Part shown: positions 1-64,000 of the stretch, in pieces
Layout of the letters: every line of letters starts with the position of its first letter
Position numbering within the stretch: the first letter of the stretch is position 1
From: Candidatus Latescibacterota bacterium
Lineage (GTDB): Bacteria > Latescibacterota > UBA2968
DNA length: 64,000 bases
Assembly: GCA_965208125.1 (NCBI GenBank)
Contig: OZ242320.1
Coordinates: forward strand, 800,001-864,000
Reading direction: 5' to 3'
Program-made: the position numbers and the translations under genes
The notes under the pieces: generated by a model
The model's database searches: none
Told to the model about the DNA's origin: nothing
The model's input: only the letters and a program-made list of their open reading frames with translations

Positions 1-332
1 AGTTCTCGTTTCAGAGGATCCAGAACATAGCCCAGGGCTTCAAGAGTAACAACACCCAGAAGATTGCTATCGCCGGGTTCACCAAAAATAACAGGTGCTG
101 CACCCCGGTGTTCTTTGTAGCGAAACAGCGCATCGCCCAAATCGCGTTCAATTTGATCGCCATTTGCCAGCGTAAAAGTTCGACGAGAATGCGGTCGAAT
201 GCCCAATGCCTCAAGAACAGATCGCTGAACCACAGAATAGACAGCACCTGAGTCAATCAAAAAATGCTCGGTCTGAAAATCTTCTGAACGAGCGGGATTG
301 GCGATATCAATGTCGAGAAATACGAGTCCCAT
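1..332 (-). CDS. Retropepsin-like (clan AA) aspartic protease, 3' end outside window; absent from ORF track
   Basis: Manual translation from ATG at 332: MGLVFLDIDIANPARSEDFQTEHFLIDSGAVYSVV...TFTLANG...PVIFGEPGDSNLLGVVTLEALGYVLDPLKREL; catalytic D-S-G and LLG motif. Confidence 0.85.
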   Translation of the reverse strand, partial: MGLVFLDIDIANPARSEDFQTEHFLIDSGAVYSVVQRSVLEALGIRPHSRRTFTLANGDQIERDLGDALFRYKEHRGAAPVIFGEPGDSNLLGVVTLEALGYVLDPLKRE

Positions 333-364
333 GCTTTCAATAATAGGAAGGAAAATGTCAGGTG

Positions 365-682
365 TTATTTGATCAGCAGCCCGGCGACGGCACAGATCGC
401 AATAACGGCAGCAATGACACAAGAAATTTGCCAATTGCGCGTGTTGCCAAACTCTTGCTTTGCAGATTGTATTTCTTGTTTTAGTTCATCCCGTAAGTCC
501 CGAAACCCCGCATCCATTCTACTGTTGACGTCGTCGATCTTGTCAAACAAGCGGTTTATAGCTTGTGTCAATTCGCTTTTGGTATTGTCAACATCGGTTT
601 GCATACGTTCAACGCGCTTGCCAAATTGGTCAAATTGCCCCTTGAGTTCTGCTTGTTCTTTTTCAACTGCTTCAATCGCCAT
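365..682 (-). CDS. Small coiled-coil protein with C-terminal TM helix (DUF1640/XhlA-like architecture)
   Basis: Heptad-rich charged region then hydrophobic C-terminus; GAGGA RBS upstream. Confidence 0.6.
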   Translation of the reverse strand: MAIEAVEKEQAELKGQFDQFGKRVERMQTDVDNTKSELTQAINRLFDKIDDVNSRMDAGFRDLRDELKQEIQSAKQEFGNTRNWQISCVIAAVIAICAVAGLLIK

Positions 683-888
683 TTTTATCCTCTTGAACGA
701 GTTTAAACTTAAGCACTTCTAAGGCGTGACCTCTTCGACTATCTGATCGCCTCTTCGCAAAAACTACCCGATAAAGGTTACATTGTCCAGCGATATTTTG
801 CTTATTGCACTCGCTTGCCATCCGCCATTTCCTAGTGAACTGGTCTGGACTGCGACCAGTTGTACACCGTTCCACACTTCCTACTTCT

Positions 889-1677
889 CTACGGCATCCC
901 TCTTCGCCCACCGCCATCCATATAAATCGAACTGCCAAACACATAAGAACACGCCTCAGACGCCAAAAAAGCAACGACATTGGCGATCTCTTCAGGCTCA
1001 GCCATACGCCCGGCGGGCAACTCTGCGCCCAGGTCTTTGAGCACCGCCTCGACATCTCGCCCCTCGCGGTCTGCCCGCGCCCTTTGTTGCGAACGTGCGC
1101 GGGGCGTATTGGTCAACCCCGGGCAAACCGCATTCACCAGAACACCATCGCCAGACACCGCATCGGACAGCGCGCGCGTCATATTCAAAATGATCGCATT
1201 TGCCGCCCCCGTCGGAATATTGCCCCGCGTAGGACTCGTACCCGCGCCACCCGCGACATTGACAATACGCCCCCATCCACTTTCTCGCATCAACGGAATC
1301 ACCAACTGCGTCATCCGCAAATAACTATAGCTCTTCAACGCCAACGCCTCGCTAATCTGCGCCACATCCAAATCCAAAATATCGTCATTGCGCGCAGCAC
1401 CCACATTATTGACCAGCACATCCACACCCCCAAACGCGCCTATAGCCTCATTCACCACCACCTCACAATTCTCCTCCAGCGTCAAATCAACCGCAACCGC
1501 ATGCCCTTCCCCGCCCGCTGCATTAATCTCGACAACCACCGCATCCAACGTCTCCTGCGTACGCGCCGCAATACACACACGCGCCCCTTCCCGCGCCAAT
1601 GCCAGCGCGCAACAACGCCCAATCCCCTGACTGCCACCCGTAACAACCGCCCGCTTACCTTTCAATCCCAAATCCAT
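889..1677 (-). CDS. Short-chain dehydrogenase/reductase (SDR)
   Basis: TGGSQGIG Rossmann motif, LVNNVG, VNAVCPG, MDGG C-terminus; canonical YxxxK appears replaced (TGAAN). Confidence 0.9.
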   Translation of the reverse strand: MDLGLKGKRAVVTGGSQGIGRCCALALAREGARVCIAARTQETLDAVVVEINAAGGEGHAVAVDLTLEENCEVVVNEAIGAFGGVDVLVNNVGAARNDDILDLDVAQISEALALKSYSYLRMTQLVIPLMRESGWGRIVNVAGGAGTSPTRGNIPTGAANAIILNMTRALSDAVSGDGVLVNAVCPGLTNTPRARSQQRARADREGRDVEAVLKDLGAELPAGRMAEPEEIANVVAFLASEACSYVFGSSIYMDGGGRRGMP

Positions 1678-1690
1678 TTACTCACTCCGT

Positions 1691-2467
1691 TTATGCAATT
1701 TCCTTTCTAATCCCATCCCACTCCCGCCAGATATCCATAAACACATCCTTGCCATTCTCCCCGATATCGACATGCCTCGCCCTGAAAATCACGGCATATC
1801 GAATATCTGGACACGCATTAATCGCCGCCGTATGAATAATCTGATGATGCGCCAGAATGAGATCGCCAGGCTCACCGGTCAACTGCACCGGACCTTCGGG
1901 CACCGTCACATCGGGCATATAATTCAACAAAATCTCATGCCCTTTTTCCCGAAAAACATCCTCCATCACATGGTGTGACTTTGGCCAAACCGTAAAATTG
2001 CCGCAATACGGCGCGGGCACATCATCCAGATAAACCACGGCAAAAGCCGTAAAATCCCGACTATAACCGCTCTCTTCAACTGTCCCCCTCAAAAAATCGC
2101 GCGCCTTTGCAATCCCATCCAGATGCCCACCCGTTCGCAATGGCGGACCCGCAGTCGCGAGTTGGGGATCCCGTTGTGGCGTCCCAACCGGCGCGGGAAA
2201 ATTCAGCTTTATAGCACCGTGGCCCTGGCGTTGCAAATTCCCCTTACCCAAAGCCGATTCGAGCAATGAAAACACCGGCGTCTCGTTAAACATATCCGTA
2301 ATCACCGGCATCGCGCGAATATCCCCAAAAGAACGCCTGTCGCCCTTCCCAATCTCCGCATTAATTGCCTGCCGTGCCGCCTCCACCATCACCCCTGGCA
2401 CAGCACCCTCAATTTTCAAAAATCCTTCGCTGTAAAATTCCAACTTCTGAGACTTTGTCAATTCCAT
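1691..2467 (-). CDS. Phytanoyl-CoA dioxygenase (PhyH) family Fe(II)/2OG oxygenase
   Basis: FYSEGFL N-terminus, H-L-D, VWPKSH, PGDLILAH..IIH; GAGGAG RBS. Confidence 0.85.
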   Translation of the reverse strand: MELTKSQKLEFYSEGFLKIEGAVPGVMVEAARQAINAEIGKGDRRSFGDIRAMPVITDMFNETPVFSLLESALGKGNLQRQGHGAIKLNFPAPVGTPQRDPQLATAGPPLRTGGHLDGIAKARDFLRGTVEESGYSRDFTAFAVVYLDDVPAPYCGNFTVWPKSHHVMEDVFREKGHEILLNYMPDVTVPEGPVQLTGEPGDLILAHHQIIHTAAINACPDIRYAVIFRARHVDIGENGKDVFMDIWREWDGIRKEIA

Positions 2468-2477
2468 CACACTCTCC

Positions 2478-3239
2478 TCACGGTGACCACAGACCCCAAT
2501 CTTCCGTCTTCTTCCATCGGGTCTGACACCCTTTACACGAACAAAAATACCGCATCATCCAGCGTGGGCGCCCGCCCACATTTGCCGTGCCATTGTGTCC
2601 AAATAAATACGTAAAAAACAACACATCCCCACGTTTAGGCGTCAACTCAATCGGATCGCCCAACTCCAGCCCGGGAATATCCCGGTTCAGATGAAACAGA
2701 TATTTGTACTTTTCTCGATCCGACTCTGCCAATGCGAGAATCTTGCGATGCGAACCGGGAAAAATCGCCGTCCCACCCCCCTTGTGTTTCACATCGCTCA
2801 AAAATACCAGACTCGCAATGCGATAAGGACCGGGAAACGTCTCGTGCATGTGTTCTTTGGGAATGCCATCAACGTGCGCCCTGGGCAAAGACCACTCCCC
2901 ATTGACCGGAACTTTATTTTGCGTGTGAACCGCTTCAGGTGGATGCACCTCCTCTTCGCCGACCAACTCAGCCGTCGCCTTCAAATAGTGCGGCGTTGCA
3001 CAGGCCATCAAATCCCGATCACGAAGACCGTTGAACACCGACAATCCCCGCGCAGCCTGAAAACCAGCAACACCTTCGGGTTCTCGATGCCAGGTCTCTG
3101 GATCACCCGGCGCCATACCCATAATCCGCCACATTGCAGCTTCTGCCCGTTCTGCCACATCCTCGGGAATCAAACCCGACGCCAGAAGATACCCATCTCT
3201 TTCGTATTGCGCGCGTTGCGCTTCCGTTAAAACTCCCAT
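2478..3239 (-). CDS. PhyH family dioxygenase
   Basis: YERDGYL, H-V-D, FPGSH, GDVLFF...GHNG. Confidence 0.85.
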   Translation of the reverse strand: MGVLTEAQRAQYERDGYLLASGLIPEDVAERAEAAMWRIMGMAPGDPETWHREPEGVAGFQAARGLSVFNGLRDRDLMACATPHYLKATAELVGEEEVHPPEAVHTQNKVPVNGEWSLPRAHVDGIPKEHMHETFPGPYRIASLVFLSDVKHKGGGTAIFPGSHRKILALAESDREKYKYLFHLNRDIPGLELGDPIELTPKRGDVLFFTYLFGHNGTANVGGRPRWMMRYFCSCKGCQTRWKKTEDWGLWSP

Positions 3240-3259
3240 AGGATTCCTCCATTAGCCAT

Positions 3260-4120
3260 TCAATTCCACGACGTCAAACCCAACAACTTCTCACCCAATT
3301 CCGTCAACTTCGCCGGCTTCTGCGTCTTGTGTTCCCAATCCCTCGGATCACCCGGCCAGCGGGGCGTGGGTCTGCACGCTCGCCATGCCTGAATGCGCTC
3401 TTCCCGCTCTGCCTCTCCCCGACCCTCTGCTGGCGACATCGTAATATACTGCGCCAGACGGGGCCTATCCGAGCGATTGTGCCCATTGCCGTGTGCCAGC
3501 AACCGATGCCAGATCAAAAGATCGCCCGCCCTGCCCGGAATCGACTTCACTTCCAGATCATCCAGATTGGGTCGCCGGGGATCGCGATCCTCTGGCTGTG
3601 TCTTGACCCACTCCTCAAAAATATTATTAAACCCCGGCACACACTGAAACCCGCCCTGATCCTCTGAAGTATCCGTCAAATACAACACCCCCTGCACCCC
3701 AAAAGGCACTTTGGGCACAGACGTATCCGTATCCCAGTGAATCATGCCCTCATTTTGCCAATCGGGTTTATCCGCCCGCGAAGGCGGCTTCATATTCGCG
3801 CGATCCAGGGACACCCACAACTTCTCCGTACCCCAAATTTCGGAAAACGCCTGATGCAAGCGGGGATACTGCCGGTTATCCCACAACGCCTGATGCTGGT
3901 AAATCTCCACCATCCCCGATGCCGCAATCATCGAACACGGATTCCCGCGCGTATAGGGTTTGTACTTGTACCAATCCTCTGGATTATCGCGATCCATATC
4001 CAAAAATGTCCAGACCGCATCCACCATCGCATCCAAATTCTCCTGCGGCACCGCATTGTGTACCACCACATACCCATTCTCACGCCAAAAATCCCAATCC
4101 TTCTCGCTCAAAACTGGCAT
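3260..4120 (-). CDS. PhyH family dioxygenase
   Basis: WRENGYVV, H-W-D, QGVLYLTD, AGDLLIWH..LAHGNG, PRLAQY. Confidence 0.9.
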   Translation of the reverse strand: MPVLSEKDWDFWRENGYVVVHNAVPQENLDAMVDAVWTFLDMDRDNPEDWYKYKPYTRGNPCSMIAASGMVEIYQHQALWDNRQYPRLHQAFSEIWGTEKLWVSLDRANMKPPSRADKPDWQNEGMIHWDTDTSVPKVPFGVQGVLYLTDTSEDQGGFQCVPGFNNIFEEWVKTQPEDRDPRRPNLDDLEVKSIPGRAGDLLIWHRLLAHGNGHNRSDRPRLAQYITMSPAEGRGEAEREERIQAWRACRPTPRWPGDPRDWEHKTQKPAKLTELGEKLLGLTSWN

Positions 4121-4214
4121 CTTTGTTCTCCTTTTCTCTAAAAATATATCCGAATAGGTATAACGCCTTCCAGCTCTTCTTTTTTATCTGCGTTCAGGCT
4201 CAAATTATTCGCCT

Positions 4215-5123
4215 TCATTCTGCGGATCGCCTTCTCACTTCAGTCCCCGCAGTCTTCTCCGCCACCTTAATCGACGCTGTCTGATCTTCATCACCCAACC
4301 CCATCCCCATCGCGATGGTCTGAATCTGATACGCAGCCGCGCCCATCAAATTTGTCGCACCCAGTGAAGCGGCCATCTGCGCAGCCAACCCGAGATCCTT
4401 GTGCGACAACCGCAATTTAAAATAGGGTTCAAAATTTCGCGCCAGTGCGCGGCGCTTAAAACTCCCCTGCAAATGCGACGAATTTGCAGCCGTATTCGAC
4501 ATCACATTCCACAACACACCCACATCCAACCCCGCAGCAGCACCCATCGCAAAAGCCTCACCCAACAGCGTAGCAACCGAACACGACACCAGATTATTGA
4601 CCAGCTTAGTCGTCACACCCATGCCCAACTCGCCACAATAAAACTGCTCGTCGCCTAACGTATCCAGCACATCTTGCACAGACGCCACCACATCGGCATC
4701 GCCGCCAATCATCAGCGTCAATCCCCCCCGCGCCGCGTCTGCCGGACCCTTGCCCACAGGCACATCCAGCATATACCCGCCCTTTTCCGCTATAACCCTG
4801 CCAACCCTGCGCGTCGTATCCGGATCAATCGAACTCATATCGATATAAACCTGCCCCACCGACAACCCGGAAACAATACCATCCGGTCCCAAAGCGACTT
4901 GCTCAACAGCTTGCGGCGTCGGCAGCGAAGAAATAACAACCTCCGACTGCTCGGCAACCGCCCGGGGCGTATTCACCCCCGTTGCCCCCTTCTCCTGCAA
5001 AACCTGCACCGCTTCATCGCGCAAATCGTGAACCGCGACATCATAACCACTCGCAACCAGATGACTCGCCATCCCACCACCCATCATCCCCAGCCCCACA
5101 TATCCCAATTTTCGTTTCACCAT
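4215..5123 (-). CDS. NAD(P)-dependent beta-hydroxyacid dehydrogenase (3-hydroxyisobutyrate/tartronate semialdehyde reductase family)
   Basis: GLGMMGGGMA, IDMSSI, DVPVG, LTLMIGG, KLVNN, KDLGLA motifs. Confidence 0.9.
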   Translation of the reverse strand: MVKRKLGYVGLGMMGGGMASHLVASGYDVAVHDLRDEAVQVLQEKGATGVNTPRAVAEQSEVVISSLPTPQAVEQVALGPDGIVSGLSVGQVYIDMSSIDPDTTRRVGRVIAEKGGYMLDVPVGKGPADAARGGLTLMIGGDADVVASVQDVLDTLGDEQFYCGELGMGVTTKLVNNLVSCSVATLLGEAFAMGAAAGLDVGVLWNVMSNTAANSSHLQGSFKRRALARNFEPYFKLRLSHKDLGLAAQMAASLGATNLMGAAAYQIQTIAMGMGLGDEDQTASIKVAEKTAGTEVRRRSAE

Positions 5124-5146
5124 CTCACCTCTTCAAATGCTAAATG

Positions 5147-5620
5147 TTAATCAACACTCGGATCCGGATGAATTGGATCAACCCAATACACCTTCTCCGG
5201 CTCTTCAACAACCGGAATATCCAGATTCACCACCACAGGCTCCTGATCGCTGCGCACCAGCACGCACTCCAGAGGCTCATCCACACTGGCATTGATCTCC
5301 TGATGCGGCACGTAGGGTGGCACATAAATAAAATCACCCGGACCCGCCTCTGCCACATACTCCAACTGATCGCCCCATCTCATGCGCGCCCTGCCGCTCA
5401 CCACATAAATCACACTCTCCAGCGCCCCGTGGTGATGCGCCCCCGTCTTTGCATTCGGATGAATCTCAACCGTACCCGCCCACAACTTCTCAGCTCCCGC
5501 ACTCGCCCGATTAATCGCCGCTGCCCGCGTCATCCCCGGTGTCTGAGGCGTATTAAAATCCAACTGATCACCTGTCACCACCCGCACCCCCTGATTTCGC
5601 CAATCCTTATTTTCTAACAT
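5147..5620 (-). CDS. Cupin-2 domain protein
   Basis: GAHHHGALESVIYVVSG and GDFIYVPPYVPHQE cupin motifs. Confidence 0.9.
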   Translation of the reverse strand: MLENKDWRNQGVRVVTGDQLDFNTPQTPGMTRAAAINRASAGAEKLWAGTVEIHPNAKTGAHHHGALESVIYVVSGRARMRWGDQLEYVAEAGPGDFIYVPPYVPHQEINASVDEPLECVLVRSDQEPVVVNLDIPVVEEPEKVYWVDPIHPDPSVD

Positions 5621-5640
5621 AACACCTCCATCCAGAGCGC

Positions 5641-7107
5641 CTATCCAATCGCCTCTCGCTCGCGCCAGCGATACATCCGCAAAGCCGGATCATTGGTCTC
5701 CACCATCCACTGCTGCAACCGCGCCTTCAATCGCGCCACATCATCGGCATAATCGGGATCATCAATCACATTATTCATCTCATGGGGATCGTTCTTCAGA
5801 TCGTACAACTCGTCCTGCCCCGTCAAATTACACCCGTATTTCAAATCCCCCATACGCAGCATCTTCATCGACGTAGCCACATTGCCCAAACCCAAAAACT
5901 CCGTCACCACAGCATCGCGCCAACCCGTCGCCTCGCCGCGAACAAGCGGCAACAGCGACGCACCGTGAATCGCATCCCCATCATAATGTCCACCTGCCAG
6001 ATCCAAAATCGTGGGATACATATCCGCCAGCGAAGCAAACTCCGCAACGCGCGCTCCCGCATGTGAACCATCCGGCAACCGAATAATCATCGGAACATGA
6101 TGCGTCTCTTCAAAATGATGCCACCCCTTATCCAGCAACCCCCCGTGACTGCCCAGCGTCTCGCCGTGGTCCGCCGTAAAAATCAGCACCGTATTGTCCA
6201 ATTCTCCACTCGCCTTCAAATAATCGTACAGCCGACCAATCTGACTGTCGATCATCGACACCCGCGCATAATAATAGCGCACCGCCATCGCCCAATCTTC
6301 CCACGTCAAATTTTCCTTATCCCAGTGAATCTTCAAATGATGCGGACCGGGAATCTCCCGCGAAGGCCACTCGTAATTTCCCCACGGCGGAATCTCCACA
6401 TCCCGATACCAGTCCAGAAACTCACCCGTCGCGTGATACGGCCCGTGCGGACCCCAGAAATTCAAACTGATAAAATACGGCAGCTCGCGCTCTCGAAACG
6501 ACCTGCTCATCTCAATCACATTATCCACCAGATACGCCGGCACCGTCGCCTCCGTTGGCACAGTCAACTCACCCACTCCTTTGCGGACCATTGTAGTCGC
6601 CTCTGCCCAGGGCTTCACGCCCGGCTCATAACCCTTTGCCCGCGCCCATGCCTGATAATCCGAATAACTCGAACCAGCCCCGCCGTGCCCGGCAAAATCC
6701 TGCCCTTCATACCCGATACGCGAAGGCGAAGATGGCCTATTCGACCCCTGAAATGTCTGTGTCTTCTCAGAGCCGAGATGCCACTTCCCCGTATATCCCG
6801 TCCCATAACCCGCCGCTTGCAAACGCCGCGACAACAGTTCGGGCCGATCCTCCAACTCGTGAACACTACACCCCACCTCGTGGATATTTGACGTAATGCC
6901 GTGGGTATGCGGATACACGCCCGTTTGCAGCGTACCCCGCGCCGGACTACACACCGGATAAACCGTATAAGCATTCTCAAACAACACGCCCTCTGCTGCA
7001 AGGCGATCGATATTCGGCGTACGGCACGGCGTCTCACCATAAGCACTCACGCCCGACAGGCGATGTTGGTCAGTTAAAATAAAAATAATATTAGGTCTAT
7101 CTGCCAT
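5641..7107 (-). CDS. Formylglycine-dependent sulfatase (Cys-type, no signal peptide)
   Basis: PNIIFILTDQ, CSPAR (CxPxR), GKWHLG, TADHG, ELYDL..DP.E. Confidence 0.95.
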   Translation of the reverse strand: MADRPNIIFILTDQHRLSGVSAYGETPCRTPNIDRLAAEGVLFENAYTVYPVCSPARGTLQTGVYPHTHGITSNIHEVGCSVHELEDRPELLSRRLQAAGYGTGYTGKWHLGSEKTQTFQGSNRPSSPSRIGYEGQDFAGHGGAGSSYSDYQAWARAKGYEPGVKPWAEATTMVRKGVGELTVPTEATVPAYLVDNVIEMSRSFRERELPYFISLNFWGPHGPYHATGEFLDWYRDVEIPPWGNYEWPSREIPGPHHLKIHWDKENLTWEDWAMAVRYYYARVSMIDSQIGRLYDYLKASGELDNTVLIFTADHGETLGSHGGLLDKGWHHFEETHHVPMIIRLPDGSHAGARVAEFASLADMYPTILDLAGGHYDGDAIHGASLLPLVRGEATGWRDAVVTEFLGLGNVATSMKMLRMGDLKYGCNLTGQDELYDLKNDPHEMNNVIDDPDYADDVARLKARLQQWMVETNDPALRMYRWREREAIG

Positions 7108-7867
7108 TTAATCCCTCCCAATATTCCCACATATCATCTGGTGTTTCAAACTGCAACTCATTCCAATTCTTCCACTTAAACCGCGTAAACAACCCCATGC
7201 GGATATTGCGACTGCAATTCTTACTCGCGCTGTGAACCATCAAACCGTGCCAGAAAACCACCGTCCCCGCGGGACCAGTAATCTCCATCGGATCGGGCAA
7301 ATCAATAATCGTCCCCATGTGAATCTGATTGGGCGGCTCATCGGGATCTAAAAACTGGCGATTCACACTCAACAAAGAATGCGACTTAAAATAATCCGCC
7401 ATCTTCTCATGCGTACCGGGCCACACGCAAAATCCCCCTGAGCGGGGCTTGATATCACAGAGATACACAGTCGCAGCAATCGTAAAACCCGCCACCGTCA
7501 AATCTTTTTGCCCATAGCCATCTACATGCCCACCCGAAGGCTTTGACCACTTATCCGTACCCGTGGGATAGCGGAACAACGGCGTCGGCTCAGCCCACTC
7601 GGTCAACCGCCCTTTGCCCGCCATCTCTTCGGCCATATCAAACACACCGTAATCATACACAATCGACCTGTGCAACGTCGGAGTCTTGCTCTCAGGCTTC
7701 TTCGGCTCGGCATTCACCCACGTCTTCGGATCGTGGCGGTCTGCCCAAACACCATGCCAGAGGCCATCCACGGCGCGTTCCATCAAATCCTCGGGCAAAA
7801 CATCCCGCTTAACGAGATACCCATTATCTTTAAAAAACTGTTTCTCATCATGAGTAAGCAACCCCAT
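7097..7867 (-). CDS. PhyH family dioxygenase (paralog of 12235-12975)
   Basis: FFKDNGYL, H-V-D, WPGTH, MVHS; C-terminal LQFETPDDMWEYWE shared with 12235-12975. Confidence 0.85.
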   Translation of the reverse strand: MGLLTHDEKQFFKDNGYLVKRDVLPEDLMERAVDGLWHGVWADRHDPKTWVNAEPKKPESKTPTLHRSIVYDYGVFDMAEEMAGKGRLTEWAEPTPLFRYPTGTDKWSKPSGGHVDGYGQKDLTVAGFTIAATVYLCDIKPRSGGFCVWPGTHEKMADYFKSHSLLSVNRQFLDPDEPPNQIHMGTIIDLPDPMEITGPAGTVVFWHGLMVHSASKNCSRNIRMGLFTRFKWKNWNELQFETPDDMWEYWEGLNGR

Positions 7868-7892
7868 GATACACTCCCTTTATACAAAACGC

Positions 7893-7921
7893 TTGCCAAT
7901 GATATCAGATTCTGCTATCAT
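7893..7921 (+). promoter_or_regulatory. sigma70 promoter of hicAB with overlapping palindromic operator
   Basis: TTGCCA(7893)-17 bp-TATCAT(7916) with extended TG; inverted repeat TGATATCAGA-T-TCTGCTATCA (7900-7920, one mismatch). Confidence 0.75.
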
Positions 7922-7928
7922 CTAAACA

Positions 7929-8180
7929 ATGAACCGACGACACCAGAACACCTTAAACGACATCTTCAGAACGCCCGTCCCTTCCACATTGGAATGGCGG
8001 CGTATCGAAGCCCTTTTCAAAGCACTTGGAGCCAGAACTATTGAAGGCAGAGGTTCGCGCGTGAGATTTGAACTGAACCGCGTTATCGCTACTTTTCGCC
8101 CTCATCCCCAGAAAGAGGCGAAGCCATATCAAGTGCGTGATGCCAGACACTTTCTACAACAAGCGGGAATAACACCATGA
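7929..8180 (+). CDS. hicA: Type II TA toxin, HicA family
   Basis: 83 aa, EGRGSRVRF and RPHPQKEAKPYQV motifs; ATGA overlap with downstream antitoxin. Confidence 0.9.
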   Translation: MNRRHQNTLNDIFRTPVPSTLEWRRIEALFKALGARTIEGRGSRVRFELNRVIATFRPHPQKEAKPYQVRDARHFLQQAGITP

Positions 8181-8512
8181 ACACTATGACATATAAAGGA
8201 TATGCCGCTCGCATTGAATACAGCGATGAAGACCATTGCTTTATTGGTCACATAGCGGGCATCAACGACATCGTAGGGTTTCACGGCGATTCAGTTGCAC
8301 AACTGCGTACCGCATTTGAAGAAGCAGTGGAAGATTATCTCGAAACCTGCGAAAAATTAAATCGTCCTCCACAAAAGCCCTATTCTGGCAATTTGATGTT
8401 GCGCCTTCCCCCAGAAGTTCACGCAGCGATTGCCACAGCTGCTGAAGTCAGTGGCAAAAGCATCAATCAATGGACAACCGATACACTCGCTGATATCCTG
8501 CAGACACACTAA
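8177..8512 (+). CDS. hicB: Type II TA antitoxin, HicB family
   Basis: MTYKGYAARIEYS, FEEAVEDYLE, KPYSGNLMLRLPPEVH RHH motif. Confidence 0.92.
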   Translation: MNTMTYKGYAARIEYSDEDHCFIGHIAGINDIVGFHGDSVAQLRTAFEEAVEDYLETCEKLNRPPQKPYSGNLMLRLPPEVHAAIATAAEVSGKSINQWTTDTLADILQTH

Positions 8513-8514
8513 CA

Positions 8515-9369
8515 CTAAGCCGCCACGGCTTTCTCACCCAGATGCTCCTCAATCCACGCCTTCAAAGGCACATCCTCGGGTTTGGGCGACGTATATCCAA
8601 AACCACCCGAAGGACTCGCACCCAACAACTGCCTGCGAATGGGATCGCTCCGCTCCATAAAATGATCCACCGTCATATTGTCGCGGGGCCTCAACCAGCG
8701 ATAGCTATAGCCGTAAAACAGCGTACGCCTGGGCGAATCCCAATAATTTGTACTGCTCGAATGCCAGATACGCCGATCAAAAACAACCGCACTACCTTTC
8801 GGCACACACACTTGCATGCCGCCCTCGGGCATTTCCGAGCGACTTTCGCCCGGAAACACATTGCCCAGATGCGAACCGGGAACCACAACAAAATTCCCGC
8901 GACCAGGCTCTGAAGCATCCGTCAAAAAGAACGCCACCTTCAGCGAAATCCTCGGGCGCGGATTCGTCTCAATATCGAGATTGAGGCGACCGCTATCCTG
9001 GTGAAATCCAAGCCCCGGTCCATCTTTATCAAGCGACTTTTCCGGACCAACAGGAGGCGTCACAATCATATGAGAATGATACAGCTGAATATTCCAATTC
9101 AGCAACCCCCATACCTTTGGAAAAGTCTTATACCAATCGAGCAACTCCAAAAACAAATCGTCCTGACCGATAAAATCCAGCATATTGGACCGCTGATCCG
9201 GCCCAATGCCCTCTCGCTCTCGATGCGCGCCATCCACGCGATCTACAACCGGCACCAACTCATCCACCAGATCCTCTGGCAACACGCTCTCGAGAATAAA
9301 AAATCCATCGCGTTCAAACTTCAACCGCTCCTCTTCGGTCACGCAATAATCCAGACATCTCGCGTCCAT
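8515..9369 (-). CDS. PhyH family dioxygenase
   Basis: FERDGFF, H-Q-D, VVPGSH, FDRRIWHS, FYGYSYRW. Confidence 0.9.
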   Translation of the reverse strand: MDARCLDYCVTEEERLKFERDGFFILESVLPEDLVDELVPVVDRVDGAHREREGIGPDQRSNMLDFIGQDDLFLELLDWYKTFPKVWGLLNWNIQLYHSHMIVTPPVGPEKSLDKDGPGLGFHQDSGRLNLDIETNPRPRISLKVAFFLTDASEPGRGNFVVVPGSHLGNVFPGESRSEMPEGGMQVCVPKGSAVVFDRRIWHSSSTNYWDSPRRTLFYGYSYRWLRPRDNMTVDHFMERSDPIRRQLLGASPSGGFGYTSPKPEDVPLKAWIEEHLGEKAVAA

Positions 9370-9450
9370 AACAACACGCCTCCTTAACTCCGTGTGAGTG
9401 GAAAACCCTCTCCCGATTCCATCACCAGAATACTACACCTGCGCATCAAC

Positions 9451-10344
9451 TCATACAACCTCCTTTTCAAGCTCTGCCAAACGCGCCTTCTGCTCCACCA
9501 GCATGCGCTCTCGCTCGCGGCGGAACTCCGTATAATACCGCTCTCGCTTGCCCGTAATGCGGTAATCCAATCGCTCGACACCCAGCGCCCTCAACACCAC
9601 TCTCTCCACCAGTGAAAAATCATCGGGATCCTCGCGGTTAAAATTCATAGGCTCTTTAAATGCAACCGGAGGATTCGTAATAAACCGAGGACGCCCCGAA
9701 GGATTTGGCGCAGCAGAATGCAACATATACGGATGAATCAGATACACATCGCCCGCATTACCCGTCGCCTCGACAAACTCCTCACATCCCTCAATCATCT
9801 TCCCAAACGAACCCGTCGGTTCCAGCCCCTCGGGATGATCGTACAAAAACCGCGCAACTTTTGGAATCGAATCCGGCGCAAGATACGTACCGCCGCTATT
9901 GGGCAACACATCATCCCAAACCACCACCGTCAACAAACCCTGCTCTGGGCTATCCAGAAAATGCCGAAAAAAATTGCCATCCTTGTGCCATCCCCTGTGC
10001 TTTGCCGACGGAACATAGGGATCATCGGCATCTTTGTGAAAATTGATAATAAACCCATCCCCCCACGAAGGCTCACCCTCGATGCGCTCTGCCCCGCCCA
10101 TCACATCGCATATCCCATCCCATGCCTTTGGCGCGAGATCGGCAACTGCCCGCCGGTTCATCGACGGCATGTGAATGCGATCCTCCACCCAGGTCGTGGG
10201 ATCATCCCTGTCATACCCCAACCGCAGATATGCCAGATCGAGCCAATCCTGAATCTCCGCCTTCTCAAAACACCCCTCTATCTTCACATATCCCTTCTCC
10301 ACAAAATGCGCTGCCTGCGCGTCTGTCAATACCTTGAATGTCAC
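9451..10344 (-). CDS. PhyH family dioxygenase
   Basis: FVEKGYV, W-H-K-D, AGDVYLIHPYMLHS, PRF; GTG start with GGAGG RBS. Confidence 0.88.
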   Translation of the reverse strand: MTFKVLTDAQAAHFVEKGYVKIEGCFEKAEIQDWLDLAYLRLGYDRDDPTTWVEDRIHMPSMNRRAVADLAPKAWDGICDVMGGAERIEGEPSWGDGFIINFHKDADDPYVPSAKHRGWHKDGNFFRHFLDSPEQGLLTVVVWDDVLPNSGGTYLAPDSIPKVARFLYDHPEGLEPTGSFGKMIEGCEEFVEATGNAGDVYLIHPYMLHSAAPNPSGRPRFITNPPVAFKEPMNFNREDPDDFSLVERVVLRALGVERLDYRITGKRERYYTEFRRERERMLVEQKARLAELEKEVV

Positions 10345-10363
10345 ATCAACCTCCTGTGCAAAT

Positions 10364-10389
10364 GGGCGGGTTGGGAAACCCGCCCCTAC
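10364..10389. repeat. GTAG-type REP palindrome; supplies the stop codon of 10386-11306
   Basis: gggcgggttgggaaacccgcccctac. Confidence 0.75.
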
Positions 10390-11306
10390 TGAACCTTCAG
10401 ATGCTTAAAAAAGAACGCCAGCATCGCCTGATTCACATTCCCCGGCGGTGGCGATCCCATCTTCGGCAAATACATCTCCACCTCAACACCCACTTCATCG
10501 CACCGTTCTTTGATCGCAATTGCATGTTTGGGATGATGAACATAATGACCGCGATTTTGGGGCACCCCACCCCTTTGACTACAAAACAAAAACACAGGAG
10601 GGTCATCTTTTGTAATCAACCCGCGCATATCCACATCCGCCCGAATCTGTTTGCCCTTTTCGGTCTCAGTTTCATCAAACGTAGCCAGGCCGTAAAACGA
10701 GACATTCCTGGAATAAAAATTCTCAGCAGGCAAACCGAGCACAGACTCCCATTGTAAAAAATCATAGGAAAACTGACCATTGAGAAACCCCGCCGCCACA
10801 ATGCGCGAAGACTGGCGAAGCACGGGATCTTCACTATCGGGATCGGCCAGATCATCGTGAAAAGCCAGCCAAATCGAAGTCCCCGCACCGGCAGATCCGC
10901 CATAAGAAGCGATGCGTTTGGGATCGACGTGCCACGCTTCGGCATTGTATCTGATAAACTGCACCGCACGCGCCGCATCGCGCAAAATATCCTGTATGGG
11001 CGCAGTATTTTTAAACCTGTAATGAATCGCCGCAAATGAAACGCCCTTTTCCAAACAAGTCTCAACAACCACATTGCCGCGAACACGCCTTTTATTACCA
11101 CTGGCAAACCCACCCCCGTGAATAAAAATCAAAACAGGTGCTGGTACATCCGACTCTGCCCTCCAAAAATCCAGCACATTGCGCTCATAAGGTCCATACG
11201 CCACATTCTCAAGCGTGGGCGGCGTCCCTTTTCTCTCAGCCTCCTGAGCATATACACCTGTTGCCCCGATTAAAATGAAGCATAAAATCCATCTCCCAAC
11301 GCGCAT
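10386..11306 (-). CDS. Secreted alpha/beta hydrolase (HSL-type esterase)
   Basis: Signal peptide, HGGGF oxyanion motif, GGSAG nucleophile elbow. Confidence 0.88.
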   Translation of the reverse strand: MRVGRWILCFILIGATGVYAQEAERKGTPPTLENVAYGPYERNVLDFWRAESDVPAPVLIFIHGGGFASGNKRRVRGNVVVETCLEKGVSFAAIHYRFKNTAPIQDILRDAARAVQFIRYNAEAWHVDPKRIASYGGSAGAGTSIWLAFHDDLADPDSEDPVLRQSSRIVAAGFLNGQFSYDFLQWESVLGLPAENFYSRNVSFYGLATFDETETEKGKQIRADVDMRGLITKDDPPVFLFCSQRGGVPQNRGHYVHHPKHAIAIKERCDEVGVEVEMYLPKMGSPPPGNVNQAMLAFFFKHLKVQ

Positions 11307-11321
11307 TGCTTCCTCCTGTTC

Positions 11322-12158
11322 TTAAACCTCAACCGTCCATGGAACCTGCTCCAGCGTCACCCCGTGTTCCTCTGCCCAATCAGTGAGCGGATACGTATTT
11401 GCCCTCGCGCTCAAGTTGGGATTATCACTCAACGGCACATCCAGAAGTTGCTTCTCAGTATCGCTCAAATCTGCGATCACGTCATCATCTAAATTCTCCA
11501 AATAAAAACCATTCCGAATCCACTTATAACTGTACCCAAAAATAACCACCCTGGACGTGCGACCGCTCAAATTTGGCGACTTCGTGTGAAAAATGCGATT
11601 CTCAAAAAACAGCGCATCGCCCGCCTTACACACCGGCTGCACCACCTCGGGCGGATCGACTTCTCCCCTCGGAATACCCAGCGGTTCATTGAGCACATGG
11701 CTTCTCCTCGCAAACCGCGTAATCCCCGAATCCGGTCCCGGGAAATCCGTCAAACAATAACACACCTTAATCCCCACACGCGGCTGATACGCATGCCCGA
11801 CCTCCTGCGTAATCCCAATATCCCGATGCCAGCTACGCATCGGCTCCGTCGTCTCGGCATCCTCTGGGTCCTTGTAAATAATCGCCGTATTCTGCAAATG
11901 AATATCTGGACTCAAAAGCTGAATCACCAGAGGCACCGTCCCCGAATGCGCAATCAAAGAGCGAAATACAGGCTCCTCCACAATCCCATCTCGAAACTGC
12001 TTGTACGCCCTTCCCCTATCATCATAAGACGCCATCATCGCATCACACGCCTCCGTCAACCGCACAATTTCCTCAGCCCCCAGAACATCCTCCACCACCA
12101 GATACCCTTCCGCATGAAAAAAATCCCGCTGTTCATCGCTCAATTTCACAAAATCCAT
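11322..12158 (-). CDS. PhyH family dioxygenase
   Basis: FFHAEGYLVV, W-H-R-D, AGDALFFENRIFH, FGYSYKW. Confidence 0.88.
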   Translation of the reverse strand: MDFVKLSDEQRDFFHAEGYLVVEDVLGAEEIVRLTEACDAMMASYDDRGRAYKQFRDGIVEEPVFRSLIAHSGTVPLVIQLLSPDIHLQNTAIIYKDPEDAETTEPMRSWHRDIGITQEVGHAYQPRVGIKVCYCLTDFPGPDSGITRFARRSHVLNEPLGIPRGEVDPPEVVQPVCKAGDALFFENRIFHTKSPNLSGRTSRVVIFGYSYKWIRNGFYLENLDDDVIADLSDTEKQLLDVPLSDNPNLSARANTYPLTDWAEEHGVTLEQVPWTVEV

Positions 12159-12196
12159 GACAATCCTCCTTCATACTACGCCTCGCCGATGGGTAC

Positions 12197-12222
12197 GGGC
12201 GACCACAAGGGATCGCCCCTAC
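12197..12222. repeat. GTAG-type REP palindrome
   Basis: gggcgaccacaagggatcgcccctac. Confidence 0.75.
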
Positions 12223-12234
12223 AACATCTGCGGA

Positions 12235-12975
12235 TCACACTTCCCAATATTCCCACATATCATCCGGCGTCTCAAACTGCAACAGATCCCAATTTTTTGT
12301 ACTCATGCGACTCACCAGTGCCATCCGTATCTGATCGCTACAATTCGACGTACCGCTGTGAACCATATACCCGTGCCATATACACGCAGTACCTGCTCGC
12401 CCGACCAACTCAACAGGTTCATTCAGATCAAAAATGCGGCCCATATCGCGCTCGACAATGCCGCCGGGATGATGCATATTGAGACCCAGCAGGGAATGCG
12501 ACTTGAAAAATTCTGCCACCGTCTTATGACTACCGGGCCACAGTGTAAAACCGCCGCCACGCGGCACCACATCACTGAGATAAACCGTCACACCAATCGT
12601 AAACCCCACGGTTGCACGCTCGCTCTTGTTATAACCATCCAGATGTGGCAACTTGATCGCCCACTCATCACTGCCACTGGGATACACCAGAATAGTCGAA
12701 GGATCTGCATCATCACTCAAATCGCCAGCCAGTTCCCTGCACATCGCAAACAAATCCGTTTCGTAAAGCGTCGCGCGAATCGCCGGATGATCCCAACAAT
12801 CTGGACTCCGCGGCCCGGCATCTATCCAGGTCTGTGGATCATCGCGATCTGCCTCAATATAAGTCCAAAGTGTATCGACCGCCCGTTGAATTTGCCCCTC
12901 ACTCAACATATTGTGTCGAATGAGATAGCCATTTTCTTTAAAAAAAGTTTTATCTTTAGCTGTTAAAAGTGACAT
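12235..12975 (-). CDS. PhyH family dioxygenase
   Basis: FFKENGYL, H-L-D, WPGSH, MVHS. Confidence 0.87.
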   Translation of the reverse strand: MSLLTAKDKTFFKENGYLIRHNMLSEGQIQRAVDTLWTYIEADRDDPQTWIDAGPRSPDCWDHPAIRATLYETDLFAMCRELAGDLSDDADPSTILVYPSGSDEWAIKLPHLDGYNKSERATVGFTIGVTVYLSDVVPRGGGFTLWPGSHKTVAEFFKSHSLLGLNMHHPGGIVERDMGRIFDLNEPVELVGRAGTACIWHGYMVHSGTSNCSDQIRMALVSRMSTKNWDLLQFETPDDMWEYWEV

Positions 12976-12999
12976 ACCAACCCCTTACGGAGACTCACA

Positions 13000-14319
13000 A
13001 TGACCAGACAACCCAACATCCTCTTTTCTATGTGCGACGACCAGCGACACGACTGCATGGGATGTGCAGGACATCCCTTCATCGACACACCTGCTATGGA
13101 CCGCCTCGCCCGTGAAGGCATCCGCTTTGCCAATGGCTTCACCGCCATACCCCTTTGCGCGCCCAGCCGAGCCAGCCATCTTTCCGGTGTTTATGCTCAC
13201 ACCCACCGGGCAGCGCACAACCGCGCGCCGATACGCCCCGACCTCGCAACCTGGCCCGAACAATTACAAAAAGCGGGATATCGCACGGGCTTCTTTGGAA
13301 AAATACACTACGGAACCGAAGGCATTGACCTGCCCGGCGGCGATCCCAAACCCGGATTTGAGCGCTGGGTCAGCTTTCGCGGTCAGGGTGACTATGAAAA
13401 CCCCATCTTTATCATCGACGGAGAACAAGTCAAACACCAGGGATACAACACCGACCTCCTCGCCGATTACGTCGAACAATTTCTCGACCAAAACGACGAC
13501 CGCCCCTGGGCAATCTGCCTGTGGTACAAAGCCCCTCATGGCCCCTTCACCCCACCGCCGCGTCATGCCCATGCCTATTCCGACGACGAACTACCCAAAC
13601 CCAACGCCCTGGGCGCATCTCGCGACGGCAAAGCCAGAACCCTTCGCGACCGTCCTTACAACTTCGAAGACAACGAACGCTACGACACCTTTATGCGCAA
13701 CTACGTACGCACTGTGCGCGGTGTAGATGATGCCCTGAGCCGGATACTCGACAAAATCGACGCCATTGGACAAACCAACAACACACTCGTCGTACACACC
13801 AGCGACCACGGCTACTTCCACGGCGAATTTGGCCTCGGCGACAAACGCTGGATGTATGACCCATCCATTCGCGTGCCCTATCTCATGCGATATCCCGACC
13901 TCATCGCCAACCCCGGGCGCGTAGAACACACCGACGTAATCAGCCTCGACATCCCGGCAACCATCATGGACGTATCCGGCCTGGGCGTACCCCACCACTA
14001 CCACGGCCACTCCCTGCGGCCACTTCTGACCGACGAAGGAGAATTACCTCGAGAAGACCTCTTCTTCGAATACTTCGAAGACCCGCCTTATCCGTATTTT
14101 CCAACAATGGTCTGCTTGAGAACCCAAACCGAAAAACTCATCCACTACATCCGCGAAGGCGAAGGCGACGAATATTACGACCTCGTCAACGACCCCCACG
14201 AATACACCAACGCCATCGCCGATCCCGCTTATGCCCATCGCGTGGCCGACATGCAAAAACGGCTTTCAGACGCCCAGGAACGCTTCGAATTCACCGTTCC
14301 AGACCTGTCGGGCCAGTAG
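13000..14319 (+). CDS. Formylglycine-dependent sulfatase
   Basis: PNILFSMCDD, CAPSR, GKIH, TSDHG, DKRWMY, YDL..DP.E. Confidence 0.95.
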   Translation: MTRQPNILFSMCDDQRHDCMGCAGHPFIDTPAMDRLAREGIRFANGFTAIPLCAPSRASHLSGVYAHTHRAAHNRAPIRPDLATWPEQLQKAGYRTGFFGKIHYGTEGIDLPGGDPKPGFERWVSFRGQGDYENPIFIIDGEQVKHQGYNTDLLADYVEQFLDQNDDRPWAICLWYKAPHGPFTPPPRHAHAYSDDELPKPNALGASRDGKARTLRDRPYNFEDNERYDTFMRNYVRTVRGVDDALSRILDKIDAIGQTNNTLVVHTSDHGYFHGEFGLGDKRWMYDPSIRVPYLMRYPDLIANPGRVEHTDVISLDIPATIMDVSGLGVPHHYHGHSLRPLLTDEGELPREDLFFEYFEDPPYPYFPTMVCLRTQTEKLIHYIREGEGDEYYDLVNDPHEYTNAIADPAYAHRVADMQKRLSDAQERFEFTVPDLSGQ

Positions 14320-14342
14320 GCGGGTTTAAAACCCGCCCCTAC
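14316..14342. repeat. GTAG-type REP palindrome overlapping the sulfatase stop codon
   Basis: gtaggcgggtttaaaacccgcccctac. Confidence 0.75.
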
Positions 14343-14357
14343 AGAAAAGGAACACAC

Positions 14358-15857
14358 ATGGCAAAACAACCCAACCTCTTACTAATCACAACAGACACCC
14401 AGCGCTGTGACACCCTCAACTGCATGGGCAGTCCATTCGCACATTCACCCCATACAGATCGCCTCGCAGCCGAAGGCGTCATGTTCACACAGGGACACAC
14501 GCCCTCACCCGTATGCAACCCCTCGCGCAGCAGCCTCATCACCGGCCTGCACACCCCCATACACGGCGTATGGGAAAACGGCATGACCCGCCTCACCCAC
14601 TTCCCAACCCTGCCCGACCTCCTCAAAGAACAGGGATACACCAACATCATGGTCGGCAAACAACACTTTGGACAAACCCCCGACACTTTTGACATCATCA
14701 TCGGCCAGGACGACTACAGAAAATACATCCCAAAGTATGGATTCACACCCCAGGACTGCCACAAACAACCCACACCCGTACCCGAAGAACACTTCCTCGA
14801 CACTTTTTTCGCCAAACAAACCATCGAACAAATCGATCAGGTCGTCAAGAGCGATTCGGGTCCCTTTTTCGCCTTCTGCTCATTCCCGGCACCACATCCA
14901 CCCGAATGTCCACCGGGCGACTGGCTCACCTTTTACGACAACTGCGACAACCTGCCCGACCTCAATTACACCCACCGCGAAGAACAAAATCAGCCCGCAC
15001 ACACCAAACGCCTGCTCGGCATCAAACCCGAAAACGAATGCCATCCGGGCGAAGACCCAAACACCATCAAATACTGGCGAGAAGCCATTGGCCGCATCTA
15101 CGACCCGCAATACCGCGACACCATCATGGAACTCCGCAAAATCTATTATGCGTATGCCGCGTACTGCGATGCCCTGCTCGGTCGCATCCTGGACTACCTC
15201 GACCAGAATAACCTCCGGGAAAACACCCTGATCATCTTCACATCCGATCACGGGCAACAATTCTTCGACCACGGCTTTAACGACAAACACAACTTCTACG
15301 ACGAATCCTGGCGCGTCCCCTTTATCATGAGCATGCCAGGCACCCTTCCGCAAGGAGAAACGCGAGACTTCGCCATCTGGAACGACATCACCACCACCCT
15401 CCTCGCGGCTGCCGGCACCGAATGCCCCTCCATGCAGGGATTCGACCTCTTCACCCCACTCGCCAGAGGCGAACAATCCCCCCGTCGCTGTGCCGTTGCC
15501 ACCCTCTACAAATCCTGCGCCGTCGCCACAAAACGCTGGAAACTCGATTACTTTTTTGAAGAAGATGAAGGCCGTCTATTTGACCGCATCAACGACCCCC
15601 AGGAACAAAACGACCTCTACCACCATCCGGACCATCTCGAAATCCGCAACGAACTGCGCCACGCCCTCTTATCCTGGCGCAGCGACATCGCCGACCTCAA
15701 AACAGTACTGGAAGGCACAACCAAAAACAGAGGACCAAACGCCCGGGAATACACCATCGTAGCCCCTCGCATAGCCCCACACACCCATAAAATGCGCGGT
15801 ACCGATGCCGAACAGCGCCTGAATGAAAAATGTGAACGGATAGACGAGATGAGGTAA
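14358..15857 (+). CDS. Formylglycine-dependent sulfatase
   Basis: PNLLLITTD, CNPSR, GKQHF, TSDHG, DP.E. Confidence 0.93.
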   Translation: MAKQPNLLLITTDTQRCDTLNCMGSPFAHSPHTDRLAAEGVMFTQGHTPSPVCNPSRSSLITGLHTPIHGVWENGMTRLTHFPTLPDLLKEQGYTNIMVGKQHFGQTPDTFDIIIGQDDYRKYIPKYGFTPQDCHKQPTPVPEEHFLDTFFAKQTIEQIDQVVKSDSGPFFAFCSFPAPHPPECPPGDWLTFYDNCDNLPDLNYTHREEQNQPAHTKRLLGIKPENECHPGEDPNTIKYWREAIGRIYDPQYRDTIMELRKIYYAYAAYCDALLGRILDYLDQNNLRENTLIIFTSDHGQQFFDHGFNDKHNFYDESWRVPFIMSMPGTLPQGETRDFAIWNDITTTLLAAAGTECPSMQGFDLFTPLARGEQSPRRCAVATLYKSCAVATKRWKLDYFFEEDEGRLFDRINDPQEQNDLYHHPDHLEIRNELRHALLSWRSDIADLKTVLEGTTKNRGPNAREYTIVAPRIAPHTHKMRGTDAEQRLNEKCERIDEMR

Positions 15858-15866
15858 ACCAAACGC

Positions 15867-15905
15867 AAAAGACTCGAGTGCCCGCCTTCGGCACCCGAGT
15901 CTTTT
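15867..15905. terminator. Bidirectional intrinsic terminator between convergent genes
   Basis: aaaagactcgagtgcc...ggcacccgagtctttt hairpin with A/T tails on both sides. Confidence 0.75.
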
Positions 15906-15927
15906 CACTTAAAACCAGCGCATCGAT

Positions 15928-17718
15928 CTACCGGTATTGAAACTCCGGCGATCCGATCAACATACTCACCACCTGTATATCTTTGCGCCTGGCATCTGCG
16001 GGAATCATCTCTTTGACCTCTGATGCAATAGCACTGGTATCCTGTGCCGGCAACAGCAACTTGCTATACATCGCCAATGCCTCTTCAGTCGTTGGCGTAT
16101 GCTCGCTCTGCCTGGGCAACTGCTTCAGTACAACCCCCCCAATCCTGCCCATCGCCAGACGCACGCCAAAATTCAATCGCGCAATCAGCGTACCCGAATT
16201 TGCCCACGACTCGGCATAATCCGGAAAACCCGTGGGCGGCTCATAACCATACAGCGGCTCGCCCATGCGGTAAAACCAGCCCATCAGCGGCTGTGGATTC
16301 CGTACATCGGCTTCCAATGCGCGAAGAGAACTCACCACCAATTCTAACGGCGATTTCATCTTGCTGCGCTTCTTCGCCTCTGCCCAAAACTCTCGAGACT
16401 GCGCCAGCGTAGCCATCACAGCAGCGATATCCCCATCCGTCTTACTAAATGTCTTCGCCATCCGCTTGACCAGTGCCTCGGGCGGACTGTCGTTCACAAA
16501 CCGACGCGCCAGCTTCGTAGAAATAAAATGTGCGGTTGAAGGGTGTTTGGTCAGCATATCCAGAACGCGCTCGCCCTCTTCTATGCCACCACCTGCAGGG
16601 AACTTCTCACCCAACACCACCTTGGCCTTTTTATCGTGCCAGGCATTGCGGAACAAAAATTCACCCTGGCGAACGAGATTCTTATTGCCATTGGCAATTG
16701 CCCTATCGGTATTCTTGCGCCCATTGCCATAAGGCATCGCAGTCCACCCCGTCAACACCCGCGCAACCTCTGTAACATCACGCTGCGTGTATCCACCATC
16801 CACACCCAGGGTATGCAACTCCATCAACTCACGGGCATAATTCTCATTCAAACCGTACTTGCGTCTTGGAGGCGTCTTCGGCTTCGCAACAGGCTTCGGC
16901 GGAGCCTTCGCCATCTCGCCACCCATCATACCGCCATCCATACCGCCATCCATACCCATCTCACCCGATGCCATATCCTTCTTTGGCTCAGGCCTGGGTT
17001 GATTCTGCTGCTGTGGCGTCGCCATACGCGACTGTGCATTATCCAGATAGTGCAACATCGCCGGATGCTTTGCCGTCGCGCCCAAAATCACGCGGAACTT
17101 GCCCAGCACATTGGGACGAATTGCATCGCGCTCATAGGTAAGCACGCGACTGCGCGCGCCCCCGTCGCGCGTGGTCACATTGAAATGATTGAACCAGAAA
17201 TCCGTCAACACTTCGGCGAGCTGGTTCTCGCTATACACCGCCCGCATCAGCTTCTGACTCCGAAGCTCCTGATTAAAAAGCGCGCCATAGGGACGCAACC
17301 CGTGCTTCTCGCGATACGCTTTCATCTTTTCCCGCATCTCTTTGAGAGGCGTCGTCGCCGGGTCCATCACCCCTTCTCTTTTCATCTGATTGCGAAGTTG
17401 ACCATCTGGCATATAGATCTCGGCTATTTGTAACTGCGTCATTTTCAACGCCGGATACGCTTCCAATCGCCTGTCCAACTCAGCATCCGGCAAATTGCCA
17501 GCCAACTGCTGAGCCAGCCACTTCTCTGGACCCATCTTTGCCACTTTTTCCACTTCACCGGGCCGCGCACCAAAGGCAAAACGCTCTAAGAGATACGCCG
17601 CTGCCTGCTCCTTACTCAGCCCCTCTTTTTTGTAGGGCAATTTCAACCCGGCATCCGCCGAAGTGCCTGCAAGCAAGGCACCACAGCACAAAACAATAAG
17701 TGAAAAACGAAATATCAT
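15928..17718 (-). CDS. DUF1800 family protein, paralog 3, signal peptide
   Basis: LERFAFG, FWFNHF, AMLHYLDN, NENYARELMELHTLG, ARVLTGW, SPEFQYR. Confidence 0.92.
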   Translation of the reverse strand: MIFRFSLIVLCCGALLAGTSADAGLKLPYKKEGLSKEQAAAYLLERFAFGARPGEVEKVAKMGPEKWLAQQLAGNLPDAELDRRLEAYPALKMTQLQIAEIYMPDGQLRNQMKREGVMDPATTPLKEMREKMKAYREKHGLRPYGALFNQELRSQKLMRAVYSENQLAEVLTDFWFNHFNVTTRDGGARSRVLTYERDAIRPNVLGKFRVILGATAKHPAMLHYLDNAQSRMATPQQQNQPRPEPKKDMASGEMGMDGGMDGGMMGGEMAKAPPKPVAKPKTPPRRKYGLNENYARELMELHTLGVDGGYTQRDVTEVARVLTGWTAMPYGNGRKNTDRAIANGNKNLVRQGEFLFRNAWHDKKAKVVLGEKFPAGGGIEEGERVLDMLTKHPSTAHFISTKLARRFVNDSPPEALVKRMAKTFSKTDGDIAAVMATLAQSREFWAEAKKRSKMKSPLELVVSSLRALEADVRNPQPLMGWFYRMGEPLYGYEPPTGFPDYAESWANSGTLIARLNFGVRLAMGRIGGVVLKQLPRQSEHTPTTEEALAMYSKLLLPAQDTSAIASEVKEMIPADARRKDIQVVSMLIGSPEFQYR

Positions 17719-17774
17719 TGCAAACCTCCTTAAAAAAATTTAAAAATATCCCCCTGGATATCCCATCCACCAGT

Positions 17775-19517
17775 TTATCGGTATTGAAACTCCGGCGACC
17801 CCAGCAGCATGCTGACCACCTGAACCTCTTTGCGTTTGGCATTATCTGGAATCGTCTCTTTCACCTCTGACGCAATAGCACTCGTATCCTGCGCTGGCAA
17901 CAGCAACTTGCTATACCTCGCCAGTGCCTCATCCGTTGTCAGACCAGCGCTATCCCGGGACAAGCGCTTCAATTCAATCCCTCTAATTTTGCCCGCAGCC
18001 AGATGAACGCCGAAATTCATTCGCGCAATCAGCGTACCCGCATTCGCCCACGACTCGGCATAATCCGGATAACCCGTAGGCGGCACATAACCATACAGCG
18101 GCTCACCCATGCGGTTAAACCAGCCCATCATCGGCTGTGGATTCTTCACATCGGCTTCCAACGCGCGAAGAGAACTCACCACCAGCTCAAATGGCGACTT
18201 CATCTTGCTGCGCTTCTTTGCCTCTGCCCAAAATTCCCTGGACTGTGCCAACGTAGCCACCACAGAAGCGATATCTCCATCCGTCTTGCTAAATGTCTTC
18301 GCCATCCGCTTGACCAGCGCCTCGGGAGGGCTATCGTTTATAAACCGACGCGCCAACTTCGTAGAAATAAAACGCGCGGTCGAAGGGTGTTCGGACAGCA
18401 TATCCAGAACGCGCTCGCCCTCTTCCATGCCACCACCTGCCGGGAACTTCTCACCCAACACCACTTTGGCATTTCTGTCGTGCCAGTCTCTGCGGAACAC
18501 AAATTCGCCCTCGCGAATGAGTTTTTTACTTCCTTTTGCGATTTGCTTCTCGAGATTTTTCCGCGCATTTTTATAAGGCATCGCAGCCCAACCTGTCAAC
18601 ACGCGCGCGACCTCGGTAACATCTCGCTGCGTGTATCCACCATCCACACCCAGCGTGTGCAACTCCATCAACTCGCGGGCGTAATTCTCATTCAAACCGT
18701 ACTTGCGTCTGCGTTGTGGAGGGGGCTGCGCCATAGCCTCACCGCCCATCATACCACCATCCATACCCATCTCGTCCGATGCCACCTTCTGCCTGGGTTG
18801 ATTTCGCTCCGATGGCGGTGCCATACGCGACTGTGTATTGTCCAGATAATACAACATCGCCGGATGCTTCGCCGTCGCACCCAAAATCACGCGGAACTTG
18901 CCCAGCACATTGGGACGAATTGCATCGCGCTCATAAGAGAGCACATAACCGCGCGCCCCACCATCGCGCGTGGTCACATTGAAATGATTAAACCAGAAAT
19001 CCGTCATCACCTCAGTGAGCTGGTTCTCGCTATACACCGCCCGCATCACTTTCTGGCTCTGAATTTCATGATTAAAAAGCGCGTTGTAAGAACGCAACCC
19101 GTGCTCCTTGCGATACGCCCTTATCTTCTGAAACATCTCTTTGCGATCCATCTTTGCGGGATCAACCGCGCCCTGTTTCTCCAGTATTCGGCGAATCCGC
19201 CCACTCTGCACATAAGTTTCAGACATTTCAAACTGCGTCATTTTCAACGCCGGATACGCTTCCAGGCGTTTGTCCAACTCAGCATCCGACAAATTGCCAG
19301 CCAACTGTTGAGCCAGCCACTTCTCGGGACCCATCTGCGCCACCTTTTCCACTTCACCTGGCCGCGCACCAAAGGCAAAACGCTCTAAGAGATACGCTGC
19401 AGCCTGCTCTTTGCTCAACCCCTCTGCCTTGTAGGGCAGTTGCAAATCGGCATTTGCCGGAGCCACCGCAAGCAGCGCACCACAGCACAAAACAACGAGT
19501 GAAAAACGCAATATCAT
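17775..19517 (-). CDS. DUF1800 family protein, paralog 2 (start moved to ATG 19517)
   Basis: Same motifs; MILRFSL N-terminus aligns with paralogs; GGAGG RBS at 19525-19529. Confidence 0.92.
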   Translation of the reverse strand: MILRFSLVVLCCGALLAVAPANADLQLPYKAEGLSKEQAAAYLLERFAFGARPGEVEKVAQMGPEKWLAQQLAGNLSDAELDKRLEAYPALKMTQFEMSETYVQSGRIRRILEKQGAVDPAKMDRKEMFQKIRAYRKEHGLRSYNALFNHEIQSQKVMRAVYSENQLTEVMTDFWFNHFNVTTRDGGARGYVLSYERDAIRPNVLGKFRVILGATAKHPAMLYYLDNTQSRMAPPSERNQPRQKVASDEMGMDGGMMGGEAMAQPPPQRRRKYGLNENYARELMELHTLGVDGGYTQRDVTEVARVLTGWAAMPYKNARKNLEKQIAKGSKKLIREGEFVFRRDWHDRNAKVVLGEKFPAGGGMEEGERVLDMLSEHPSTARFISTKLARRFINDSPPEALVKRMAKTFSKTDGDIASVVATLAQSREFWAEAKKRSKMKSPFELVVSSLRALEADVKNPQPMMGWFNRMGEPLYGYVPPTGYPDYAESWANAGTLIARMNFGVHLAAGKIRGIELKRLSRDSAGLTTDEALARYSKLLLPAQDTSAIASEVKETIPDNAKRKEVQVVSMLLGSPEFQYR

Positions 19518-19531
19518 TGGCAAACCTCCAC

Positions 19532-19571
19532 AAAAAAACTCGAGTGCCATACTTCGACACTCGAGTTTTTT
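19532..19571 (-). terminator. Intrinsic terminator between DUF1501 and DUF1800 paralog 2
   Basis: aaaaaaactcgagtg...cactcgagtttttt; related in sequence to the 15867-15905 hairpin. Confidence 0.7.
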
Positions 19572-19655
19572 CTTGCAGCGGTGTAAACTGCACACGCGCA
19601 ACACAACGTGTCAGTACAGCAGTTCAAATGAGTGGTCAATAATGACTTTACACCA

Positions 19656-20915
19656 TCACCTTAAACCGCTCACCTTCCCAACCGGGAACATCGCGATATC
19701 GTGGGAACGATCGATATTCAGATGCTTACCAGCCACATCGGCAAACACAGAACGGAAATCCGTCGTCACGGGCAAATCGCGCCGATCTTCGAGCGCATCT
19801 TTCACCAGCTTCTCTGGCACATTCCCGTGGATCTTTCCGCCAGCCACGTTATTCCCCAGCACAAACAAACACGACCCGCGGCCGTGATCCGTACCCAGAG
19901 AACCATTCTGATGCACTGTGCGACCAAATTCCGTCATCGTCATCAGCACAACATCGTCCTGATACGTACCCAAATCCGTCCAGAATGCCGCGATAGACTT
20001 GGACATCTCATCTGCCCTGCGCTGGAAAGAACCAGTCGTTGTGCCCTGCTGAACATGGGTATCCCAACCGCCAGTCTCGGTAAAGGCAACCTCAAGCCCC
20101 ACATCCGACTTGATCAGCAACGCGATCTGTTGCAGCCTGCGACCCAATGCCGTATTGGGATATTCCGCACCTTCGGCGGGCTTGTAATTATGCACGCCGA
20201 TCTTTTCCAACAACTCAATCGCATCAAAACTCTCCCGGCTCACCCTCTGAACCAGGCGTTTGGCACTCCGCGCATACATCGCCTCAAACCCTTCCTCCAC
20301 CTGTTCGGCCCCCTGCGGATTATTCGGCATCTGAATGCCAAAGGAACGCAGATCATCCACTGCAATCGAAGGCTCCTTCCCGTAAAATGCGCGCGGCAAC
20401 GCTCTGGTCAATGCCACAGACCGGAAGGGCGTACCCTCGTGACCGAGCAAACCCACTGCCCGATTGAGCCAACCCGTCCGCGTACCTTTCACACCAGGCG
20501 TCCCATTTTCCATGTAATCCTGGGCGTCAAAGTGCGACCGCGTCTTATTCGGCGAGCCTACGCCGTGGACAATAGCCAGGCGACCTTCTTTGTACAGCGG
20601 TGCCAGATCCACAAAAGAGGGATGCAATGCAAAACGACCATCCAGATCCGTCAGCTTGTTGTTCGGATCGGTCAGGTGCATAAACAAATTGGGGCGCGCC
20701 TCGGCGAGTGCCGGATCGTTAAACGGCGTCACCGCCATCAAACCATCCATAGCCCCGCGCTGGAAAATCGTCACCAGCACTTTGCGACGGCTATGTGCCA
20801 GCGGATTATTCGCAGCATCAGCCGCGCGGCTCAAGAACAGCGGCGTACCGCCAAACGAGGCAGAAAACAATGCCAATCCGCTGCCCTTCATAAATGCTCT
20901 TCGAGTCCATTCCAT
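19656..20915 (-). CDS. DUF1501 family protein, Tat substrate
   Basis: TRRAFMK twin-arginine signal, RGAMDGL, RSHFDAQ, GGWDTH, TEFGRT, GTDHG. Confidence 0.92.
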   Translation of the reverse strand: MEWTRRAFMKGSGLALFSASFGGTPLFLSRAADAANNPLAHSRRKVLVTIFQRGAMDGLMAVTPFNDPALAEARPNLFMHLTDPNNKLTDLDGRFALHPSFVDLAPLYKEGRLAIVHGVGSPNKTRSHFDAQDYMENGTPGVKGTRTGWLNRAVGLLGHEGTPFRSVALTRALPRAFYGKEPSIAVDDLRSFGIQMPNNPQGAEQVEEGFEAMYARSAKRLVQRVSRESFDAIELLEKIGVHNYKPAEGAEYPNTALGRRLQQIALLIKSDVGLEVAFTETGGWDTHVQQGTTTGSFQRRADEMSKSIAAFWTDLGTYQDDVVLMTMTEFGRTVHQNGSLGTDHGRGSCLFVLGNNVAGGKIHGNVPEKLVKDALEDRRDLPVTTDFRSVFADVAGKHLNIDRSHDIAMFPVGKVSGLR

Positions 20916-20936
20916 AACGCTATCTCCTTTCCGAGT

Positions 20937-22730
20937 TTATCGGTATTGAAATTCCGGCGACCCCAGCAACATACTGATCACCTGAACGTCTTTGCGTTCG
21001 GCATCTGCGGGAATCGTCTGTTTAACCTCTGACGCAATAGCACTGGTATCCTGTGCTGGCAACAGCAACTTGCTATACATCGCCAGTGCCTCTTCCGTTG
21101 TCAGACCAGCACTCTCCTCAGGCAATTGCTTCAATTCAATCCCTCTGATTCTGCCCATAGCCAGATGGATACCAAAATTCATTCGCGCAATCAGCGTACC
21201 CGAATTTGCCCACGACTCGGCATAATCCGGAAAACCCGTAGGTGGCAAATAACCATACAGCGGCTCGCCCATGCGATCAAACCAGCGCATTATCGGCTGT
21301 GGATTCTTCACATCGGCTTCCAGCGCGCGAAGAGAACTCACCACCACTTCTAACGGCGACTTCATCTTGCTGCGCTTCTTCGCCTCTGCCCAAAACACGC
21401 GGGACTGCGCCAACGTAGCCACCACAGCAGCGATATCCCCATCGGTTTTGGTAAAGGTTTCCGCCATCTCATCAATCAGATCATCCGACGGTGCATCGTT
21501 TACAAAACGACGCGCCAACTTGGTCGAAATAAAACGCGCAGTTGAGGGATGACTGGTCAGCATATCCAGAACGCGCTCGCCCTCTTCCAGACCACCACCT
21601 GCAGGGAACTTCTCACCCAACACCACCTTGGCCTTGTCGTCGTGCCACGATTTGCGGAACACAAATTCGCCCTGAAGAATGTTATTTTGATTCCCATTGG
21701 CCATTTGTTTTTTGATATTTTCGCGTCCCCTTCCATAAGGTGCCGCAGCCCATCCGGTCAACACACGCGCGACCTCGGTAACATCCTGCTGCGTGTATCC
21801 ACCATCCACACCCAGCGTGTGCAACTCCATCAACTCGCGGGCATAATTCTCATTCAAACCGTACTTGCGCCTGCGTTGTGGAGGAGGAGTCTGCGCCTTT
21901 GCGGGAGCCTTCTCAGGAGCTTTTGCCATCTCACCACCCATATCGCCATCCATCCCACCATCCATACCCATCTCACCCGATGCCACTTCCTTCTTTGGCT
22001 CGGGCTTTGCCTGCTCCCTCTCCGATGGCGGCGCCATACGCGACTGTGCATTATCCAGATAATACAACATCGCCGGATGCTTCGCCGTCGCACCCAAAAT
22101 CACGCGGAACTTGCCCAACACATTGGGGCGAATCGCATCGCGCTCATAGGAAAGTGTGCGACTGCGCGCCCCACCATCGCGCGTAGTCACATTAAAGTGA
22201 TTGAACCAGAAATCCGTCATCACCTCAGTGAGCTGATTCTCGCTATACACAGCCCGCATCAGCTTCTGCCCCTTCAGTTCCTGATTGGACAGCATGCCAT
22301 AAGGACGCAACCCGTGCTCTTTGCGATACGCGTTTATCTTTTCATTCATCTCTTTGCGAGGCGTCTTCGCGGGATCAATCAACCCCGCTTTCGCCACCAT
22401 TCTGCGAATCCGCCCATTCTGCACATAAACTGCGGCCATCTCTTCCTGGGTCATTTTCAGTGCGGGAAATGCTTCCAATCGTTTCTCCAACGCCGCATCT
22501 GGCAAATTGCCCTTCAACTGCTGAGCCAGCCACTTCTCTGGACCCATCTTCGCCACTTTTTCCACTTCACCTGGACGCGCACCAAAGGCAAAACGCTCCA
22601 GAAGATACGCTGCAGCCTGCTCCTTACTCAGCCCCTCTGCCTTGTAGGGCAGTTGCAAATCGGCATTTGCCGGAGCCACCGCAAGCAACGCACCGCAGCA
22701 CAAAACAGCGAGTGCAACGCGCAATATCAT
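20937..22730 (-). CDS. DUF1800 family protein, paralog 1 (start moved to ATG 22730)
   Basis: Same motifs; AAGGAGG RBS; canonical DUF1800-DUF1501 pair. Confidence 0.92.
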   Translation of the reverse strand: MILRVALAVLCCGALLAVAPANADLQLPYKAEGLSKEQAAAYLLERFAFGARPGEVEKVAKMGPEKWLAQQLKGNLPDAALEKRLEAFPALKMTQEEMAAVYVQNGRIRRMVAKAGLIDPAKTPRKEMNEKINAYRKEHGLRPYGMLSNQELKGQKLMRAVYSENQLTEVMTDFWFNHFNVTTRDGGARSRTLSYERDAIRPNVLGKFRVILGATAKHPAMLYYLDNAQSRMAPPSEREQAKPEPKKEVASGEMGMDGGMDGDMGGEMAKAPEKAPAKAQTPPPQRRRKYGLNENYARELMELHTLGVDGGYTQQDVTEVARVLTGWAAAPYGRGRENIKKQMANGNQNNILQGEFVFRKSWHDDKAKVVLGEKFPAGGGLEEGERVLDMLTSHPSTARFISTKLARRFVNDAPSDDLIDEMAETFTKTDGDIAAVVATLAQSRVFWAEAKKRSKMKSPLEVVVSSLRALEADVKNPQPIMRWFDRMGEPLYGYLPPTGFPDYAESWANSGTLIARMNFGIHLAMGRIRGIELKQLPEESAGLTTEEALAMYSKLLLPAQDTSAIASEVKQTIPADAERKDVQVISMLLGSPEFQYR

Positions 22731-22741
22731 AGCAACCCTCC

Positions 22742-22909
22742 TTAGAAGCTGTCTTAAAACCCCCAGCGGCCTCAGCACGGCTGCAAAAGCGTCGGCCTGC
22801 GTTGGTCAAACCCACCCGTATCTTGATGATATGGGTGGGTCCTCCCGCCTTGTCCGACACTTTTTCGCTCGCCCTGAGAACTCACCGGGATTTTTAAAAC
22901 ACCTTCTTA
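22742..22909. mobile_element. MITE (~162 bp) with imperfect TIRs and TTA target-site duplication
   Basis: tta|GAAGCTGTCTTAAAA ... TTTTAAAACACCTTC|tta; internal hairpin cccacccgtatc...gatatgggtggg; reconstructed empty site matches paralog 3 upstream sequence. Confidence 0.75.
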
Positions 22910-22979
22910 AAAAATTCCCCAAAGGGAATGGCATCTGTGAATATTTACAATAAAATATATCACAATACCTAATGGATCA

Positions 22980-23026
22980 ATACAATTATACAATTTTATA
23001 CAATAATTATACAACTTTATACAATT
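22980..23026. repeat. Five direct repeats of ATACAA(T)
   Basis: TACAA at 22981, 22989, 22999, 23010, 23020 in the AT-rich region upstream of the DUF1800 operon. Confidence 0.7.
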
Positions 23027-23030
23027 CTTC

Positions 23031-24353
23031 TCAGAACAAATCTGCCGGAACGGGCCTGACAATAATCGAGTCAACCCCAAAGCCTTCCAACTGCTGGGGA
23101 TTCAGCGGGGCTTGCCTGTACTGCAGGATATAAGACGAGCCGCCCTGTGTCAGGTTCACGGTCAAAATATCGCCCTCTTTGCTGAAATCCACATCGGAGG
23201 CCGTCACATAAGTCAGATTCACGCCATCTGGCGCACCGCCTCGCAACGTGCCATTGAGCACGGGCACGCCGTTCTCAATCACATACCCCGCACGCCTGTT
23301 GAAGAACCGGGATTCATCGGCATGCGTGGAAAACTCAAGCGGCCTGGCAAACGTGATTTCCACCAAACCGTGTTCTATGACCGGGCCATTCTCGATGAGG
23401 GGATCCTCCACGCCAGCGGCTGGCACATGGCCAGATGGCGCGCGGTGGCGAGGGCTACGACGCTCCAGAACAGGTATCCACTGGATATCCAGTGAAGCTG
23501 GAATGCTCGGGAAGGGGTCTTCGGAATCCATCCATGTGCCATTGAGATGAGAATCTTGCAAAAACCATGTGCCGGAATACGGCATGTCATGGGTCTCCAG
23601 TTCTGCAACCACATCAGCTGGGGGGGCATAAGTGGCATAGCGTATGCCCTGACCGTCCTGCACCCACATAATCATCTGATGAGGGCGAGGGTCTTCATAG
23701 GGCCAGGGGCTATTAAAATAAACAGCCGTTCGGAGATTGCGGTTTTCAAACGAGCGGTTGTCTGGGCTCTGAGCATTTGGGATAGCAATGCGAACGCGCC
23801 CATTACCCAGCACTGTCACACGGCTATCTTCCTCGGCTCCGGGCAACACGCGTACCAGAGTATTGGGTTGGTTCAATGCCTGAGATGTATTCGGCGGTGC
23901 CGGGCTTGTATAATTGCCCACACGATTGGACAATTCACCGATCATCGGCAACCTGGGACCGATCAGCCAAATATAAAACGCACCGAGTGACAGTCTATTA
24001 CGCTCGTGGTTATTGTGATTATATTCAATGCGAAGCTGGTCGCGCGTGCCATTTACTGAACGCATATAATGCCGCACGGTCTTCTCATACGTCACAGACG
24101 CCATTGGCGGTGCTGCAAGCGGTGGATTGTACACAAATACCACCGTGCCATAATCCGATGCAGCCGCCGTAAAAATGATATGCCGGGGCGTGCCCTGAGG
24201 CGGATCGGCGACATCTATGGCACTGCCCCCATTCGTCCCGGAAATCAGCCGATAGCTGCCGCGCCACTCCTCGGTAGGCTCAACCGGGATATCCCGGGTA
24301 CATCCCGTCGCGCCCACCACGCCAATCAGACAAATCAATAAAAACTTACGCAT
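23031..24353 (-). CDS. Hypothetical lipoprotein
   Basis: MRKFLLICLIGVVGATG-C lipoprotein-like signal; GGAGG RBS; no recognised domain. Confidence 0.7.
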   Translation of the reverse strand: MRKFLLICLIGVVGATGCTRDIPVEPTEEWRGSYRLISGTNGGSAIDVADPPQGTPRHIIFTAAASDYGTVVFVYNPPLAAPPMASVTYEKTVRHYMRSVNGTRDQLRIEYNHNNHERNRLSLGAFYIWLIGPRLPMIGELSNRVGNYTSPAPPNTSQALNQPNTLVRVLPGAEEDSRVTVLGNGRVRIAIPNAQSPDNRSFENRNLRTAVYFNSPWPYEDPRPHQMIMWVQDGQGIRYATYAPPADVVAELETHDMPYSGTWFLQDSHLNGTWMDSEDPFPSIPASLDIQWIPVLERRSPRHRAPSGHVPAAGVEDPLIENGPVIEHGLVEITFARPLEFSTHADESRFFNRRAGYVIENGVPVLNGTLRGGAPDGVNLTYVTASDVDFSKEGDILTVNLTQGGSSYILQYRQAPLNPQQLEGFGVDSIIVRPVPADLF

Positions 24354-24381
24354 CTTTTGATTCCTCCTGTCGGAAGGTAAC

Positions 24382-24406
24382 GGGCGACCACAAGGGTCGC
24401 CCCTAC
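24382..24406. repeat. GTAG-type REP palindrome
   Basis: gggcgaccacaagggtcgcccctac. Confidence 0.75.
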
Positions 24407-24410
24407 CGCC

Positions 24411-25418
24411 TTAGAACGTTCCCGAAAGCGTCAAACGCAGCGGTCGCTCTTTAATCACACCGCCGATATCGCTATACGAAACATCCACACTTATCTTGCG
24501 CTCTTCGCTCACATTGAGATTCAAACCCGCTCCCACGCTCCAGGTCTCCACATCGTACCTGAACTTATAACCAGCGCGGAGTGCCAGCAGATTTTGTATC
24601 CACAACTCGCCACCAATGTGATCGCGCTCTCCGTAATCGCGGAAAAACACATGCTCATAAGCACCCGTCAGATAAAGCGGATCGCCCTGCTTGCCAATCA
24701 ACTCCATCGCAGCGGCCAGATTGTAGAAAAACGGCAGGCGATAATCCTCGGTCAGCACTTCCTTATTGCCGCCCAGATTGCTGATGGTCATGCCCACGCG
24801 CAGACTCTTGAAACCCGTGTAAAAGATCGTGCCGATATCAAATGTCGTGGAACTCACATTGATGATATGAAGCTGGGACCGCACATAGCGCAGGCGAAAA
24901 CCCATCGAAAACTTATCGGTCAGTTGCTTGGCAAAAGACGCCGCAACCGAAAAATCACCCAGCTTGATATTGCGCCCCGTGCCATCGGGTTGCATGGGCG
25001 TGGTCTCTTCCACATCGGGATATGTAAACGTGCGAAAAGAGACACCCACAACGCCTATGGGAATGCGATAGGCAAAACCCGCAGCCCCCATCCTGGTGCC
25101 CACCAGCCACTCGTTATAAGAGGCCAGATATGCCATATTGTCGATATGCACCAGCCCGGCTGCATTCTGGAATATCGAGTGAATATCTCGCGATGTGCCC
25201 ACATTGGCATCGGCCATGCCCGCCAGGCGCGCAGATGCCGAAATTTTCAAAAGCGCGAAGCCACTGCGCGCAATGCGGTTACCCTTATCGCCTTCCGAGC
25301 GAAAATGCCCTTCCGCAGCTATGGGTTCCAGATCATCAAAGCCTGCCACATCCTGAGCCATGGCACTTTGAGGGCTGAGAAAAAGCGCGATAGCCGCTAT
25401 CCAGATCAAATGTTTCAT
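24411..25418 (-). CDS. PorV/PorQ-family outer-membrane beta-barrel (start moved to ATG 25418)
   Basis: Signal peptide; LKISASARLAGMADA and IFQNAAGL N-terminal PorV-like motifs; amphipathic strands; terminal Phe. Confidence 0.8.
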   Translation of the reverse strand: MKHLIWIAAIALFLSPQSAMAQDVAGFDDLEPIAAEGHFRSEGDKGNRIARSGFALLKISASARLAGMADANVGTSRDIHSIFQNAAGLVHIDNMAYLASYNEWLVGTRMGAAGFAYRIPIGVVGVSFRTFTYPDVEETTPMQPDGTGRNIKLGDFSVAASFAKQLTDKFSMGFRLRYVRSQLHIINVSSTTFDIGTIFYTGFKSLRVGMTISNLGGNKEVLTEDYRLPFFYNLAAAMELIGKQGDPLYLTGAYEHVFFRDYGERDHIGGELWIQNLLALRAGYKFRYDVETWSVGAGLNLNVSEERKISVDVSYSDIGGVIKERPLRLTLSGTF

Positions 25419-25445
25419 AATTTGCTCCTCAATAATGACCAATGA

Positions 25446-28190
25446 TCAATTGACAATCACAAACAGACCCTTCTGGATCTGACCCTCACTCGAGGGATGG
25501 TGCGACTCAATCGCCCAGATATACGTGCCGGCATTGAGACGACCGCGCGTATTGGCATTCAAGCCCACCGTGTGCGTATCCCACTCGATTTCGCCGCGCG
25601 CCACCGGGTTGCCCCTCTGGGGATCAAGCGTATCAAAAGTCTGACGCCACGCCAGATCGCCCGTCAGCGTGTAGATATACAGCGTACACCGGCTCGGCAC
25701 ATTGACCCAGCGGATGCGAGGCGCGCCATAACTGTGCTCATCCCTGCCCTGTACCCAGGGGTTGGGCACCACCCTGATCGGCAGCGACATGGTTTCGTTT
25801 TCATGGTTGAGCAAGGCAGAAGTTAGCCGAGGCACAAGGCCATCGGCGGGGTGCCGATACTGATTGCGCTCATCCGAATGCCCGGTTTCCAATCCCTGCT
25901 CATCAAAAGCGCGTATTGAATAGTGATAAATAAAACCGATATCGGGTTCTGGATCGATAAACCTGTAGGTACCCCAGCGGAAGGGACCATCGACCTCGGC
26001 TTCGGCGGGATCTTCCTGGCCTTCTGCCCAGGGTTGATTGTCAAAAGAAGCCCCTGGAGGCGCATCTGGGGGCAACTGCCGCTCGCCTTCGGGTCCCACT
26101 GCCTTGGGAATCGTCGCCAGCAATTTCCACGGTCCAGCCCGCATAAAATCAGAGCGATAAACCCGATAACCCAGCACATCGGGACGCCCCAGATCCGGAT
26201 CGATCGCCGTATCGGCAATGCCAGACCAGTCCAGTTCGAGATCGCCTTGCAGGTTTGTAAACCCATTCACCTTCACATCGGGCGGTTGGTTAAGCCCGTC
26301 AAAACCCAGGTCATACAGCCTTTGCGCCTCATTGCCATGCGCATAAATCGCTTCCAGACCCAGTTCCAATTCGGGAATCAGGCTCTGCTGCTGCCAGTTC
26401 CACTCGTAAGGACGCGCGTACCCGCTGGTATCCATGCGATACTTTGCAGAATTGGACCCCATACCCCCTACATAAGCGATCACCACTTTGGCCTTGTCGC
26501 CGGGACCCAGGATATAAGGACCATAAACCTGTGCATCGATCCACGCACCCAATTCTTCATTGTCGTGGTATTGCACCATGCGATCTGTATCATTTTCCCC
26601 GAGCACGCCAGCAGCATCGCTGTAGATGTCGAACAATTGATTCTCGCCGTGCGTACCGCCATGCGGATCATCGCCCAGTGCCGAAGAATACATGCGCCAC
26701 CTGAACACAGCGTGCGGCTGTGGTCCCTGAGGCAGTACATAACCGCCTTTTCTATCCAGTGCATTGAACGGATGATCGGCTGTACCCGTCGCAATCGGCA
26801 TCATCCCGATATACTGCGGAGAAAGCAAGGTGCCATCTATAATATTAGATGTTGACACGTATTGATGCTGTGCGCGAGACCGGGTATAAGGCTCTCCGTA
26901 GTCATCCCACAATCGGGCAACCGCATCGCCATCATAGATATACGTCAGGTGCATTGGCGAGCCCTTGTAGTTGTAGGCATAGTCCGGATGTTCGTAATTG
27001 TCCGCCTGTGTATAGCGCCAGTAATCGTCTTGCGTGGAGGGTTGCACAAAATTCCACGCATTCGAATTCGAACCGCCAGCAGGCACCCAGTCAGCACCTG
27101 TCTTGCTGGCGATAAACCCGTTCTTGACCACAATATAGACTTCGTCGAGTTGTTTGGGATACCCGGGATCAGTACTGCCATCGCCATCTGTATCGCCATT
27201 ATTCCAGAACTCCATCTCCGTGATCAAAAAGTCATCGTAATCACCCGTGGTCATAATCGACGACTGCTTGCCATTGGGAGCAGGCACGGGGATCATCACG
27301 TCATTATCCGTACCCGGCGTGGAATACGCATGCACCATCCGCTTCACCGTAATACCCGAAGCCTGTGACCAGCCCGTCACCAGCAGATTCTCGCCGAACA
27401 ACTCGGGCGACAAACGCGGATCATTGGTCGCGACGCCATTCGACCGCATCTGATTCAACCCCGCGCGCACCCTTCTGTAGGACGACTCCAGCATCTGCTT
27501 GAACCCCTCTTTGTTCAATGGATAAAACCCGTACCCCCAGTTGTAATAATCTATTGGCTCCACTTTGTCGGGACCAGGTGGAAAACCGCGTTGCCCCAAA
27601 CCACCATAAGTACCGACAGCATACTGGTATTCCACAGGTTCGCCATTCACAAAATTGTGCGTGATTCTCATATTTCTCATGCGGGGCCAGTAAAGCGCGG
27701 CATTTTGTCCGTAATTGAACAGATTAAATGGACGACCGCCAGCCCGCCAAACAGACCGCCAAATCGATGCAATGCTTTCGACATTGTTGCGCGGATTGTG
27801 CTGGACCGGGAAAATATCTGCGGATGGCTGACGGGGACCTCCCTGAGATACATATTTGCGCCCATCATTTGTGCGCGCCATCACCCACACGCCATTGCCA
27901 CGCGAACAATCCTGTCGATTAAATCGATTCACAATACCCGATCGATAGGTCGAAGTCCACCGGCCGGGATAAGCCATGCCGACTTCGGGACCAAAGATGT
28001 TGCCACCATCCAGCGAATGCCCCAGGGTGCCATTGTTGCGCATCGACAACCAGAGTTTCGAGCGATTGGTCGTGCGGCGGCGCGTGCGCTGCTGCGCCTC
28101 GGCATCGATTATTGTCCACAACTCCGATGCACCCCACAGCACCACAAAGGCGAGCAACACCCGCGTAAATCTCTTAAATATCCGTTGCAT
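25446..28190 (-). CDS. Large exported protein with Fn3-like domain and T9SS-CTD-like C-terminus
   Basis: Signal peptide; ELDW...GYRVYRS...YHYSIRAFD; C-terminal IRVVPNPW...LYIYTLTGDL...IEWD...AGTYIWAIE...KGLFVIV. Confidence 0.7.
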   Translation of the reverse strand: MQRIFKRFTRVLLAFVVLWGASELWTIIDAEAQQRTRRRTTNRSKLWLSMRNNGTLGHSLDGGNIFGPEVGMAYPGRWTSTYRSGIVNRFNRQDCSRGNGVWVMARTNDGRKYVSQGGPRQPSADIFPVQHNPRNNVESIASIWRSVWRAGGRPFNLFNYGQNAALYWPRMRNMRITHNFVNGEPVEYQYAVGTYGGLGQRGFPPGPDKVEPIDYYNWGYGFYPLNKEGFKQMLESSYRRVRAGLNQMRSNGVATNDPRLSPELFGENLLVTGWSQASGITVKRMVHAYSTPGTDNDVMIPVPAPNGKQSSIMTTGDYDDFLITEMEFWNNGDTDGDGSTDPGYPKQLDEVYIVVKNGFIASKTGADWVPAGGSNSNAWNFVQPSTQDDYWRYTQADNYEHPDYAYNYKGSPMHLTYIYDGDAVARLWDDYGEPYTRSRAQHQYVSTSNIIDGTLLSPQYIGMMPIATGTADHPFNALDRKGGYVLPQGPQPHAVFRWRMYSSALGDDPHGGTHGENQLFDIYSDAAGVLGENDTDRMVQYHDNEELGAWIDAQVYGPYILGPGDKAKVVIAYVGGMGSNSAKYRMDTSGYARPYEWNWQQQSLIPELELGLEAIYAHGNEAQRLYDLGFDGLNQPPDVKVNGFTNLQGDLELDWSGIADTAIDPDLGRPDVLGYRVYRSDFMRAGPWKLLATIPKAVGPEGERQLPPDAPPGASFDNQPWAEGQEDPAEAEVDGPFRWGTYRFIDPEPDIGFIYHYSIRAFDEQGLETGHSDERNQYRHPADGLVPRLTSALLNHENETMSLPIRVVPNPWVQGRDEHSYGAPRIRWVNVPSRCTLYIYTLTGDLAWRQTFDTLDPQRGNPVARGEIEWDTHTVGLNANTRGRLNAGTYIWAIESHHPSSEGQIQKGLFVIVN

Positions 28191-28235
28191 AAGCTAACTC
28201 CTTATTAAATAGCGGTCAGCAATCGGCTTTTCCGC

Positions 28236-28266
28236 CGTACGGGCAGGTTTGAAACCTGCCCGTACG
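28236..28266. repeat. REP-like palindrome flanked by heptamer repeats
   Basis: cgtacgggcaggttt-g-aaacctgcccgtacg; flanks agcggtca / tgaccgct extend the stem. Confidence 0.7.
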
Positions 28267-28287
28267 TTGACCGCTGAAAGCTGAGCT

Positions 28288-31200
28288 TTAGAATCTCATC
28301 CGCAAACCAAAGTGAAACTCGCGAGGTGTATCCTGGAACCGCAGAAAATCACCCACATCGCCGTATTCGATATATTCGGGATTGTCCGGCAATGGCGTGT
28401 AAATCACACCCCATTCCACGTATTCAGACCCCACTTCCACCAGCTGATTATCCACGCGATACCAGATATGCGGGTCTTTCTGGTTGAAGAGATTAAAGGC
28501 TTCGAAGAAAGCCGTCACGCTCGCGCGCCTGTTAAACTTAAAGGTCTTCTCAAAGTTGAGATCTGTGCGCGTGTGGATCGGGCCATTGTAGAAGCCTTCG
28601 CCGCCTCTTTCTGGCGGAGAATAGAAAAACCTGCGCCCCGTGAACAGGCGATACACCGTATTCAGGCGCAAATTTTCAAACGGATGAAAACCCACAAACC
28701 GCGGACCAAACTTGCTGGGCGACGTAAACATAAAGGTCACCGTGCCAAAGTTGGTTCGGTTCAGGTTGGCGGGCCGAAATTCCTGAGACTGGTTGTTGCG
28801 CTGCAACCAGGTCGAGGCGCCTTTGCCATCCCAGTTGAGCAGGCTGTTTTCCGGGTCCAGCGACCAGTTATTGCGCCCAACAGCATCTTCGATCAGTTCG
28901 AGTTGGTTGCGCGTGTTGTTGCCAAAAGCATTTCCACGTGAAAAGCGCGTAATACCATCCATGGGCCGCGGGAACTCTTCGCCCGTATCGCTGCCATTGA
29001 CAATACCGGGACCATAAACACCTTCTTCGGTAAGAAAATCACCGTCGCCATTGGAATCGTGTGTCCACTCATACCAGTAATGCGACAGATAATTGCCAGC
29101 ATTGTCGATATAGCCGGCATAATTGCCGAAGTTCGACGGATTCTTGGTCGCCAACCTGTCTGGATTGACATAGTGATGGCCGCGAACACCCGAGTTGCCA
29201 TTTTCAACCCACTGCACATTGTAGGCAATCGTAAACGCCGTCATGTAGTTGAATTTCTTTTTAACAGACAACTCAAAGCCGCGCGTGTCGCGGTTATTCG
29301 TCTGACCCGATGCATTCACCGACCTTTGATGCTGCAAACCCTGAGATTGGTGGCGATAGCTACCACCACTGCGGCGGTTGATCTGTTGCTTGTAATACGC
29401 CGTTATACCCGCCGTGTAATCCGTGATGAAGTTCCAGTCTGCACCCACTTCAAAACTCGTGGTCACCAGCGGCACAATCTTCGGCCATCCCCACTGTCCC
29501 GCATCCACGACATCCAGTGTATTGTACAATTCAGATTCGTCAATCCGCCCATTCTGGTTCAAATCCAGAAATTCCTCTTCGGTGCGGTAGCTGTGCGAGA
29601 AAATCCACCAGAATTGCTCAATCTGTTCAAACTTGCCAAAGGTGAAGTGCATCGCGCTGCTCTCCGTAATCGGATGCGACACACCCACACGCGGCGACAG
29701 CACATGGATTGCTCCCGGACGATGGGTCGGGATATTCTCGATCTTTGTCGGATCGTGATACTTGTACAGAGAAAGAAAATATTCCGATTGCGGCATCTCG
29801 GTATTCGGACTCCAGCGCAAACCGCGCAAGCCCACATTCACCACAATCCCCTCAAACTCCATCTTATCTTGGAAATACACGGCGTATTGACGCGGCACCA
29901 CGCCGACCTGGGGATTGTTGAACTGGCTGTAATACCTCTCGATCAAACCTCTGAAGTCGTTTTTATTGCGAGAGAAACCCCAGTTGTCGTAGAACAAAAA
30001 GTCAATACCCGTTTTGATGAAGTGCCCTTTGGTCACCTGGCTGGAATAATCGACCTTGAGCTGATAGCGGTCGCGCTCTGAATTTGTCCAGTTCACCACC
30101 GGGCGGCCAATGTAAAACCAGCCAGAGTCATTGCCAATACCCGGCTCGACATAGGGCTGATCTGTATTGAAGGGCAGTTCCGTATTCACCTCAGATGTAC
30201 GAGAATACGAGAACCGGATTTCGTAAAACGTGCGCGCCGACAGCGTGTGCGTCAAAGACGCGTAATTCATAAAATCGCGCGTGCGCAACTTGCCCGCCCC
30301 CGAGTATTCGGCAGGCACAAAGAGGTTGCGACCAGAAGAGTTCATATTCTTGCGCGAACCCTGTTCAATGCGCCGAATAACGCCTGCATTGTACCGAGAA
30401 CGCTGATTGAATATAGACCCATAGTTAAATCTGATGTTATTACCCGGGCGATACGTCAACTTTAAGTTCGTGCGGTTGTTAGGCAGTGATACCGCCGTGG
30501 GCGCGGGCAAAGCCGAGGGATTGCGATTTACCGAAGACGTCAACGTGAAGCCCAGCTTTCTCATAATCGGACCACCCAGCATTGCTTCGCCGCGACCGCC
30601 CCACACGCCCGTGTAATCCTGGCGTACGTGAACCTTGCGCTGAACATCGTCGGTGGCAAACTGAGAATCGGTTATCTCGCCCGTCTGATTGTCGTGACCC
30701 AGAATACCGTCGGGACCCGGGTACCACGCCTGCAAATTCTCCCACTCGGGATTGCCCCACTGCATCCTGCCGCGATGCACGGGTGCTTCATACACATTTG
30801 CTCCCCAGTGCTTTTGTCCGGGAGGCGTAATGCGATATTCACCTCTACCCGTGTACCTCTGACCACCTTCTTTGGTCACCACGGAAACGACAGAACCCGC
30901 ATTGCCGTACTCCGCATTCATCCCGCCGCTCAACACCGTCAGTTCTTGTACGGCACTCGTGTTCACGCCCTGAAACCGCGTAAATCCGGCACGCGCATCG
31001 TTATTCACCACGCGCACCCCATCAACCATATACGCCGTCTCCCAGAAGTTGCCACCGCGAACACTCTCCTCTTCGTCGGGGGTCACGCCCGCTTGCAACT
31101 CCACAAAGTCCGACATTTCTCGGACGATCGGCAGTGACTCGATCTCTTCTGCCGTAATAACGGATTTACTCTCCGTCTTGTCGTGCTCCACTGGCGGACG

Positions 31201-31566
31201 CTCTGCAACCACGATCATCTCGCCCAATTGGAGCGCTTCTTCCTGCATCTCGAAGTTCACCGTCGTGGTATGGTCAACATTGACGATCACACCCTGGCGA
31301 ATAGACTTTGAATACCCCATCATCACCGTTTCAACATCATAGGTTCCCGGCGGAATATTAATGATGAAGTATTCGCCCTCCTCGTCGGTGATCCCGGCGC
31401 GTTTCACGCCATCGATATCGATCACCACATTGGCACCGGGCAGCGGATCACCTGTAATCTCAGTGACTCGTCCACTGATTTTACCCGTTGTGGCCGCTTC
31501 TGCCAATCCGGTGCTGATCACCAGAGCGACCAGCAGACCCAGACAACACAATAATCGCTTGCTCAT
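28288..31566 (-). CDS. TonB-dependent receptor with N-terminal carboxypeptidase-regulatory-like domain
   Basis: TGKISGRV..GDPLPGANVVI, SVRGG, YMVDG, GGMNAEYG, VVSVVTKEG plug motifs; NLFNQK; C-terminal FGLRMRF. Confidence 0.92.
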   Translation of the reverse strand: MSKRLLCCLGLLVALVISTGLAEAATTGKISGRVTEITGDPLPGANVVIDIDGVKRAGITDEEGEYFIINIPPGTYDVETVMMGYSKSIRQGVIVNVDHTTTVNFEMQEEALQLGEMIVVAERPPVEHDKTESKSVITAEEIESLPIVREMSDFVELQAGVTPDEEESVRGGNFWETAYMVDGVRVVNNDARAGFTRFQGVNTSAVQELTVLSGGMNAEYGNAGSVVSVVTKEGGQRYTGRGEYRITPPGQKHWGANVYEAPVHRGRMQWGNPEWENLQAWYPGPDGILGHDNQTGEITDSQFATDDVQRKVHVRQDYTGVWGGRGEAMLGGPIMRKLGFTLTSSVNRNPSALPAPTAVSLPNNRTNLKLTYRPGNNIRFNYGSIFNQRSRYNAGVIRRIEQGSRKNMNSSGRNLFVPAEYSGAGKLRTRDFMNYASLTHTLSARTFYEIRFSYSRTSEVNTELPFNTDQPYVEPGIGNDSGWFYIGRPVVNWTNSERDRYQLKVDYSSQVTKGHFIKTGIDFLFYDNWGFSRNKNDFRGLIERYYSQFNNPQVGVVPRQYAVYFQDKMEFEGIVVNVGLRGLRWSPNTEMPQSEYFLSLYKYHDPTKIENIPTHRPGAIHVLSPRVGVSHPITESSAMHFTFGKFEQIEQFWWIFSHSYRTEEEFLDLNQNGRIDESELYNTLDVVDAGQWGWPKIVPLVTTSFEVGADWNFITDYTAGITAYYKQQINRRSGGSYRHQSQGLQHQRSVNASGQTNNRDTRGFELSVKKKFNYMTAFTIAYNVQWVENGNSGVRGHHYVNPDRLATKNPSNFGNYAGYIDNAGNYLSHYWYEWTHDSNGDGDFLTEEGVYGPGIVNGSDTGEEFPRPMDGITRFSRGNAFGNNTRNQLELIEDAVGRNNWSLDPENSLLNWDGKGASTWLQRNNQSQEFRPANLNRTNFGTVTFMFTSPSKFGPRFVGFHPFENLRLNTVYRLFTGRRFFYSPPERGGEGFYNGPIHTRTDLNFEKTFKFNRRASVTAFFEAFNLFNQKDPHIWYRVDNQLVEVGSEYVEWGVIYTPLPDNPEYIEYGDVGDFLRFQDTPREFHFGLRMRF

Positions 31567-31636
31567 TTACGACCCTCCATAAAAAATGGTGAGTGGGATA
31601 GTCCAGTTCCCCCATACTGGAGAACTGAATCTCTAT

Positions 31637-32455
31637 TTACTCGAAATAATATTTAAAACTCACACCAGCATCCACTGTCCCGATCGGAAACGCCTTGTTC
31701 ATTCCCCAGGCGGTCAATGGATTGATCTCGCCAAAAATGAGATTGTAGCGCACGCGAAAATCAAGCCCATACGAAGAACCCAGCGATCCCTCAAAACCCG
31801 CACTTATGGGAATTGTCCACGCTGTCCGCGTATCCTCTGTGGGCACCAACCCGTGCAATAACACCTGACCATTGTCAATTATGCCGATGTTATCCCTCTG
31901 AGCTTCGGTCAGATTCTTGGTATCCAGAGAGGAATTCGGATTGCCCGGATACACCAGCGATATCTGCACGCCGCCGCGATCCACCTCTTCTGGAATATCG
32001 CGATTGATCGGGGCAATCAAGCCACGCACTTTGTGGCTATAATCGTAAAAACCAAGGCCCAAACCCAGATAAGGCGACCACTTGCGGTCGGACATGGTCT
32101 CGGCATTTTCCCTGAAAAACCACAGCCAGTTTGAAGCCACGCTATTCCAGATCATCTCTGAATCGGCTTCGGGACTTGGGACCTGCCGATCTTTGTATTC
32201 GAACGTGCGCCCGGGAAGATTGGAATTGCGAAACTTCGAGTAGTGATACTCCACCTCTGTGGTCAAACGCGGAGAAATCACATAACTCACATTCAAGCCG
32301 AACTTCAAATCACCAGCATACCAGCCGCTCAAAGGACCTGTTGGCTGGTGATAGTTCACCAATCCGCCAATAGCCCACAGATCTGCATCGCGGGCGTCTG
32401 CGGAAGATACAGCAAATAAGAAAACCCCGGCGTACAAAGCTAAAAATCTTTTCAA
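31637..32455 (-). CDS. Outer-membrane beta-barrel protein (small barrel), TTG start
   Basis: Signal peptide, SPYLGLGLG, DFRVRY, C-terminal AGVSFKYYF; GGAGG RBS. Confidence 0.75.
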   Translation of the reverse strand: MKRFLALYAGVFLFAVSSADARDADLWAIGGLVNYHQPTGPLSGWYAGDLKFGLNVSYVISPRLTTEVEYHYSKFRNSNLPGRTFEYKDRQVPSPEADSEMIWNSVASNWLWFFRENAETMSDRKWSPYLGLGLGFYDYSHKVRGLIAPINRDIPEEVDRGGVQISLVYPGNPNSSLDTKNLTEAQRDNIGIIDNGQVLLHGLVPTEDTRTAWTIPISAGFEGSLGSSYGLDFRVRYNLIFGEINPLTAWGMNKAFPIGTVDAGVSFKYYFE

Positions 32456-32496
32456 AAGTGCCTCCTTGGGTTTGGGGTGAGCAAAAAAGAGGGGAT

Positions 32497-32525
32497 AGTA
32501 TAATGCCTAATAATTGGCAAGACAA
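32497..32525 (-). promoter_or_regulatory. Candidate sigma70 promoter of the OM-barrel/TBDR/PorV operon
   Basis: TTGTCT-17 bp-TATACT on minus strand in an AT-rich intergenic region. Confidence 0.5.
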
Positions 32526-32821
32526 GCGTTTTTTAAAGCACACAACAAGGTTAATCAAGCTTCAAAAAAAGCATTCAAAACCATGGCAAAAATCGAGAAT
32601 CTTTTGAGTCTTTTTGTACGGAATTACATATATTTCATTTTAAAACAATAATTTATGGAAATTACAAATTCCAAAAACTTATGAAATATAACGCGAAAAA
32701 TAAGATTCTCTAAATCGTCATATTAAACGTAAACAAATAGAAATAAAAGAGTTAAAACAACCTTGTCAACGAAAAGTTTGTTAAAGTTTGTAACAGGGCA
32801 ATTATTTTTAATTTATAGGAC

Positions 32822-33814
32822 TTACATATTCAAAATTCGATCGATCTCTGCCGCATTCAATTTTCTTTCAAAACGCGGACCGTATTTGGCGACAACGCGC
32901 GAGGAAACATAAGTCGCGAGCCTCGCGGCCTGAGCCGCGTCATACCCCCGGGTCACAGCAAACAAATACGCCCCGGCAAACGAATCGCCCGCGCCATTGG
33001 TATCCACAGCATCTACCACAAAACCCGGCGCATGCAACGCATCACCACCGTCGCAAACCCGGGCACCGTCAGCACCATACGTCACAACCAAACCACCTAC
33101 GCGATGGCGCAACGCACCAAAAACCTCTTCTGTTGTCTCGGCACCGGTAAATATCCTGCCCTCATCCTCATTGCAAAACAGCATATCCACACCTGCATCG
33201 ACCAATGCTGTCATCCTATCCTTAAAAGCAGCCACAATAGACGGATCGCTCAGGGTAAGCGCGACCTTTGTCCCGCGCTCCTGCGCCACCTTTTGCGCCA
33301 CCTGTGCCGCTTCGAAGCCATCGTCTGCCGCAATCAAATAACCCTCGATATAAATATACTGGCTATCGGCAATCACAGCATCCTCAACCTGCGCCACACC
33401 AAACGTACTCGTAATCCCCAAAAATGTATTCATCGTGCGATCCGCATCCTCCGTAATCATCACCAGACACTTGCCCGTAACCCCTTCCCCGCGATGTGAC
33501 GGATTGCACGCCACCCCCGCAGCACTGAGATCGCGAAGATAAAACGCGCCATCTGCATCCTCAGCCACCTTACATCCGTAATAGCCCTGTCCACCACAAT
33601 TGGCCAACGCGATCATCGTATTGGCTGCCGAACCGCCCGACGAGCGCGCCATCTCCTTCCCGCCCAAAGCATCGATCAACGCGCGCTGGCGATCTCCGTC
33701 AATCAGCGTCATCACACCCTTGTCAATCCCCATCGCCTGAAAAAATGACGGATCAACCTGAAACTGAATATCCACCAGCGCATTGCCCAGCCCATACACA
33801 TCGTATTGACGCAT
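32822..33814 (-). CDS. PfkB family carbohydrate/adenosine kinase
   Basis: GNALVD, SGGSAANT, DRTMNTFLG, NEDE, DTNGAGDSFAG. Confidence 0.92.
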   Translation of the reverse strand: MRQYDVYGLGNALVDIQFQVDPSFFQAMGIDKGVMTLIDGDRQRALIDALGGKEMARSSGGSAANTMIALANCGGQGYYGCKVAEDADGAFYLRDLSAAGVACNPSHRGEGVTGKCLVMITEDADRTMNTFLGITSTFGVAQVEDAVIADSQYIYIEGYLIAADDGFEAAQVAQKVAQERGTKVALTLSDPSIVAAFKDRMTALVDAGVDMLFCNEDEGRIFTGAETTEEVFGALRHRVGGLVVTYGADGARVCDGGDALHAPGFVVDAVDTNGAGDSFAGAYLFAVTRGYDAAQAARLATYVSSRVVAKYGPRFERKLNAAEIDRILNM

Positions 33815-33912
33815 GACTTCTCCTCTCTCAATGTAATACCCACCTCAATCAAAAATTAAAATTAAAAACTGATATTACGCAATACTCAAGTACAGAGCGG
33901 CACAATTCACAT

Positions 33913-35220
33913 TCATGGATGCAATCTGTTGGGGGTGCGGGACAAAAAGGTCGTCTCGCGCACAGAGGGCAAGTCGAGCATAACCATGAGCAAACGCGAC
34001 AGGCCAAAACCAAATCCCCCGTGCGGAGGACATCCGTACTTAAAAAAATCGAGATAAAACTGGATAACCTCTAAATCCAGCCCCTTCTCTCTCGCCTGCG
34101 CCCTCAGGACATCGGGACGGTGTTCGCGTTGCGCGCCTGTGGTAATTTCCACACCACGATAGAGAAGGTCAAAACTCCTGGTCAAATCAGGATATTCTGG
34201 ATGACGCATGTGGTAAAATGGCCGCACAGACACCGGGTAATCTATCACAAAAACATAATCGCATCCCCGGGTTTTGCGGATATATTCACCTATCAGACGC
34301 TCGCCCTTTGGATCGAGATCGCCTTCCCGCTCTGGCGCGTGGCCCTGTTCAGACAACACTGCCAATGCTTCGGCCATCGTAATCCGCGGAAAAGGCAACG
34401 CTGGCACCGCGAGTTCAACACCGTAATTTTCGGCAATAGCGTCACCGTGTCTTTCTCGCACTGTATAAATGACATGTTGTAGCCATTGTTCTTCAAATGC
34501 CATCACATCCTCGTGACTATCAATCCATGCGATCTCGACATCCACACTCGTAAACTCTGTCGTATGGCGCGAAGTAAATGAGGGATCGGCGCGAAAAACG
34601 GGTGCAATCTCAAACACGCGATCAAAACCTGACGCCATCGCCATCTGTTTGTAAAACTGAGGCGATTGCGCCAGATAAGCTGTGGAATTGAAATACGGCA
34701 GCGCAAACAATTCAGCTCCCGATTCACTGGCTGTGCCCATCAGTTTGGGAGAGTGTATCTCGATAAAATGATTCCGCATCCAGTACTCGCGCATCGCCAT
34801 TTCAACAGTGGTCTGTATCTCAAAAATCAACCGATTGCGCGGAACGCGAAGATCGAGATGCCGCCAATCCAGCCGATGGTCAATACCCGATGCATTTTCG
34901 GAAAACGGATCCAGAGGCAACGGCGATTCAGCTGCATTGACAACACTCAGTTCTGCAAGCTGAATCTCAACACCACCCAGGCGAACACCTGTATTTTCGA
35001 CAACGCGTCCGCTTATGCATATCGCCGATTCTCGCGTAAGAGCAGAAACCCGCTCTGCCAACGCCCCTGTCTTTTCTTGAACGACCTGTACACTTCCCGT
35101 GCGATTTCTCAAAATGAGAAACTGAACATACTTCTGATCGCGCAGGGCATGCACCCATCCGTGAAGCGTAACGGTTTGGCCGATATATTTGGACAGTTCA
35201 GATATTGCTATGTATTTCAT
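33913..35220 (-). CDS. aspS: Archaeal-type (probably non-discriminating) aspartyl-tRNA synthetase
   Basis: 435 aa without the bacterial GAD insertion; GWVHALRD, YLAQSPQFYKQM, FRAD..TSRH, GAQREH, PPHGGFGFGLSR. Confidence 0.9.
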   Translation of the reverse strand: MKYIAISELSKYIGQTVTLHGWVHALRDQKYVQFLILRNRTGSVQVVQEKTGALAERVSALTRESAICISGRVVENTGVRLGGVEIQLAELSVVNAAESPLPLDPFSENASGIDHRLDWRHLDLRVPRNRLIFEIQTTVEMAMREYWMRNHFIEIHSPKLMGTASESGAELFALPYFNSTAYLAQSPQFYKQMAMASGFDRVFEIAPVFRADPSFTSRHTTEFTSVDVEIAWIDSHEDVMAFEEQWLQHVIYTVRERHGDAIAENYGVELAVPALPFPRITMAEALAVLSEQGHAPEREGDLDPKGERLIGEYIRKTRGCDYVFVIDYPVSVRPFYHMRHPEYPDLTRSFDLLYRGVEITTGAQREHRPDVLRAQAREKGLDLEVIQFYLDFFKYGCPPHGGFGFGLSRLLMVMLDLPSVRETTFLSRTPNRLHP

Positions 35221-35248
35221 GACAAACTCCTTTTTGAATTTCAGGCAC

Positions 35249-35340
35249 AAAAAAAGCCCGTTGTCGCATTTTTTCGACAACGGGCACTTTACTCTACGAT
35301 ACTGGCACAAGACGACCTATGCCGGTCCAGCCCGTCGCCG
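35249..35340 (-). promoter_or_regulatory. Transcription attenuator of aspS (terminator and antiterminator)
   Basis: Terminator GCCCGTTGTCG-loop-CGACAACGGGC-T7 (35285-35249); CGGCGACGGGC (35340-35330) pairs 11/11 (with G-U) to the terminator 5' arm. Confidence 0.85.
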
Positions 35341-35406
35341 GATCGGATTATTGTCGTCATTATTATTGCCAGAGAACTGAGCGATTTGGAAATAGTGTAT
35401 ATGCAT
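35317..35406 (-). CDS. Asn/Asp-rich leader peptide of aspS
   Basis: MHIHYFQIAQFSGNNNDDNNPIRRRAGPA*; seven consecutive Asn/Asp codons upstream of the terminator. Confidence 0.85.
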   Translation of the reverse strand: MHIHYFQIAQFSGNNNDDNNPIRRRAGPA

Positions 35407-35411
35407 GGGAT

Positions 35412-36149
35412 TTATCCAGTTTTCCTCCCGCCAAAAACAGCGAGTTCAAAAAGCTTAAAATAACAATCTACATCTGAAAAACCAATGTCTCTGAGCCATT
35501 CGCATTGGTCTTCAACAGACGCGAGAATATTCGCCTGTTTGTCATCGCGATAATAATAAGCCCGCGCGATTTCATCGCGAGAAGCGTTTGGATCTCGCCG
35601 CGTGACAGAATCGTAAAGCGCGTCAATAAAGCGATCGGCAAAACGCGACTCAACCCACTTCGACGGAGAGCGGACATGCTCGACATTGACAAACACCCCA
35701 TTGGGAGAAAGCAGATCAAAAATTTCGCCATAAACCTCGCGCTTGCGTTCATCGCTCTGGTGATGAATTGAAAAACCCGACACAATCGCATCATAAGGTG
35801 CGTCATCTGCAACCAGACTGAGCCAATCGGACGTCGCATAATCGCCAATAACAAAACGATGCTGTGACGCCGTTTCCCCAAACCGTTTCCGCGCAGCCTC
35901 GATCATAGCCTCAGAAAAATCCACAAACACGCCGCGTGCATCCGGGTGGTGCTCAATAACCGCAGCGCCGAGTATGCCATCCCCACAACCCAGATCCAGC
36001 ACAGTATTGACCCTGTGATCATCCGCATTGATCACCCGGCACATAACGGCAATCTGCTCATCGGACAGCGGAATTGCCTGCCGAATATTTTTCAAATATT
36101 TCTGCGCCAGATCCCGCGCCTGCCAGGCAGTGTCTTTGCGTTTGTCCAT
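35412..36149 (-). CDS. Class I SAM-dependent methyltransferase (start moved to ATG 36149)
   Basis: VLDLGCGDG, DFSEAMI, YDAIVSGFSIHH, LSPNGVF; the longer ORF-track start overlaps ggt. Confidence 0.88.
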   Translation of the reverse strand: MDKRKDTAWQARDLAQKYLKNIRQAIPLSDEQIAVMCRVINADDHRVNTVLDLGCGDGILGAAVIEHHPDARGVFVDFSEAMIEAARKRFGETASQHRFVIGDYATSDWLSLVADDAPYDAIVSGFSIHHQSDERKREVYGEIFDLLSPNGVFVNVEHVRSPSKWVESRFADRFIDALYDSVTRRDPNASRDEIARAYYYRDDKQANILASVEDQCEWLRDIGFSDVDCYFKLFELAVFGGRKTG

Positions 36150-36153
36150 GATT

Positions 36154-37734
36154 TCAATACCCCACTGCCAGACCGTCCTTGCGGGGATCGGAAGCCGCGC
36201 AATAGCCATCGTCCAGTTTATAAATGAGCTGCCCCCCGCCATATCCAATAGCCGGTGGAATTTGGATATCGTGTCCTCGAGCGCGAAGATCGTCCAGCAC
36301 ACCGGCATCCACCCTGGGTTCAATCCCCACACCCAAACCCCCAAAAACCTGCCATCGGGGCGCATCACACGCAGCCTGTGGATTCTGACCATAAGCAAAA
36401 ATCCGAATCATCATCTGCGCGTGACCTTGCGGCTGCATATGCCCGCCCATAACGCCGAAAGACATCACCGGTTGGCCCTCCCGGGTCGCAAACGCCGGAA
36501 TAATCGTATGATATGGTCGCTTGTCCCCATCCACGCGATTGGGATGGCCCTCCGTCAAAACAAACCCCGCACCCCGGTTCTGCATGCTAATACCCGTATC
36601 CGGAATCACAATACCAGATCCAAAACCCATATAATTGGACTGAATAAACGAAACCATCATCCCATCTTCATCCGCCGCCGTGAGATAAACCGTATCCCCA
36701 CGCGGCATGCCAAAAGCGGGCATCCCCGCCCTTTTCAAATCAATCAACCTCGCGCGCTGAGCCAGATAATCCGGATCGAGCAACTGCGCGTACTCAACAT
36801 CCCGCGTACCCGGATCAGACACGTACCTGTGCGTATCCGCATACGCCAACTTCATCGCCTCAATCTGAAGATGTAAACTATCTGCCGAATCAACAGCATA
36901 CCCGGACAAATCCCAATTCTCCAGTATCCCCAGCGCAATCAGCGCCGCAATACCCTGACCATTCGGCGGAATTTCGTGCAGCGCATAACCCCCAAAATCC
37001 ATCGTCATCGTATCCACCCAATCTGCCCGATGCGCTGCCAGATCTTCTTCTCTCATCGCACCACCAGTGCGCCTTGCATGCGCCGCGATCTTCTCCGCCA
37101 GATCACCCGAATAAAAAGCCTCTCCTCTTGTCTCCGCAATGCGCTCAAGCGTACGCGCCTGCGCTTCACACACAAATTTCTCACCAATTTTCGGCGCGCG
37201 CCCCCCCGGTGCAAAAGTCGCCATCCAATCGGGCATATCGCCGTAATTATGCACAGCCTGTGCCCAGCTATGTCCCGTAATAGGCGAAACCGCAAAACCA
37301 TCGCGGGCATAGTGAATCGCGGGTTCAAACAACGCCTCGAACGGCAACACGCCAAACCGATCTGAAAGCGCGGCCCACGCCGAAACACAGCCGGGTACAG
37401 TCACGGCATCCCAACCCCTCTGGGGCATCACAGCGTGCCCTGTAAATAAATCGGGCGACCACGCCTTTGGGGAACGCCCCGATGCATTGAGACCGTGTAT
37501 TTGCTCACCATCCCACAAAATGCAAAACGCATCGCTACCTATACCATTCATATTGGGTTCAACAACAGTCAGCGCCATAGCTGTCGCCAGAGCCGCATCT
37601 GCGGCATTGCCACCTTTGAGCAACATCCGCAACCCCGCCTGAGCGGCCAGCGGTTGAGAAGTCGCAACCACATTGCGCGCCATAACGGGCATGCGTTGGG
37701 AAGAATACGGAAAAGACCAGGACAATTCGGGCAT
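36154..37734 (-). CDS. ggt: Gamma-glutamyltransferase family protein
   Basis: SQPLA, GGNAADAA, VTVPG, PPNGQG, GDTVY (nucleophile Thr), QNRG, KRPYHTIIP, SDPRKDG. Confidence 0.93.
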   Translation of the reverse strand: MPELSWSFPYSSQRMPVMARNVVATSQPLAAQAGLRMLLKGGNAADAALATAMALTVVEPNMNGIGSDAFCILWDGEQIHGLNASGRSPKAWSPDLFTGHAVMPQRGWDAVTVPGCVSAWAALSDRFGVLPFEALFEPAIHYARDGFAVSPITGHSWAQAVHNYGDMPDWMATFAPGGRAPKIGEKFVCEAQARTLERIAETRGEAFYSGDLAEKIAAHARRTGGAMREEDLAAHRADWVDTMTMDFGGYALHEIPPNGQGIAALIALGILENWDLSGYAVDSADSLHLQIEAMKLAYADTHRYVSDPGTRDVEYAQLLDPDYLAQRARLIDLKRAGMPAFGMPRGDTVYLTAADEDGMMVSFIQSNYMGFGSGIVIPDTGISMQNRGAGFVLTEGHPNRVDGDKRPYHTIIPAFATREGQPVMSFGVMGGHMQPQGHAQMMIRIFAYGQNPQAACDAPRWQVFGGLGVGIEPRVDAGVLDDLRARGHDIQIPPAIGYGGGQLIYKLDDGYCAASDPRKDGLAVGY

Positions 37735-37752
37735 AGATCTACATCTCCTATA

Positions 37753-38214
37753 TCAGTTCAAAGTAATTTCTTTTTTAATATCATTCATCAAATCATCGCC
37801 ATCAACAGATGCGCGTAGCGGCTCTGTAAAATTGAGCCGATAACCATTGGGATCTATCACAATAACCTCTCGCGCATTCCACGGGCGATCGTGCGGACCG
37901 GAAACCTGGACATTGCCATCGCGTCGCACCCGTTCGGCAATCGCATCAACCGACTCGCGCAACACCGTAAAATTGAGTGTAACACCCGCGCCCCGAGAGC
38001 TTGAAATCAAAACATTTGGCCCCTCCTCCATCAGAATCAAATCCGCATGGGGTGCCCACCGCAAATGCGACATAATCGGATCGCCATTCGCACCCGGCAT
38101 CTGTGAAATTAGAGAAAAACCGAGCGTATCGCAATACCACCGCGTAGATATATTGAGATCGTGAACCATCAGAGTTGTATAGGACGGCATCTGGTAGTCG
38201 AAATCGGATTCCAC
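37753..38214 (-). CDS. VOC (glyoxalase/bleomycin-resistance) family protein
   Basis: LMVHDL..STRWYCDTLGF, PHDRPWNAREVIVIDPNGYRLNF. Confidence 0.85.
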   Translation of the reverse strand: MESDFDYQMPSYTTLMVHDLNISTRWYCDTLGFSLISQMPGANGDPIMSHLRWAPHADLILMEEGPNVLISSSRGAGVTLNFTVLRESVDAIAERVRRDGNVQVSGPHDRPWNAREVIVIDPNGYRLNFTEPLRASVDGDDLMNDIKKEITLN

Positions 38215-38256
38215 CTTGCATGTCCTTTCTCCCCGAAGGGATAGATAGCCACCAAC

Positions 38257-38289
38257 AAAAAAACCCGCCGAAGCATCTTCAGCGGGTTC
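38257..38289 (-). terminator. Intrinsic terminator in the leader of the VOC gene
   Basis: AACCCGCTGAAG-atg-CTTCGGCGGGTT plus T-run on minus strand, ~40 nt before the VOC start. Confidence 0.8.
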
Positions 38290-38319
38290 GTTTTTTCAAG
38301 ACTATTATGTACTTTACGT

Positions 38320-38502
38320 CTATCGTCTCATTTTGAACCCGCCAATAATATTTTTGTCATTACCCGTGAAAACCGCGAGATTAATGCCACTTTCCGGGCA
38401 CACATGGCCAGTGGTACGGACAAATGACATCTGCACGGATGCACTGATAGCGCAGTTATCCATCATCTGCTGGGTATTATTCTGGTGGGTTACAAAAATC
38501 AT
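38320..38502 (-). CDS. Putative leader peptide (60 aa; alternative starts at internal MM)
   Basis: MIFVTHQNNTQQMMDNCAISASVQMSFVRTTGHVCPESGINLAVFTGNDKNIIGGFKMRR*; lies between a promoter and the terminator; Gly-Gly-Phe codons form an antiterminator strand. Confidence 0.55.
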   Translation of the reverse strand: MIFVTHQNNTQQMMDNCAISASVQMSFVRTTGHVCPESGINLAVFTGNDKNIIGGFKMRR

Positions 38503-38544
38503 ATTACTCTCACTATATCTGCGAAATAGAACTGAACGGTGCAG

Positions 38545-38573
38545 AAGATATATCGGGGACACAGTAAAGTCAA
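38545..38573 (-). promoter_or_regulatory. sigma70 promoter upstream of the leader/VOC-ggt operon
   Basis: TTGACT-17 bp-TATCTT; same pattern as the promoters at 44051 and 57311. Confidence 0.65.
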
Positions 38574-38587
38574 GCGGGTTTTTCGCG

Positions 38588-39373
38588 CTAAGGTCGCTTG
38601 CGATGAAAAATGAGATCTGCAAACGCGCCCGTCACCTTACTACCCGTATTATCCGAGTCAGACATGAGATACACACGCACAACCTCTGCGGGTTCTTCAT
38701 CGGGATAAAAGCGCTTGAAATCCCTGTAAAAATTGCGCGACTCTCCAACCCACTGATTCACATTTTGATCTCCGCTCTCTGCCACAATGCGGTACCACTT
38801 ATATTTGACAATTCCCAGCGCAACAGACGTCACCTGTGTCAGCGAAGTCTCTTCGGGTATGGTGCGCGTCCAGAGATAGGCAATCTCCCGCAACTTCCCC
38901 CTATTATTGAGAACAGAAATACCGATCTTAGCTGCAAAATCATCGCCTGATTTCTGAATCTTGCCTTTGTGATCCGCCGTACCACTATCATCAATCGTAT
39001 TGCTGACCCGCCAGCGCCACGAAACATAGGGATACTCAGTTGCAGATATGAGATCATACTGCCCCTGAGCCTGTTTGCGAACATCCTTCCCAAATCCTCT
39101 GGGTGGTCGGTCACAGCGCCTGACCCAATCCTGACTGCGATCAACAGCCAACGCCGTGCCATTCTTTGTCGGCACCTGCCAGAAAAGCGCAGCCGCATGA
39201 TCGCTGCGAATCGCAAACACCCCATCTCGATGTTGCCCCGTAACATTCTCGCCGCAATCGTCCCAATCGCGTCGCAGCCAATCGCTCCCCATATCCACGG
39301 CAACGCGATCCTGCGCTTGCACAACACCTAAAAAAATAAAAAAGCCTATCATAAAAATAATAATGCGAATCAT
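38588..39373 (-). CDS. DUF3047 family exported protein
   Basis: Signal peptide; YPYVSWRWRV, KSGDDFAAKI, AYLW, WVGESRN...DFKRFY, MSDSDNT. Confidence 0.8.
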   Translation of the reverse strand: MIRIIIFMIGFFIFLGVVQAQDRVAVDMGSDWLRRDWDDCGENVTGQHRDGVFAIRSDHAAALFWQVPTKNGTALAVDRSQDWVRRCDRPPRGFGKDVRKQAQGQYDLISATEYPYVSWRWRVSNTIDDSGTADHKGKIQKSGDDFAAKIGISVLNNRGKLREIAYLWTRTIPEETSLTQVTSVALGIVKYKWYRIVAESGDQNVNQWVGESRNFYRDFKRFYPDEEPAEVVRVYLMSDSDNTGSKVTGAFADLIFHRKRP

Positions 39374-39519
39374 ATCTACCTTTTGTTGAAATATTGAAAA
39401 CTAATTAAAACCGCTCTTCGAATGTGAATCAAATTCACACCTGTTGTGGAAACACCACAAATAAGCGCGGTTTTCACCGGGATTTTATCCATTATACGCA
39501 CAAATGCAAATTTTATACC

Positions 39520-39554
39520 AAAAAAAAGCGCGACGGGAAAAAACCGCCGCGCTT
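39520..39554 (-). terminator. Intrinsic terminator of the ECF/Spy operon
   Basis: AAGCGCGGCGG-loop-CCGTCGCGC followed by a T-run on minus strand. Confidence 0.75.
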
Positions 39555-39571
39555 ATGAGTTTAAATGTAAA

Positions 39572-39599
39572 GTAGGGGCGAGGCATGCCTCGCCCCTAC
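39572..39599. repeat. GTAG-type REP, perfect 28-bp palindrome
   Basis: GTAGGGGCGAGGCATGCCTCGCCCCTAC. Confidence 0.8.
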
Positions 39600-39630
39600 A
39601 ATCCGGATGACTTCGTTATGCCGCGATGCA

Positions 39631-40305
39631 CTACATCTCTGATGACTCTTCACTGTGGTGTTCGGACTTCTCTTGCGTCTCGGACTTTTCCTGAGCCTCA
39701 GATTCCTTTTTCATCTGATCGCGATCTCCACCTCGGCGACCACGAAACCAGCCGCGACCTCTAAACCGGGGACCATCATCATCTCTGAAACCCGGACCAC
39801 CGCGACCCCTGAACCCAGGACTGCCACGCCCTCTGAAACCCGGACCACTGCGGCCTCTGAAACCGGGTCCCCCACGCCCGCGAAACTCCAGGCGTCCACC
39901 TCCTCGTCTCTCACCGAGCTTCTCCTTTTGTTCAGCGGTCAGCAAATTTTTAATATCCATACTATGCTGAATTTCGCGCGCCATAATTTTCCCCTGCGCC
40001 GCCGTCACAGCATCGACCTTAGCCTGAATATCCGAAGCCGATGGATTTTCTTCATTGCGAATCGCGCCCAAATCAATCCGCGCCTTTTGGTGTACCGCGC
40101 GCAAATCGACCATCGCCTTTTGATGGGCAGAACGGAGACTGTTCATTTTCTCTTTCTGCTCATCTGTCAACTCCAGCGCCGCCATACCACCGCGCATACC
40201 GCGGCGTTTGCCCCTTTGGGCGTCTGCATGTTTCACAAAAGCGACACTTCCAATAACGCCAATCACAAAAACACCGATAATTGCATAGATAATTTTGCGT
40301 TTCAT
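39631..40305 (-). CDS. Spy/CpxP (LTXXQ) family periplasmic protein with FRGRGGPG repeats
   Basis: Signal peptide, LELTDEQK and LLTAEQK motifs; 24-bp tandem repeat in the C-terminus. Confidence 0.85.
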   Translation of the reverse strand: MKRKIIYAIIGVFVIGVIGSVAFVKHADAQRGKRRGMRGGMAALELTDEQKEKMNSLRSAHQKAMVDLRAVHQKARIDLGAIRNEENPSASDIQAKVDAVTAAQGKIMAREIQHSMDIKNLLTAEQKEKLGERRGGGRLEFRGRGGPGFRGRSGPGFRGRGSPGFRGRGGPGFRDDDGPRFRGRGWFRGRRGGDRDQMKKESEAQEKSETQEKSEHHSEESSEM

Positions 40306-40423
40306 GATACCTGCTCCTTATAGTTAAACAGCAGTTTCCCTGCATGCTGTCTGTTTGTGGTAAAAATCAACAACCCTCGGCTGTGCTCAGGCCGGCATCT
40401 GTTCACAGCGCGAAAGTCGCGAG

Positions 40424-40861
40424 TTATGGTCCTCGGCGGGGACCGGGTGGACGGTCTCCCGGGGGACCTCGTCGGCCGCCACCTCGGCCGCGGAATCCTT
40501 GACGTCTATTTTTTTCCTCAAATTTTGCAAACTGCTCAGGCGTGAGAATCGTCTTCAACTTCTCGCGCAATTTTTGCACCTGCGACCGCATATCTTCGCC
40601 AATTTGTCGGCGCATCGTATCAATCTCGCGCCGATACTCCTGAAATGCAGCCCGCACAGCGCTTTTTTGTTCATCCGACAAAGCGAGATCATCGCTCAAA
40701 CGCTCAATCATGCGATTGTAGTCATAAGGCCGTCCGCGCACCCCAGGTGAGCCGGGTGAGCGCAAAAACTTGCGCTCGACAATAGTACCACACACCAGCC
40801 CAAGGGCAAAAATGCCCAAAAATAAAAGAACGGCCTGTGTGCGAGGAGAAAAAGAAAACAT
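40424..40861 (-). CDS. Membrane-anchored periplasmic LTXXQ/heavy-metal-sensor-like protein
   Basis: N-terminal TM helix, LALSDEQK and ILTPEQ motifs, Arg/Gly/Pro tail. Confidence 0.75.
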   Translation of the reverse strand: MFSFSPRTQAVLLFLGIFALGLVCGTIVERKFLRSPGSPGVRGRPYDYNRMIERLSDDLALSDEQKSAVRAAFQEYRREIDTMRRQIGEDMRSQVQKLREKLKTILTPEQFAKFEEKNRRQGFRGRGGGRRGPPGDRPPGPRRGP

Positions 40862-40881
40862 GATAGTCCTTTTGTGGTCGT

Positions 40882-41280
40882 TTACTCGGGATAGATAATC
40901 AGGCTATCGGCTTGCACCTCCGACAGCACCATCTCGGTTTGCGAATCAAAATAATCCGACACCGTATTTGCCTCGGTATCTCCATTATCTATCAGCACCA
41001 TAAAAATAACAGCAGCGGCAGCGGCCAAAGGCACGAGACGTTTGCCCGCCCATACCAGGCTATTCCAGAGACTCTCTTCCCGAATCTGTGTCTGAACCCC
41101 ATCCCACAACCCCGGCGAAGGCGCCATAGGACGCTGACTCAGACGTCTCTGTACATGGCGAAGCAAATCGTACTCAGCGCGAAACTCAGCATCTTCTGCT
41201 ATCCGCGCTTCAATTTCGCGCACATGCTCCGCAGACAAATTACCGTCAACATAGAGCAACAATTTATCGTGGTCAGTCAT
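40882..41280 (-). CDS. Anti-sigma factor (single TM)
   Basis: LLLYVDGNLS..IEARI ASD-like N-terminus lacking HxxxCxxC; TM helix; ATGA overlap with the sigma gene. Confidence 0.75.
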   Translation of the reverse strand: MTDHDKLLLYVDGNLSAEHVREIEARIAEDAEFRAEYDLLRHVQRRLSQRPMAPSPGLWDGVQTQIREESLWNSLVWAGKRLVPLAAAAAVIFMVLIDNGDTEANTVSDYFDSQTEMVLSEVQADSLIIYPE

Positions 41281-41870
41281 ATATTTTCCCCTTGCCATTC
41301 GCGGTAAAGCGGCAAAAGCAAATCGCGTAAACGCGCCCGTGCCCGCGAAAGCCTCGATTTAACAGTGCCGACAGAAACATCTAAAACATCGGCAATCTCT
41401 TCTTGAGAAAAACCCTCTATATCTTTCATAATCACCACCGCGCGATGCTCGGGCGACAGGTAATCGAGCACCTTCTGAATCTCCTCGCGCAAACCAATGC
41501 GCTCAATATCATTTTGCGGTTCATCCGTACCCAAAAACCGATCCAGTGCCATATCGCTCGCCTCTTGCATCCTCTCTATCGAAACACTATCGGGCCGCCG
41601 TTGCTCGCGCTGGGCAAACGTGAGACAAACATTGGTAGTAATGCGATACAAATACGTGTAAAAACTCGACCGCCCTTCAAACCTTCCCAGTGCTTTATAC
41701 ACTCTGACAAACGCCTCTTGCGCCGCATCCCTTGCCGCTTCCGGATCGCCGAGAATCGAACACGCCAGACCGTAAATTCGGTCTTCATAACGTTCAACCA
41801 ACTGGCGGAAAGCCTGCACATCGCCCTTTTGGCATTGACGAATCAGATCTCGTTCATCAAAATCAGCCAT
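41277..41870 (-). CDS. ECF RNA polymerase sigma factor (RpoE/SigW-like)
   Basis: GDVQAFRQLV, DAAQEAF, SFYTYLYRI, EIADVL..SVGTVKSRLSRAR. Confidence 0.95.
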   Translation of the reverse strand: MADFDERDLIRQCQKGDVQAFRQLVERYEDRIYGLACSILGDPEAARDAAQEAFVRVYKALGRFEGRSSFYTYLYRITTNVCLTFAQREQRRPDSVSIERMQEASDMALDRFLGTDEPQNDIERIGLREEIQKVLDYLSPEHRAVVIMKDIEGFSQEEIADVLDVSVGTVKSRLSRARARLRDLLLPLYREWQGENI

Positions 41871-41915
41871 GTTATATCTTTCCTCTGATTCGCCTATTCT
41901 ATCCGTTTCGCAGGA

Positions 41916-41944
41916 TTAGACCACCAGACCAGCACTCGCGTTCC
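41916..41944 (-). promoter_or_regulatory. Putative autoregulatory ECF promoter
   Basis: GGAACGC ... GTCTAA; GAACGC-17 bp-TCTAA resembles the sigmaE/AlgU consensus. Confidence 0.6.
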
Positions 41945-41953
41945 CTATAAAAC

Positions 41954-41985
41954 AAAAAAATGGACATCGCATTCAGGGATGTCCA
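41954..41985 (-). terminator. Intrinsic terminator downstream of ilvB
   Basis: TGGACATC-loop-GATGTCCA-T7 on minus strand. Confidence 0.75.
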
Positions 41986-42004
41986 GGGTTGGAGGGATCG
42001 AGAT

Positions 42005-42029
42005 GGGCGACCACGAGGGTCGCCCCTAC
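42005..42029. repeat. GTAG-type REP palindrome
   Basis: gggcgaccacgagggtcgcccctac. Confidence 0.75.
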
Positions 42030-42086
42030 ATTATGATTTTCCATCTGCGTCCATCTGCGGATCGCCTTTGGGGACAGTTGGGCTAA

Positions 42087-43853
42087 CTACTCCGTAATAA
42101 TATCGGCAAACGTCATACCCGAGGGAATCATGGGCAGCACATGCTCTTGATACGGCACAACCACATCGAGCAAATAGGGACCATTGGAAGAAATCATGCG
42201 ATCAATAGCCGGCACGAGATCCTCCTTGCGTATCGCCCGTTCGGCAGGCACGCGAAAACCCTTTGCTATCGCCACATAATCGGGAAAAATCGCGTGACTC
42301 GGCGGAATATTCATATCTTCGTGCGCCTGCGCCGCTTCCGGATCCCCAATAAACGTATGCCCGCGATTGCTCTTGTAAAAGCGATCCTCCCACTGCACCA
42401 CCATACCCAGATGCTGATTGTTGAGAATCATAGTCTTAACGGGAATTTTCTCTGCATAAAGCGTCGCCAACTCCTGTACATTCATCGCAAAACTGCCATC
42501 GCCATCAATATCAATAACCAGCGCATCGGGAAACGCCAACTGCGCCCCCAGCGCAGCGGGCAAACCAAAACCCATCGCCCCCAGACCGCCCGACGTGAGC
42601 CAACGGCGCGGCTCATCAAAAGGATAAAATTGCGCCGCCCACATCTGGTGCTGCCCCACCCCTGTGGATATAATGGCCTTCCCGTCCGTCATCTTATAGA
42701 GCATCTCAATCGCATATTGGGGCAAAATGACATCTTCCACATCCTTGTAATTGAAAGGATATTTCTCCCGCCACGTTTCAATCTCATCACACCAGGCCTG
42801 ATAATCGCCCGGCACAACAACACTATTTAGCTCTTGCAGGGCATATTTAATATCGCTCACAATCGGCAAATGGGCGACCTTGTTTTTATTGATCTCAGAA
42901 GGATCGATATCGATATGCACAATGCGACCGTGTTTGCAAAACTCCTCGAGCTTGCCCGTCACCCGATCATCAAAACGCACCCCAAATGCCAGCAACAAAT
43001 CGGCGTGATTGATGGCGTAATTGGCATAAACCGACCCGTGCATCCCCAGCATTTGCAAAGACTGTGGATCTGTTTGCGGGAAAACACCCAACCCCATCAG
43101 CGTCTGCGCCACGGGAATGCGTGTCTTTCGGGCAAACTCGCGAAGCTCTTCCGCCGCATCTGCAGTCACAATCCCTCCGCCGGCATAAATAAGCGGGCGT
43201 TTGGATTCTAAAATCGCCTGCGCAACCTCTTGAATTTGCGCGCGGCTGGCGTGCAAATGGCTGGGGGTATAGCTGCGAATAGCCACCGTCTCGGGAAAAT
43301 CGGGCACACAAACACTTTGCTGCACATTTTTGGGGATATCGACCAGCACAGGACCGGGCCGCCCAGAAGAGGCAATGTAAAACGCCTCTTTGACAACGCG
43401 GGGAATATCTTCAATGCGGTCCACGAGATAATTGTGCTTCGTAATCTGCCGCGTAACCTCAATAATCGGAGTCTCTTGAAAAGCATCGCGACCAATAACA
43501 GCAGTGGGGACCTGACCCGTGATGGCAACAAGCGGCACAGAGTCCATTTTGGCATCGGCCAGCCCCGTGACCAGATTGGTAGCACCCGGTCCAGACGTTG
43601 CCATACACACCCCGACTTTGCCCGAGGCTTTGGCATATCCTTCAGCCGCAAAAATTTCGCCCTGTTCGTGCCGGCACAACACAACCTGGATATTGGAACG
43701 CGTGAGGGACTGGTGCATTTCCATGCTGGCCCCTCCGGGATAGCCAAAGAGAACTTCGACCCCCTCGCGGATGAGACATTCAACCAGAATATCGGCACCC
43801 CTCATTTCGCCAGAGGTGGAGCCAGATGTCGGAGTCTGGGGTTTGCTCGCCAT
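42087..43853 (-). CDS. ilvB: Biosynthetic acetolactate synthase, large subunit
   Basis: [44 protein letters not shown] ThDP motif, HVLPMIP. Confidence 0.96.
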
Positions 43854-43876
43854 TGCAAAAATCTCCTTTATTAAAC

Positions 43877-43943
43877 AAAAAAACCGTCATTGCATTGTAG
43901 CGATGACGGGACAAGATTTTCTTTATGCAATCCCACCATCACA
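43877..43943 (-). promoter_or_regulatory. ilvB attenuator (terminator and antiterminator)
   Basis: Terminator CCGTCATCGC-TACAAT-GCAATGACGG-T7; GTGATGGTGGGA at the leader stop pairs 12/12 (with G-U) with TCCCGTCATCGC. Confidence 0.85.
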
Positions 43944-44019
43944 TAGGTACAAGTACTACAACACGGCCTACAACAGCCGTTGTAATTGCAATGTGGGATG
44001 TGGTAATCGGATGTGTCAT
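43939..44019 (-). CDS. ilv leader peptide rich in Ile/Val/Leu/Thr
   Basis: MTHPITTSHIAITTAVVGRVVVLVPM*. Confidence 0.85.
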   Translation of the reverse strand: MTHPITTSHIAITTAVVGRVVVLVPM

Positions 44020-44050
44020 AACTTTAGCTCTCTTTTTCAATTAGAAAGAG

Positions 44051-44079
44051 AAGATACAGGCTTAGTCCAGTTCTGTCAA
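44051..44079 (-). promoter_or_regulatory. sigma70 promoter of ilv leader-ilvB
   Basis: TTGACA-17 bp-TATCTT. Confidence 0.75.
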
Positions 44080-44092
44080 GAAAACTCGCTTC

Positions 44093-44872
44093 TTACACCT
44101 CTCTACTATCCTTCTCACCCATCATATTAATCCGATCTCGAAGCTCAGCAGCGCGTTCAAACTCCTCGTTGTCAATCGCTTCCAGCAATTCTTTCTTAAG
44201 ACGCTCAGATTTTGTGAGCGGGCGCTGTTGCTCAAGCTCGTTGAGCAATTCATTCAGAGACTCAACGGAGCGTTTCTTTTCAATATCAAATTCTTCTGCT
44301 TCTACTTCTTCCAGATTTTCGATCTTGTCGAGCACATCTCGAATAATTCGTATGCCCTCCGCAAAATTGTTCTTTTGCGATTCAATCATCACGCGCGCAA
44401 TCGCGTGGATTCGCAAAACATAAGGCCACCATTTTTCGAGATTGAGGCGATCGTTTTCCGCAGCAGCGTATTGGTTGACAAAACGAAACAGCCTCATGTT
44501 GCGCTCTGTATCTCGAAGAACGCGGTCATAGTCTCGTATTTGAAGTAAAAAAACATACCGCTCGTAGAGCAGTCGGCTTTCATCAAAGAGTTCACGACAG
44601 TGCGCCTTTTTCAGTGAAAAACCATCGGATGTACCGTGTTCTTCAATGAAATGATGAAGCCTATCGGTAAAATGATCCAGAACAAACGCGCTATTGCGTG
44701 GTCTGCGCCCATCGGGACGCCCGTCGAGTTCCATCTGTAGAATACCTTGAAATGGACCCTGATCTATGCGTACTTGAATTTTTTCAACGCCTTTGGACGA
44801 GAAAATTTTGCGAATACTATTTTTGGGATCATAGGGCCAGTGCTTCAGCAAAGGGCCAATATCTTCGGTCAT
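44093..44872 (-). CDS. Conserved hypothetical protein with C-terminal UvrB/UvrC (UVR) coiled coil
   Basis: GILQMELDGRPDG; C-terminal LLEAIDNEEFERAAELRDRI. Confidence 0.8.
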   Translation of the reverse strand: MTEDIGPLLKHWPYDPKNSIRKIFSSKGVEKIQVRIDQGPFQGILQMELDGRPDGRRPRNSAFVLDHFTDRLHHFIEEHGTSDGFSLKKAHCRELFDESRLLYERYVFLLQIRDYDRVLRDTERNMRLFRFVNQYAAAENDRLNLEKWWPYVLRIHAIARVMIESQKNNFAEGIRIIRDVLDKIENLEEVEAEEFDIEKKRSVESLNELLNELEQQRPLTKSERLKKELLEAIDNEEFERAAELRDRINMMGEKDSREV

Positions 44873-44981
44873 GGCGAATTCCCCTGATATGTGGGAGAGA
44901 CATCCCTTGAACTGCTAATACCCGAACCTATCGCGCTATAGGTTTCAATCTAATTGCATTTGCTCCCAGACGCAAGTATCA

Positions 44982-45076
44982 TGTGAAGTGTAAAGTGTAA
45001 AGTGTGAAGTGTGAAGACCACCCAACACCACCCCTGGGCGGGTGCTGCTTTTCACGTCTCACGTTTTACGTCTCAC
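44982..45076 (+). repeat. Inverted heptamer tandem repeats forming a long hairpin in the permease leader
   Basis: (TGTRAAG)x5 at 44982-45016 facing (YTYACGT)x~4 at ~45049-45076. Confidence 0.7.
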
Positions 45077-45111
45077 TGCCTTTAATGTTTCACCAAAAAA
45101 AGGAAAAACAA

Positions 45112-46443
45112 ATGGGAACAGAAAAAATCACAGGATCAATCGCTGAATTTTTCAAATTTAACGCGCAAAACACAAATTGGCGCACAGAAATAACAGGTGG
45201 GGTGACGACATTTGTGACAATGGCTTATATCGTAGCCGTAAACCCGGGCATCATGTCTGACGCATTGGGCGTGGATTTATTTCCCGAACTGTTATTTGCA
45301 ACGTGTGTTTCTGCGGCCATCGCAACAATACTTATGGGACTTCTGGCAAATTATCCCTTTGCCCTGGCGCCGGGCATGGGCCTCAATGCGTTTTTTACCT
45401 ACACAATTGTACTGGGCATGGGCGTACATTGGAAATTGGCTCTGGGCGTGGTCCTCGCTTCCGGACTCCTATTTTTATTATTAACCGTATTGCGGGTACG
45501 CGAAGCCATTATCACAGCAGTACCCCAACCTCTCAAGCTCGCCGCCGCCGCGGGTATTGGACTATTCATTGCATTCATCGGATTTAAGAATGCGGGTTTT
45601 ATTGTCGATGATCAGGCCACATTGGTCAGCCTTGGCAATGTGTACTCAGGACCTGTTGGATTGGCGCTGGTAGGACTCTTGGGCACGGCCATCATGCTGG
45701 CGCGCGGCATCCGCGGTGCGATTTTACTCGGCGTAATCGGCGTCACCTTATTATCCATGATCATCGGACTTACGCCCTGGCCAACAGGCGTCATAAGCCT
45801 GCCTGTCTGGCCCACCCATCTCTTTGGAGAAGCCATCTATCATTTGCCCCTCGCATTTCACACCGCAGTAATAGAACTCGTCTTTGCCTTTCTCTTTGTC
45901 GATCTATTTGATACCATGGGCACGCTGGTGGGATTATCCGAACGCGTGGGATTCCTGGACAAGCGAGGGCAATTGCCACGCGCCAACAAAGCACTGCTAT
46001 CAGACTCTATTGGAACCGTATGCGGCAGTGTATTGGGCACATCAACCGTGACCACCTATATCGAAAGCGCCGCTGGCATATCTTCGGGCGCGCGCACGGG
46101 CTTTGCCAGCCTGGTAACCGGCGGACTATTCATCTGCGCCTTATTTCTCACACCTCTGGTACAGGCCATACCATCCTTTGCCACAGCGCCCGCGCTCATT
46201 GTCGTAGGCGTCATGATGATGGCCCCGGCTGCGCGTATTGTCTGGGATGATATGTCGGATGCTGTACCCGCTTTTTTAACGCTAATTGCCATACCCCTGA
46301 CATTCAGCATTGCCGACGGGCTGGCATTCGGATTTATCGCCTATCCCATAATCAAACGATTGAGCAAAAAAGGCTCTGAAGTACATCCGCTCATAGATGT
46401 ACTGGCCATCATATTTATTCTCAAATATGTCTTTATGGCGTGA
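45112..46443 (+). CDS. NCS2/AzgA-like purine (adenine/guanine/hypoxanthine) permease
   Basis: EITGGVTTFVTMAYI, ALAPGMGLNAFF, DLFDTMGTL, TTYIESAAG..GARTG, PLTFSIADG. Confidence 0.93.
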   Translation: MGTEKITGSIAEFFKFNAQNTNWRTEITGGVTTFVTMAYIVAVNPGIMSDALGVDLFPELLFATCVSAAIATILMGLLANYPFALAPGMGLNAFFTYTIVLGMGVHWKLALGVVLASGLLFLLLTVLRVREAIITAVPQPLKLAAAAGIGLFIAFIGFKNAGFIVDDQATLVSLGNVYSGPVGLALVGLLGTAIMLARGIRGAILLGVIGVTLLSMIIGLTPWPTGVISLPVWPTHLFGEAIYHLPLAFHTAVIELVFAFLFVDLFDTMGTLVGLSERVGFLDKRGQLPRANKALLSDSIGTVCGSVLGTSTVTTYIESAAGISSGARTGFASLVTGGLFICALFLTPLVQAIPSFATAPALIVVGVMMMAPAARIVWDDMSDAVPAFLTLIAIPLTFSIADGLAFGFIAYPIIKRLSKKGSEVHPLIDVLAIIFILKYVFMA

Positions 46444-46541
46444 GAGGCGTGGTCCTGATCGCTGCTTTTGTTCGTGACATTTGTATTTTTTTTTTCTATT
46501 ATCTTTCAAATAACTATAAGAAAATATTTTAAGGAGGCGTT

Positions 46542-49400
46542 ATGCGCACATTGTGTATCATTTTTCTCGTACTGTGGAGTACTTGCTCAGTCATAGCTCA
46601 GGATATGGGTAGCTTGACTGGAAAAGTGGAAGATGAGACGGGAGAAGCATTATTCGCGGCCAATATCACAGTCAAAGGACCGGCCATTGAGGGCGTAAGG
46701 GGCGCAATCACCAACGACCAGGGCAACTATCGCATCGACCGCTTGCCGCCGGGGACTTACGAAATCACCATCAGTTATATCGGCTATGAAACCATCGCCG
46801 CAACCGGCGTAGAAATCCGCGCTGGCGAAAGTATAACGCGAGACTTTACGCTGACCGCTGTCGTCCTCATCGGTCAGCAAGTCGTCGTATCGGCATCGCG
46901 CAAACAGGAAAAAGCCCTGGACGCACCCGCTTCAATAGCAACGATCGAAGCATCTGAAATCAGAGATCGGGGCGTCTTGTCACCGACTGAGCATATCAAG
47001 ACCCTGCCCGGTGTTGACTTTTCCAAAACGGGCATCTCACAAAGCAACGTGGTGGTTCGCGGATTCAACAATGTATTTTCTGGCGCACTGCTCACACTCG
47101 TTGACAATCGCATTGCCCGCGTCCCTTCCCTGCGTTTCAATGCCTTTGATATGATCCCCGTTACCGGTGACGACATTGAGCGTATTGAAGTGGTATTAGG
47201 ACCCGGATCTGCGCTTTACGGTCCCAACACCTCCAGTGGCGTCATGCACATTATCACCCGCTCGCCATTTGGATCGGAAGGCAATACAATTTCCATATCT
47301 GGCGGGCAGCGCAGTGTGAGAAAATTATCACTGCGCCACGCCAGCAGCCTCAACGACAAGATCGGGATCAAAATTTCGGTTGGGCACAGTTCAGCCCATG
47401 ACTGGGAGTACATCGATCCTCTGGAAGTGGAATCACGCGGTTTTAATCCACGCGATTACAACGCAAAAAAGACATTGGGAGAACTGAGACTCGATTTTCG
47501 ACCAACAGATGACCTGACAATCATAGGATCAACGGGTTATACAAAAACAAGCGGTATTGAATTGACGGGTTTGGGCGCGGGTCAGGCAAAAGACTGGACC
47601 TATAATTTTTATCAAGGCCGCCTGCTCTATCGCGAGTGGTTTGCACAGGTCTTCTTCAACGCCAGTGATGCAGGTCAAACGAGAATGATCGCAGCCGACG
47701 ACCCAATTGTAGATAATTCATATTTGATGGTTCTGCAATTGCAACACAATGCCAATTTGGGACAGAAACAACACTTTGCTTATGGTGCTGATGTACTGCG
47801 AACCCGACCCAAGACAGGGGGCACAATAAATGGCATGCATGAAGACATTGATAACATCGATGAATACGGGGTCTATTTGCAAAGTGAAACCAGCCTGAGT
47901 GATCAAATCGAGCTGGTATTGGCCGGGCGCATAGACAAGCACAGCCATGTTGAAGATCCATTTTTCTCACCCCGCGCAGCGCTGGTCATTAAACCCAGGC
48001 CACTCAACACCCTGCGATTGACGTATAACCGCGCATTTAGCACGCCTTCGACCACCAACTTATTTTTGGACCGGATCGGCCTCCCCGATCCCTTTGGGTT
48101 CGGGGCATTGCAACCGGCATTGGGATTTAGTCCAGCAATTGACGTTCGCGCACAGGGCACCGCCGGTACCGGATTCACATTTCGCAGAGACGACAATGGC
48201 CTACCCATGTATCGGACCTCCTTTGCGCCCATAGCGGGCTTGTCAAAAGATCACTACTTCTCTCTGCACGATCCGCAAGGTACCAATTTGATGTGGGGCG
48301 CTGCCAGATCAATAATAATGAGTATCCTTTTGGCGGAACTGGAACCTCTCGCAACAGGGCTTTTCGTAGATCGGCTTGGGCTACCACAAGATCAAGCGGC
48401 TGCGGTAGCCGCACAACTGGTTGCAGACTTCCCCGGGATTATCCCAGAACAACTGCCGGGCTTGCAAAATACGGCCGGCACACTGAATACGGCAACGGCG
48501 AGTTTTGATCCCGAGCCCAGCCTCGCCAATGCAGTGGCAGACATAAACAAAATCGAATCGACCATCTCAGAAACCTTTGAAGTGGGATACAAAGGCGTCA
48601 TCAATAACAAACTCATTCTCGCAGCCGATGCCTACCTGAGCAGAAAAAGAAATTTCACCAGCCCGTTGCGGATTGTAACACCCAGTGTGTTTCTCGCAGC
48701 CGGTCCCTTGAGCGAAGCTCTGGAAAACGGAATTACCGAGAACTTGAGAGACCCCGCCAATGCAAGTCTCGCAATTGCCATCGGCCTTTTAGATCAACTC
48801 AACCTGCCGGATTTGGGCCTGGTTGGCAATGGCAATGGCACGGGCATAGATGAATTGACGCAGTTATTTGTATCCAACGCCGCGGGAATTCCCTTTGGTA
48901 CCATGTCTGCCGAACAGGCATCAGACCCCACTGCAGTCATGGTCGCATATCGCAATTTCGGTCGCATAACGCTCTACGGTGCCGACCTGTCGTTTGCGTA
49001 TTATCCAAACGAAATGTGGACTTTTACCGGCAATTACTCCTATGTCAGCGATGATTGGTTCCCCAATTTAGACAACATCGGCGACATTGCCCTCAATGCC
49101 CCCCGGCACAAATTTAACATCGGAGTCGATTGCCAACTGCCCAATATGCCACTCACCATTCGCGGAAAATTGAGCTATCGCGGTAGTTTTCCAATGCAAT
49201 CGGGTGTATATGTAGGCGATGTAGATGCTTACACTGTTTTGGACCTGAATGCCGCATATCAGTTGCCACTCTCAAATGACCGCTTCAAGATCACCTGGAA
49301 TGTGGAAGCCAGCAACGTGTTAAACCAGGAATATCGATCATTTATCGGTGCGCCATTTATTGGACGCCTGGTCTTAACGGGCCTGAATATTCGATTCTAA
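46542..49400 (+). CDS. TonB-dependent receptor, paralog 1
   Basis: Signal peptide, carboxypeptidase-regulatory-like domain, VVVSASRK, VRGFN, IERIEVVLGPGSALYG, C-terminal GLNIRF. Confidence 0.95.
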   Translation: MRTLCIIFLVLWSTCSVIAQDMGSLTGKVEDETGEALFAANITVKGPAIEGVRGAITNDQGNYRIDRLPPGTYEITISYIGYETIAATGVEIRAGESITRDFTLTAVVLIGQQVVVSASRKQEKALDAPASIATIEASEIRDRGVLSPTEHIKTLPGVDFSKTGISQSNVVVRGFNNVFSGALLTLVDNRIARVPSLRFNAFDMIPVTGDDIERIEVVLGPGSALYGPNTSSGVMHIITRSPFGSEGNTISISGGQRSVRKLSLRHASSLNDKIGIKISVGHSSAHDWEYIDPLEVESRGFNPRDYNAKKTLGELRLDFRPTDDLTIIGSTGYTKTSGIELTGLGAGQAKDWTYNFYQGRLLYREWFAQVFFNASDAGQTRMIAADDPIVDNSYLMVLQLQHNANLGQKQHFAYGADVLRTRPKTGGTINGMHEDIDNIDEYGVYLQSETSLSDQIELVLAGRIDKHSHVEDPFFSPRAALVIKPRPLNTLRLTYNRAFSTPSTTNLFLDRIGLPDPFGFGALQPALGFSPAIDVRAQGTAGTGFTFRRDDNGLPMYRTSFAPIAGLSKDHYFSLHDPQGTNLMWGAARSIIMSILLAELEPLATGLFVDRLGLPQDQAAAVAAQLVADFPGIIPEQLPGLQNTAGTLNTATASFDPEPSLANAVADINKIESTISETFEVGYKGVINNKLILAADAYLSRKRNFTSPLRIVTPSVFLAAGPLSEALENGITENLRDPANASLAIAIGLLDQLNLPDLGLVGNGNGTGIDELTQLFVSNAAGIPFGTMSAEQASDPTAVMVAYRNFGRITLYGADLSFAYYPNEMWTFTGNYSYVSDDWFPNLDNIGDIALNAPRHKFNIGVDCQLPNMPLTIRGKLSYRGSFPMQSGVYVGDVDAYTVLDLNAAYQLPLSNDRFKITWNVEASNVLNQEYRSFIGAPFIGRLVLTGLNIRF

Positions 49401-49455
49401 AGCTGCCCCTCTCCCATCTTAAAAAACTCCAGATCATTGCGATAAGGAGGATTTG

Positions 49456-52317
49456 ATGCGCTTATTATATATCCTTGCTTTCGTACTGTGGAATGCTTAC
49501 TCGGTCATAGCTCAGGATTTCGGCGGCTTGACTGGAAAAGTGAAAACAGAGGACGGAGTAATTTTATTCGGTGCCAATATCATAGTCAAAGGACCGGCCA
49601 TTGAAGGCACCCGGGGTGCAATCACCAATGACCAGGGAAACTATCGCATCGACCGCTTGCCGCCGGGCATTTACGAAATCACCATCAGTCATATCGGCTA
49701 TGAAACGGTGGTTGTATCGAATGTAGAAATCCGCGCTGGCGCAAGTATGACGCGAGATTTCAAATTGACCGCCGTAGTCCTCATTGGTCAACAGGTCGTG
49801 GTATCGGCATCGCGCAAACAGGAGAAAGCCCTGGACGCGCCTGCCTCAATTGCAACAGTCGAAGCGTCTGAAATCAGAAATCGAGAAGTCTTGACAATGA
49901 GTGAATATGTCAAGACTCTGCCCGGCGTTGACTATGCTCAAACAGGCATATCGCAAGGCAGCATGGTCGTTCGCGGATTCAACAAGGTATTTTCTGGCGC
50001 ATTGCTCACACTCGTTGACAACCGCATTGCCCGCATCCCTTCCCTGCGCCTCAATGCCTATGATTTGATCCCCCTTACCAGTGACGACATTGAGCGCATC
50101 GAAATCGTTCTGGGACCCGGATCCGCACTTTACGGTCCCAACAGTGCCAATGGCGTGATGCACATTATCACCCGCTCGCCATTTGGATCGGAAGGCAATA
50201 CAATTTCCATATCTGGCGGGCAGCGCAGTGTGAGAAAATTATCGCTGCGACACGCCAGCAGCCTCAACGACAAGATCGGGATCAAAATTTCGGGTGGATA
50301 TGTTGCAACCCATGACTGGGAATATGTCGATCCCCTGGAAGTGGAATCGCGCGGTTTTAATCCACGCGATTATAGCACAGAAAGGACAAGTGGAGAGTTC
50401 AGGCTCGACTTTCGACCAACAGATGACCTGACACTGATAGGATCGGCAGGCTATTCAAAAATGAGCGGCCTTCAACAGACGGATTTGGGTGCGGGCCAGG
50501 CAAAAGACTGGACCTATAATTTTTATCAAGGCCGTCTGCTCTATCGCGGGTGGTTTGCACAAATCTTCTACAACACCAGTAATGCGGGCGACACGGAACT
50601 GATCACAGCCGGCGACCCAATTGTAGATAATTCACATTTGATGGTCTTGCAATTGCAACACAATGCCAGTTTGGGCAAAAAACAACACTTCGCTTATGGT
50701 GCCGATGTACTGCTCACCCGACCCAAAACACAGGGCACAGTACACGGCATGCATGAAGACAATGACGACATCGATGAATACGGGATCTACCTGCAAAGCG
50801 AAACCAACCTGAGCGATCAAATCGATCTGATAATGGCCGGGCGTATCGACAAACACAGCCATATCGAAGATCTGTTTTTCTCACCCCGCGCAGCACTGAT
50901 CATTAAACCCAGCCCGTTCAACACCCTGCGATTGACATATAACCGAGCATTTAGCACGCCCTCAACCCCAGACTTATTTGTAGATCGAATCGGCGTCCCC
51001 GACGTCTTTATGCTGGGGACAAGTTTCAGCCCGATATTGGAATTTAGTCCAGCAATTGACCTTCGCGCACAGGGCACTGCCGGTACCGGATTCACATTTC
51101 GCAGAGACGACAATGGGCTACCCATGTTTCGGACGCCCTTCGCGCCTATAGCGGACCTGTCAAAAGATCACTACTTCTCTCTGCACGATCCCCAGGCCAC
51201 CAATTTGATGTGGCGTGCTGCCAGAGAGGCAATACTGAACGGCTTTCTATCTGAACTGGAACCTCTTGCAACAGAGCTTATCGCAGGCGGGCTTGGGCTA
51301 CCACCAGATCAAGCCGTTGCGCTGGTCGAAAAACTCGTCGAGATCTTTCCCGGAACTATCCCAGAGCAACTGCCGGGCTTGCAAAATACGGCTGCGATAC
51401 TGAATGCAGAAACGCAGGGTTTCGATCCCATACCCGACCTCGCCAATGCAGTGACAGACATAGAAAAACTCGGACCAACCATCACAGAAACCTTTGAATT
51501 GGGATACAAAGGCGTCATCAAAAACAAACTGATCCTGGCAGCCGATGTTTATCAAACCAGAATCAAAAATTTTGTCAGCCCGTTGCGGATTGAAACGCCC
51601 AACGTATTTCTCGCACCCGGTCCCTTAAGCGAAGCCCTGACAGACGCGCTTACCGAGAACCTGAAAGATCCTGCCAATGCAAGCCTCGCAATTGCCCTTA
51701 TTTTTTTAGATCAGCTCAACGAGCCAGAGTTGGGGTTGGTTGGCAATGGCAATGGAACAGGCGTGGATGAATTGACGCAGTTATTCGTAGCCAACGCCGC
51801 GCTGATCCCCTTTGGTACGATAGTACCCGAACAGGCAGCAGACCCCAATGCGGTGATCGTCGCACCTCGCAATTTTGGCAACATAACGCTCTACGGTGCT
51901 GACCTATCGCTTGCGTATTATCCAAACGAAATATGGGCTTTTACCGGCAATTATTCCTACGTCAGCAAGGATATGTTTCGCAATTTAGACAACATCGGCG
52001 ACATAGCCCTCAATGCTCCCAGACACAAATTTAATATCGGTATCGATTGCCAATTGCCCAATATACCGCTCACGATCCGGGGAAAATTTCGCTACCGCGA
52101 TGGCTTTCCAATGCAATCGGGTATATATGTCGGCAATGTAGATGCTCATACTGTTTTGGATTTGAATTTGACCTATCAGTTGCCACTTTCAAATGATCGC
52201 TTCAGCACCTCCTTAAATTTGAATGCCAGCAATTTGCTAAACCAGGAATACCGATCATTTGTCGGTTCGCCCTGGATCGGACGCCTGATTACAAGCAGCT
52301 TGCATGTTCGGTTCTAA
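49456..52317 (+). CDS. TonB-dependent receptor, paralog 2
   Basis: Colinear with paralog 1 over the full length; AAGGAGG RBS; C-terminal SLHVRF. Confidence 0.95.
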   Translation: MRLLYILAFVLWNAYSVIAQDFGGLTGKVKTEDGVILFGANIIVKGPAIEGTRGAITNDQGNYRIDRLPPGIYEITISHIGYETVVVSNVEIRAGASMTRDFKLTAVVLIGQQVVVSASRKQEKALDAPASIATVEASEIRNREVLTMSEYVKTLPGVDYAQTGISQGSMVVRGFNKVFSGALLTLVDNRIARIPSLRLNAYDLIPLTSDDIERIEIVLGPGSALYGPNSANGVMHIITRSPFGSEGNTISISGGQRSVRKLSLRHASSLNDKIGIKISGGYVATHDWEYVDPLEVESRGFNPRDYSTERTSGEFRLDFRPTDDLTLIGSAGYSKMSGLQQTDLGAGQAKDWTYNFYQGRLLYRGWFAQIFYNTSNAGDTELITAGDPIVDNSHLMVLQLQHNASLGKKQHFAYGADVLLTRPKTQGTVHGMHEDNDDIDEYGIYLQSETNLSDQIDLIMAGRIDKHSHIEDLFFSPRAALIIKPSPFNTLRLTYNRAFSTPSTPDLFVDRIGVPDVFMLGTSFSPILEFSPAIDLRAQGTAGTGFTFRRDDNGLPMFRTPFAPIADLSKDHYFSLHDPQATNLMWRAAREAILNGFLSELEPLATELIAGGLGLPPDQAVALVEKLVEIFPGTIPEQLPGLQNTAAILNAETQGFDPIPDLANAVTDIEKLGPTITETFELGYKGVIKNKLILAADVYQTRIKNFVSPLRIETPNVFLAPGPLSEALTDALTENLKDPANASLAIALIFLDQLNEPELGLVGNGNGTGVDELTQLFVANAALIPFGTIVPEQAADPNAVIVAPRNFGNITLYGADLSLAYYPNEIWAFTGNYSYVSKDMFRNLDNIGDIALNAPRHKFNIGIDCQLPNIPLTIRGKFRYRDGFPMQSGIYVGNVDAHTVLDLNLTYQLPLSNDRFSTSLNLNASNLLNQEYRSFVGSPWIGRLITSSLHVRF

Positions 52318-52340
52318 TACTTCTCTGTTTTCATCTCTAT

Positions 52341-52376
52341 AAAAAAAATCCGAATCATTGCGATTCGGATTTTTTT
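52341..52376. terminator. Bidirectional intrinsic terminator
   Basis: aaaaaaaatccgaatc-attgc-gattcggattttttt. Confidence 0.85.
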
Positions 52377-52388
52377 ATTCTTCGAGAT

Positions 52389-53579
52389 TTACCCAGGCGG
52401 CTGATAGGGCCGGGATTCTGGATCGCGTTCGGGAAGCCCCAAACTATCCCAAAAAATTGTGTGATCAAATGGCGTGAGGCGAAAATCCGGAATGGGAACT
52501 GGCGCACCGCCCAACTCGGCGGATTTATTTGCCAGAATCCCCGGCAGACAGTATTCAATGGCGCGATACACATCAATCGGCGATGGCTTGCCAGCGAGAA
52601 TAGACTGTGTAAAATGTCGGGCGAGTTTTAAGTCTGCACCGCCGTGACCTGCAGAAGTATCATCGCCATGTGCGCCAAGGCCAACAGGCAAAACCTCCCA
52701 ACCACTGCGATGATCCGCCCCTCGAGAAAAGCGACGAGCGTGTTTTTCATAGCTAAACCATTCGGCACCGCCCTCAACGCCAAAAATGCGATAGCGATGT
52801 TCAGAAGGCCGGGCCGTATTGAGCGTAACCATAATTTTAATAAGCGCGCCCTTTGCTGTTTCGAACACCGCGATCTGACCGTCGGAACGCAGAGGCGCGT
52901 CAGCACTTCGGAACGGCGCGCTGCGACAAGAAACAGAAACACAGCGATCGTCAATCACTTCGAGCAATGGCCCCAGGTCATGCGTCAGATATTGAATAGG
53001 AGGTTGATCGGCACGCCAGATCGGCATTGTATCGGTATAACCGGCTGCCCGCGCTCGCGTCGGCGTATGCCGCGAACTATCCGGGCGCAAAAGCGTGGCC
53101 GGCAAATGGTGAATATATTCGCCTTCGGCAATGGAAATAGGGCCAAATCGATCTTCGACAACCCACTTGCGGAAATAGCGAAAAAAATCCCAATAACAGG
53201 TATTTTCTCCCAGCATATAGGTTTTGCCCGTATATTCAACAGTCTGGCGCAAATTCATACACTCTTCTTGCGTATAAGCCCCCGGCACTTCCGAAAGCAC
53301 ATGACACCCCGCGCGCATCGCCTCACACCCGTGTTTCACCTGTAATTTCCCATTCGTAGCAACCACAATAGCATCGGGGTTGAGATCGAGCAAATCGTCA
53401 AACTCGGGCAAAATCGGAGCCGTTGCACCAACCGATGTCAGGTGTTGCTCGGCGCGTTCTCTCAAACGCGGAAAGCGGTCACAAGCACCAATAACCTCAG
53501 CCTCTTCCAGAGCGAGAAAATTTCTGAAATGCGTAAAACCGCGACCGAGGCCCAGAATACCAACTTTGAGCTTATCCAT
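52389..53579 (-). CDS. Gfo/Idh/MocA family oxidoreductase (start moved to ATG 53579)
   Basis: KVGILGLGRG, HVLSEVP, YMLGEN, EGEYIH, YLTHDLGP, GHGGAD. Confidence 0.88.
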   Translation of the reverse strand: MDKLKVGILGLGRGFTHFRNFLALEEAEVIGACDRFPRLRERAEQHLTSVGATAPILPEFDDLLDLNPDAIVVATNGKLQVKHGCEAMRAGCHVLSEVPGAYTQEECMNLRQTVEYTGKTYMLGENTCYWDFFRYFRKWVVEDRFGPISIAEGEYIHHLPATLLRPDSSRHTPTRARAAGYTDTMPIWRADQPPIQYLTHDLGPLLEVIDDRCVSVSCRSAPFRSADAPLRSDGQIAVFETAKGALIKIMVTLNTARPSEHRYRIFGVEGGAEWFSYEKHARRFSRGADHRSGWEVLPVGLGAHGDDTSAGHGGADLKLARHFTQSILAGKPSPIDVYRAIEYCLPGILANKSAELGGAPVPIPDFRLTPFDHTIFWDSLGLPERDPESRPYQPPG

Positions 53580-53659
53580 AGTTAAACCCCTCAATATGCG
53601 AATCAACGAATCAACGAACCCTGCCCATCCTCCCCAAACCAGTATTTATCTCCATTCGT

Positions 53660-55360
53660 CTATTCGTCTATTCGTCCAGCAGACACAATGCGGATATCAA
53701 TCTCAAATGCACTGACGGGATAATTTATACCCCAAGTTTCGAGAACGCCGGGATGCACTTCGCCAATAAGCCCGTAAACGCGCTCGCCTATGCGGATCTC
53801 ACCACTGCGCCCGGGCAAAAATGTGGGATGATCAATCGGCGCAATAGTATATTCAAAATTAAAATAATAGGATAACACCTCGAGAAAGCTCTGAATACCG
53901 GACAAATTGGCTTCGTCACTCGCTTCGAGCGCGCAAAGATGAATATCTGTGCGCGTACCGTAATTTTCCCCCAGATCGAGCACCCCCACTTCCCCCACCT
54001 CAAAAATCCGATGTGGGTACAGCGCGCGACGGCTTGTGGCTTCGGTCTTCAGCAAACCGGGCAACAACGACCCTCGAATCGCGCTGTAATTTTCGGACAT
54101 GGGATTTGAAATCGAAATAATCTTTGCATCCGGATTATTCATATCCACAGTCTGTTCTTTTTGAGAACAGAGAATTGGCAAAAAGACCTCTTGAAATCCG
54201 CTCCCAACCATGAGATTGCGAAATCGGTCTGCGAGATCCTCTTCTGGCGCTGCTTTGCCAACCGTAAAATCCCGGGGCATCTCGGGTTCAAAAGCCTCGT
54301 ACCCCACGCCGATCACAACATCTTCCACAACATCTACGGAATGTAAAATATCGTCGCGATACGGTGCTGGACGCACGCTGATACGCTCGTCCTGTACATC
54401 GATATCCCGATAACCCATAGCGCTGAGCGCAGTCTGAATCTGCCCCATCGAAATATGTGCCCCAACCACCTTGTAAATCTCATCTAAATCCACCTGCACA
54501 GGCTCGGTCAAATCATAGGGACACGTCACATCTCGTCCTCTCGGCGTCTGATATGGATAGCGCACAGTTACGGGATAAATGCGGCCACCCCGGTCAGCCA
54601 TATTGACCGCCATAATCGCCATAGACAATAAAATAGCATCGAGTTCAGGCCCCGTCGCTTCGCAAAATAAAAACGCATCCCCCACTTCAACGCGCCCCAG
54701 ACTCTGGCTATTAATCACAGGAGGCATAGAAAGAACCTCGCCGCGCGAATCTCGGATCAGGGGAAACTTATCCTTCCCCTCGAGGAGATGTGCATACGTT
54801 CTGCCCGTGGGATGATCGGACAAAATCTGTCGCAAAGACATCTCATCCTCAAACTCCAGAGGAACAAAAGCAGTTTTATCGGGATCAACCGCATCGTATC
54901 GCACCGGATACACAATATCTGATGCATCGTAAATCCCAATCGCAACAACACTGCGACCGCGACCATATCCATCGGAGAGTTTTTCCTGCGCCTCGATAAG
55001 CGCGTCAAGTGCTGCCTCGTCAATCGCAATACCCTCACACGCAAAAGCGGCAATATAAGGACGGATATTTTGCAACCCGGGATCGACAATAACCTCCCGT
55101 TCTTCCGATACACCAGACGCATCAAAAAAAGAATAGTCCGGCTGAACATTCTCCCGATGGCTTTTGAGCAACCGCGCAAGCCCCTCTGCCGACCAGAGAT
55201 CGGGGCGGTTGGTATCTTTGAGCTGAATGCGAAGCGTATCGCCCTCTTCCGCATCGATCTCGGCCTTGGCAGTTTCAAGCGCAGCACTCAAACTCTCCGA
55301 AGAATAAACCTGCCCTGCGAGACGTTCAAAATCGGGTTTATTAACTGTAATCGTTGGCAT
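53660..55360 (-). CDS. pheT: Phenylalanyl-tRNA synthetase beta subunit, archaeal/eukaryotic short type
   Basis: 566 aa; DTNRPDLWS, RPYIAA, LSMPPVINS, YRDDILH.VDVVED, IFEVGE; no OB tRNA-binding or FDX-ACB domain. Confidence 0.93.
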   Translation of the reverse strand: MPTITVNKPDFERLAGQVYSSESLSAALETAKAEIDAEEGDTLRIQLKDTNRPDLWSAEGLARLLKSHRENVQPDYSFFDASGVSEEREVIVDPGLQNIRPYIAAFACEGIAIDEAALDALIEAQEKLSDGYGRGRSVVAIGIYDASDIVYPVRYDAVDPDKTAFVPLEFEDEMSLRQILSDHPTGRTYAHLLEGKDKFPLIRDSRGEVLSMPPVINSQSLGRVEVGDAFLFCEATGPELDAILLSMAIMAVNMADRGGRIYPVTVRYPYQTPRGRDVTCPYDLTEPVQVDLDEIYKVVGAHISMGQIQTALSAMGYRDIDVQDERISVRPAPYRDDILHSVDVVEDVVIGVGYEAFEPEMPRDFTVGKAAPEEDLADRFRNLMVGSGFQEVFLPILCSQKEQTVDMNNPDAKIISISNPMSENYSAIRGSLLPGLLKTEATSRRALYPHRIFEVGEVGVLDLGENYGTRTDIHLCALEASDEANLSGIQSFLEVLSYYFNFEYTIAPIDHPTFLPGRSGEIRIGERVYGLIGEVHPGVLETWGINYPVSAFEIDIRIVSAGRIDE

Positions 55361-55368
55361 TTTTACTC

Positions 55369-56910
55369 CTACCGCGTATTCCTGACCAGATCCAAATCCG
55401 TACTGAACAAATCGCGTATATCGTTAATACCCAGCGCGACCATCGCCATTCGATCAACCCCCAGACCCCAGGCAATCACTGGAACATCCACACCCAGCGG
55501 TCGTGTAAGCTCAGGACGAAAAAGACCCGCGCCCCCAAGCTCGATCCAGCCCAGAACGGGATGCTTCGCCTGAAGTTCTACCGAAGGCTCGGTAAAAGGA
55601 AAATAATCGGGCACATAGCGCACATCTTCGGCCTGCGCGATCTCAAGCGCGAACAACTTGAGCAAACCGAGCAAACTGCGAAAATTTATCTCCTCGCCCA
55701 AAACAATACCCTCAGCCTGAAAAAAATCCGCTGCATGCGTGGCATCCACATCATCCGGGCGAAAGCAACGCGCAAGCGCGAAATACTTACCCGGCACATT
55801 TAGCTCTGAAGCCAGCGTACGCGCCGAAAGCGCGGTACCCTGACTCCGCAAAATAAGGCGGCGCGACTGTTCGGAATTGAACTCATAACGCCACCCGCGC
55901 GAACCTGTCTCGCCCCCATGATGATGCGCCTCAGCCACCCTGGAAAAATAGGGTTCTTCAGCCTCTCGGGATCGCGTCGGCTCCGTCAAATAATAAACAT
56001 CGTGAATATTGCGCGCCGCGTGGAACTGCGGCATAAAAAGCGCATCCATATTCCAGAACTCGGTCTCCACCAGCGAACCTCTCATCTCTTCAAAACCGAG
56101 CGCCATCAATCGACGCCGCACATTATCGAGATACGCCCGATAGGGATGGTGCTTTCCAATAAGCACACGCGGCGGCTTAATCGACAGATCATATCGGCGA
56201 AAAGACGCGCCCTGCCATGTGCCCTTCTGAATCATTTCCGGCGTAAGACGAGAAATCTCATCACCCGTAAGATTGGCTTTGACAACCTCCACAAGCACGC
56301 GCCGTCCTTCTTCCGTAAGACAATAAACCCGCTCTATACGCTCGTCCAAACGAACAGGTCCCCTGCTCCCACCGCGTTTGCGGGCATTGGCTTCAATATA
56401 TTGGACAATATCACCGGGAAAATCATCAATCTCAATTCCAGTATCGGAAAATTTGTGAAAAAATTCTGGCATCAGTCGATCAACAAAAAAAGAAGCCCGA
56501 TCTGTATCGACAATAACAATAGCCCCCTTATCCAGATCGATAACCCCATCCTTTTTCAAACCGCCAAACGCACTGCCCCAGGCACCTCTGTCAAACCGCT
56601 CGTCGGCTTGCAAGTCCTGGATCCCGACGCGCTCTGCGCTCGCCCGGGCCAAAAGTGCGGTCTCTGGCGTCGCGCCCTTTGAGGCAAAATCCCGTCCCAC
56701 TTCCGTAAGCGAAACAGTTACTTGCGTATTTTCCCCGGTAACTTCCAGCAAATGCTTGGAAATCAGCCACTCAACCGCGCGCCGAACCTGTCCTTCGCCG
56801 AGATCCGCACCACTTTGAAGCTGTGCATCGGACTGCTCGGCACTGGCATTATTCTCATATACACGCAAAATGCGAATTTCGAGGGCATGTAAAGAAGCGA
56901 GATCAATCAA
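55369..56910 (-). CDS. pheS: Phenylalanyl-tRNA synthetase alpha subunit, archaeal/eukaryotic long type
   Basis: 513 aa; FWNMDALFMPQFHAAR, CFRPD.VDATH, YFPFTEPSVE, GAGLFRPE, AWGLGVDR; TTG start with AAGGAG RBS. Confidence 0.93.
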   Translation of the reverse strand: MIDLASLHALEIRILRVYENNASAEQSDAQLQSGADLGEGQVRRAVEWLISKHLLEVTGENTQVTVSLTEVGRDFASKGATPETALLARASAERVGIQDLQADERFDRGAWGSAFGGLKKDGVIDLDKGAIVIVDTDRASFFVDRLMPEFFHKFSDTGIEIDDFPGDIVQYIEANARKRGGSRGPVRLDERIERVYCLTEEGRRVLVEVVKANLTGDEISRLTPEMIQKGTWQGASFRRYDLSIKPPRVLIGKHHPYRAYLDNVRRRLMALGFEEMRGSLVETEFWNMDALFMPQFHAARNIHDVYYLTEPTRSREAEEPYFSRVAEAHHHGGETGSRGWRYEFNSEQSRRLILRSQGTALSARTLASELNVPGKYFALARCFRPDDVDATHAADFFQAEGIVLGEEINFRSLLGLLKLFALEIAQAEDVRYVPDYFPFTEPSVELQAKHPVLGWIELGGAGLFRPELTRPLGVDVPVIAWGLGVDRMAMVALGINDIRDLFSTDLDLVRNTR

Positions 56911-56951
56911 AAGAAACTCCTTATGCAGCGATCAACACTCTACTGACTGTC

Positions 56952-57025
56952 GGGACGGCACAGGGGCCGTCCCCTACGATGCTATTGTTAATCCAATTTG
57001 TAGGGGCGACCCCCTGTGGTCGCCC
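56952..57025. repeat. Two inverted GTAG-type REPs (REPIN-like doublet) in the pheS leader
   Basis: gggacggcacaggggccgtcccctac (56952-56977) and gtaggggcgacccc...ggtcgccc (57000-57025). Confidence 0.7.
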
Positions 57026-57034
57026 ATTAACAAC

Positions 57035-57300
57035 AAAAAAGCCCCTTCGTCATCATAGGGACGAAAGAGCTTTTCGCGGTACCACCCTATTTGCGCTAAA
57101 AAGCACCACTCAATAGATGGCCATCACCATCCTGTCCATTGTCGGCGGACCCACCGGCTCGGCTTAATAGGAAACTATCTTTCCATTCGGCTTTGCAGCT
57201 CGGGAGGGAACTTCGCCTGTGCATCCTGCAGATGTGCTTTCAGCCCAGGACACATCCTCTCTGTGCAGTTGGGAACAGGTTACTTTTCTCCGTCATTGCT
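57035..57300 (-). ncRNA. Transcriptional T-box riboswitch with Phe (UUC) specifier
   Basis: Stem I with GA motif, AGUA, AGAGAG, GGGCUGA loop and GAAG-UUC specifier (57210-57208); T-box AGGGUGGUACCGCG (57088-57075); terminator GCUCUUUCGUC...GACGAAGGGGC-U6. Confidence 0.92.
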
Positions 57301-57310
57301 TTGGAGAGAA

Positions 57311-57339
57311 AACATAGAAATTTGCACTACAAGTGTCAA
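57311..57339 (-). promoter_or_regulatory. sigma70 promoter of T-box-pheST
   Basis: TTGACA-17 bp-TATGTT just upstream of stem I. Confidence 0.75.
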
Positions 57340-57355
57340 GCCGAAAGTCGCAAAC

Positions 57356-60300
57356 CTATCCGCCAACCGATTTGCCAAAGACACTCACAAGCAGAAGAAA
57401 ATCGGGAAAGTCAACAGCACCGTTCCCATTGATATCGTATTGGGCCTGGGACGATCCAAAGGCACTCACAAACAGGAGAAAATCAGTAAATTCGACTACG
57501 CCATTGCCGTCAAAATCCGATTTGGCCTCCACAGAAAGCGGCTGGACAACGCCAGAAATCGTCAGCGTATGCTTTGCGCGATCCGGATCATTACTCGAAA
57601 TGGTGATAAGCCCCGAAAATGTGCCTTCCATGGGTTTGGGAAACGCAATCATAACCGTCGCCGAACTATCCGGAGGCAACGTAAACATCACAGGATCAAA
57701 TGTCAAACCCGACACATCGCTCTCAATACCCGTAATCTCCAACGGCGCAGTACCCGTATTCGTAATCGTAAAAGTCTGCTGGGCCGTCTTTTCGGCATCA
57801 ATAGTACCGAAATCAATTGCGGATTCTCCCACAACCAGCACCGGCGCAGGTGCCGCCTGCACAATCACAGACACAGATAATGTCTGGGTTGCACGATCCG
57901 GATCATTACTCGAAATGGTGATAAGCCCCGAAAACGTACCCTCCACAGAACTCGGAAACGTCACTGTCACTGTGCGCGAACTATCCGGAGATAGTGTAAA
58001 CATCACAGGATCAAACGTCAGACCCGACACATCGCTCTCGATACCCGTAATCTCAAGGGGAGCCGTACCCGTATTCGTCACCGTAATCGTCTGCTGAACC
58101 GGTTGAGCAAACGCAACTGTGCCAAAGTCAATTGCTGTTTGCTGAACAGTGATAGCCGGAACAGGTCGCGGTTGAACAATCACAGAAATTGACAGCGTAT
58201 GCTTTGCGCGATCCGGATCATTACTCGAAATAGTGATATTGCCTGAAAACGTGCCCTCCACAGAACTCGGAAACGTCACTGTCACCGTCTGTGAACCATT
58301 AGGTTCCAGCGTGAACATCGTATTATCAAACGTCAAACCCGACACATCACTCTCAATACCCGTAATCTCAAGGGAGGCCGTGCCCATATTCGTAATTGTA
58401 ATCGTCTGCTGAACCGGTTGAGCAAACGCAACTGTACCAAAATCAATTGACGTTTCCTGAACACTAATCGCTGGCACAGGTGCCGCCTGTACGATCACAG
58501 ACACAGATAATGTCTGCTTTGCGCGATCCGGATCATTACTCGAAATGGTGATAAGCCCCGAAAACGTACCCTCCACAGAACTCGGAAACGTCACTGTCAC
58601 TGTGCGCGAACTATCCGGAGATAGTGTAAACATCGCAGGATCAAAGGTTAGACCCGACACATCGCTCTCAATACCTGTAATCTCCAAATCCGCGGTACCT
58701 GTATTTGTAATCGTAATCGTCTGCTGAACCTGTTGCTCAAACGCAACAGTGCCGAAATTAACTTCCTCTTGTGGCACAGAGATCGCCGGAACAGGGGGCG
58801 GTTGAACGATCACAGAAATTTTCAGCCTATGCTTCGCTTGATCCGGATCATTACTCGAAATAGTGATATTACCTGAAAACGTGCCCTCCACAGAACTCGG
58901 AAATGTCACCGTCACCATCTGTGAACCATTAGGTGCCAGCGTGAACGTTGTAGTATCAAACGTCAGCCCCGACACATCGCTCTCTATACCTGTTATCTCT
59001 AAATCCGCGGTACCCGTATTTGTAATCGTAATCGTCTGCTGAACCGATTGGGCAAATGCAACAGTACCAAAGTCAATTTTCGTTTCCTGAACACTGATCG
59101 CTGGCACAGGTCGTGGCTGAACGATCACAGAAATTTTCAGCCTATGCTTCGCTTGATCCGGATCATTGCTCGAAATAGTGATAAACCCCGAAAACGTGCC
59201 CTCCACAGAACTCGGAAATGTAATCGTAACTGTCTGTGAACCATTAGGTGCCAGCGTGAATATCGTCGTATCAAACGTCAGCCCCGACACATCGCTCTCT
59301 ATACCCGTAATCTCAAGAGGCGCTGTTCCAGTATTCGTGATCGTAATCGTCTCTTGAACCGGTTGGGCAAACGCAACAGTACCAAAGTCAATCGCTGTTT
59401 GTTGTACCGAGATCGCTGGCACAGGTGCCGCCTGCACAATCACAGAAATCGATAGCGTATGCCTTGCGCGATCCGGATCATTGCTCAAAATATTGATACT
59501 ACCCGAAAACGTACCCTCTGTCGAATTCGGAAACGTCACTGTAACCGTGCGTGATCCATTGGGTTCCAGCGTGAACATCGTAGTATCAAATGTCAATCCC
59601 GACACATCGCTCTCAATACCCGTTATCTCCAACGAAGCTGTGCCCGTATTTGTAATCGTAATCGTCTCTTGAATCGGTTGACCTACCTCAACAGTACCGA
59701 AATCAACTGCCGTTTGTTGCACACTGATCGCAGGCACAGGAGGCGGCTGCACAATCACAGACACGGATAATGTCTGTGTTGCACGTTCCAGATCGTTACT
59801 CGAAATAGTGATATTCCCTGAAAACGTGCCTTCCGTCGAACTCGGAAACGTCACCGTCACCGTGCGCGAACCGCCAGGTTCCAGTGTGAACGTAGAAGGT
59901 TCAAACGTCAATCCCGACACATCGCTCTCAATACCCGTTATCTCAAGAGGCGCTGTTCCCGTATTTTGGACTGTGAAAGTCGCTTGAACCGATTGTGCAA
60001 ACGCAACAGTACCGAAATCAATCACTGTTTCCTGAATAGAGATCGCTGGCACAGGTCGCGGTTGGACAATACCAGAAACGGATAAGGTCTGTGTTCCACG
60101 TTCCAGATCGTTACTCAAAATAGTGATATTTCCCGAAAACGTACCCTCTGTCGAACTCGGAAACGTCACCGTCACCGTCCGCGAACTATTGGGTTCCAAT
60201 GTAAACATCGTAGTATCAAACGTCAGACCAGACACATCGCTCTCTATACCTGTAATCTCCAACGTTGCAGTACCCGTATTCGTAATCGTAATCGTATCCT

Positions 60301-62416
60301 GAACCGGTTGGGCAAACGCAACAGTACCAAAATCAATCGCCGTTTGCTGAACACTGATCGCTGGCACAGGTCGCGGTTGAACGATCACGAACACAGATAA
60401 TATCTGGGTTCCACTCTTCGGATCATTACTCGAAATAGTGATATTACCTGAAAACGTGCCCTCCGTCGAACTCGGAAATGTCACCGTCACCATCTGTGAA
60501 CCATTAGGTGCCAGTGTAAACATCGTAGCATCAAACGTCAGCCCCGACACATCACTCTCTATACCTGTAATCTCAAGAGGCGCTGTTCCAGTATTCCTGA
60601 TCGTAATCGTATCCTGAACCGGTTGTGCAAACTCAACAGTACCAAAATCAATTGCAGTCTCCCGCACAGAGATCGCAGGCACAGGTTTCGGTTGAACGGT
60701 CACAGAAACAGATAATGTCTGTGTTCCGCGTTCCAGATCATTACTCGAAATAGTGATATTGCCTGAAAACGTGCCCTCCGTCGAACTCGGAAACGTCACT
60801 GTCACCGTCTGTGAACCATTAGGTGCCAGCGTGAATATCGTATTATCAAACGTCAGGCCCGACACATCACTCTCTATACCCGTAATCTCAAGAGGCGCTG
60901 TTCCAGTATTCCTGATCGTAATCGTCTGTTGAACTGGTTGTGCAAATGCAACTGTACCAAAATCAATCGCCGTTTGCCGCACAGAGATCGCTGGTGCAGG
61001 CGGCGGTTGGACGATTACATAAACGGATACAGGGTACTCCGCATGATCTGGATCATTACTCAAAATATTAATAAGTCCTGAAAATGTACCTTCTGTCGAA
61101 CTCGGAAATGTCACTGTCACCGTGCGCGATCCATTGGGTTCCAATGTGAACATCGTAGTATCAAATGTCAAACCCGACACATCGCTCTCTATACCTGTAA
61201 TCTCAAGAGGACCTGTACCCATGTTCGTAATCGTAATCGTTTGTTCACCCGTTTGACCTGCCTCAATAGTACCAAAATTAACTCCTTCTTGTGGCACAGA
61301 GATCGCCGGTACAGGGGGCGGTTGAACGGTCACGGACACAGATAATGTCTGTGTTCCGCGTTCCAGATCATTACTCGAAATAGTGATATTACCTGAAAAC
61401 GTGCCCTCCGTCGAACTCGGAAACGTCACCGTCACCATCTGTGAACCGCCAGGTTCCAGCGTGAACATCGTAGTATCAAATGTCAAACCCGACACATCGC
61501 TCTCAATACCTGTTATCTCCAAATCCGCGGTACCTGTATTTGTAATCGTAATCGTCCGCTGAACCTGTTGTGCAAACTCAACAGTGCCGAAATCAACTGC
61601 TGTTTGCGGTACCGAGATCGCTGGCGCAGGGGGCGGTTGGACTATGACAGACACGGATAATGTGCTTGTTGCACTATTTGGGTCATTACTCGAAATCGTG
61701 ATATTACCCGAAAACGTGCCCTCTGTTGAACTCGGAAACGTCACTGTCACTGTCTGTGAACCGTTGGGAGCCAGTGTGAACGTCGTAGTATCAAACGTCA
61801 AACCCGATACATCACTCTCAATACCTGTAATCTCCAAATCCGCAGTACCCGTATTCGTAATCGTAATCGTCTCCTGACCTGTTTGACCCGTGTCAATAGT
61901 ACCGAAATCAACTCTCTCCTGCACTGAAATCGCTGGTGCAGGTGATGGTATTTGCGCCAACAGTTCATCAACCTTGGCTTCCGCAGTAGAAATGACGTTT
62001 GAAATAAAGCCTCCGGACCATTCTACATTCCCATCAGTACCAACCACAACGAGGCGATCATACGTGGTCGTAGCATCACTCCTACTCGCACTTAGAAGCA
62101 TGGGAAAAGTGATGCCTCCATTCGCGCGAAAACCCTCAACTTGAGCACGACTACCATTCCAGAGATCGAGACCGAGCATGGCAACATTGGGGTTATCGTT
62201 ATACTTTTGCCATAATGTTTCGAGCGACCTACCTGCCGCTCTACAGGTCGGTCAGCCATACCCGATGACTGCAAGTATGAGCACCTGGCCGCGATAGTCA
62301 GAAGCACTATATGTACTGCCGTCGAGGCCCGTTAAAGAAAAATTAACCGTTTGTGCAAAAGCAGACCCAGCGAGCAAGAACAGCATCATTGGGATAGATA
62401 AAAGATATTTGCGCAT
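57356..62416 (-). CDS. Putative secreted selenoprotein (1686 aa): signal peptide, TlpA/AhpC-TSA thioredoxin-fold domain with U55-P-T-C58, 14 Ig-like (choice-of-anchor D/ASH-like) repeats, dockerin-like EF-hand pair
   Basis: GAGGA RBS and ATG 62416; MRKYLLSIPMMLFLLAGSAFA-QTVNFSLTGLDGSTYSASDYRGQVLILAVIGYG-TGA-PTCRAAGRSLETLWQKY runs in frame into the 1607-aa ORF; C-terminal DFDGNGVVEFTDFLLF..DINGNGAVDFPDFLL. Confidence 0.85.
57540..61945 (-). repeat. 14 tandem 315-bp (105-aa) coding repeats
   Basis: LEITGIESDVSGLTF recurs 14 times at a 315-bp period (approx. 57708, 58023, ... 61803). Confidence 0.95.
62222..62254 (-). promoter_or_regulatory. Bacterial SECIS-like hairpin directly 3' of the in-frame UGA
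   Basis: UGA CCGACCUGUA GAGCGGC-AGGUAG-GUCGCUC: 7-bp stem 10 nt after UGA; G19-C20-A21-G22-G23-U24 (U of UGA = 1) match the E. coli fdhF SECIS positions as I recall them. Confidence 0.8.
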
Positions 62417-62566
62417 GGTATTTATCCTCATATATTGGTTAAGTTAAGGATCGGGAAAAGGATTTCCCTCCTACGGGTCCCTCAATAATGTATTACCTGT
62501 ACTAAAAGTATCAACGCTTCAATTTAACAGAAGTTTCTCCACAGGTCAATTCACAAGGAGCGAGCG

Positions 62567-63406
62567 ATGGGCATCCTCACCGAACAAAAAAAAGCGTTCT
62601 TTGACACCTTTGGGTTTCTCGCATTTCCGGGATTATTGTCAGATTGCATCGACGAAATTATCGAAGCATTTGAAACAATATGGACACAACGGGGAGGTGG
62701 ACACAACGGGCAACCGCACGACGGCAAACGCCGATCGTGTATCGTGCCATTTATCGACCAGCACGAACGCCTGTGCGCCCTCTTAGATGATCCGCGGATA
62801 AAAGAAATCCTGATCGGATTACTGGGTGAAAATTTCAATTACATGGGATCAGACGGAAATTATTATGCCGGAGACACGCAATGGCATTCGGATGGCTGGG
62901 GCAAGGAAATTCGATTTGTAAAAATTGCCCTGTACCTGGATCACTTAACGCGCGACACGGGTTGTTTGCGCGTCATTCCGGGAAGTCACCATCTCAAAGA
63001 TCAATATGCAAATAATGTCGAAAACACCGTCCGAAATTCTCAGGAGCAATGGGATATTCACGGATCAGATGTCCCTGCACTACCACTGGAAACCAATCCG
63101 GGCGACGTCGTCCTATTCAACCACAACTTAAAACACGCAGCCTTTGGCGGCAGTCCACGTCGGCGCATGTTCACCATCAACTGCAGCGAACGCTTCCCCG
63201 AAGACGAAGAACACATTGAACTGTTAAAAACACAGATTGCCGCACGCGCGCGGTTCTGGAACGATCGCGCTTACGGAAAAATCATGGTCGCAACCGCTGG
63301 ACCCGAACGACAAAAACATCTATCGCAAATCATGGCGCACGACGATCACCTCGCCGAACTCTCCGCACGCGCAAGAGAAGAAATGCCCGAGCCATCGCGT
63401 GGATAA
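62567..63406 (+). CDS. PhyH family dioxygenase
   Basis: FFDTFGFL, W-H-S-D, LRVIPGSH, PGDVVLFNHNLKHA, RRMF. Confidence 0.9.
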   Translation: MGILTEQKKAFFDTFGFLAFPGLLSDCIDEIIEAFETIWTQRGGGHNGQPHDGKRRSCIVPFIDQHERLCALLDDPRIKEILIGLLGENFNYMGSDGNYYAGDTQWHSDGWGKEIRFVKIALYLDHLTRDTGCLRVIPGSHHLKDQYANNVENTVRNSQEQWDIHGSDVPALPLETNPGDVVLFNHNLKHAAFGGSPRRRMFTINCSERFPEDEEHIELLKTQIAARARFWNDRAYGKIMVATAGPERQKHLSQIMAHDDHLAELSARAREEMPEPSRG

Positions 63407-63434
63407 CTCGCGATAGCCAGCCTATCAAAACCAG

Positions 63435-63461
63435 AAAGCCCTGTAACGCAGGGCTTTTTTT
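63435..63461 (+). terminator. Intrinsic terminator
   Basis: AAAGCCCTG-taacg-CAGGGCTTTTTTT. Confidence 0.85.
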
Positions 63462-63542
63462 ATTTAGGAATTCGCTCTTCGGAGTCACATATATATAGCG
63501 GGCGGAAAACAACCAATCAACAATCGTCTATCCGGAGTTACA

Positions 63543-64000
63543 ATGAGCAAACGCGATGCAGAGCAAATTCAAAAAGTATTGGCTGGCGACCAGGCTGCTT
63601 ACGAACCGCTGGTCAATGCGTATCAAGGGCGCATCTTTGCCTTTGTAGCTGGTCGAATCCGCAACTTTTCCGCAACTGAAGACATCGTCCAAAATGCGTT
63701 TGTGGAGGCATACATGCACCTCAAGTCTCTAAAATCGCCCGAAAAATTCTCAGGTTGGCTGCGGGGAATAGCACTCAATTTGTCAAACAAATGGCTTCAA
63801 CAAAAGCGTCCAGTCGTCTCAATCGACGACACATCGCGGGATATAACGCCTGAAGCATCGGAAGTTCCATTGCCGGACTTACCCGACGAAGCACTGGAAA
63901 AAACCGAAACAAAAGAAGTCGTTATAGCCGCCGTTGATGCATTGCCAGACATTTATCGAGAATCAGTACTGCTCCACTACATGGAAGGCATGACCTATCC
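63543..64000 (+). CDS. ECF sigma-70 factor, 3' end outside window; absent from ORF track
   Basis: Manual translation MSKRDAEQIQKVLAGDQAAYEPLVNAYQ...EDIVQNAFVEAY..L.SLKSPEKFSGWLRGIALN...VLLHYMEGMTY; GGAG RBS. Confidence 0.9.
   Translation, partial: MSKRDAEQIQKVLAGDQAAYEPLVNAYQGRIFAFVAGRIRNFSATEDIVQNAFVEAYMHLKSLKSPEKFSGWLRGIALNLSNKWLQQKRPVVSIDDTSRDITPEASEVPLPDLPDEALEKTETKEVVIAAVDALPDIYRESVLLHYMEGMTY

Follow-up and report, generated by a model that had tools for sequence, protein, structure and literature searches.

A Latescibacterota gene read through an in-frame TGA very probably encodes an exported selenoprotein with a redoxin head, an Ig-like stalk and a dockerin tail

Results

The window analyzed here is a 64,000-nt stretch of a Candidatus Latescibacterota genome (contig OZ242320.1, positions 800,001 to 864,000). 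The gene under study lies on its minus strand as a single reading frame from an ATG at 62416 to the stop codon at 57356..57358, and encodes 1686 amino acids when TGA is read as selenocysteine (U). Exactly one non-standard codon is present in this frame, U55, which is the TGA at 62254-62252. Under translation table 11 the ORF covers 57356..62179 (-) and 1607 aa, and the TGA-as-U reading adds 79 codons upstream. A ribosome binding site read from the sequence, GAGGA (62425..62429), is located 8 nt 5′ of the ATG. From the start codon (62416-62414) the frame opens with MRKYLLSIPMMLFLLAGSAFA (62354..62416), in which residues 1-21 resemble a Sec signal peptide with likely cleavage at AFA|Q, based on sequence and homolog conservation. 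The N-terminus MRK/MRQYLLSIP encoded from ATG 62416 is conserved in homologs; an in-frame ATG further upstream, at 62431, is not conserved, many homologs having I instead of M. Next to the signal peptide is a redox head with the active site G-U55-P-T-C58 (61937..62353), followed by 14 tandem Ig-like repeats (57530..61936) and a C-terminal dockerin (57359..57529), all on the minus strand. On the same strand, two overlapping sigma-70-like promoter matches upstream of the gene (62549-62521 and 62514-62485, together 62485..62549) rest on the consensus, and are weak, as nine such sites were counted in the region where shuffles would give 8.3. A terminator-like hairpin of 16 pairs with a T run behind it (57036..57075, minus strand) was recognized by pattern match; it lies approximately 280 nt past the stop of the gene, ahead of pheS. 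As consensus and pattern matches, these flanks would be compatible with one transcription unit.

The host genome, a single contig of 5.75 Mb, carries the Sec machinery, with selA, selB, selC and selD all above family cut-offs: a tRNA-Sec (selC) with anticodon tca at 70.1 bits, SelA at 493.6 bits, a SelB wing domain at 78.1 bits and SelD at 364.8 bits, the SelD gene having its own single in-frame TGA. Matches to the head were present in 59 of 61 related genomes, and when the 95 matches listed from these genomes (E ≤ 1e-10) were tallied by eye for stop codons, 87 had exactly one TGA, while the rest had TGA plus TAG (two), TAA (one) or no stop (five). In every homolog read, the TGA fell in the UxxC column. 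U occupied that column at 20 of 20 loci and throughout the 36 distinct Sec segments that were gathered. Cys forms, with TGT or TGC at this column, include CxxC proteins that share the Ig-plus-dockerin build, namely L053, L057, L059 and L061 as well as P0063, P0068, P0072, P0129 and P0130, the latter five with the motif GYNC(A/P)xC. In the window protein, the peptide around U55 reads GQVLILAVIGYG-U-PTCR. The TGA could instead be a stop, leaving a nonsense pseudogene or two products, one a 54-aa peptide and the other an Ig protein from the internal ATG at 62179, as the table 11 reading would have it; likewise, public databases hold post-TGA fragments only, labeled "choice-of-anchor D domain-containing protein," and entries for homologs begin past the TGA, with lengths of 321-322 aa in the case of a 436-aa paralog. 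We consider this highly improbable: the TGA column is constant at the level of genus, family, order and class, even as identity among the neighboring residues drops to 26-30%; conservation of the frame, signal peptide and fold extends to either side of it; the Cys forms show that both halves are one protein; the genome has the complete Sec machinery; and a product from 62179 would have no signal peptide and only half a thioredoxin fold. Judged from the homolog column and the Cys forms, the in-frame TGA (62252..62254, minus strand, codon 55) is very probably a selenocysteine codon and not damage. The preliminary description had proposed a hidden selenoprotein gene, in a frame extended upstream through one TGA to an ATG with a ribosome binding site, and had suggested a search for selA, selB, selC and selD and for Cys/TGA homolog pairs; the recurrence of the TGA column bears out the gene, and both searches were successful.

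Downstream of the TGA lies a SECIS-like hairpin, GAGCGGC-AGGUAG-GUCGCUC (62222..62241, minus strand), recognized from the sequence, homolog pairing and codon bias. Its 7-bp stem GAGCGGC/GUCGCUC encloses the loop AGGUAG at 62241-62222 (-), with GCAGGU at +19 to +24 and GGU at +22 to +24 (U of UGA as +1). The stem and the GCAGGU element, already noted in the preliminary description, coincide with the place of the hairpin conserved in the family, which carries an apical GGUC/GGU at +22 to +25, in the same register. The results showed that 70.5% of cells were paired across 36 homologs, compared to 37-52% with a slid partner, and none of 500 shuffles reached that value. The four upper pairs formed in 29, 32, 31 and 35 of the 36 sequences, and the lower half of the stem was paired in just 12 to 28 of them, with register shifts between clades. 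The Gly codon was GGT in 31 of 33 homologs (24% genome-wide), the Pro codon was CCG in 30 of 33 (28% genome-wide) and codon 7 had a final G in 33 of 34, suggesting strong synonymous-codon constraint on the hairpin region; part of the hairpin conservation is at the protein level, since the hairpin overlaps the conserved residues G-P. Other Sec genes in the same genome have GGU or GU loops at similar distances. The window copy is a family outlier, with AGRS where other members have AGP(R/S), and as a result its loop is AGGUAG, not GGUC. An Rfam search over 61900-62500 gave no SECIS match, the best being an unrelated family (E = 0.28). The minimum-energy fold of the window RNA was a different, overlapping hairpin including the UGA (-17.8 kcal/mol, z = -2.1), and six of 200 shuffles folded equally well. 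RNAalifold picked this UGA-including alternative on 19 close homologs and predicted no consensus structure on the 36-sequence alignment.

Residues 24-119 of the head matched Pfam AhpC-TSA (PF00578; 6.8e-9, 36.2 bits, cut-off 26) and, also above cut-off, Redoxin (2.3e-8). The AF2 model of the head (pLDDT 89.8) gave Foldseek matches to 2ls5 (TMq 0.86) and to ResA entries (TMq 0.77-0.83), and U55 aligned with the first Cys of CxxC in the solved TlpA-like structures 2ls5 and 3kcm; Pfam, alignment and Foldseek are thus in agreement with the earlier placement of the TGA at the first Cys of CxxC in a TlpA/AhpC-TSA fold. In an alignment of 37 heads, U34, C37 and P84 (head numbering) were invariant, and in the model the redox motif sits at the N-terminus of helix 1 and a conserved proline loop is present, as in thioredoxin folds. 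The head is ResA-like in fold and not a ResA equivalog, since its NCBIfam NF002854 score of 30 bits is far below the cut-off of 170. We weighed the possibility that it is a Sec-based thiol peroxidase, scavenging peroxide in the envelope, instead of a disulfide reductase or isomerase. AhpC-TSA is its top Pfam family, PrxQ/BCP and glutathione peroxidases are also among the Foldseek matches (TMq 0.65 to 0.78), and relatives come from sponge metagenomes, where host-derived oxidants are plausible. Peroxiredoxins are marked by a Thr three residues ahead of the peroxidatic Cys (PxxxTxxC). This context is absent from the head, in which L-A-V-I-G-Y-G precedes U55 with no Thr at -3; moreover, the U-x-x-C spacing is of thioredoxin type, and CxxC disulfide oxidoreductases (2ls5 and ResA) outrank peroxidases structurally. 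Reviews do class UxxC selenoproteins with PF00578 as "Prx-like," and the head has both PF00578 and UxxC (U-P-T-C), by which the Prx-like thiol:disulfide oxidoreductase family is tabulated in PMC13188914. On balance, a peroxidase seems unlikely, and the head is most likely a thiol-disulfide oxidoreductase, for which the reaction and the electron source are inferred.

The stalk gave 14 Ig stretches of the HYDIN/VesB/DUF1573 ("choice-of-anchor D") type in Pfam, a NCBIfam choice_anch_D match of 1e-36 and a TRF period of 315 nt in 13.7 copies with 79% matches and no indels. A repeat-placing script resolved it into 14 units of 104-105 aa each, with short Pro-rich linkers between them, and nucleotide identity among repeats 2-14 was 68-89%. 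The C-terminal tail contains two calcium-loop/helix segments, DFDGNGVVEFTDFLLFVSAFG and DINGNGAVDFPDFLLLVSVFG, and an internal duplication of 81 nt. It matched Pfam Dockerin_1 over 57389-57520 (1.9e-5, 25.2 bits, cut-off 22.9), with NCBIfam dockerin_GC slightly under its cut-off (28.2 vs 29). For the AF2 model of the tail (pLDDT 89.9), the top 17 Foldseek matches were solved dockerins (2y3n_B, TMt 0.81, rmsd 1.9 A), while EF-hand proteins reached a TM of only 0.22-0.31; going by this model, the tail has a genuine dockerin fold. The 14-repeat Ig stalk of the preliminary description was accordingly recovered by Pfam and by the script, and its "dockerin-like" tail can be named a predicted dockerin, given the Pfam and Foldseek matches.

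Comparison with related genomes indicated that a signal peptide, a Sec head, 1 to 14 Ig repeats and a dockerin define a Latescibacterota family architecture. Secreted multidomain proteins with the Sec/UxxC head at the N-terminus ranged from 327 to 1686 aa, and the window protein is the longest member; most have 1-6 Ig repeats, and the gene is therefore not the lone case it had appeared to be. The flanking genes of the syntenic locus evolve far more slowly than its head and its number of repeats. One Sec form (L058) has a type IX-like tail.

The same genome yielded 56 dockerin matches and, in answer to the earlier suggestion to look for cohesin-like partners, five cohesin matches; at least two of its cohesin-bearing ORFs have a terminal type IX sorting domain. 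SprA was found, indicating that a type IX secretion system is present, and neither GspD nor any other secretin turned up in this genome, which is 96% complete. A search of the type IX system and of GspD/secretin gave no outer-membrane route for dockerin-tailed proteins, and Pfam reported neither of the type IX sorting domains, Por_Secre_tail and CHU_C, in the window protein. A genuine selenoprotein might then be kept in the periplasm, its signal peptide crossing the inner membrane only, the dockerin-like tail binding calcium or a periplasmic partner and the head being reduced by a CcdA/DsbD-type membrane protein, like TlpA, ResA and CcmG. The missing sorting domain and secretin are consistent with this, as are the nearest solved folds, extracytoplasmic TlpA/ResA-type reductases, and the homologs with 1-2 Ig repeats, which would fit within the periplasm. 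Fourteen Ig domains in a row, however, would far exceed the width of the periplasm, going by typical Ig size; the tail is modeled as a bona fide dockerin fold; the cohesin proteins of the genome carry type IX sorting domains and would thus be exported; and evolution of the locus at a far higher rate than its flanks is often seen with surface proteins. Furthermore, among the best 150 cluster representatives of the head profile, Por_Secre_tail was present in 84 and CHU_C in 8, the 84 being type IX cargo among the Cys relatives. Retention in the periplasm is therefore possible but somewhat unlikely. The mature protein would lie outside the cytoplasm and probably at the cell surface, where, we infer, it would be attached by its dockerin to one of the few putative cohesin partners with type IX sorting domains.

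Discussion

The analysis shows how the gene is built, the context in which Sec is decoded, the two predicted folds, the family-wide conservation and the fast evolution of the locus, and the feature is very probably one gene for an exported selenoprotein with a Sec head, a rod of 14 Ig repeats and a calcium-type dockerin. In the mechanism that we propose, translation would begin at 62416, and the small hairpin 11 nt past UGA-55 would recruit SelB and Sec-tRNA(Sec), so that selenocysteine is inserted and translation continues to 57356. Cleavage of the signal peptide would leave a mature protein made of the TlpA/ResA-like head, the Ig-like rod and the dockerin. The Sec of U-P-T-C may attack a substrate disulfide or an oxidized sulfur or oxygen species, and the intermediate would be resolved through a selenenylsulfide between Sec and Cys58. 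We know of no reductant for an extracellular TlpA-like enzyme.

The head class itself is familiar. A "Prx-like thiol:disulfide oxidoreductase" (PF00578; UxxC or UxxU) is listed among the predicted selenoprotein families of bacteria by Zhang et al. (2006; PMC1794560) and is tabulated in a 2026 review (PMC13188914); by the available portions of these sources, it shares with the window protein the PF00578/Redoxin thioredoxin fold, Sec as the first residue of UxxC and the existence of Cys homologs. There the family is defined by Pfam accession and motif only, with no Ig, dockerin or signal-peptide build named, so that the comparison is by description. Prx-like UxxC selenoproteins are found in bacteria rich in selenoproteins. 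We found no published description of a Sec head with an Ig stalk and a dockerin, although the supplements of PMC1794560 and PMC13188914 could list relatives. The stalk-plus-dockerin form thus appears undescribed, and the earlier statement that the architecture is new stands for the build but not for the head class.

Proteins of the TlpA/ResA/CcmG type (ResA, 1su9 and 3c71; 2ls5 of Bacteroides thetaiotaomicron; 3kcm of Geobacter) have the same fold (TMq 0.77-0.86) and share with the head the active-site residue at the N-terminus of helix 1, the proline in the T-F-P loop (P84) and export. In contrast to them, the head has Sec for Cys, 16-24% identity and no membrane anchor, forms one chain with Ig repeats and a dockerin, and has a clade-specific LGLDxWNG motif. 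Its closest sequence relatives are type IX-secreted CxxC redoxins of the Fibrobacterota-Chlorobiota-Bacteroidota group (for example, P0142, P0148 and P0127), which have Cys and a type IX sorting domain where the window protein has Sec, an Ig stalk and a dockerin. HBP35 of Porphyromonas gingivalis, which sits on the cell surface, carries a thioredoxin-like motif and a sorting domain and is reported to have thioredoxin activity, is secreted by the Por (type IX) system according to the available text of PMC2907840 and PMC3120885; it is a characterized analogue of these redoxins, likened by description and not by placement in the redoxin clade. Another TlpA-like selenoprotein of the same genome, WASW-U-GC, adjoins selD and tRNA-Sec and is a separate paralog, having U-G-C instead of U-x-x-C and neither stalk nor dockerin.

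Cellulosomal dockerins (2y3n_B, 4u3s_B and 3kcp_A) share with the tail two duplicated calcium-binding loop-helix segments and match its predicted fold. Unlike cellulosomal enzymes, the window protein is a predicted selenoenzyme and not a carbohydrate-active module, its host has an outer membrane, and its putative cohesin partners carry type IX sorting domains as opposed to the S-layer-homology (SLH) anchors of cellulosomal systems. Cellulosome-affiliated extracellular enzymes have been reported for Latescibacteria (Farag et al., 2017, as cited in PMC7081726).

A bolder and decidedly speculative proposal, which we hold to be quite unlikely as it stands, is that Latescibacterota surface-display selenoenzymes by means of a cohesin-dockerin system that is linked with type IX secretion, with dockerin proteins as passengers. 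The Sec redoxin and approximately 55 other dockerin-tailed proteins, having no sorting domain in a genome that lacks a secretin by the above search, would bind type IX-sorted cohesin carriers and be exported folded, as passengers of these carriers, and the length of the stalk (1 to 14 Ig repeats at a syntenic, fast-evolving locus) would set the distance of the selenol from the cell. If true, this would be the first extracellular scaffold-docked bacterial selenoenzyme, together with a piggy-back route of export.

Reading frame and domain architecture of the protein

Under translation table 11, the minus strand of the window holds an ORF at 57356..62179 (1607 aa) and a short ORF at 62252..62431, and the two share one frame. 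A hidden frame running through a TGA had been proposed in the preliminary description, and reading 62254-62252 as selenocysteine (Sec, U) indeed joins both ORFs into a product of 1686 aa from the ATG at 62416, in which U55 is the sole codon departing from table 11. GAGGA is positioned 8 nt 5′ of this ATG. A further in-frame ATG at 62431 is not conserved, with many homologs carrying Ile there, and since the sequence MRK/MRQYLLSIP is conserved, we take 62416, the start chosen originally, as the likely initiation codon. In shape, residues 1-21 (MRKYLLSIPMMLFLLAGSAFA) resemble a Sec signal peptide, which we regard as putative.

The head (residues 24-119) matched the Pfam models AhpC-TSA with 36.2 bits (cut-off 26) and Redoxin with 34.4 bits (cut-off 26.6). 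In alignment with TlpA-like 2ls5 and 3kcm, the best solved relatives by sequence, U55 falls on the first Cys of the CxxC motif, the position to which the TGA had been assigned. An AlphaFold2 model of the head built with 37 homologous heads reached a pLDDT of 89.8 and a pTM of 0.86, and Foldseek placed 2ls5, a putative disulfide isomerase of Bacteroides, at the top (TMq 0.86, E = 1.2e-11); many ResA entries came next (TMq 0.77-0.83), and peroxiredoxins and glutathione peroxidases ranked lower. The NCBIfam ResA model gave the head 30 bits, far under its cut-off of 170; the head is therefore ResA-like in fold, yet not ResA. Membership in the peroxiredoxins was rejected, the head lacking their motif. 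Excerpts of PMC1794560 and PMC13188914 describe a class ‘Prx-like thiol:disulfide oxidoreductase’ (PF00578, UxxC), and as characterized in those excerpts it accommodates the window head.

The stalk, predicted to hold 14 Ig repeats, showed 14 HYDIN/VesB/DUF1573 stretches with Pfam and 14 units of 104-105 aa with a script; the NCBIfam name for the unit is ‘choice-of-anchor D’ (1e-36). TRF reported 315 nt x 13.7 copies with 79% matches and no indels. Given that repeats 2-14 are only 68-89% identical in nucleotide sequence, it is unlikely that identical repeats were collapsed or multiplied in the assembly, and a repeat assembly artefact was rejected on the maximum of 89% between any two repeats. 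Separately, an Ig repeat at 61300-61930 gave a sub-threshold match of 61.7 bits (cut-off 100) to the NCBIfam ‘OS_HP2 family (seleno)protein’, a family reportedly first described from Olavius symbionts, and this kinship was set aside. The listing in PMC1976440 gives OS_HP2 as a hypothetical selenoprotein only. The C-terminal tail, initially called dockerin-like, matched Dockerin_1 with 25.2 bits (cut-off 22.9) in addition to EF-hand models. Its AlphaFold2 model (28 homologous tails) had a pLDDT of 89.9, and the top 17 Foldseek matches were solved dockerins (2y3n_B: TMq 0.71, TMt 0.81, rmsd 1.9 Å), while calmodulin-type EF-hand proteins reached a TM of 0.22-0.31 only.

The in-frame TGA as a selenocysteine codon

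The genome containing the window is a 5.75-Mb single contig, 96.4% complete, and it encodes the Sec machinery on which the selenoprotein reading depends, i.e., tRNA-Sec (70.1 bits; ARAGORN anticodon tca), SelA, SelB and SelD, the last itself carrying an in-frame TGA. One in-frame TGA was present in 8 of the 26 PF00578 (AhpC-TSA) matches of this genome (at 2419514, 5058321, 3783051, 1006863, 4826876, 862084, 1038770 and 640709), which indicates that the organism uses Sec in several redoxins, and the genome looks rich in Sec redoxins. Outside the window, at C1:1005361-1007210 (L001, L016), tRNA-Sec, the TGA-containing selD and a TlpA-like gene (W-A-S-W-U-G-C) adjoin and form a small selenium cluster; the TlpA-like gene fits the class ‘UGC-containing TlpA disulfide reductase’ as it appears in excerpts of a 2026 review (PMC13188914).

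Conservation of the TGA was assessed by a six-frame search with the head in 61 related genomes, 59 of which had matches. Among the 95 matches listed at E ≤ 1e-10, 87 (counted by eye) carry exactly one TGA; the remaining eight comprise two with a TGA plus a TAG, one with a TAA and five without a stop. All 20 loci fetched have U in the column G-[YHW]-x-U-x-x-C, and the column is also kept in the more remote loci examined subsequently, in which head identity falls as low as 26-30%. The expected Cys/TGA homolog pairs were found as well: Cys forms with the same architecture occur at four loci (L053, L057, L059 and L061), three of them adjoining a Sec paralog, and the Cys database proteins P0063, P0068, P0072, P0129 and P0130 (435-445 aa) combine a CxxC head, two Ig domains and a dockerin. 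A further database protein with head, two Ig domains and dockerin, P0094 (454 aa), lacks both Sec and Cys in its active site (G-Y-I-N-D-T-S) and looks like a redox-dead form, judged by its motif. Together, the Sec machinery, the conserved TGA column and the Cys forms mean that neither a nonsense pseudogene nor a sequencing error explains the TGA, and both were ruled out by this conservation pattern. An alternative code with TGA read as Trp or Gly was also rejected, given that table 11 reads SelA, SelB, SprA, pheS and pheT without interruption and that a 436-aa paralog terminates at a TGA. An identical 1011-nt contig covering 61527-62537 was present in sequencing run X1, which is perhaps the source sample of the genome and so not independent.

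A SECIS-like hairpin downstream of the TGA

The preliminary description had noted a 7-bp hairpin after the TGA, which we take to be GAGCGGC-AGGUAG-GUCGCUC at 62241-62222, beginning 11 nt past the UGA with GGU at +22 to +24. In 36 distinct Sec homologs a hairpin is found in the same register with an apical loop that is nearly always GGUC, and the window hairpin is the outlier of the family, with Pro replaced by Arg and a 6-nt loop. The upper four pairs are formed in 29, 32, 31 and 35 of the 36 homologs; overall, 70.5% of cells are paired versus 37-52% with slid partners, a value reached in none of 500 shuffles. Against this stand the relatedness of the sequences and the overlap of the hairpin with conserved residues. 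The register of the lower stem varies by clade, for example with CUAxGGACG-GGUC-CGUCCGUAG in place of GAGCGGCG-GGUC-CGUCACUC, the encoded residues going from RAAGPSLE to YGTGPSVE. Synonymous sites are biased in that the Gly codon is GGT in 31/33 (versus 24% of Gly codons genome-wide), the Pro codon is CCG in 30/33 (versus 28% genome-wide) and the preceding codon ends in G in 33/34. Other Sec genes of the genome have loops containing GGU or GU at comparable distances. The minimum free energy fold of the window RNA favours an overlapping hairpin that takes in the UGA, and RNAalifold picked this UGA-overlapping alternative, with little covariation, for 19 close homologs; for the 36 segments downstream of the UGA it returned no consensus structure, and a permissive Rfam scan of 61900-62500 gave no relevant match. 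We retain the GGUC-loop hairpin because of the pair counts, the slid controls and the synonymous-site bias, and consider it a likely SECIS.

Family members, locus and paralogs

All complete homologs share a common build of signal peptide, Sec head, Ig repeats and dockerin. By length there are forms of 327-334 aa (one Ig), 423-436 aa (two), 644 aa (four), about 740 aa (five), 848 aa (six) and the 1686 aa of the window protein, the Ig counts being judged from length and Pfam-confirmed for the window protein and two Cys forms only. Within the genus, the best matches have open frames of between 335 and 1695 aa, the second longest having 1417. A peptide-pattern search of genome contigs, with patterns that proved specific, returned four close and three weak loci.

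The gene order around the locus is kept, consisting of a PhyH dioxygenase gene, the Sec gene in one or two tandem copies, pheS, pheT and a GFO-type oxidoreductase gene, with the number of Ig domains varying from 1 to 14. When loci L039-L042 were compared with 52389-63998 of the window, the flanking proteins (PhyH, pheS, pheT, GFO) were 91-96% identical and the heads 63-67%; by these comparisons the selenoprotein locus evolves much faster than its surroundings. The plus strand at 62567-63998 encodes the PhyH-family dioxygenase and an ECF-type sigma-70 factor, divergent from the selenoprotein gene, an arrangement kept in relatives.

The genome has two paralogs, one of 436 aa with two Ig domains and one of 1118 aa at C1:4826807-4830163 (L066:808-4164) with the same signal peptide and a Sec head 66% identical. 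In the latter, a dockerin-like segment and an HExxH motif, both read from the sequence, and LRR repeats come after the head; of these, Pfam confirmed the LRR part only. In L058 (G057:C2), from a class-level relative, the type IX-like tail (FlgD_ig 2.4e-8; Por_Secre_tail 5.3e-4, below its cut-off) of a 308-aa protein follows immediately on its Sec head (G-H-S-U-P-A-C), and no dockerin is present. The presence of the Sec head in differently built paralogs indicates that it behaves as a movable N-terminal module.

Runs with small shares of the window stretch are mostly labelled sponge metagenomes. One of these, X7, contains a contig of 13.7 kb with about 88% similarity across 61694-62439, and an RNA library (X12) contains a 190-nt contig over 62194-62377 that has 17 differences and stems from a relative; DNA carry-over is possible there, and expression is not claimed. 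Relatives thus occur in sponge metagenomes, and nothing further is claimed.

Cellular location and candidate partners

When a profile of the head was run against 1.84 billion cluster representatives, 26,004 proteins passed E ≤ 0.001, and 51 of them E ≤ 1e-30. Among the best 150 representatives, 149 had AhpC-TSA, 84 the type IX sorting domain Por_Secre_tail, 8 CHU_C, 5 an Ig domain and 3 a dockerin. The 84 with Por_Secre_tail indicate that the nearest relatives of the head are mostly type IX cargo, i.e., surface or secreted proteins of this bacterial group. Excerpts of PMC2907840 and PMC3120885 describe HBP35 of P. gingivalis as a surface protein that is secreted through the Por/type IX system and has both a thioredoxin-like motif and thioredoxin activity, and it is, as described there, a characterised analogue of these relatives. 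The genome encodes the type IX translocon protein SprA, with 16 Por_Secre_tail and 56 dockerin matches. The two tandem TonB-dependent receptor genes on the plus strand of the window at 46542-52317 (952 and 954 aa, CarboxypepD_reg N-terminal domains) confirm an outer membrane. The window protein lacks a type IX sorting domain, and neither GspD nor a secretin was found in the 96.4% complete genome. Both observations favour life of the window protein in the periplasm, which we keep as a live alternative to a surface location; the preponderance of type IX cargo among the nearest head relatives speaks against this alternative.

The search for cohesin-like partners suggested by the tail yielded five cohesin matches in the genome; of the ORFs bearing a cohesin, two or more terminate in a type IX sorting domain. 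About 2 kb downstream of the 1118-aa LRR paralog lies the gene for a cohesin protein of 268 aa whose tail is FlgD_ig/type IX-like. A complex prediction of the cohesin of a 1606-aa type IX-sorted protein (residues 1365-1505) with the window dockerin and two Ca scored 0.12 (mark 0.34) and speaks neither way. Near 4.775-4.793 Mb, four ORFs carry a module resembling a sorting domain and, after it, a terminal dockerin. Cellulosome-affiliated extracellular enzymes have been reported in Latescibacteria (Farag et al., 2017, as cited in an excerpt of PMC7081726).

Discussion

The gene is one frame in a Sec-decoding context, and its product joins three parts: an exported head of thioredoxin fold carrying U-x-x-C, a rod of Ig domains and a tail with the fold of a dockerin. 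By comparison with thioredoxin-fold CxxC enzymes and Sec chemistry, the selenolate would attack a disulfide, or a peroxide or sulfenic species, and Cys58 would resolve the intermediate through a selenenylsulfide. Sec would provide higher reactivity and resistance to irreversible over-oxidation, properties that would benefit an enzyme acting at a distance from the repair systems of the cytoplasm. When selenium is lacking, translation would terminate at codon 55 and yield a precursor of 54 aa, as had been suggested before.

A protein database search with the 436-aa paralog returned 127 matches, of which the close ones (321-322 aa, 74% of the query) begin past the TGA and, where named, are called ‘choice-of-anchor D domain-containing protein’. 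Since the entries begin after the TGA, the Sec head is not annotated; gene callers stop at the TGA, and public databases therefore hold only headless fragments named for the Ig domain. The open-access text searched yielded nothing on a selenoprotein with a dockerin or choice-of-anchor D, in keeping with the earlier view that the architecture is undescribed, and no link between selenoproteins and type IX secretion or Latescibacteria was found in the same body of text. We class the protein as a Sec redox module of a known kind, placed in an exported, modular architecture that is new, found throughout the lineage and hidden from annotation. Studies of these sponge- and sediment-associated bacteria that rely on annotation thereby miss the redox function of dozens of genes.

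The bacterial selenoproteins known so far are mostly cytoplasmic, or else redox enzymes of modest size that reach the periplasm by Tat or Sec export. To these is added a modular exported family, conserved across a class of Latescibacterota, in which a Sec thioredoxin-fold head is the working end of an Ig stalk of variable length with a dockerin. The family raises the question of how dockerin-tailed proteins exit the periplasm in this lineage, and it offers a testable setting for Sec versus Cys, with Sec, Cys and residue-less forms in one architecture, some of them as neighbouring genes.
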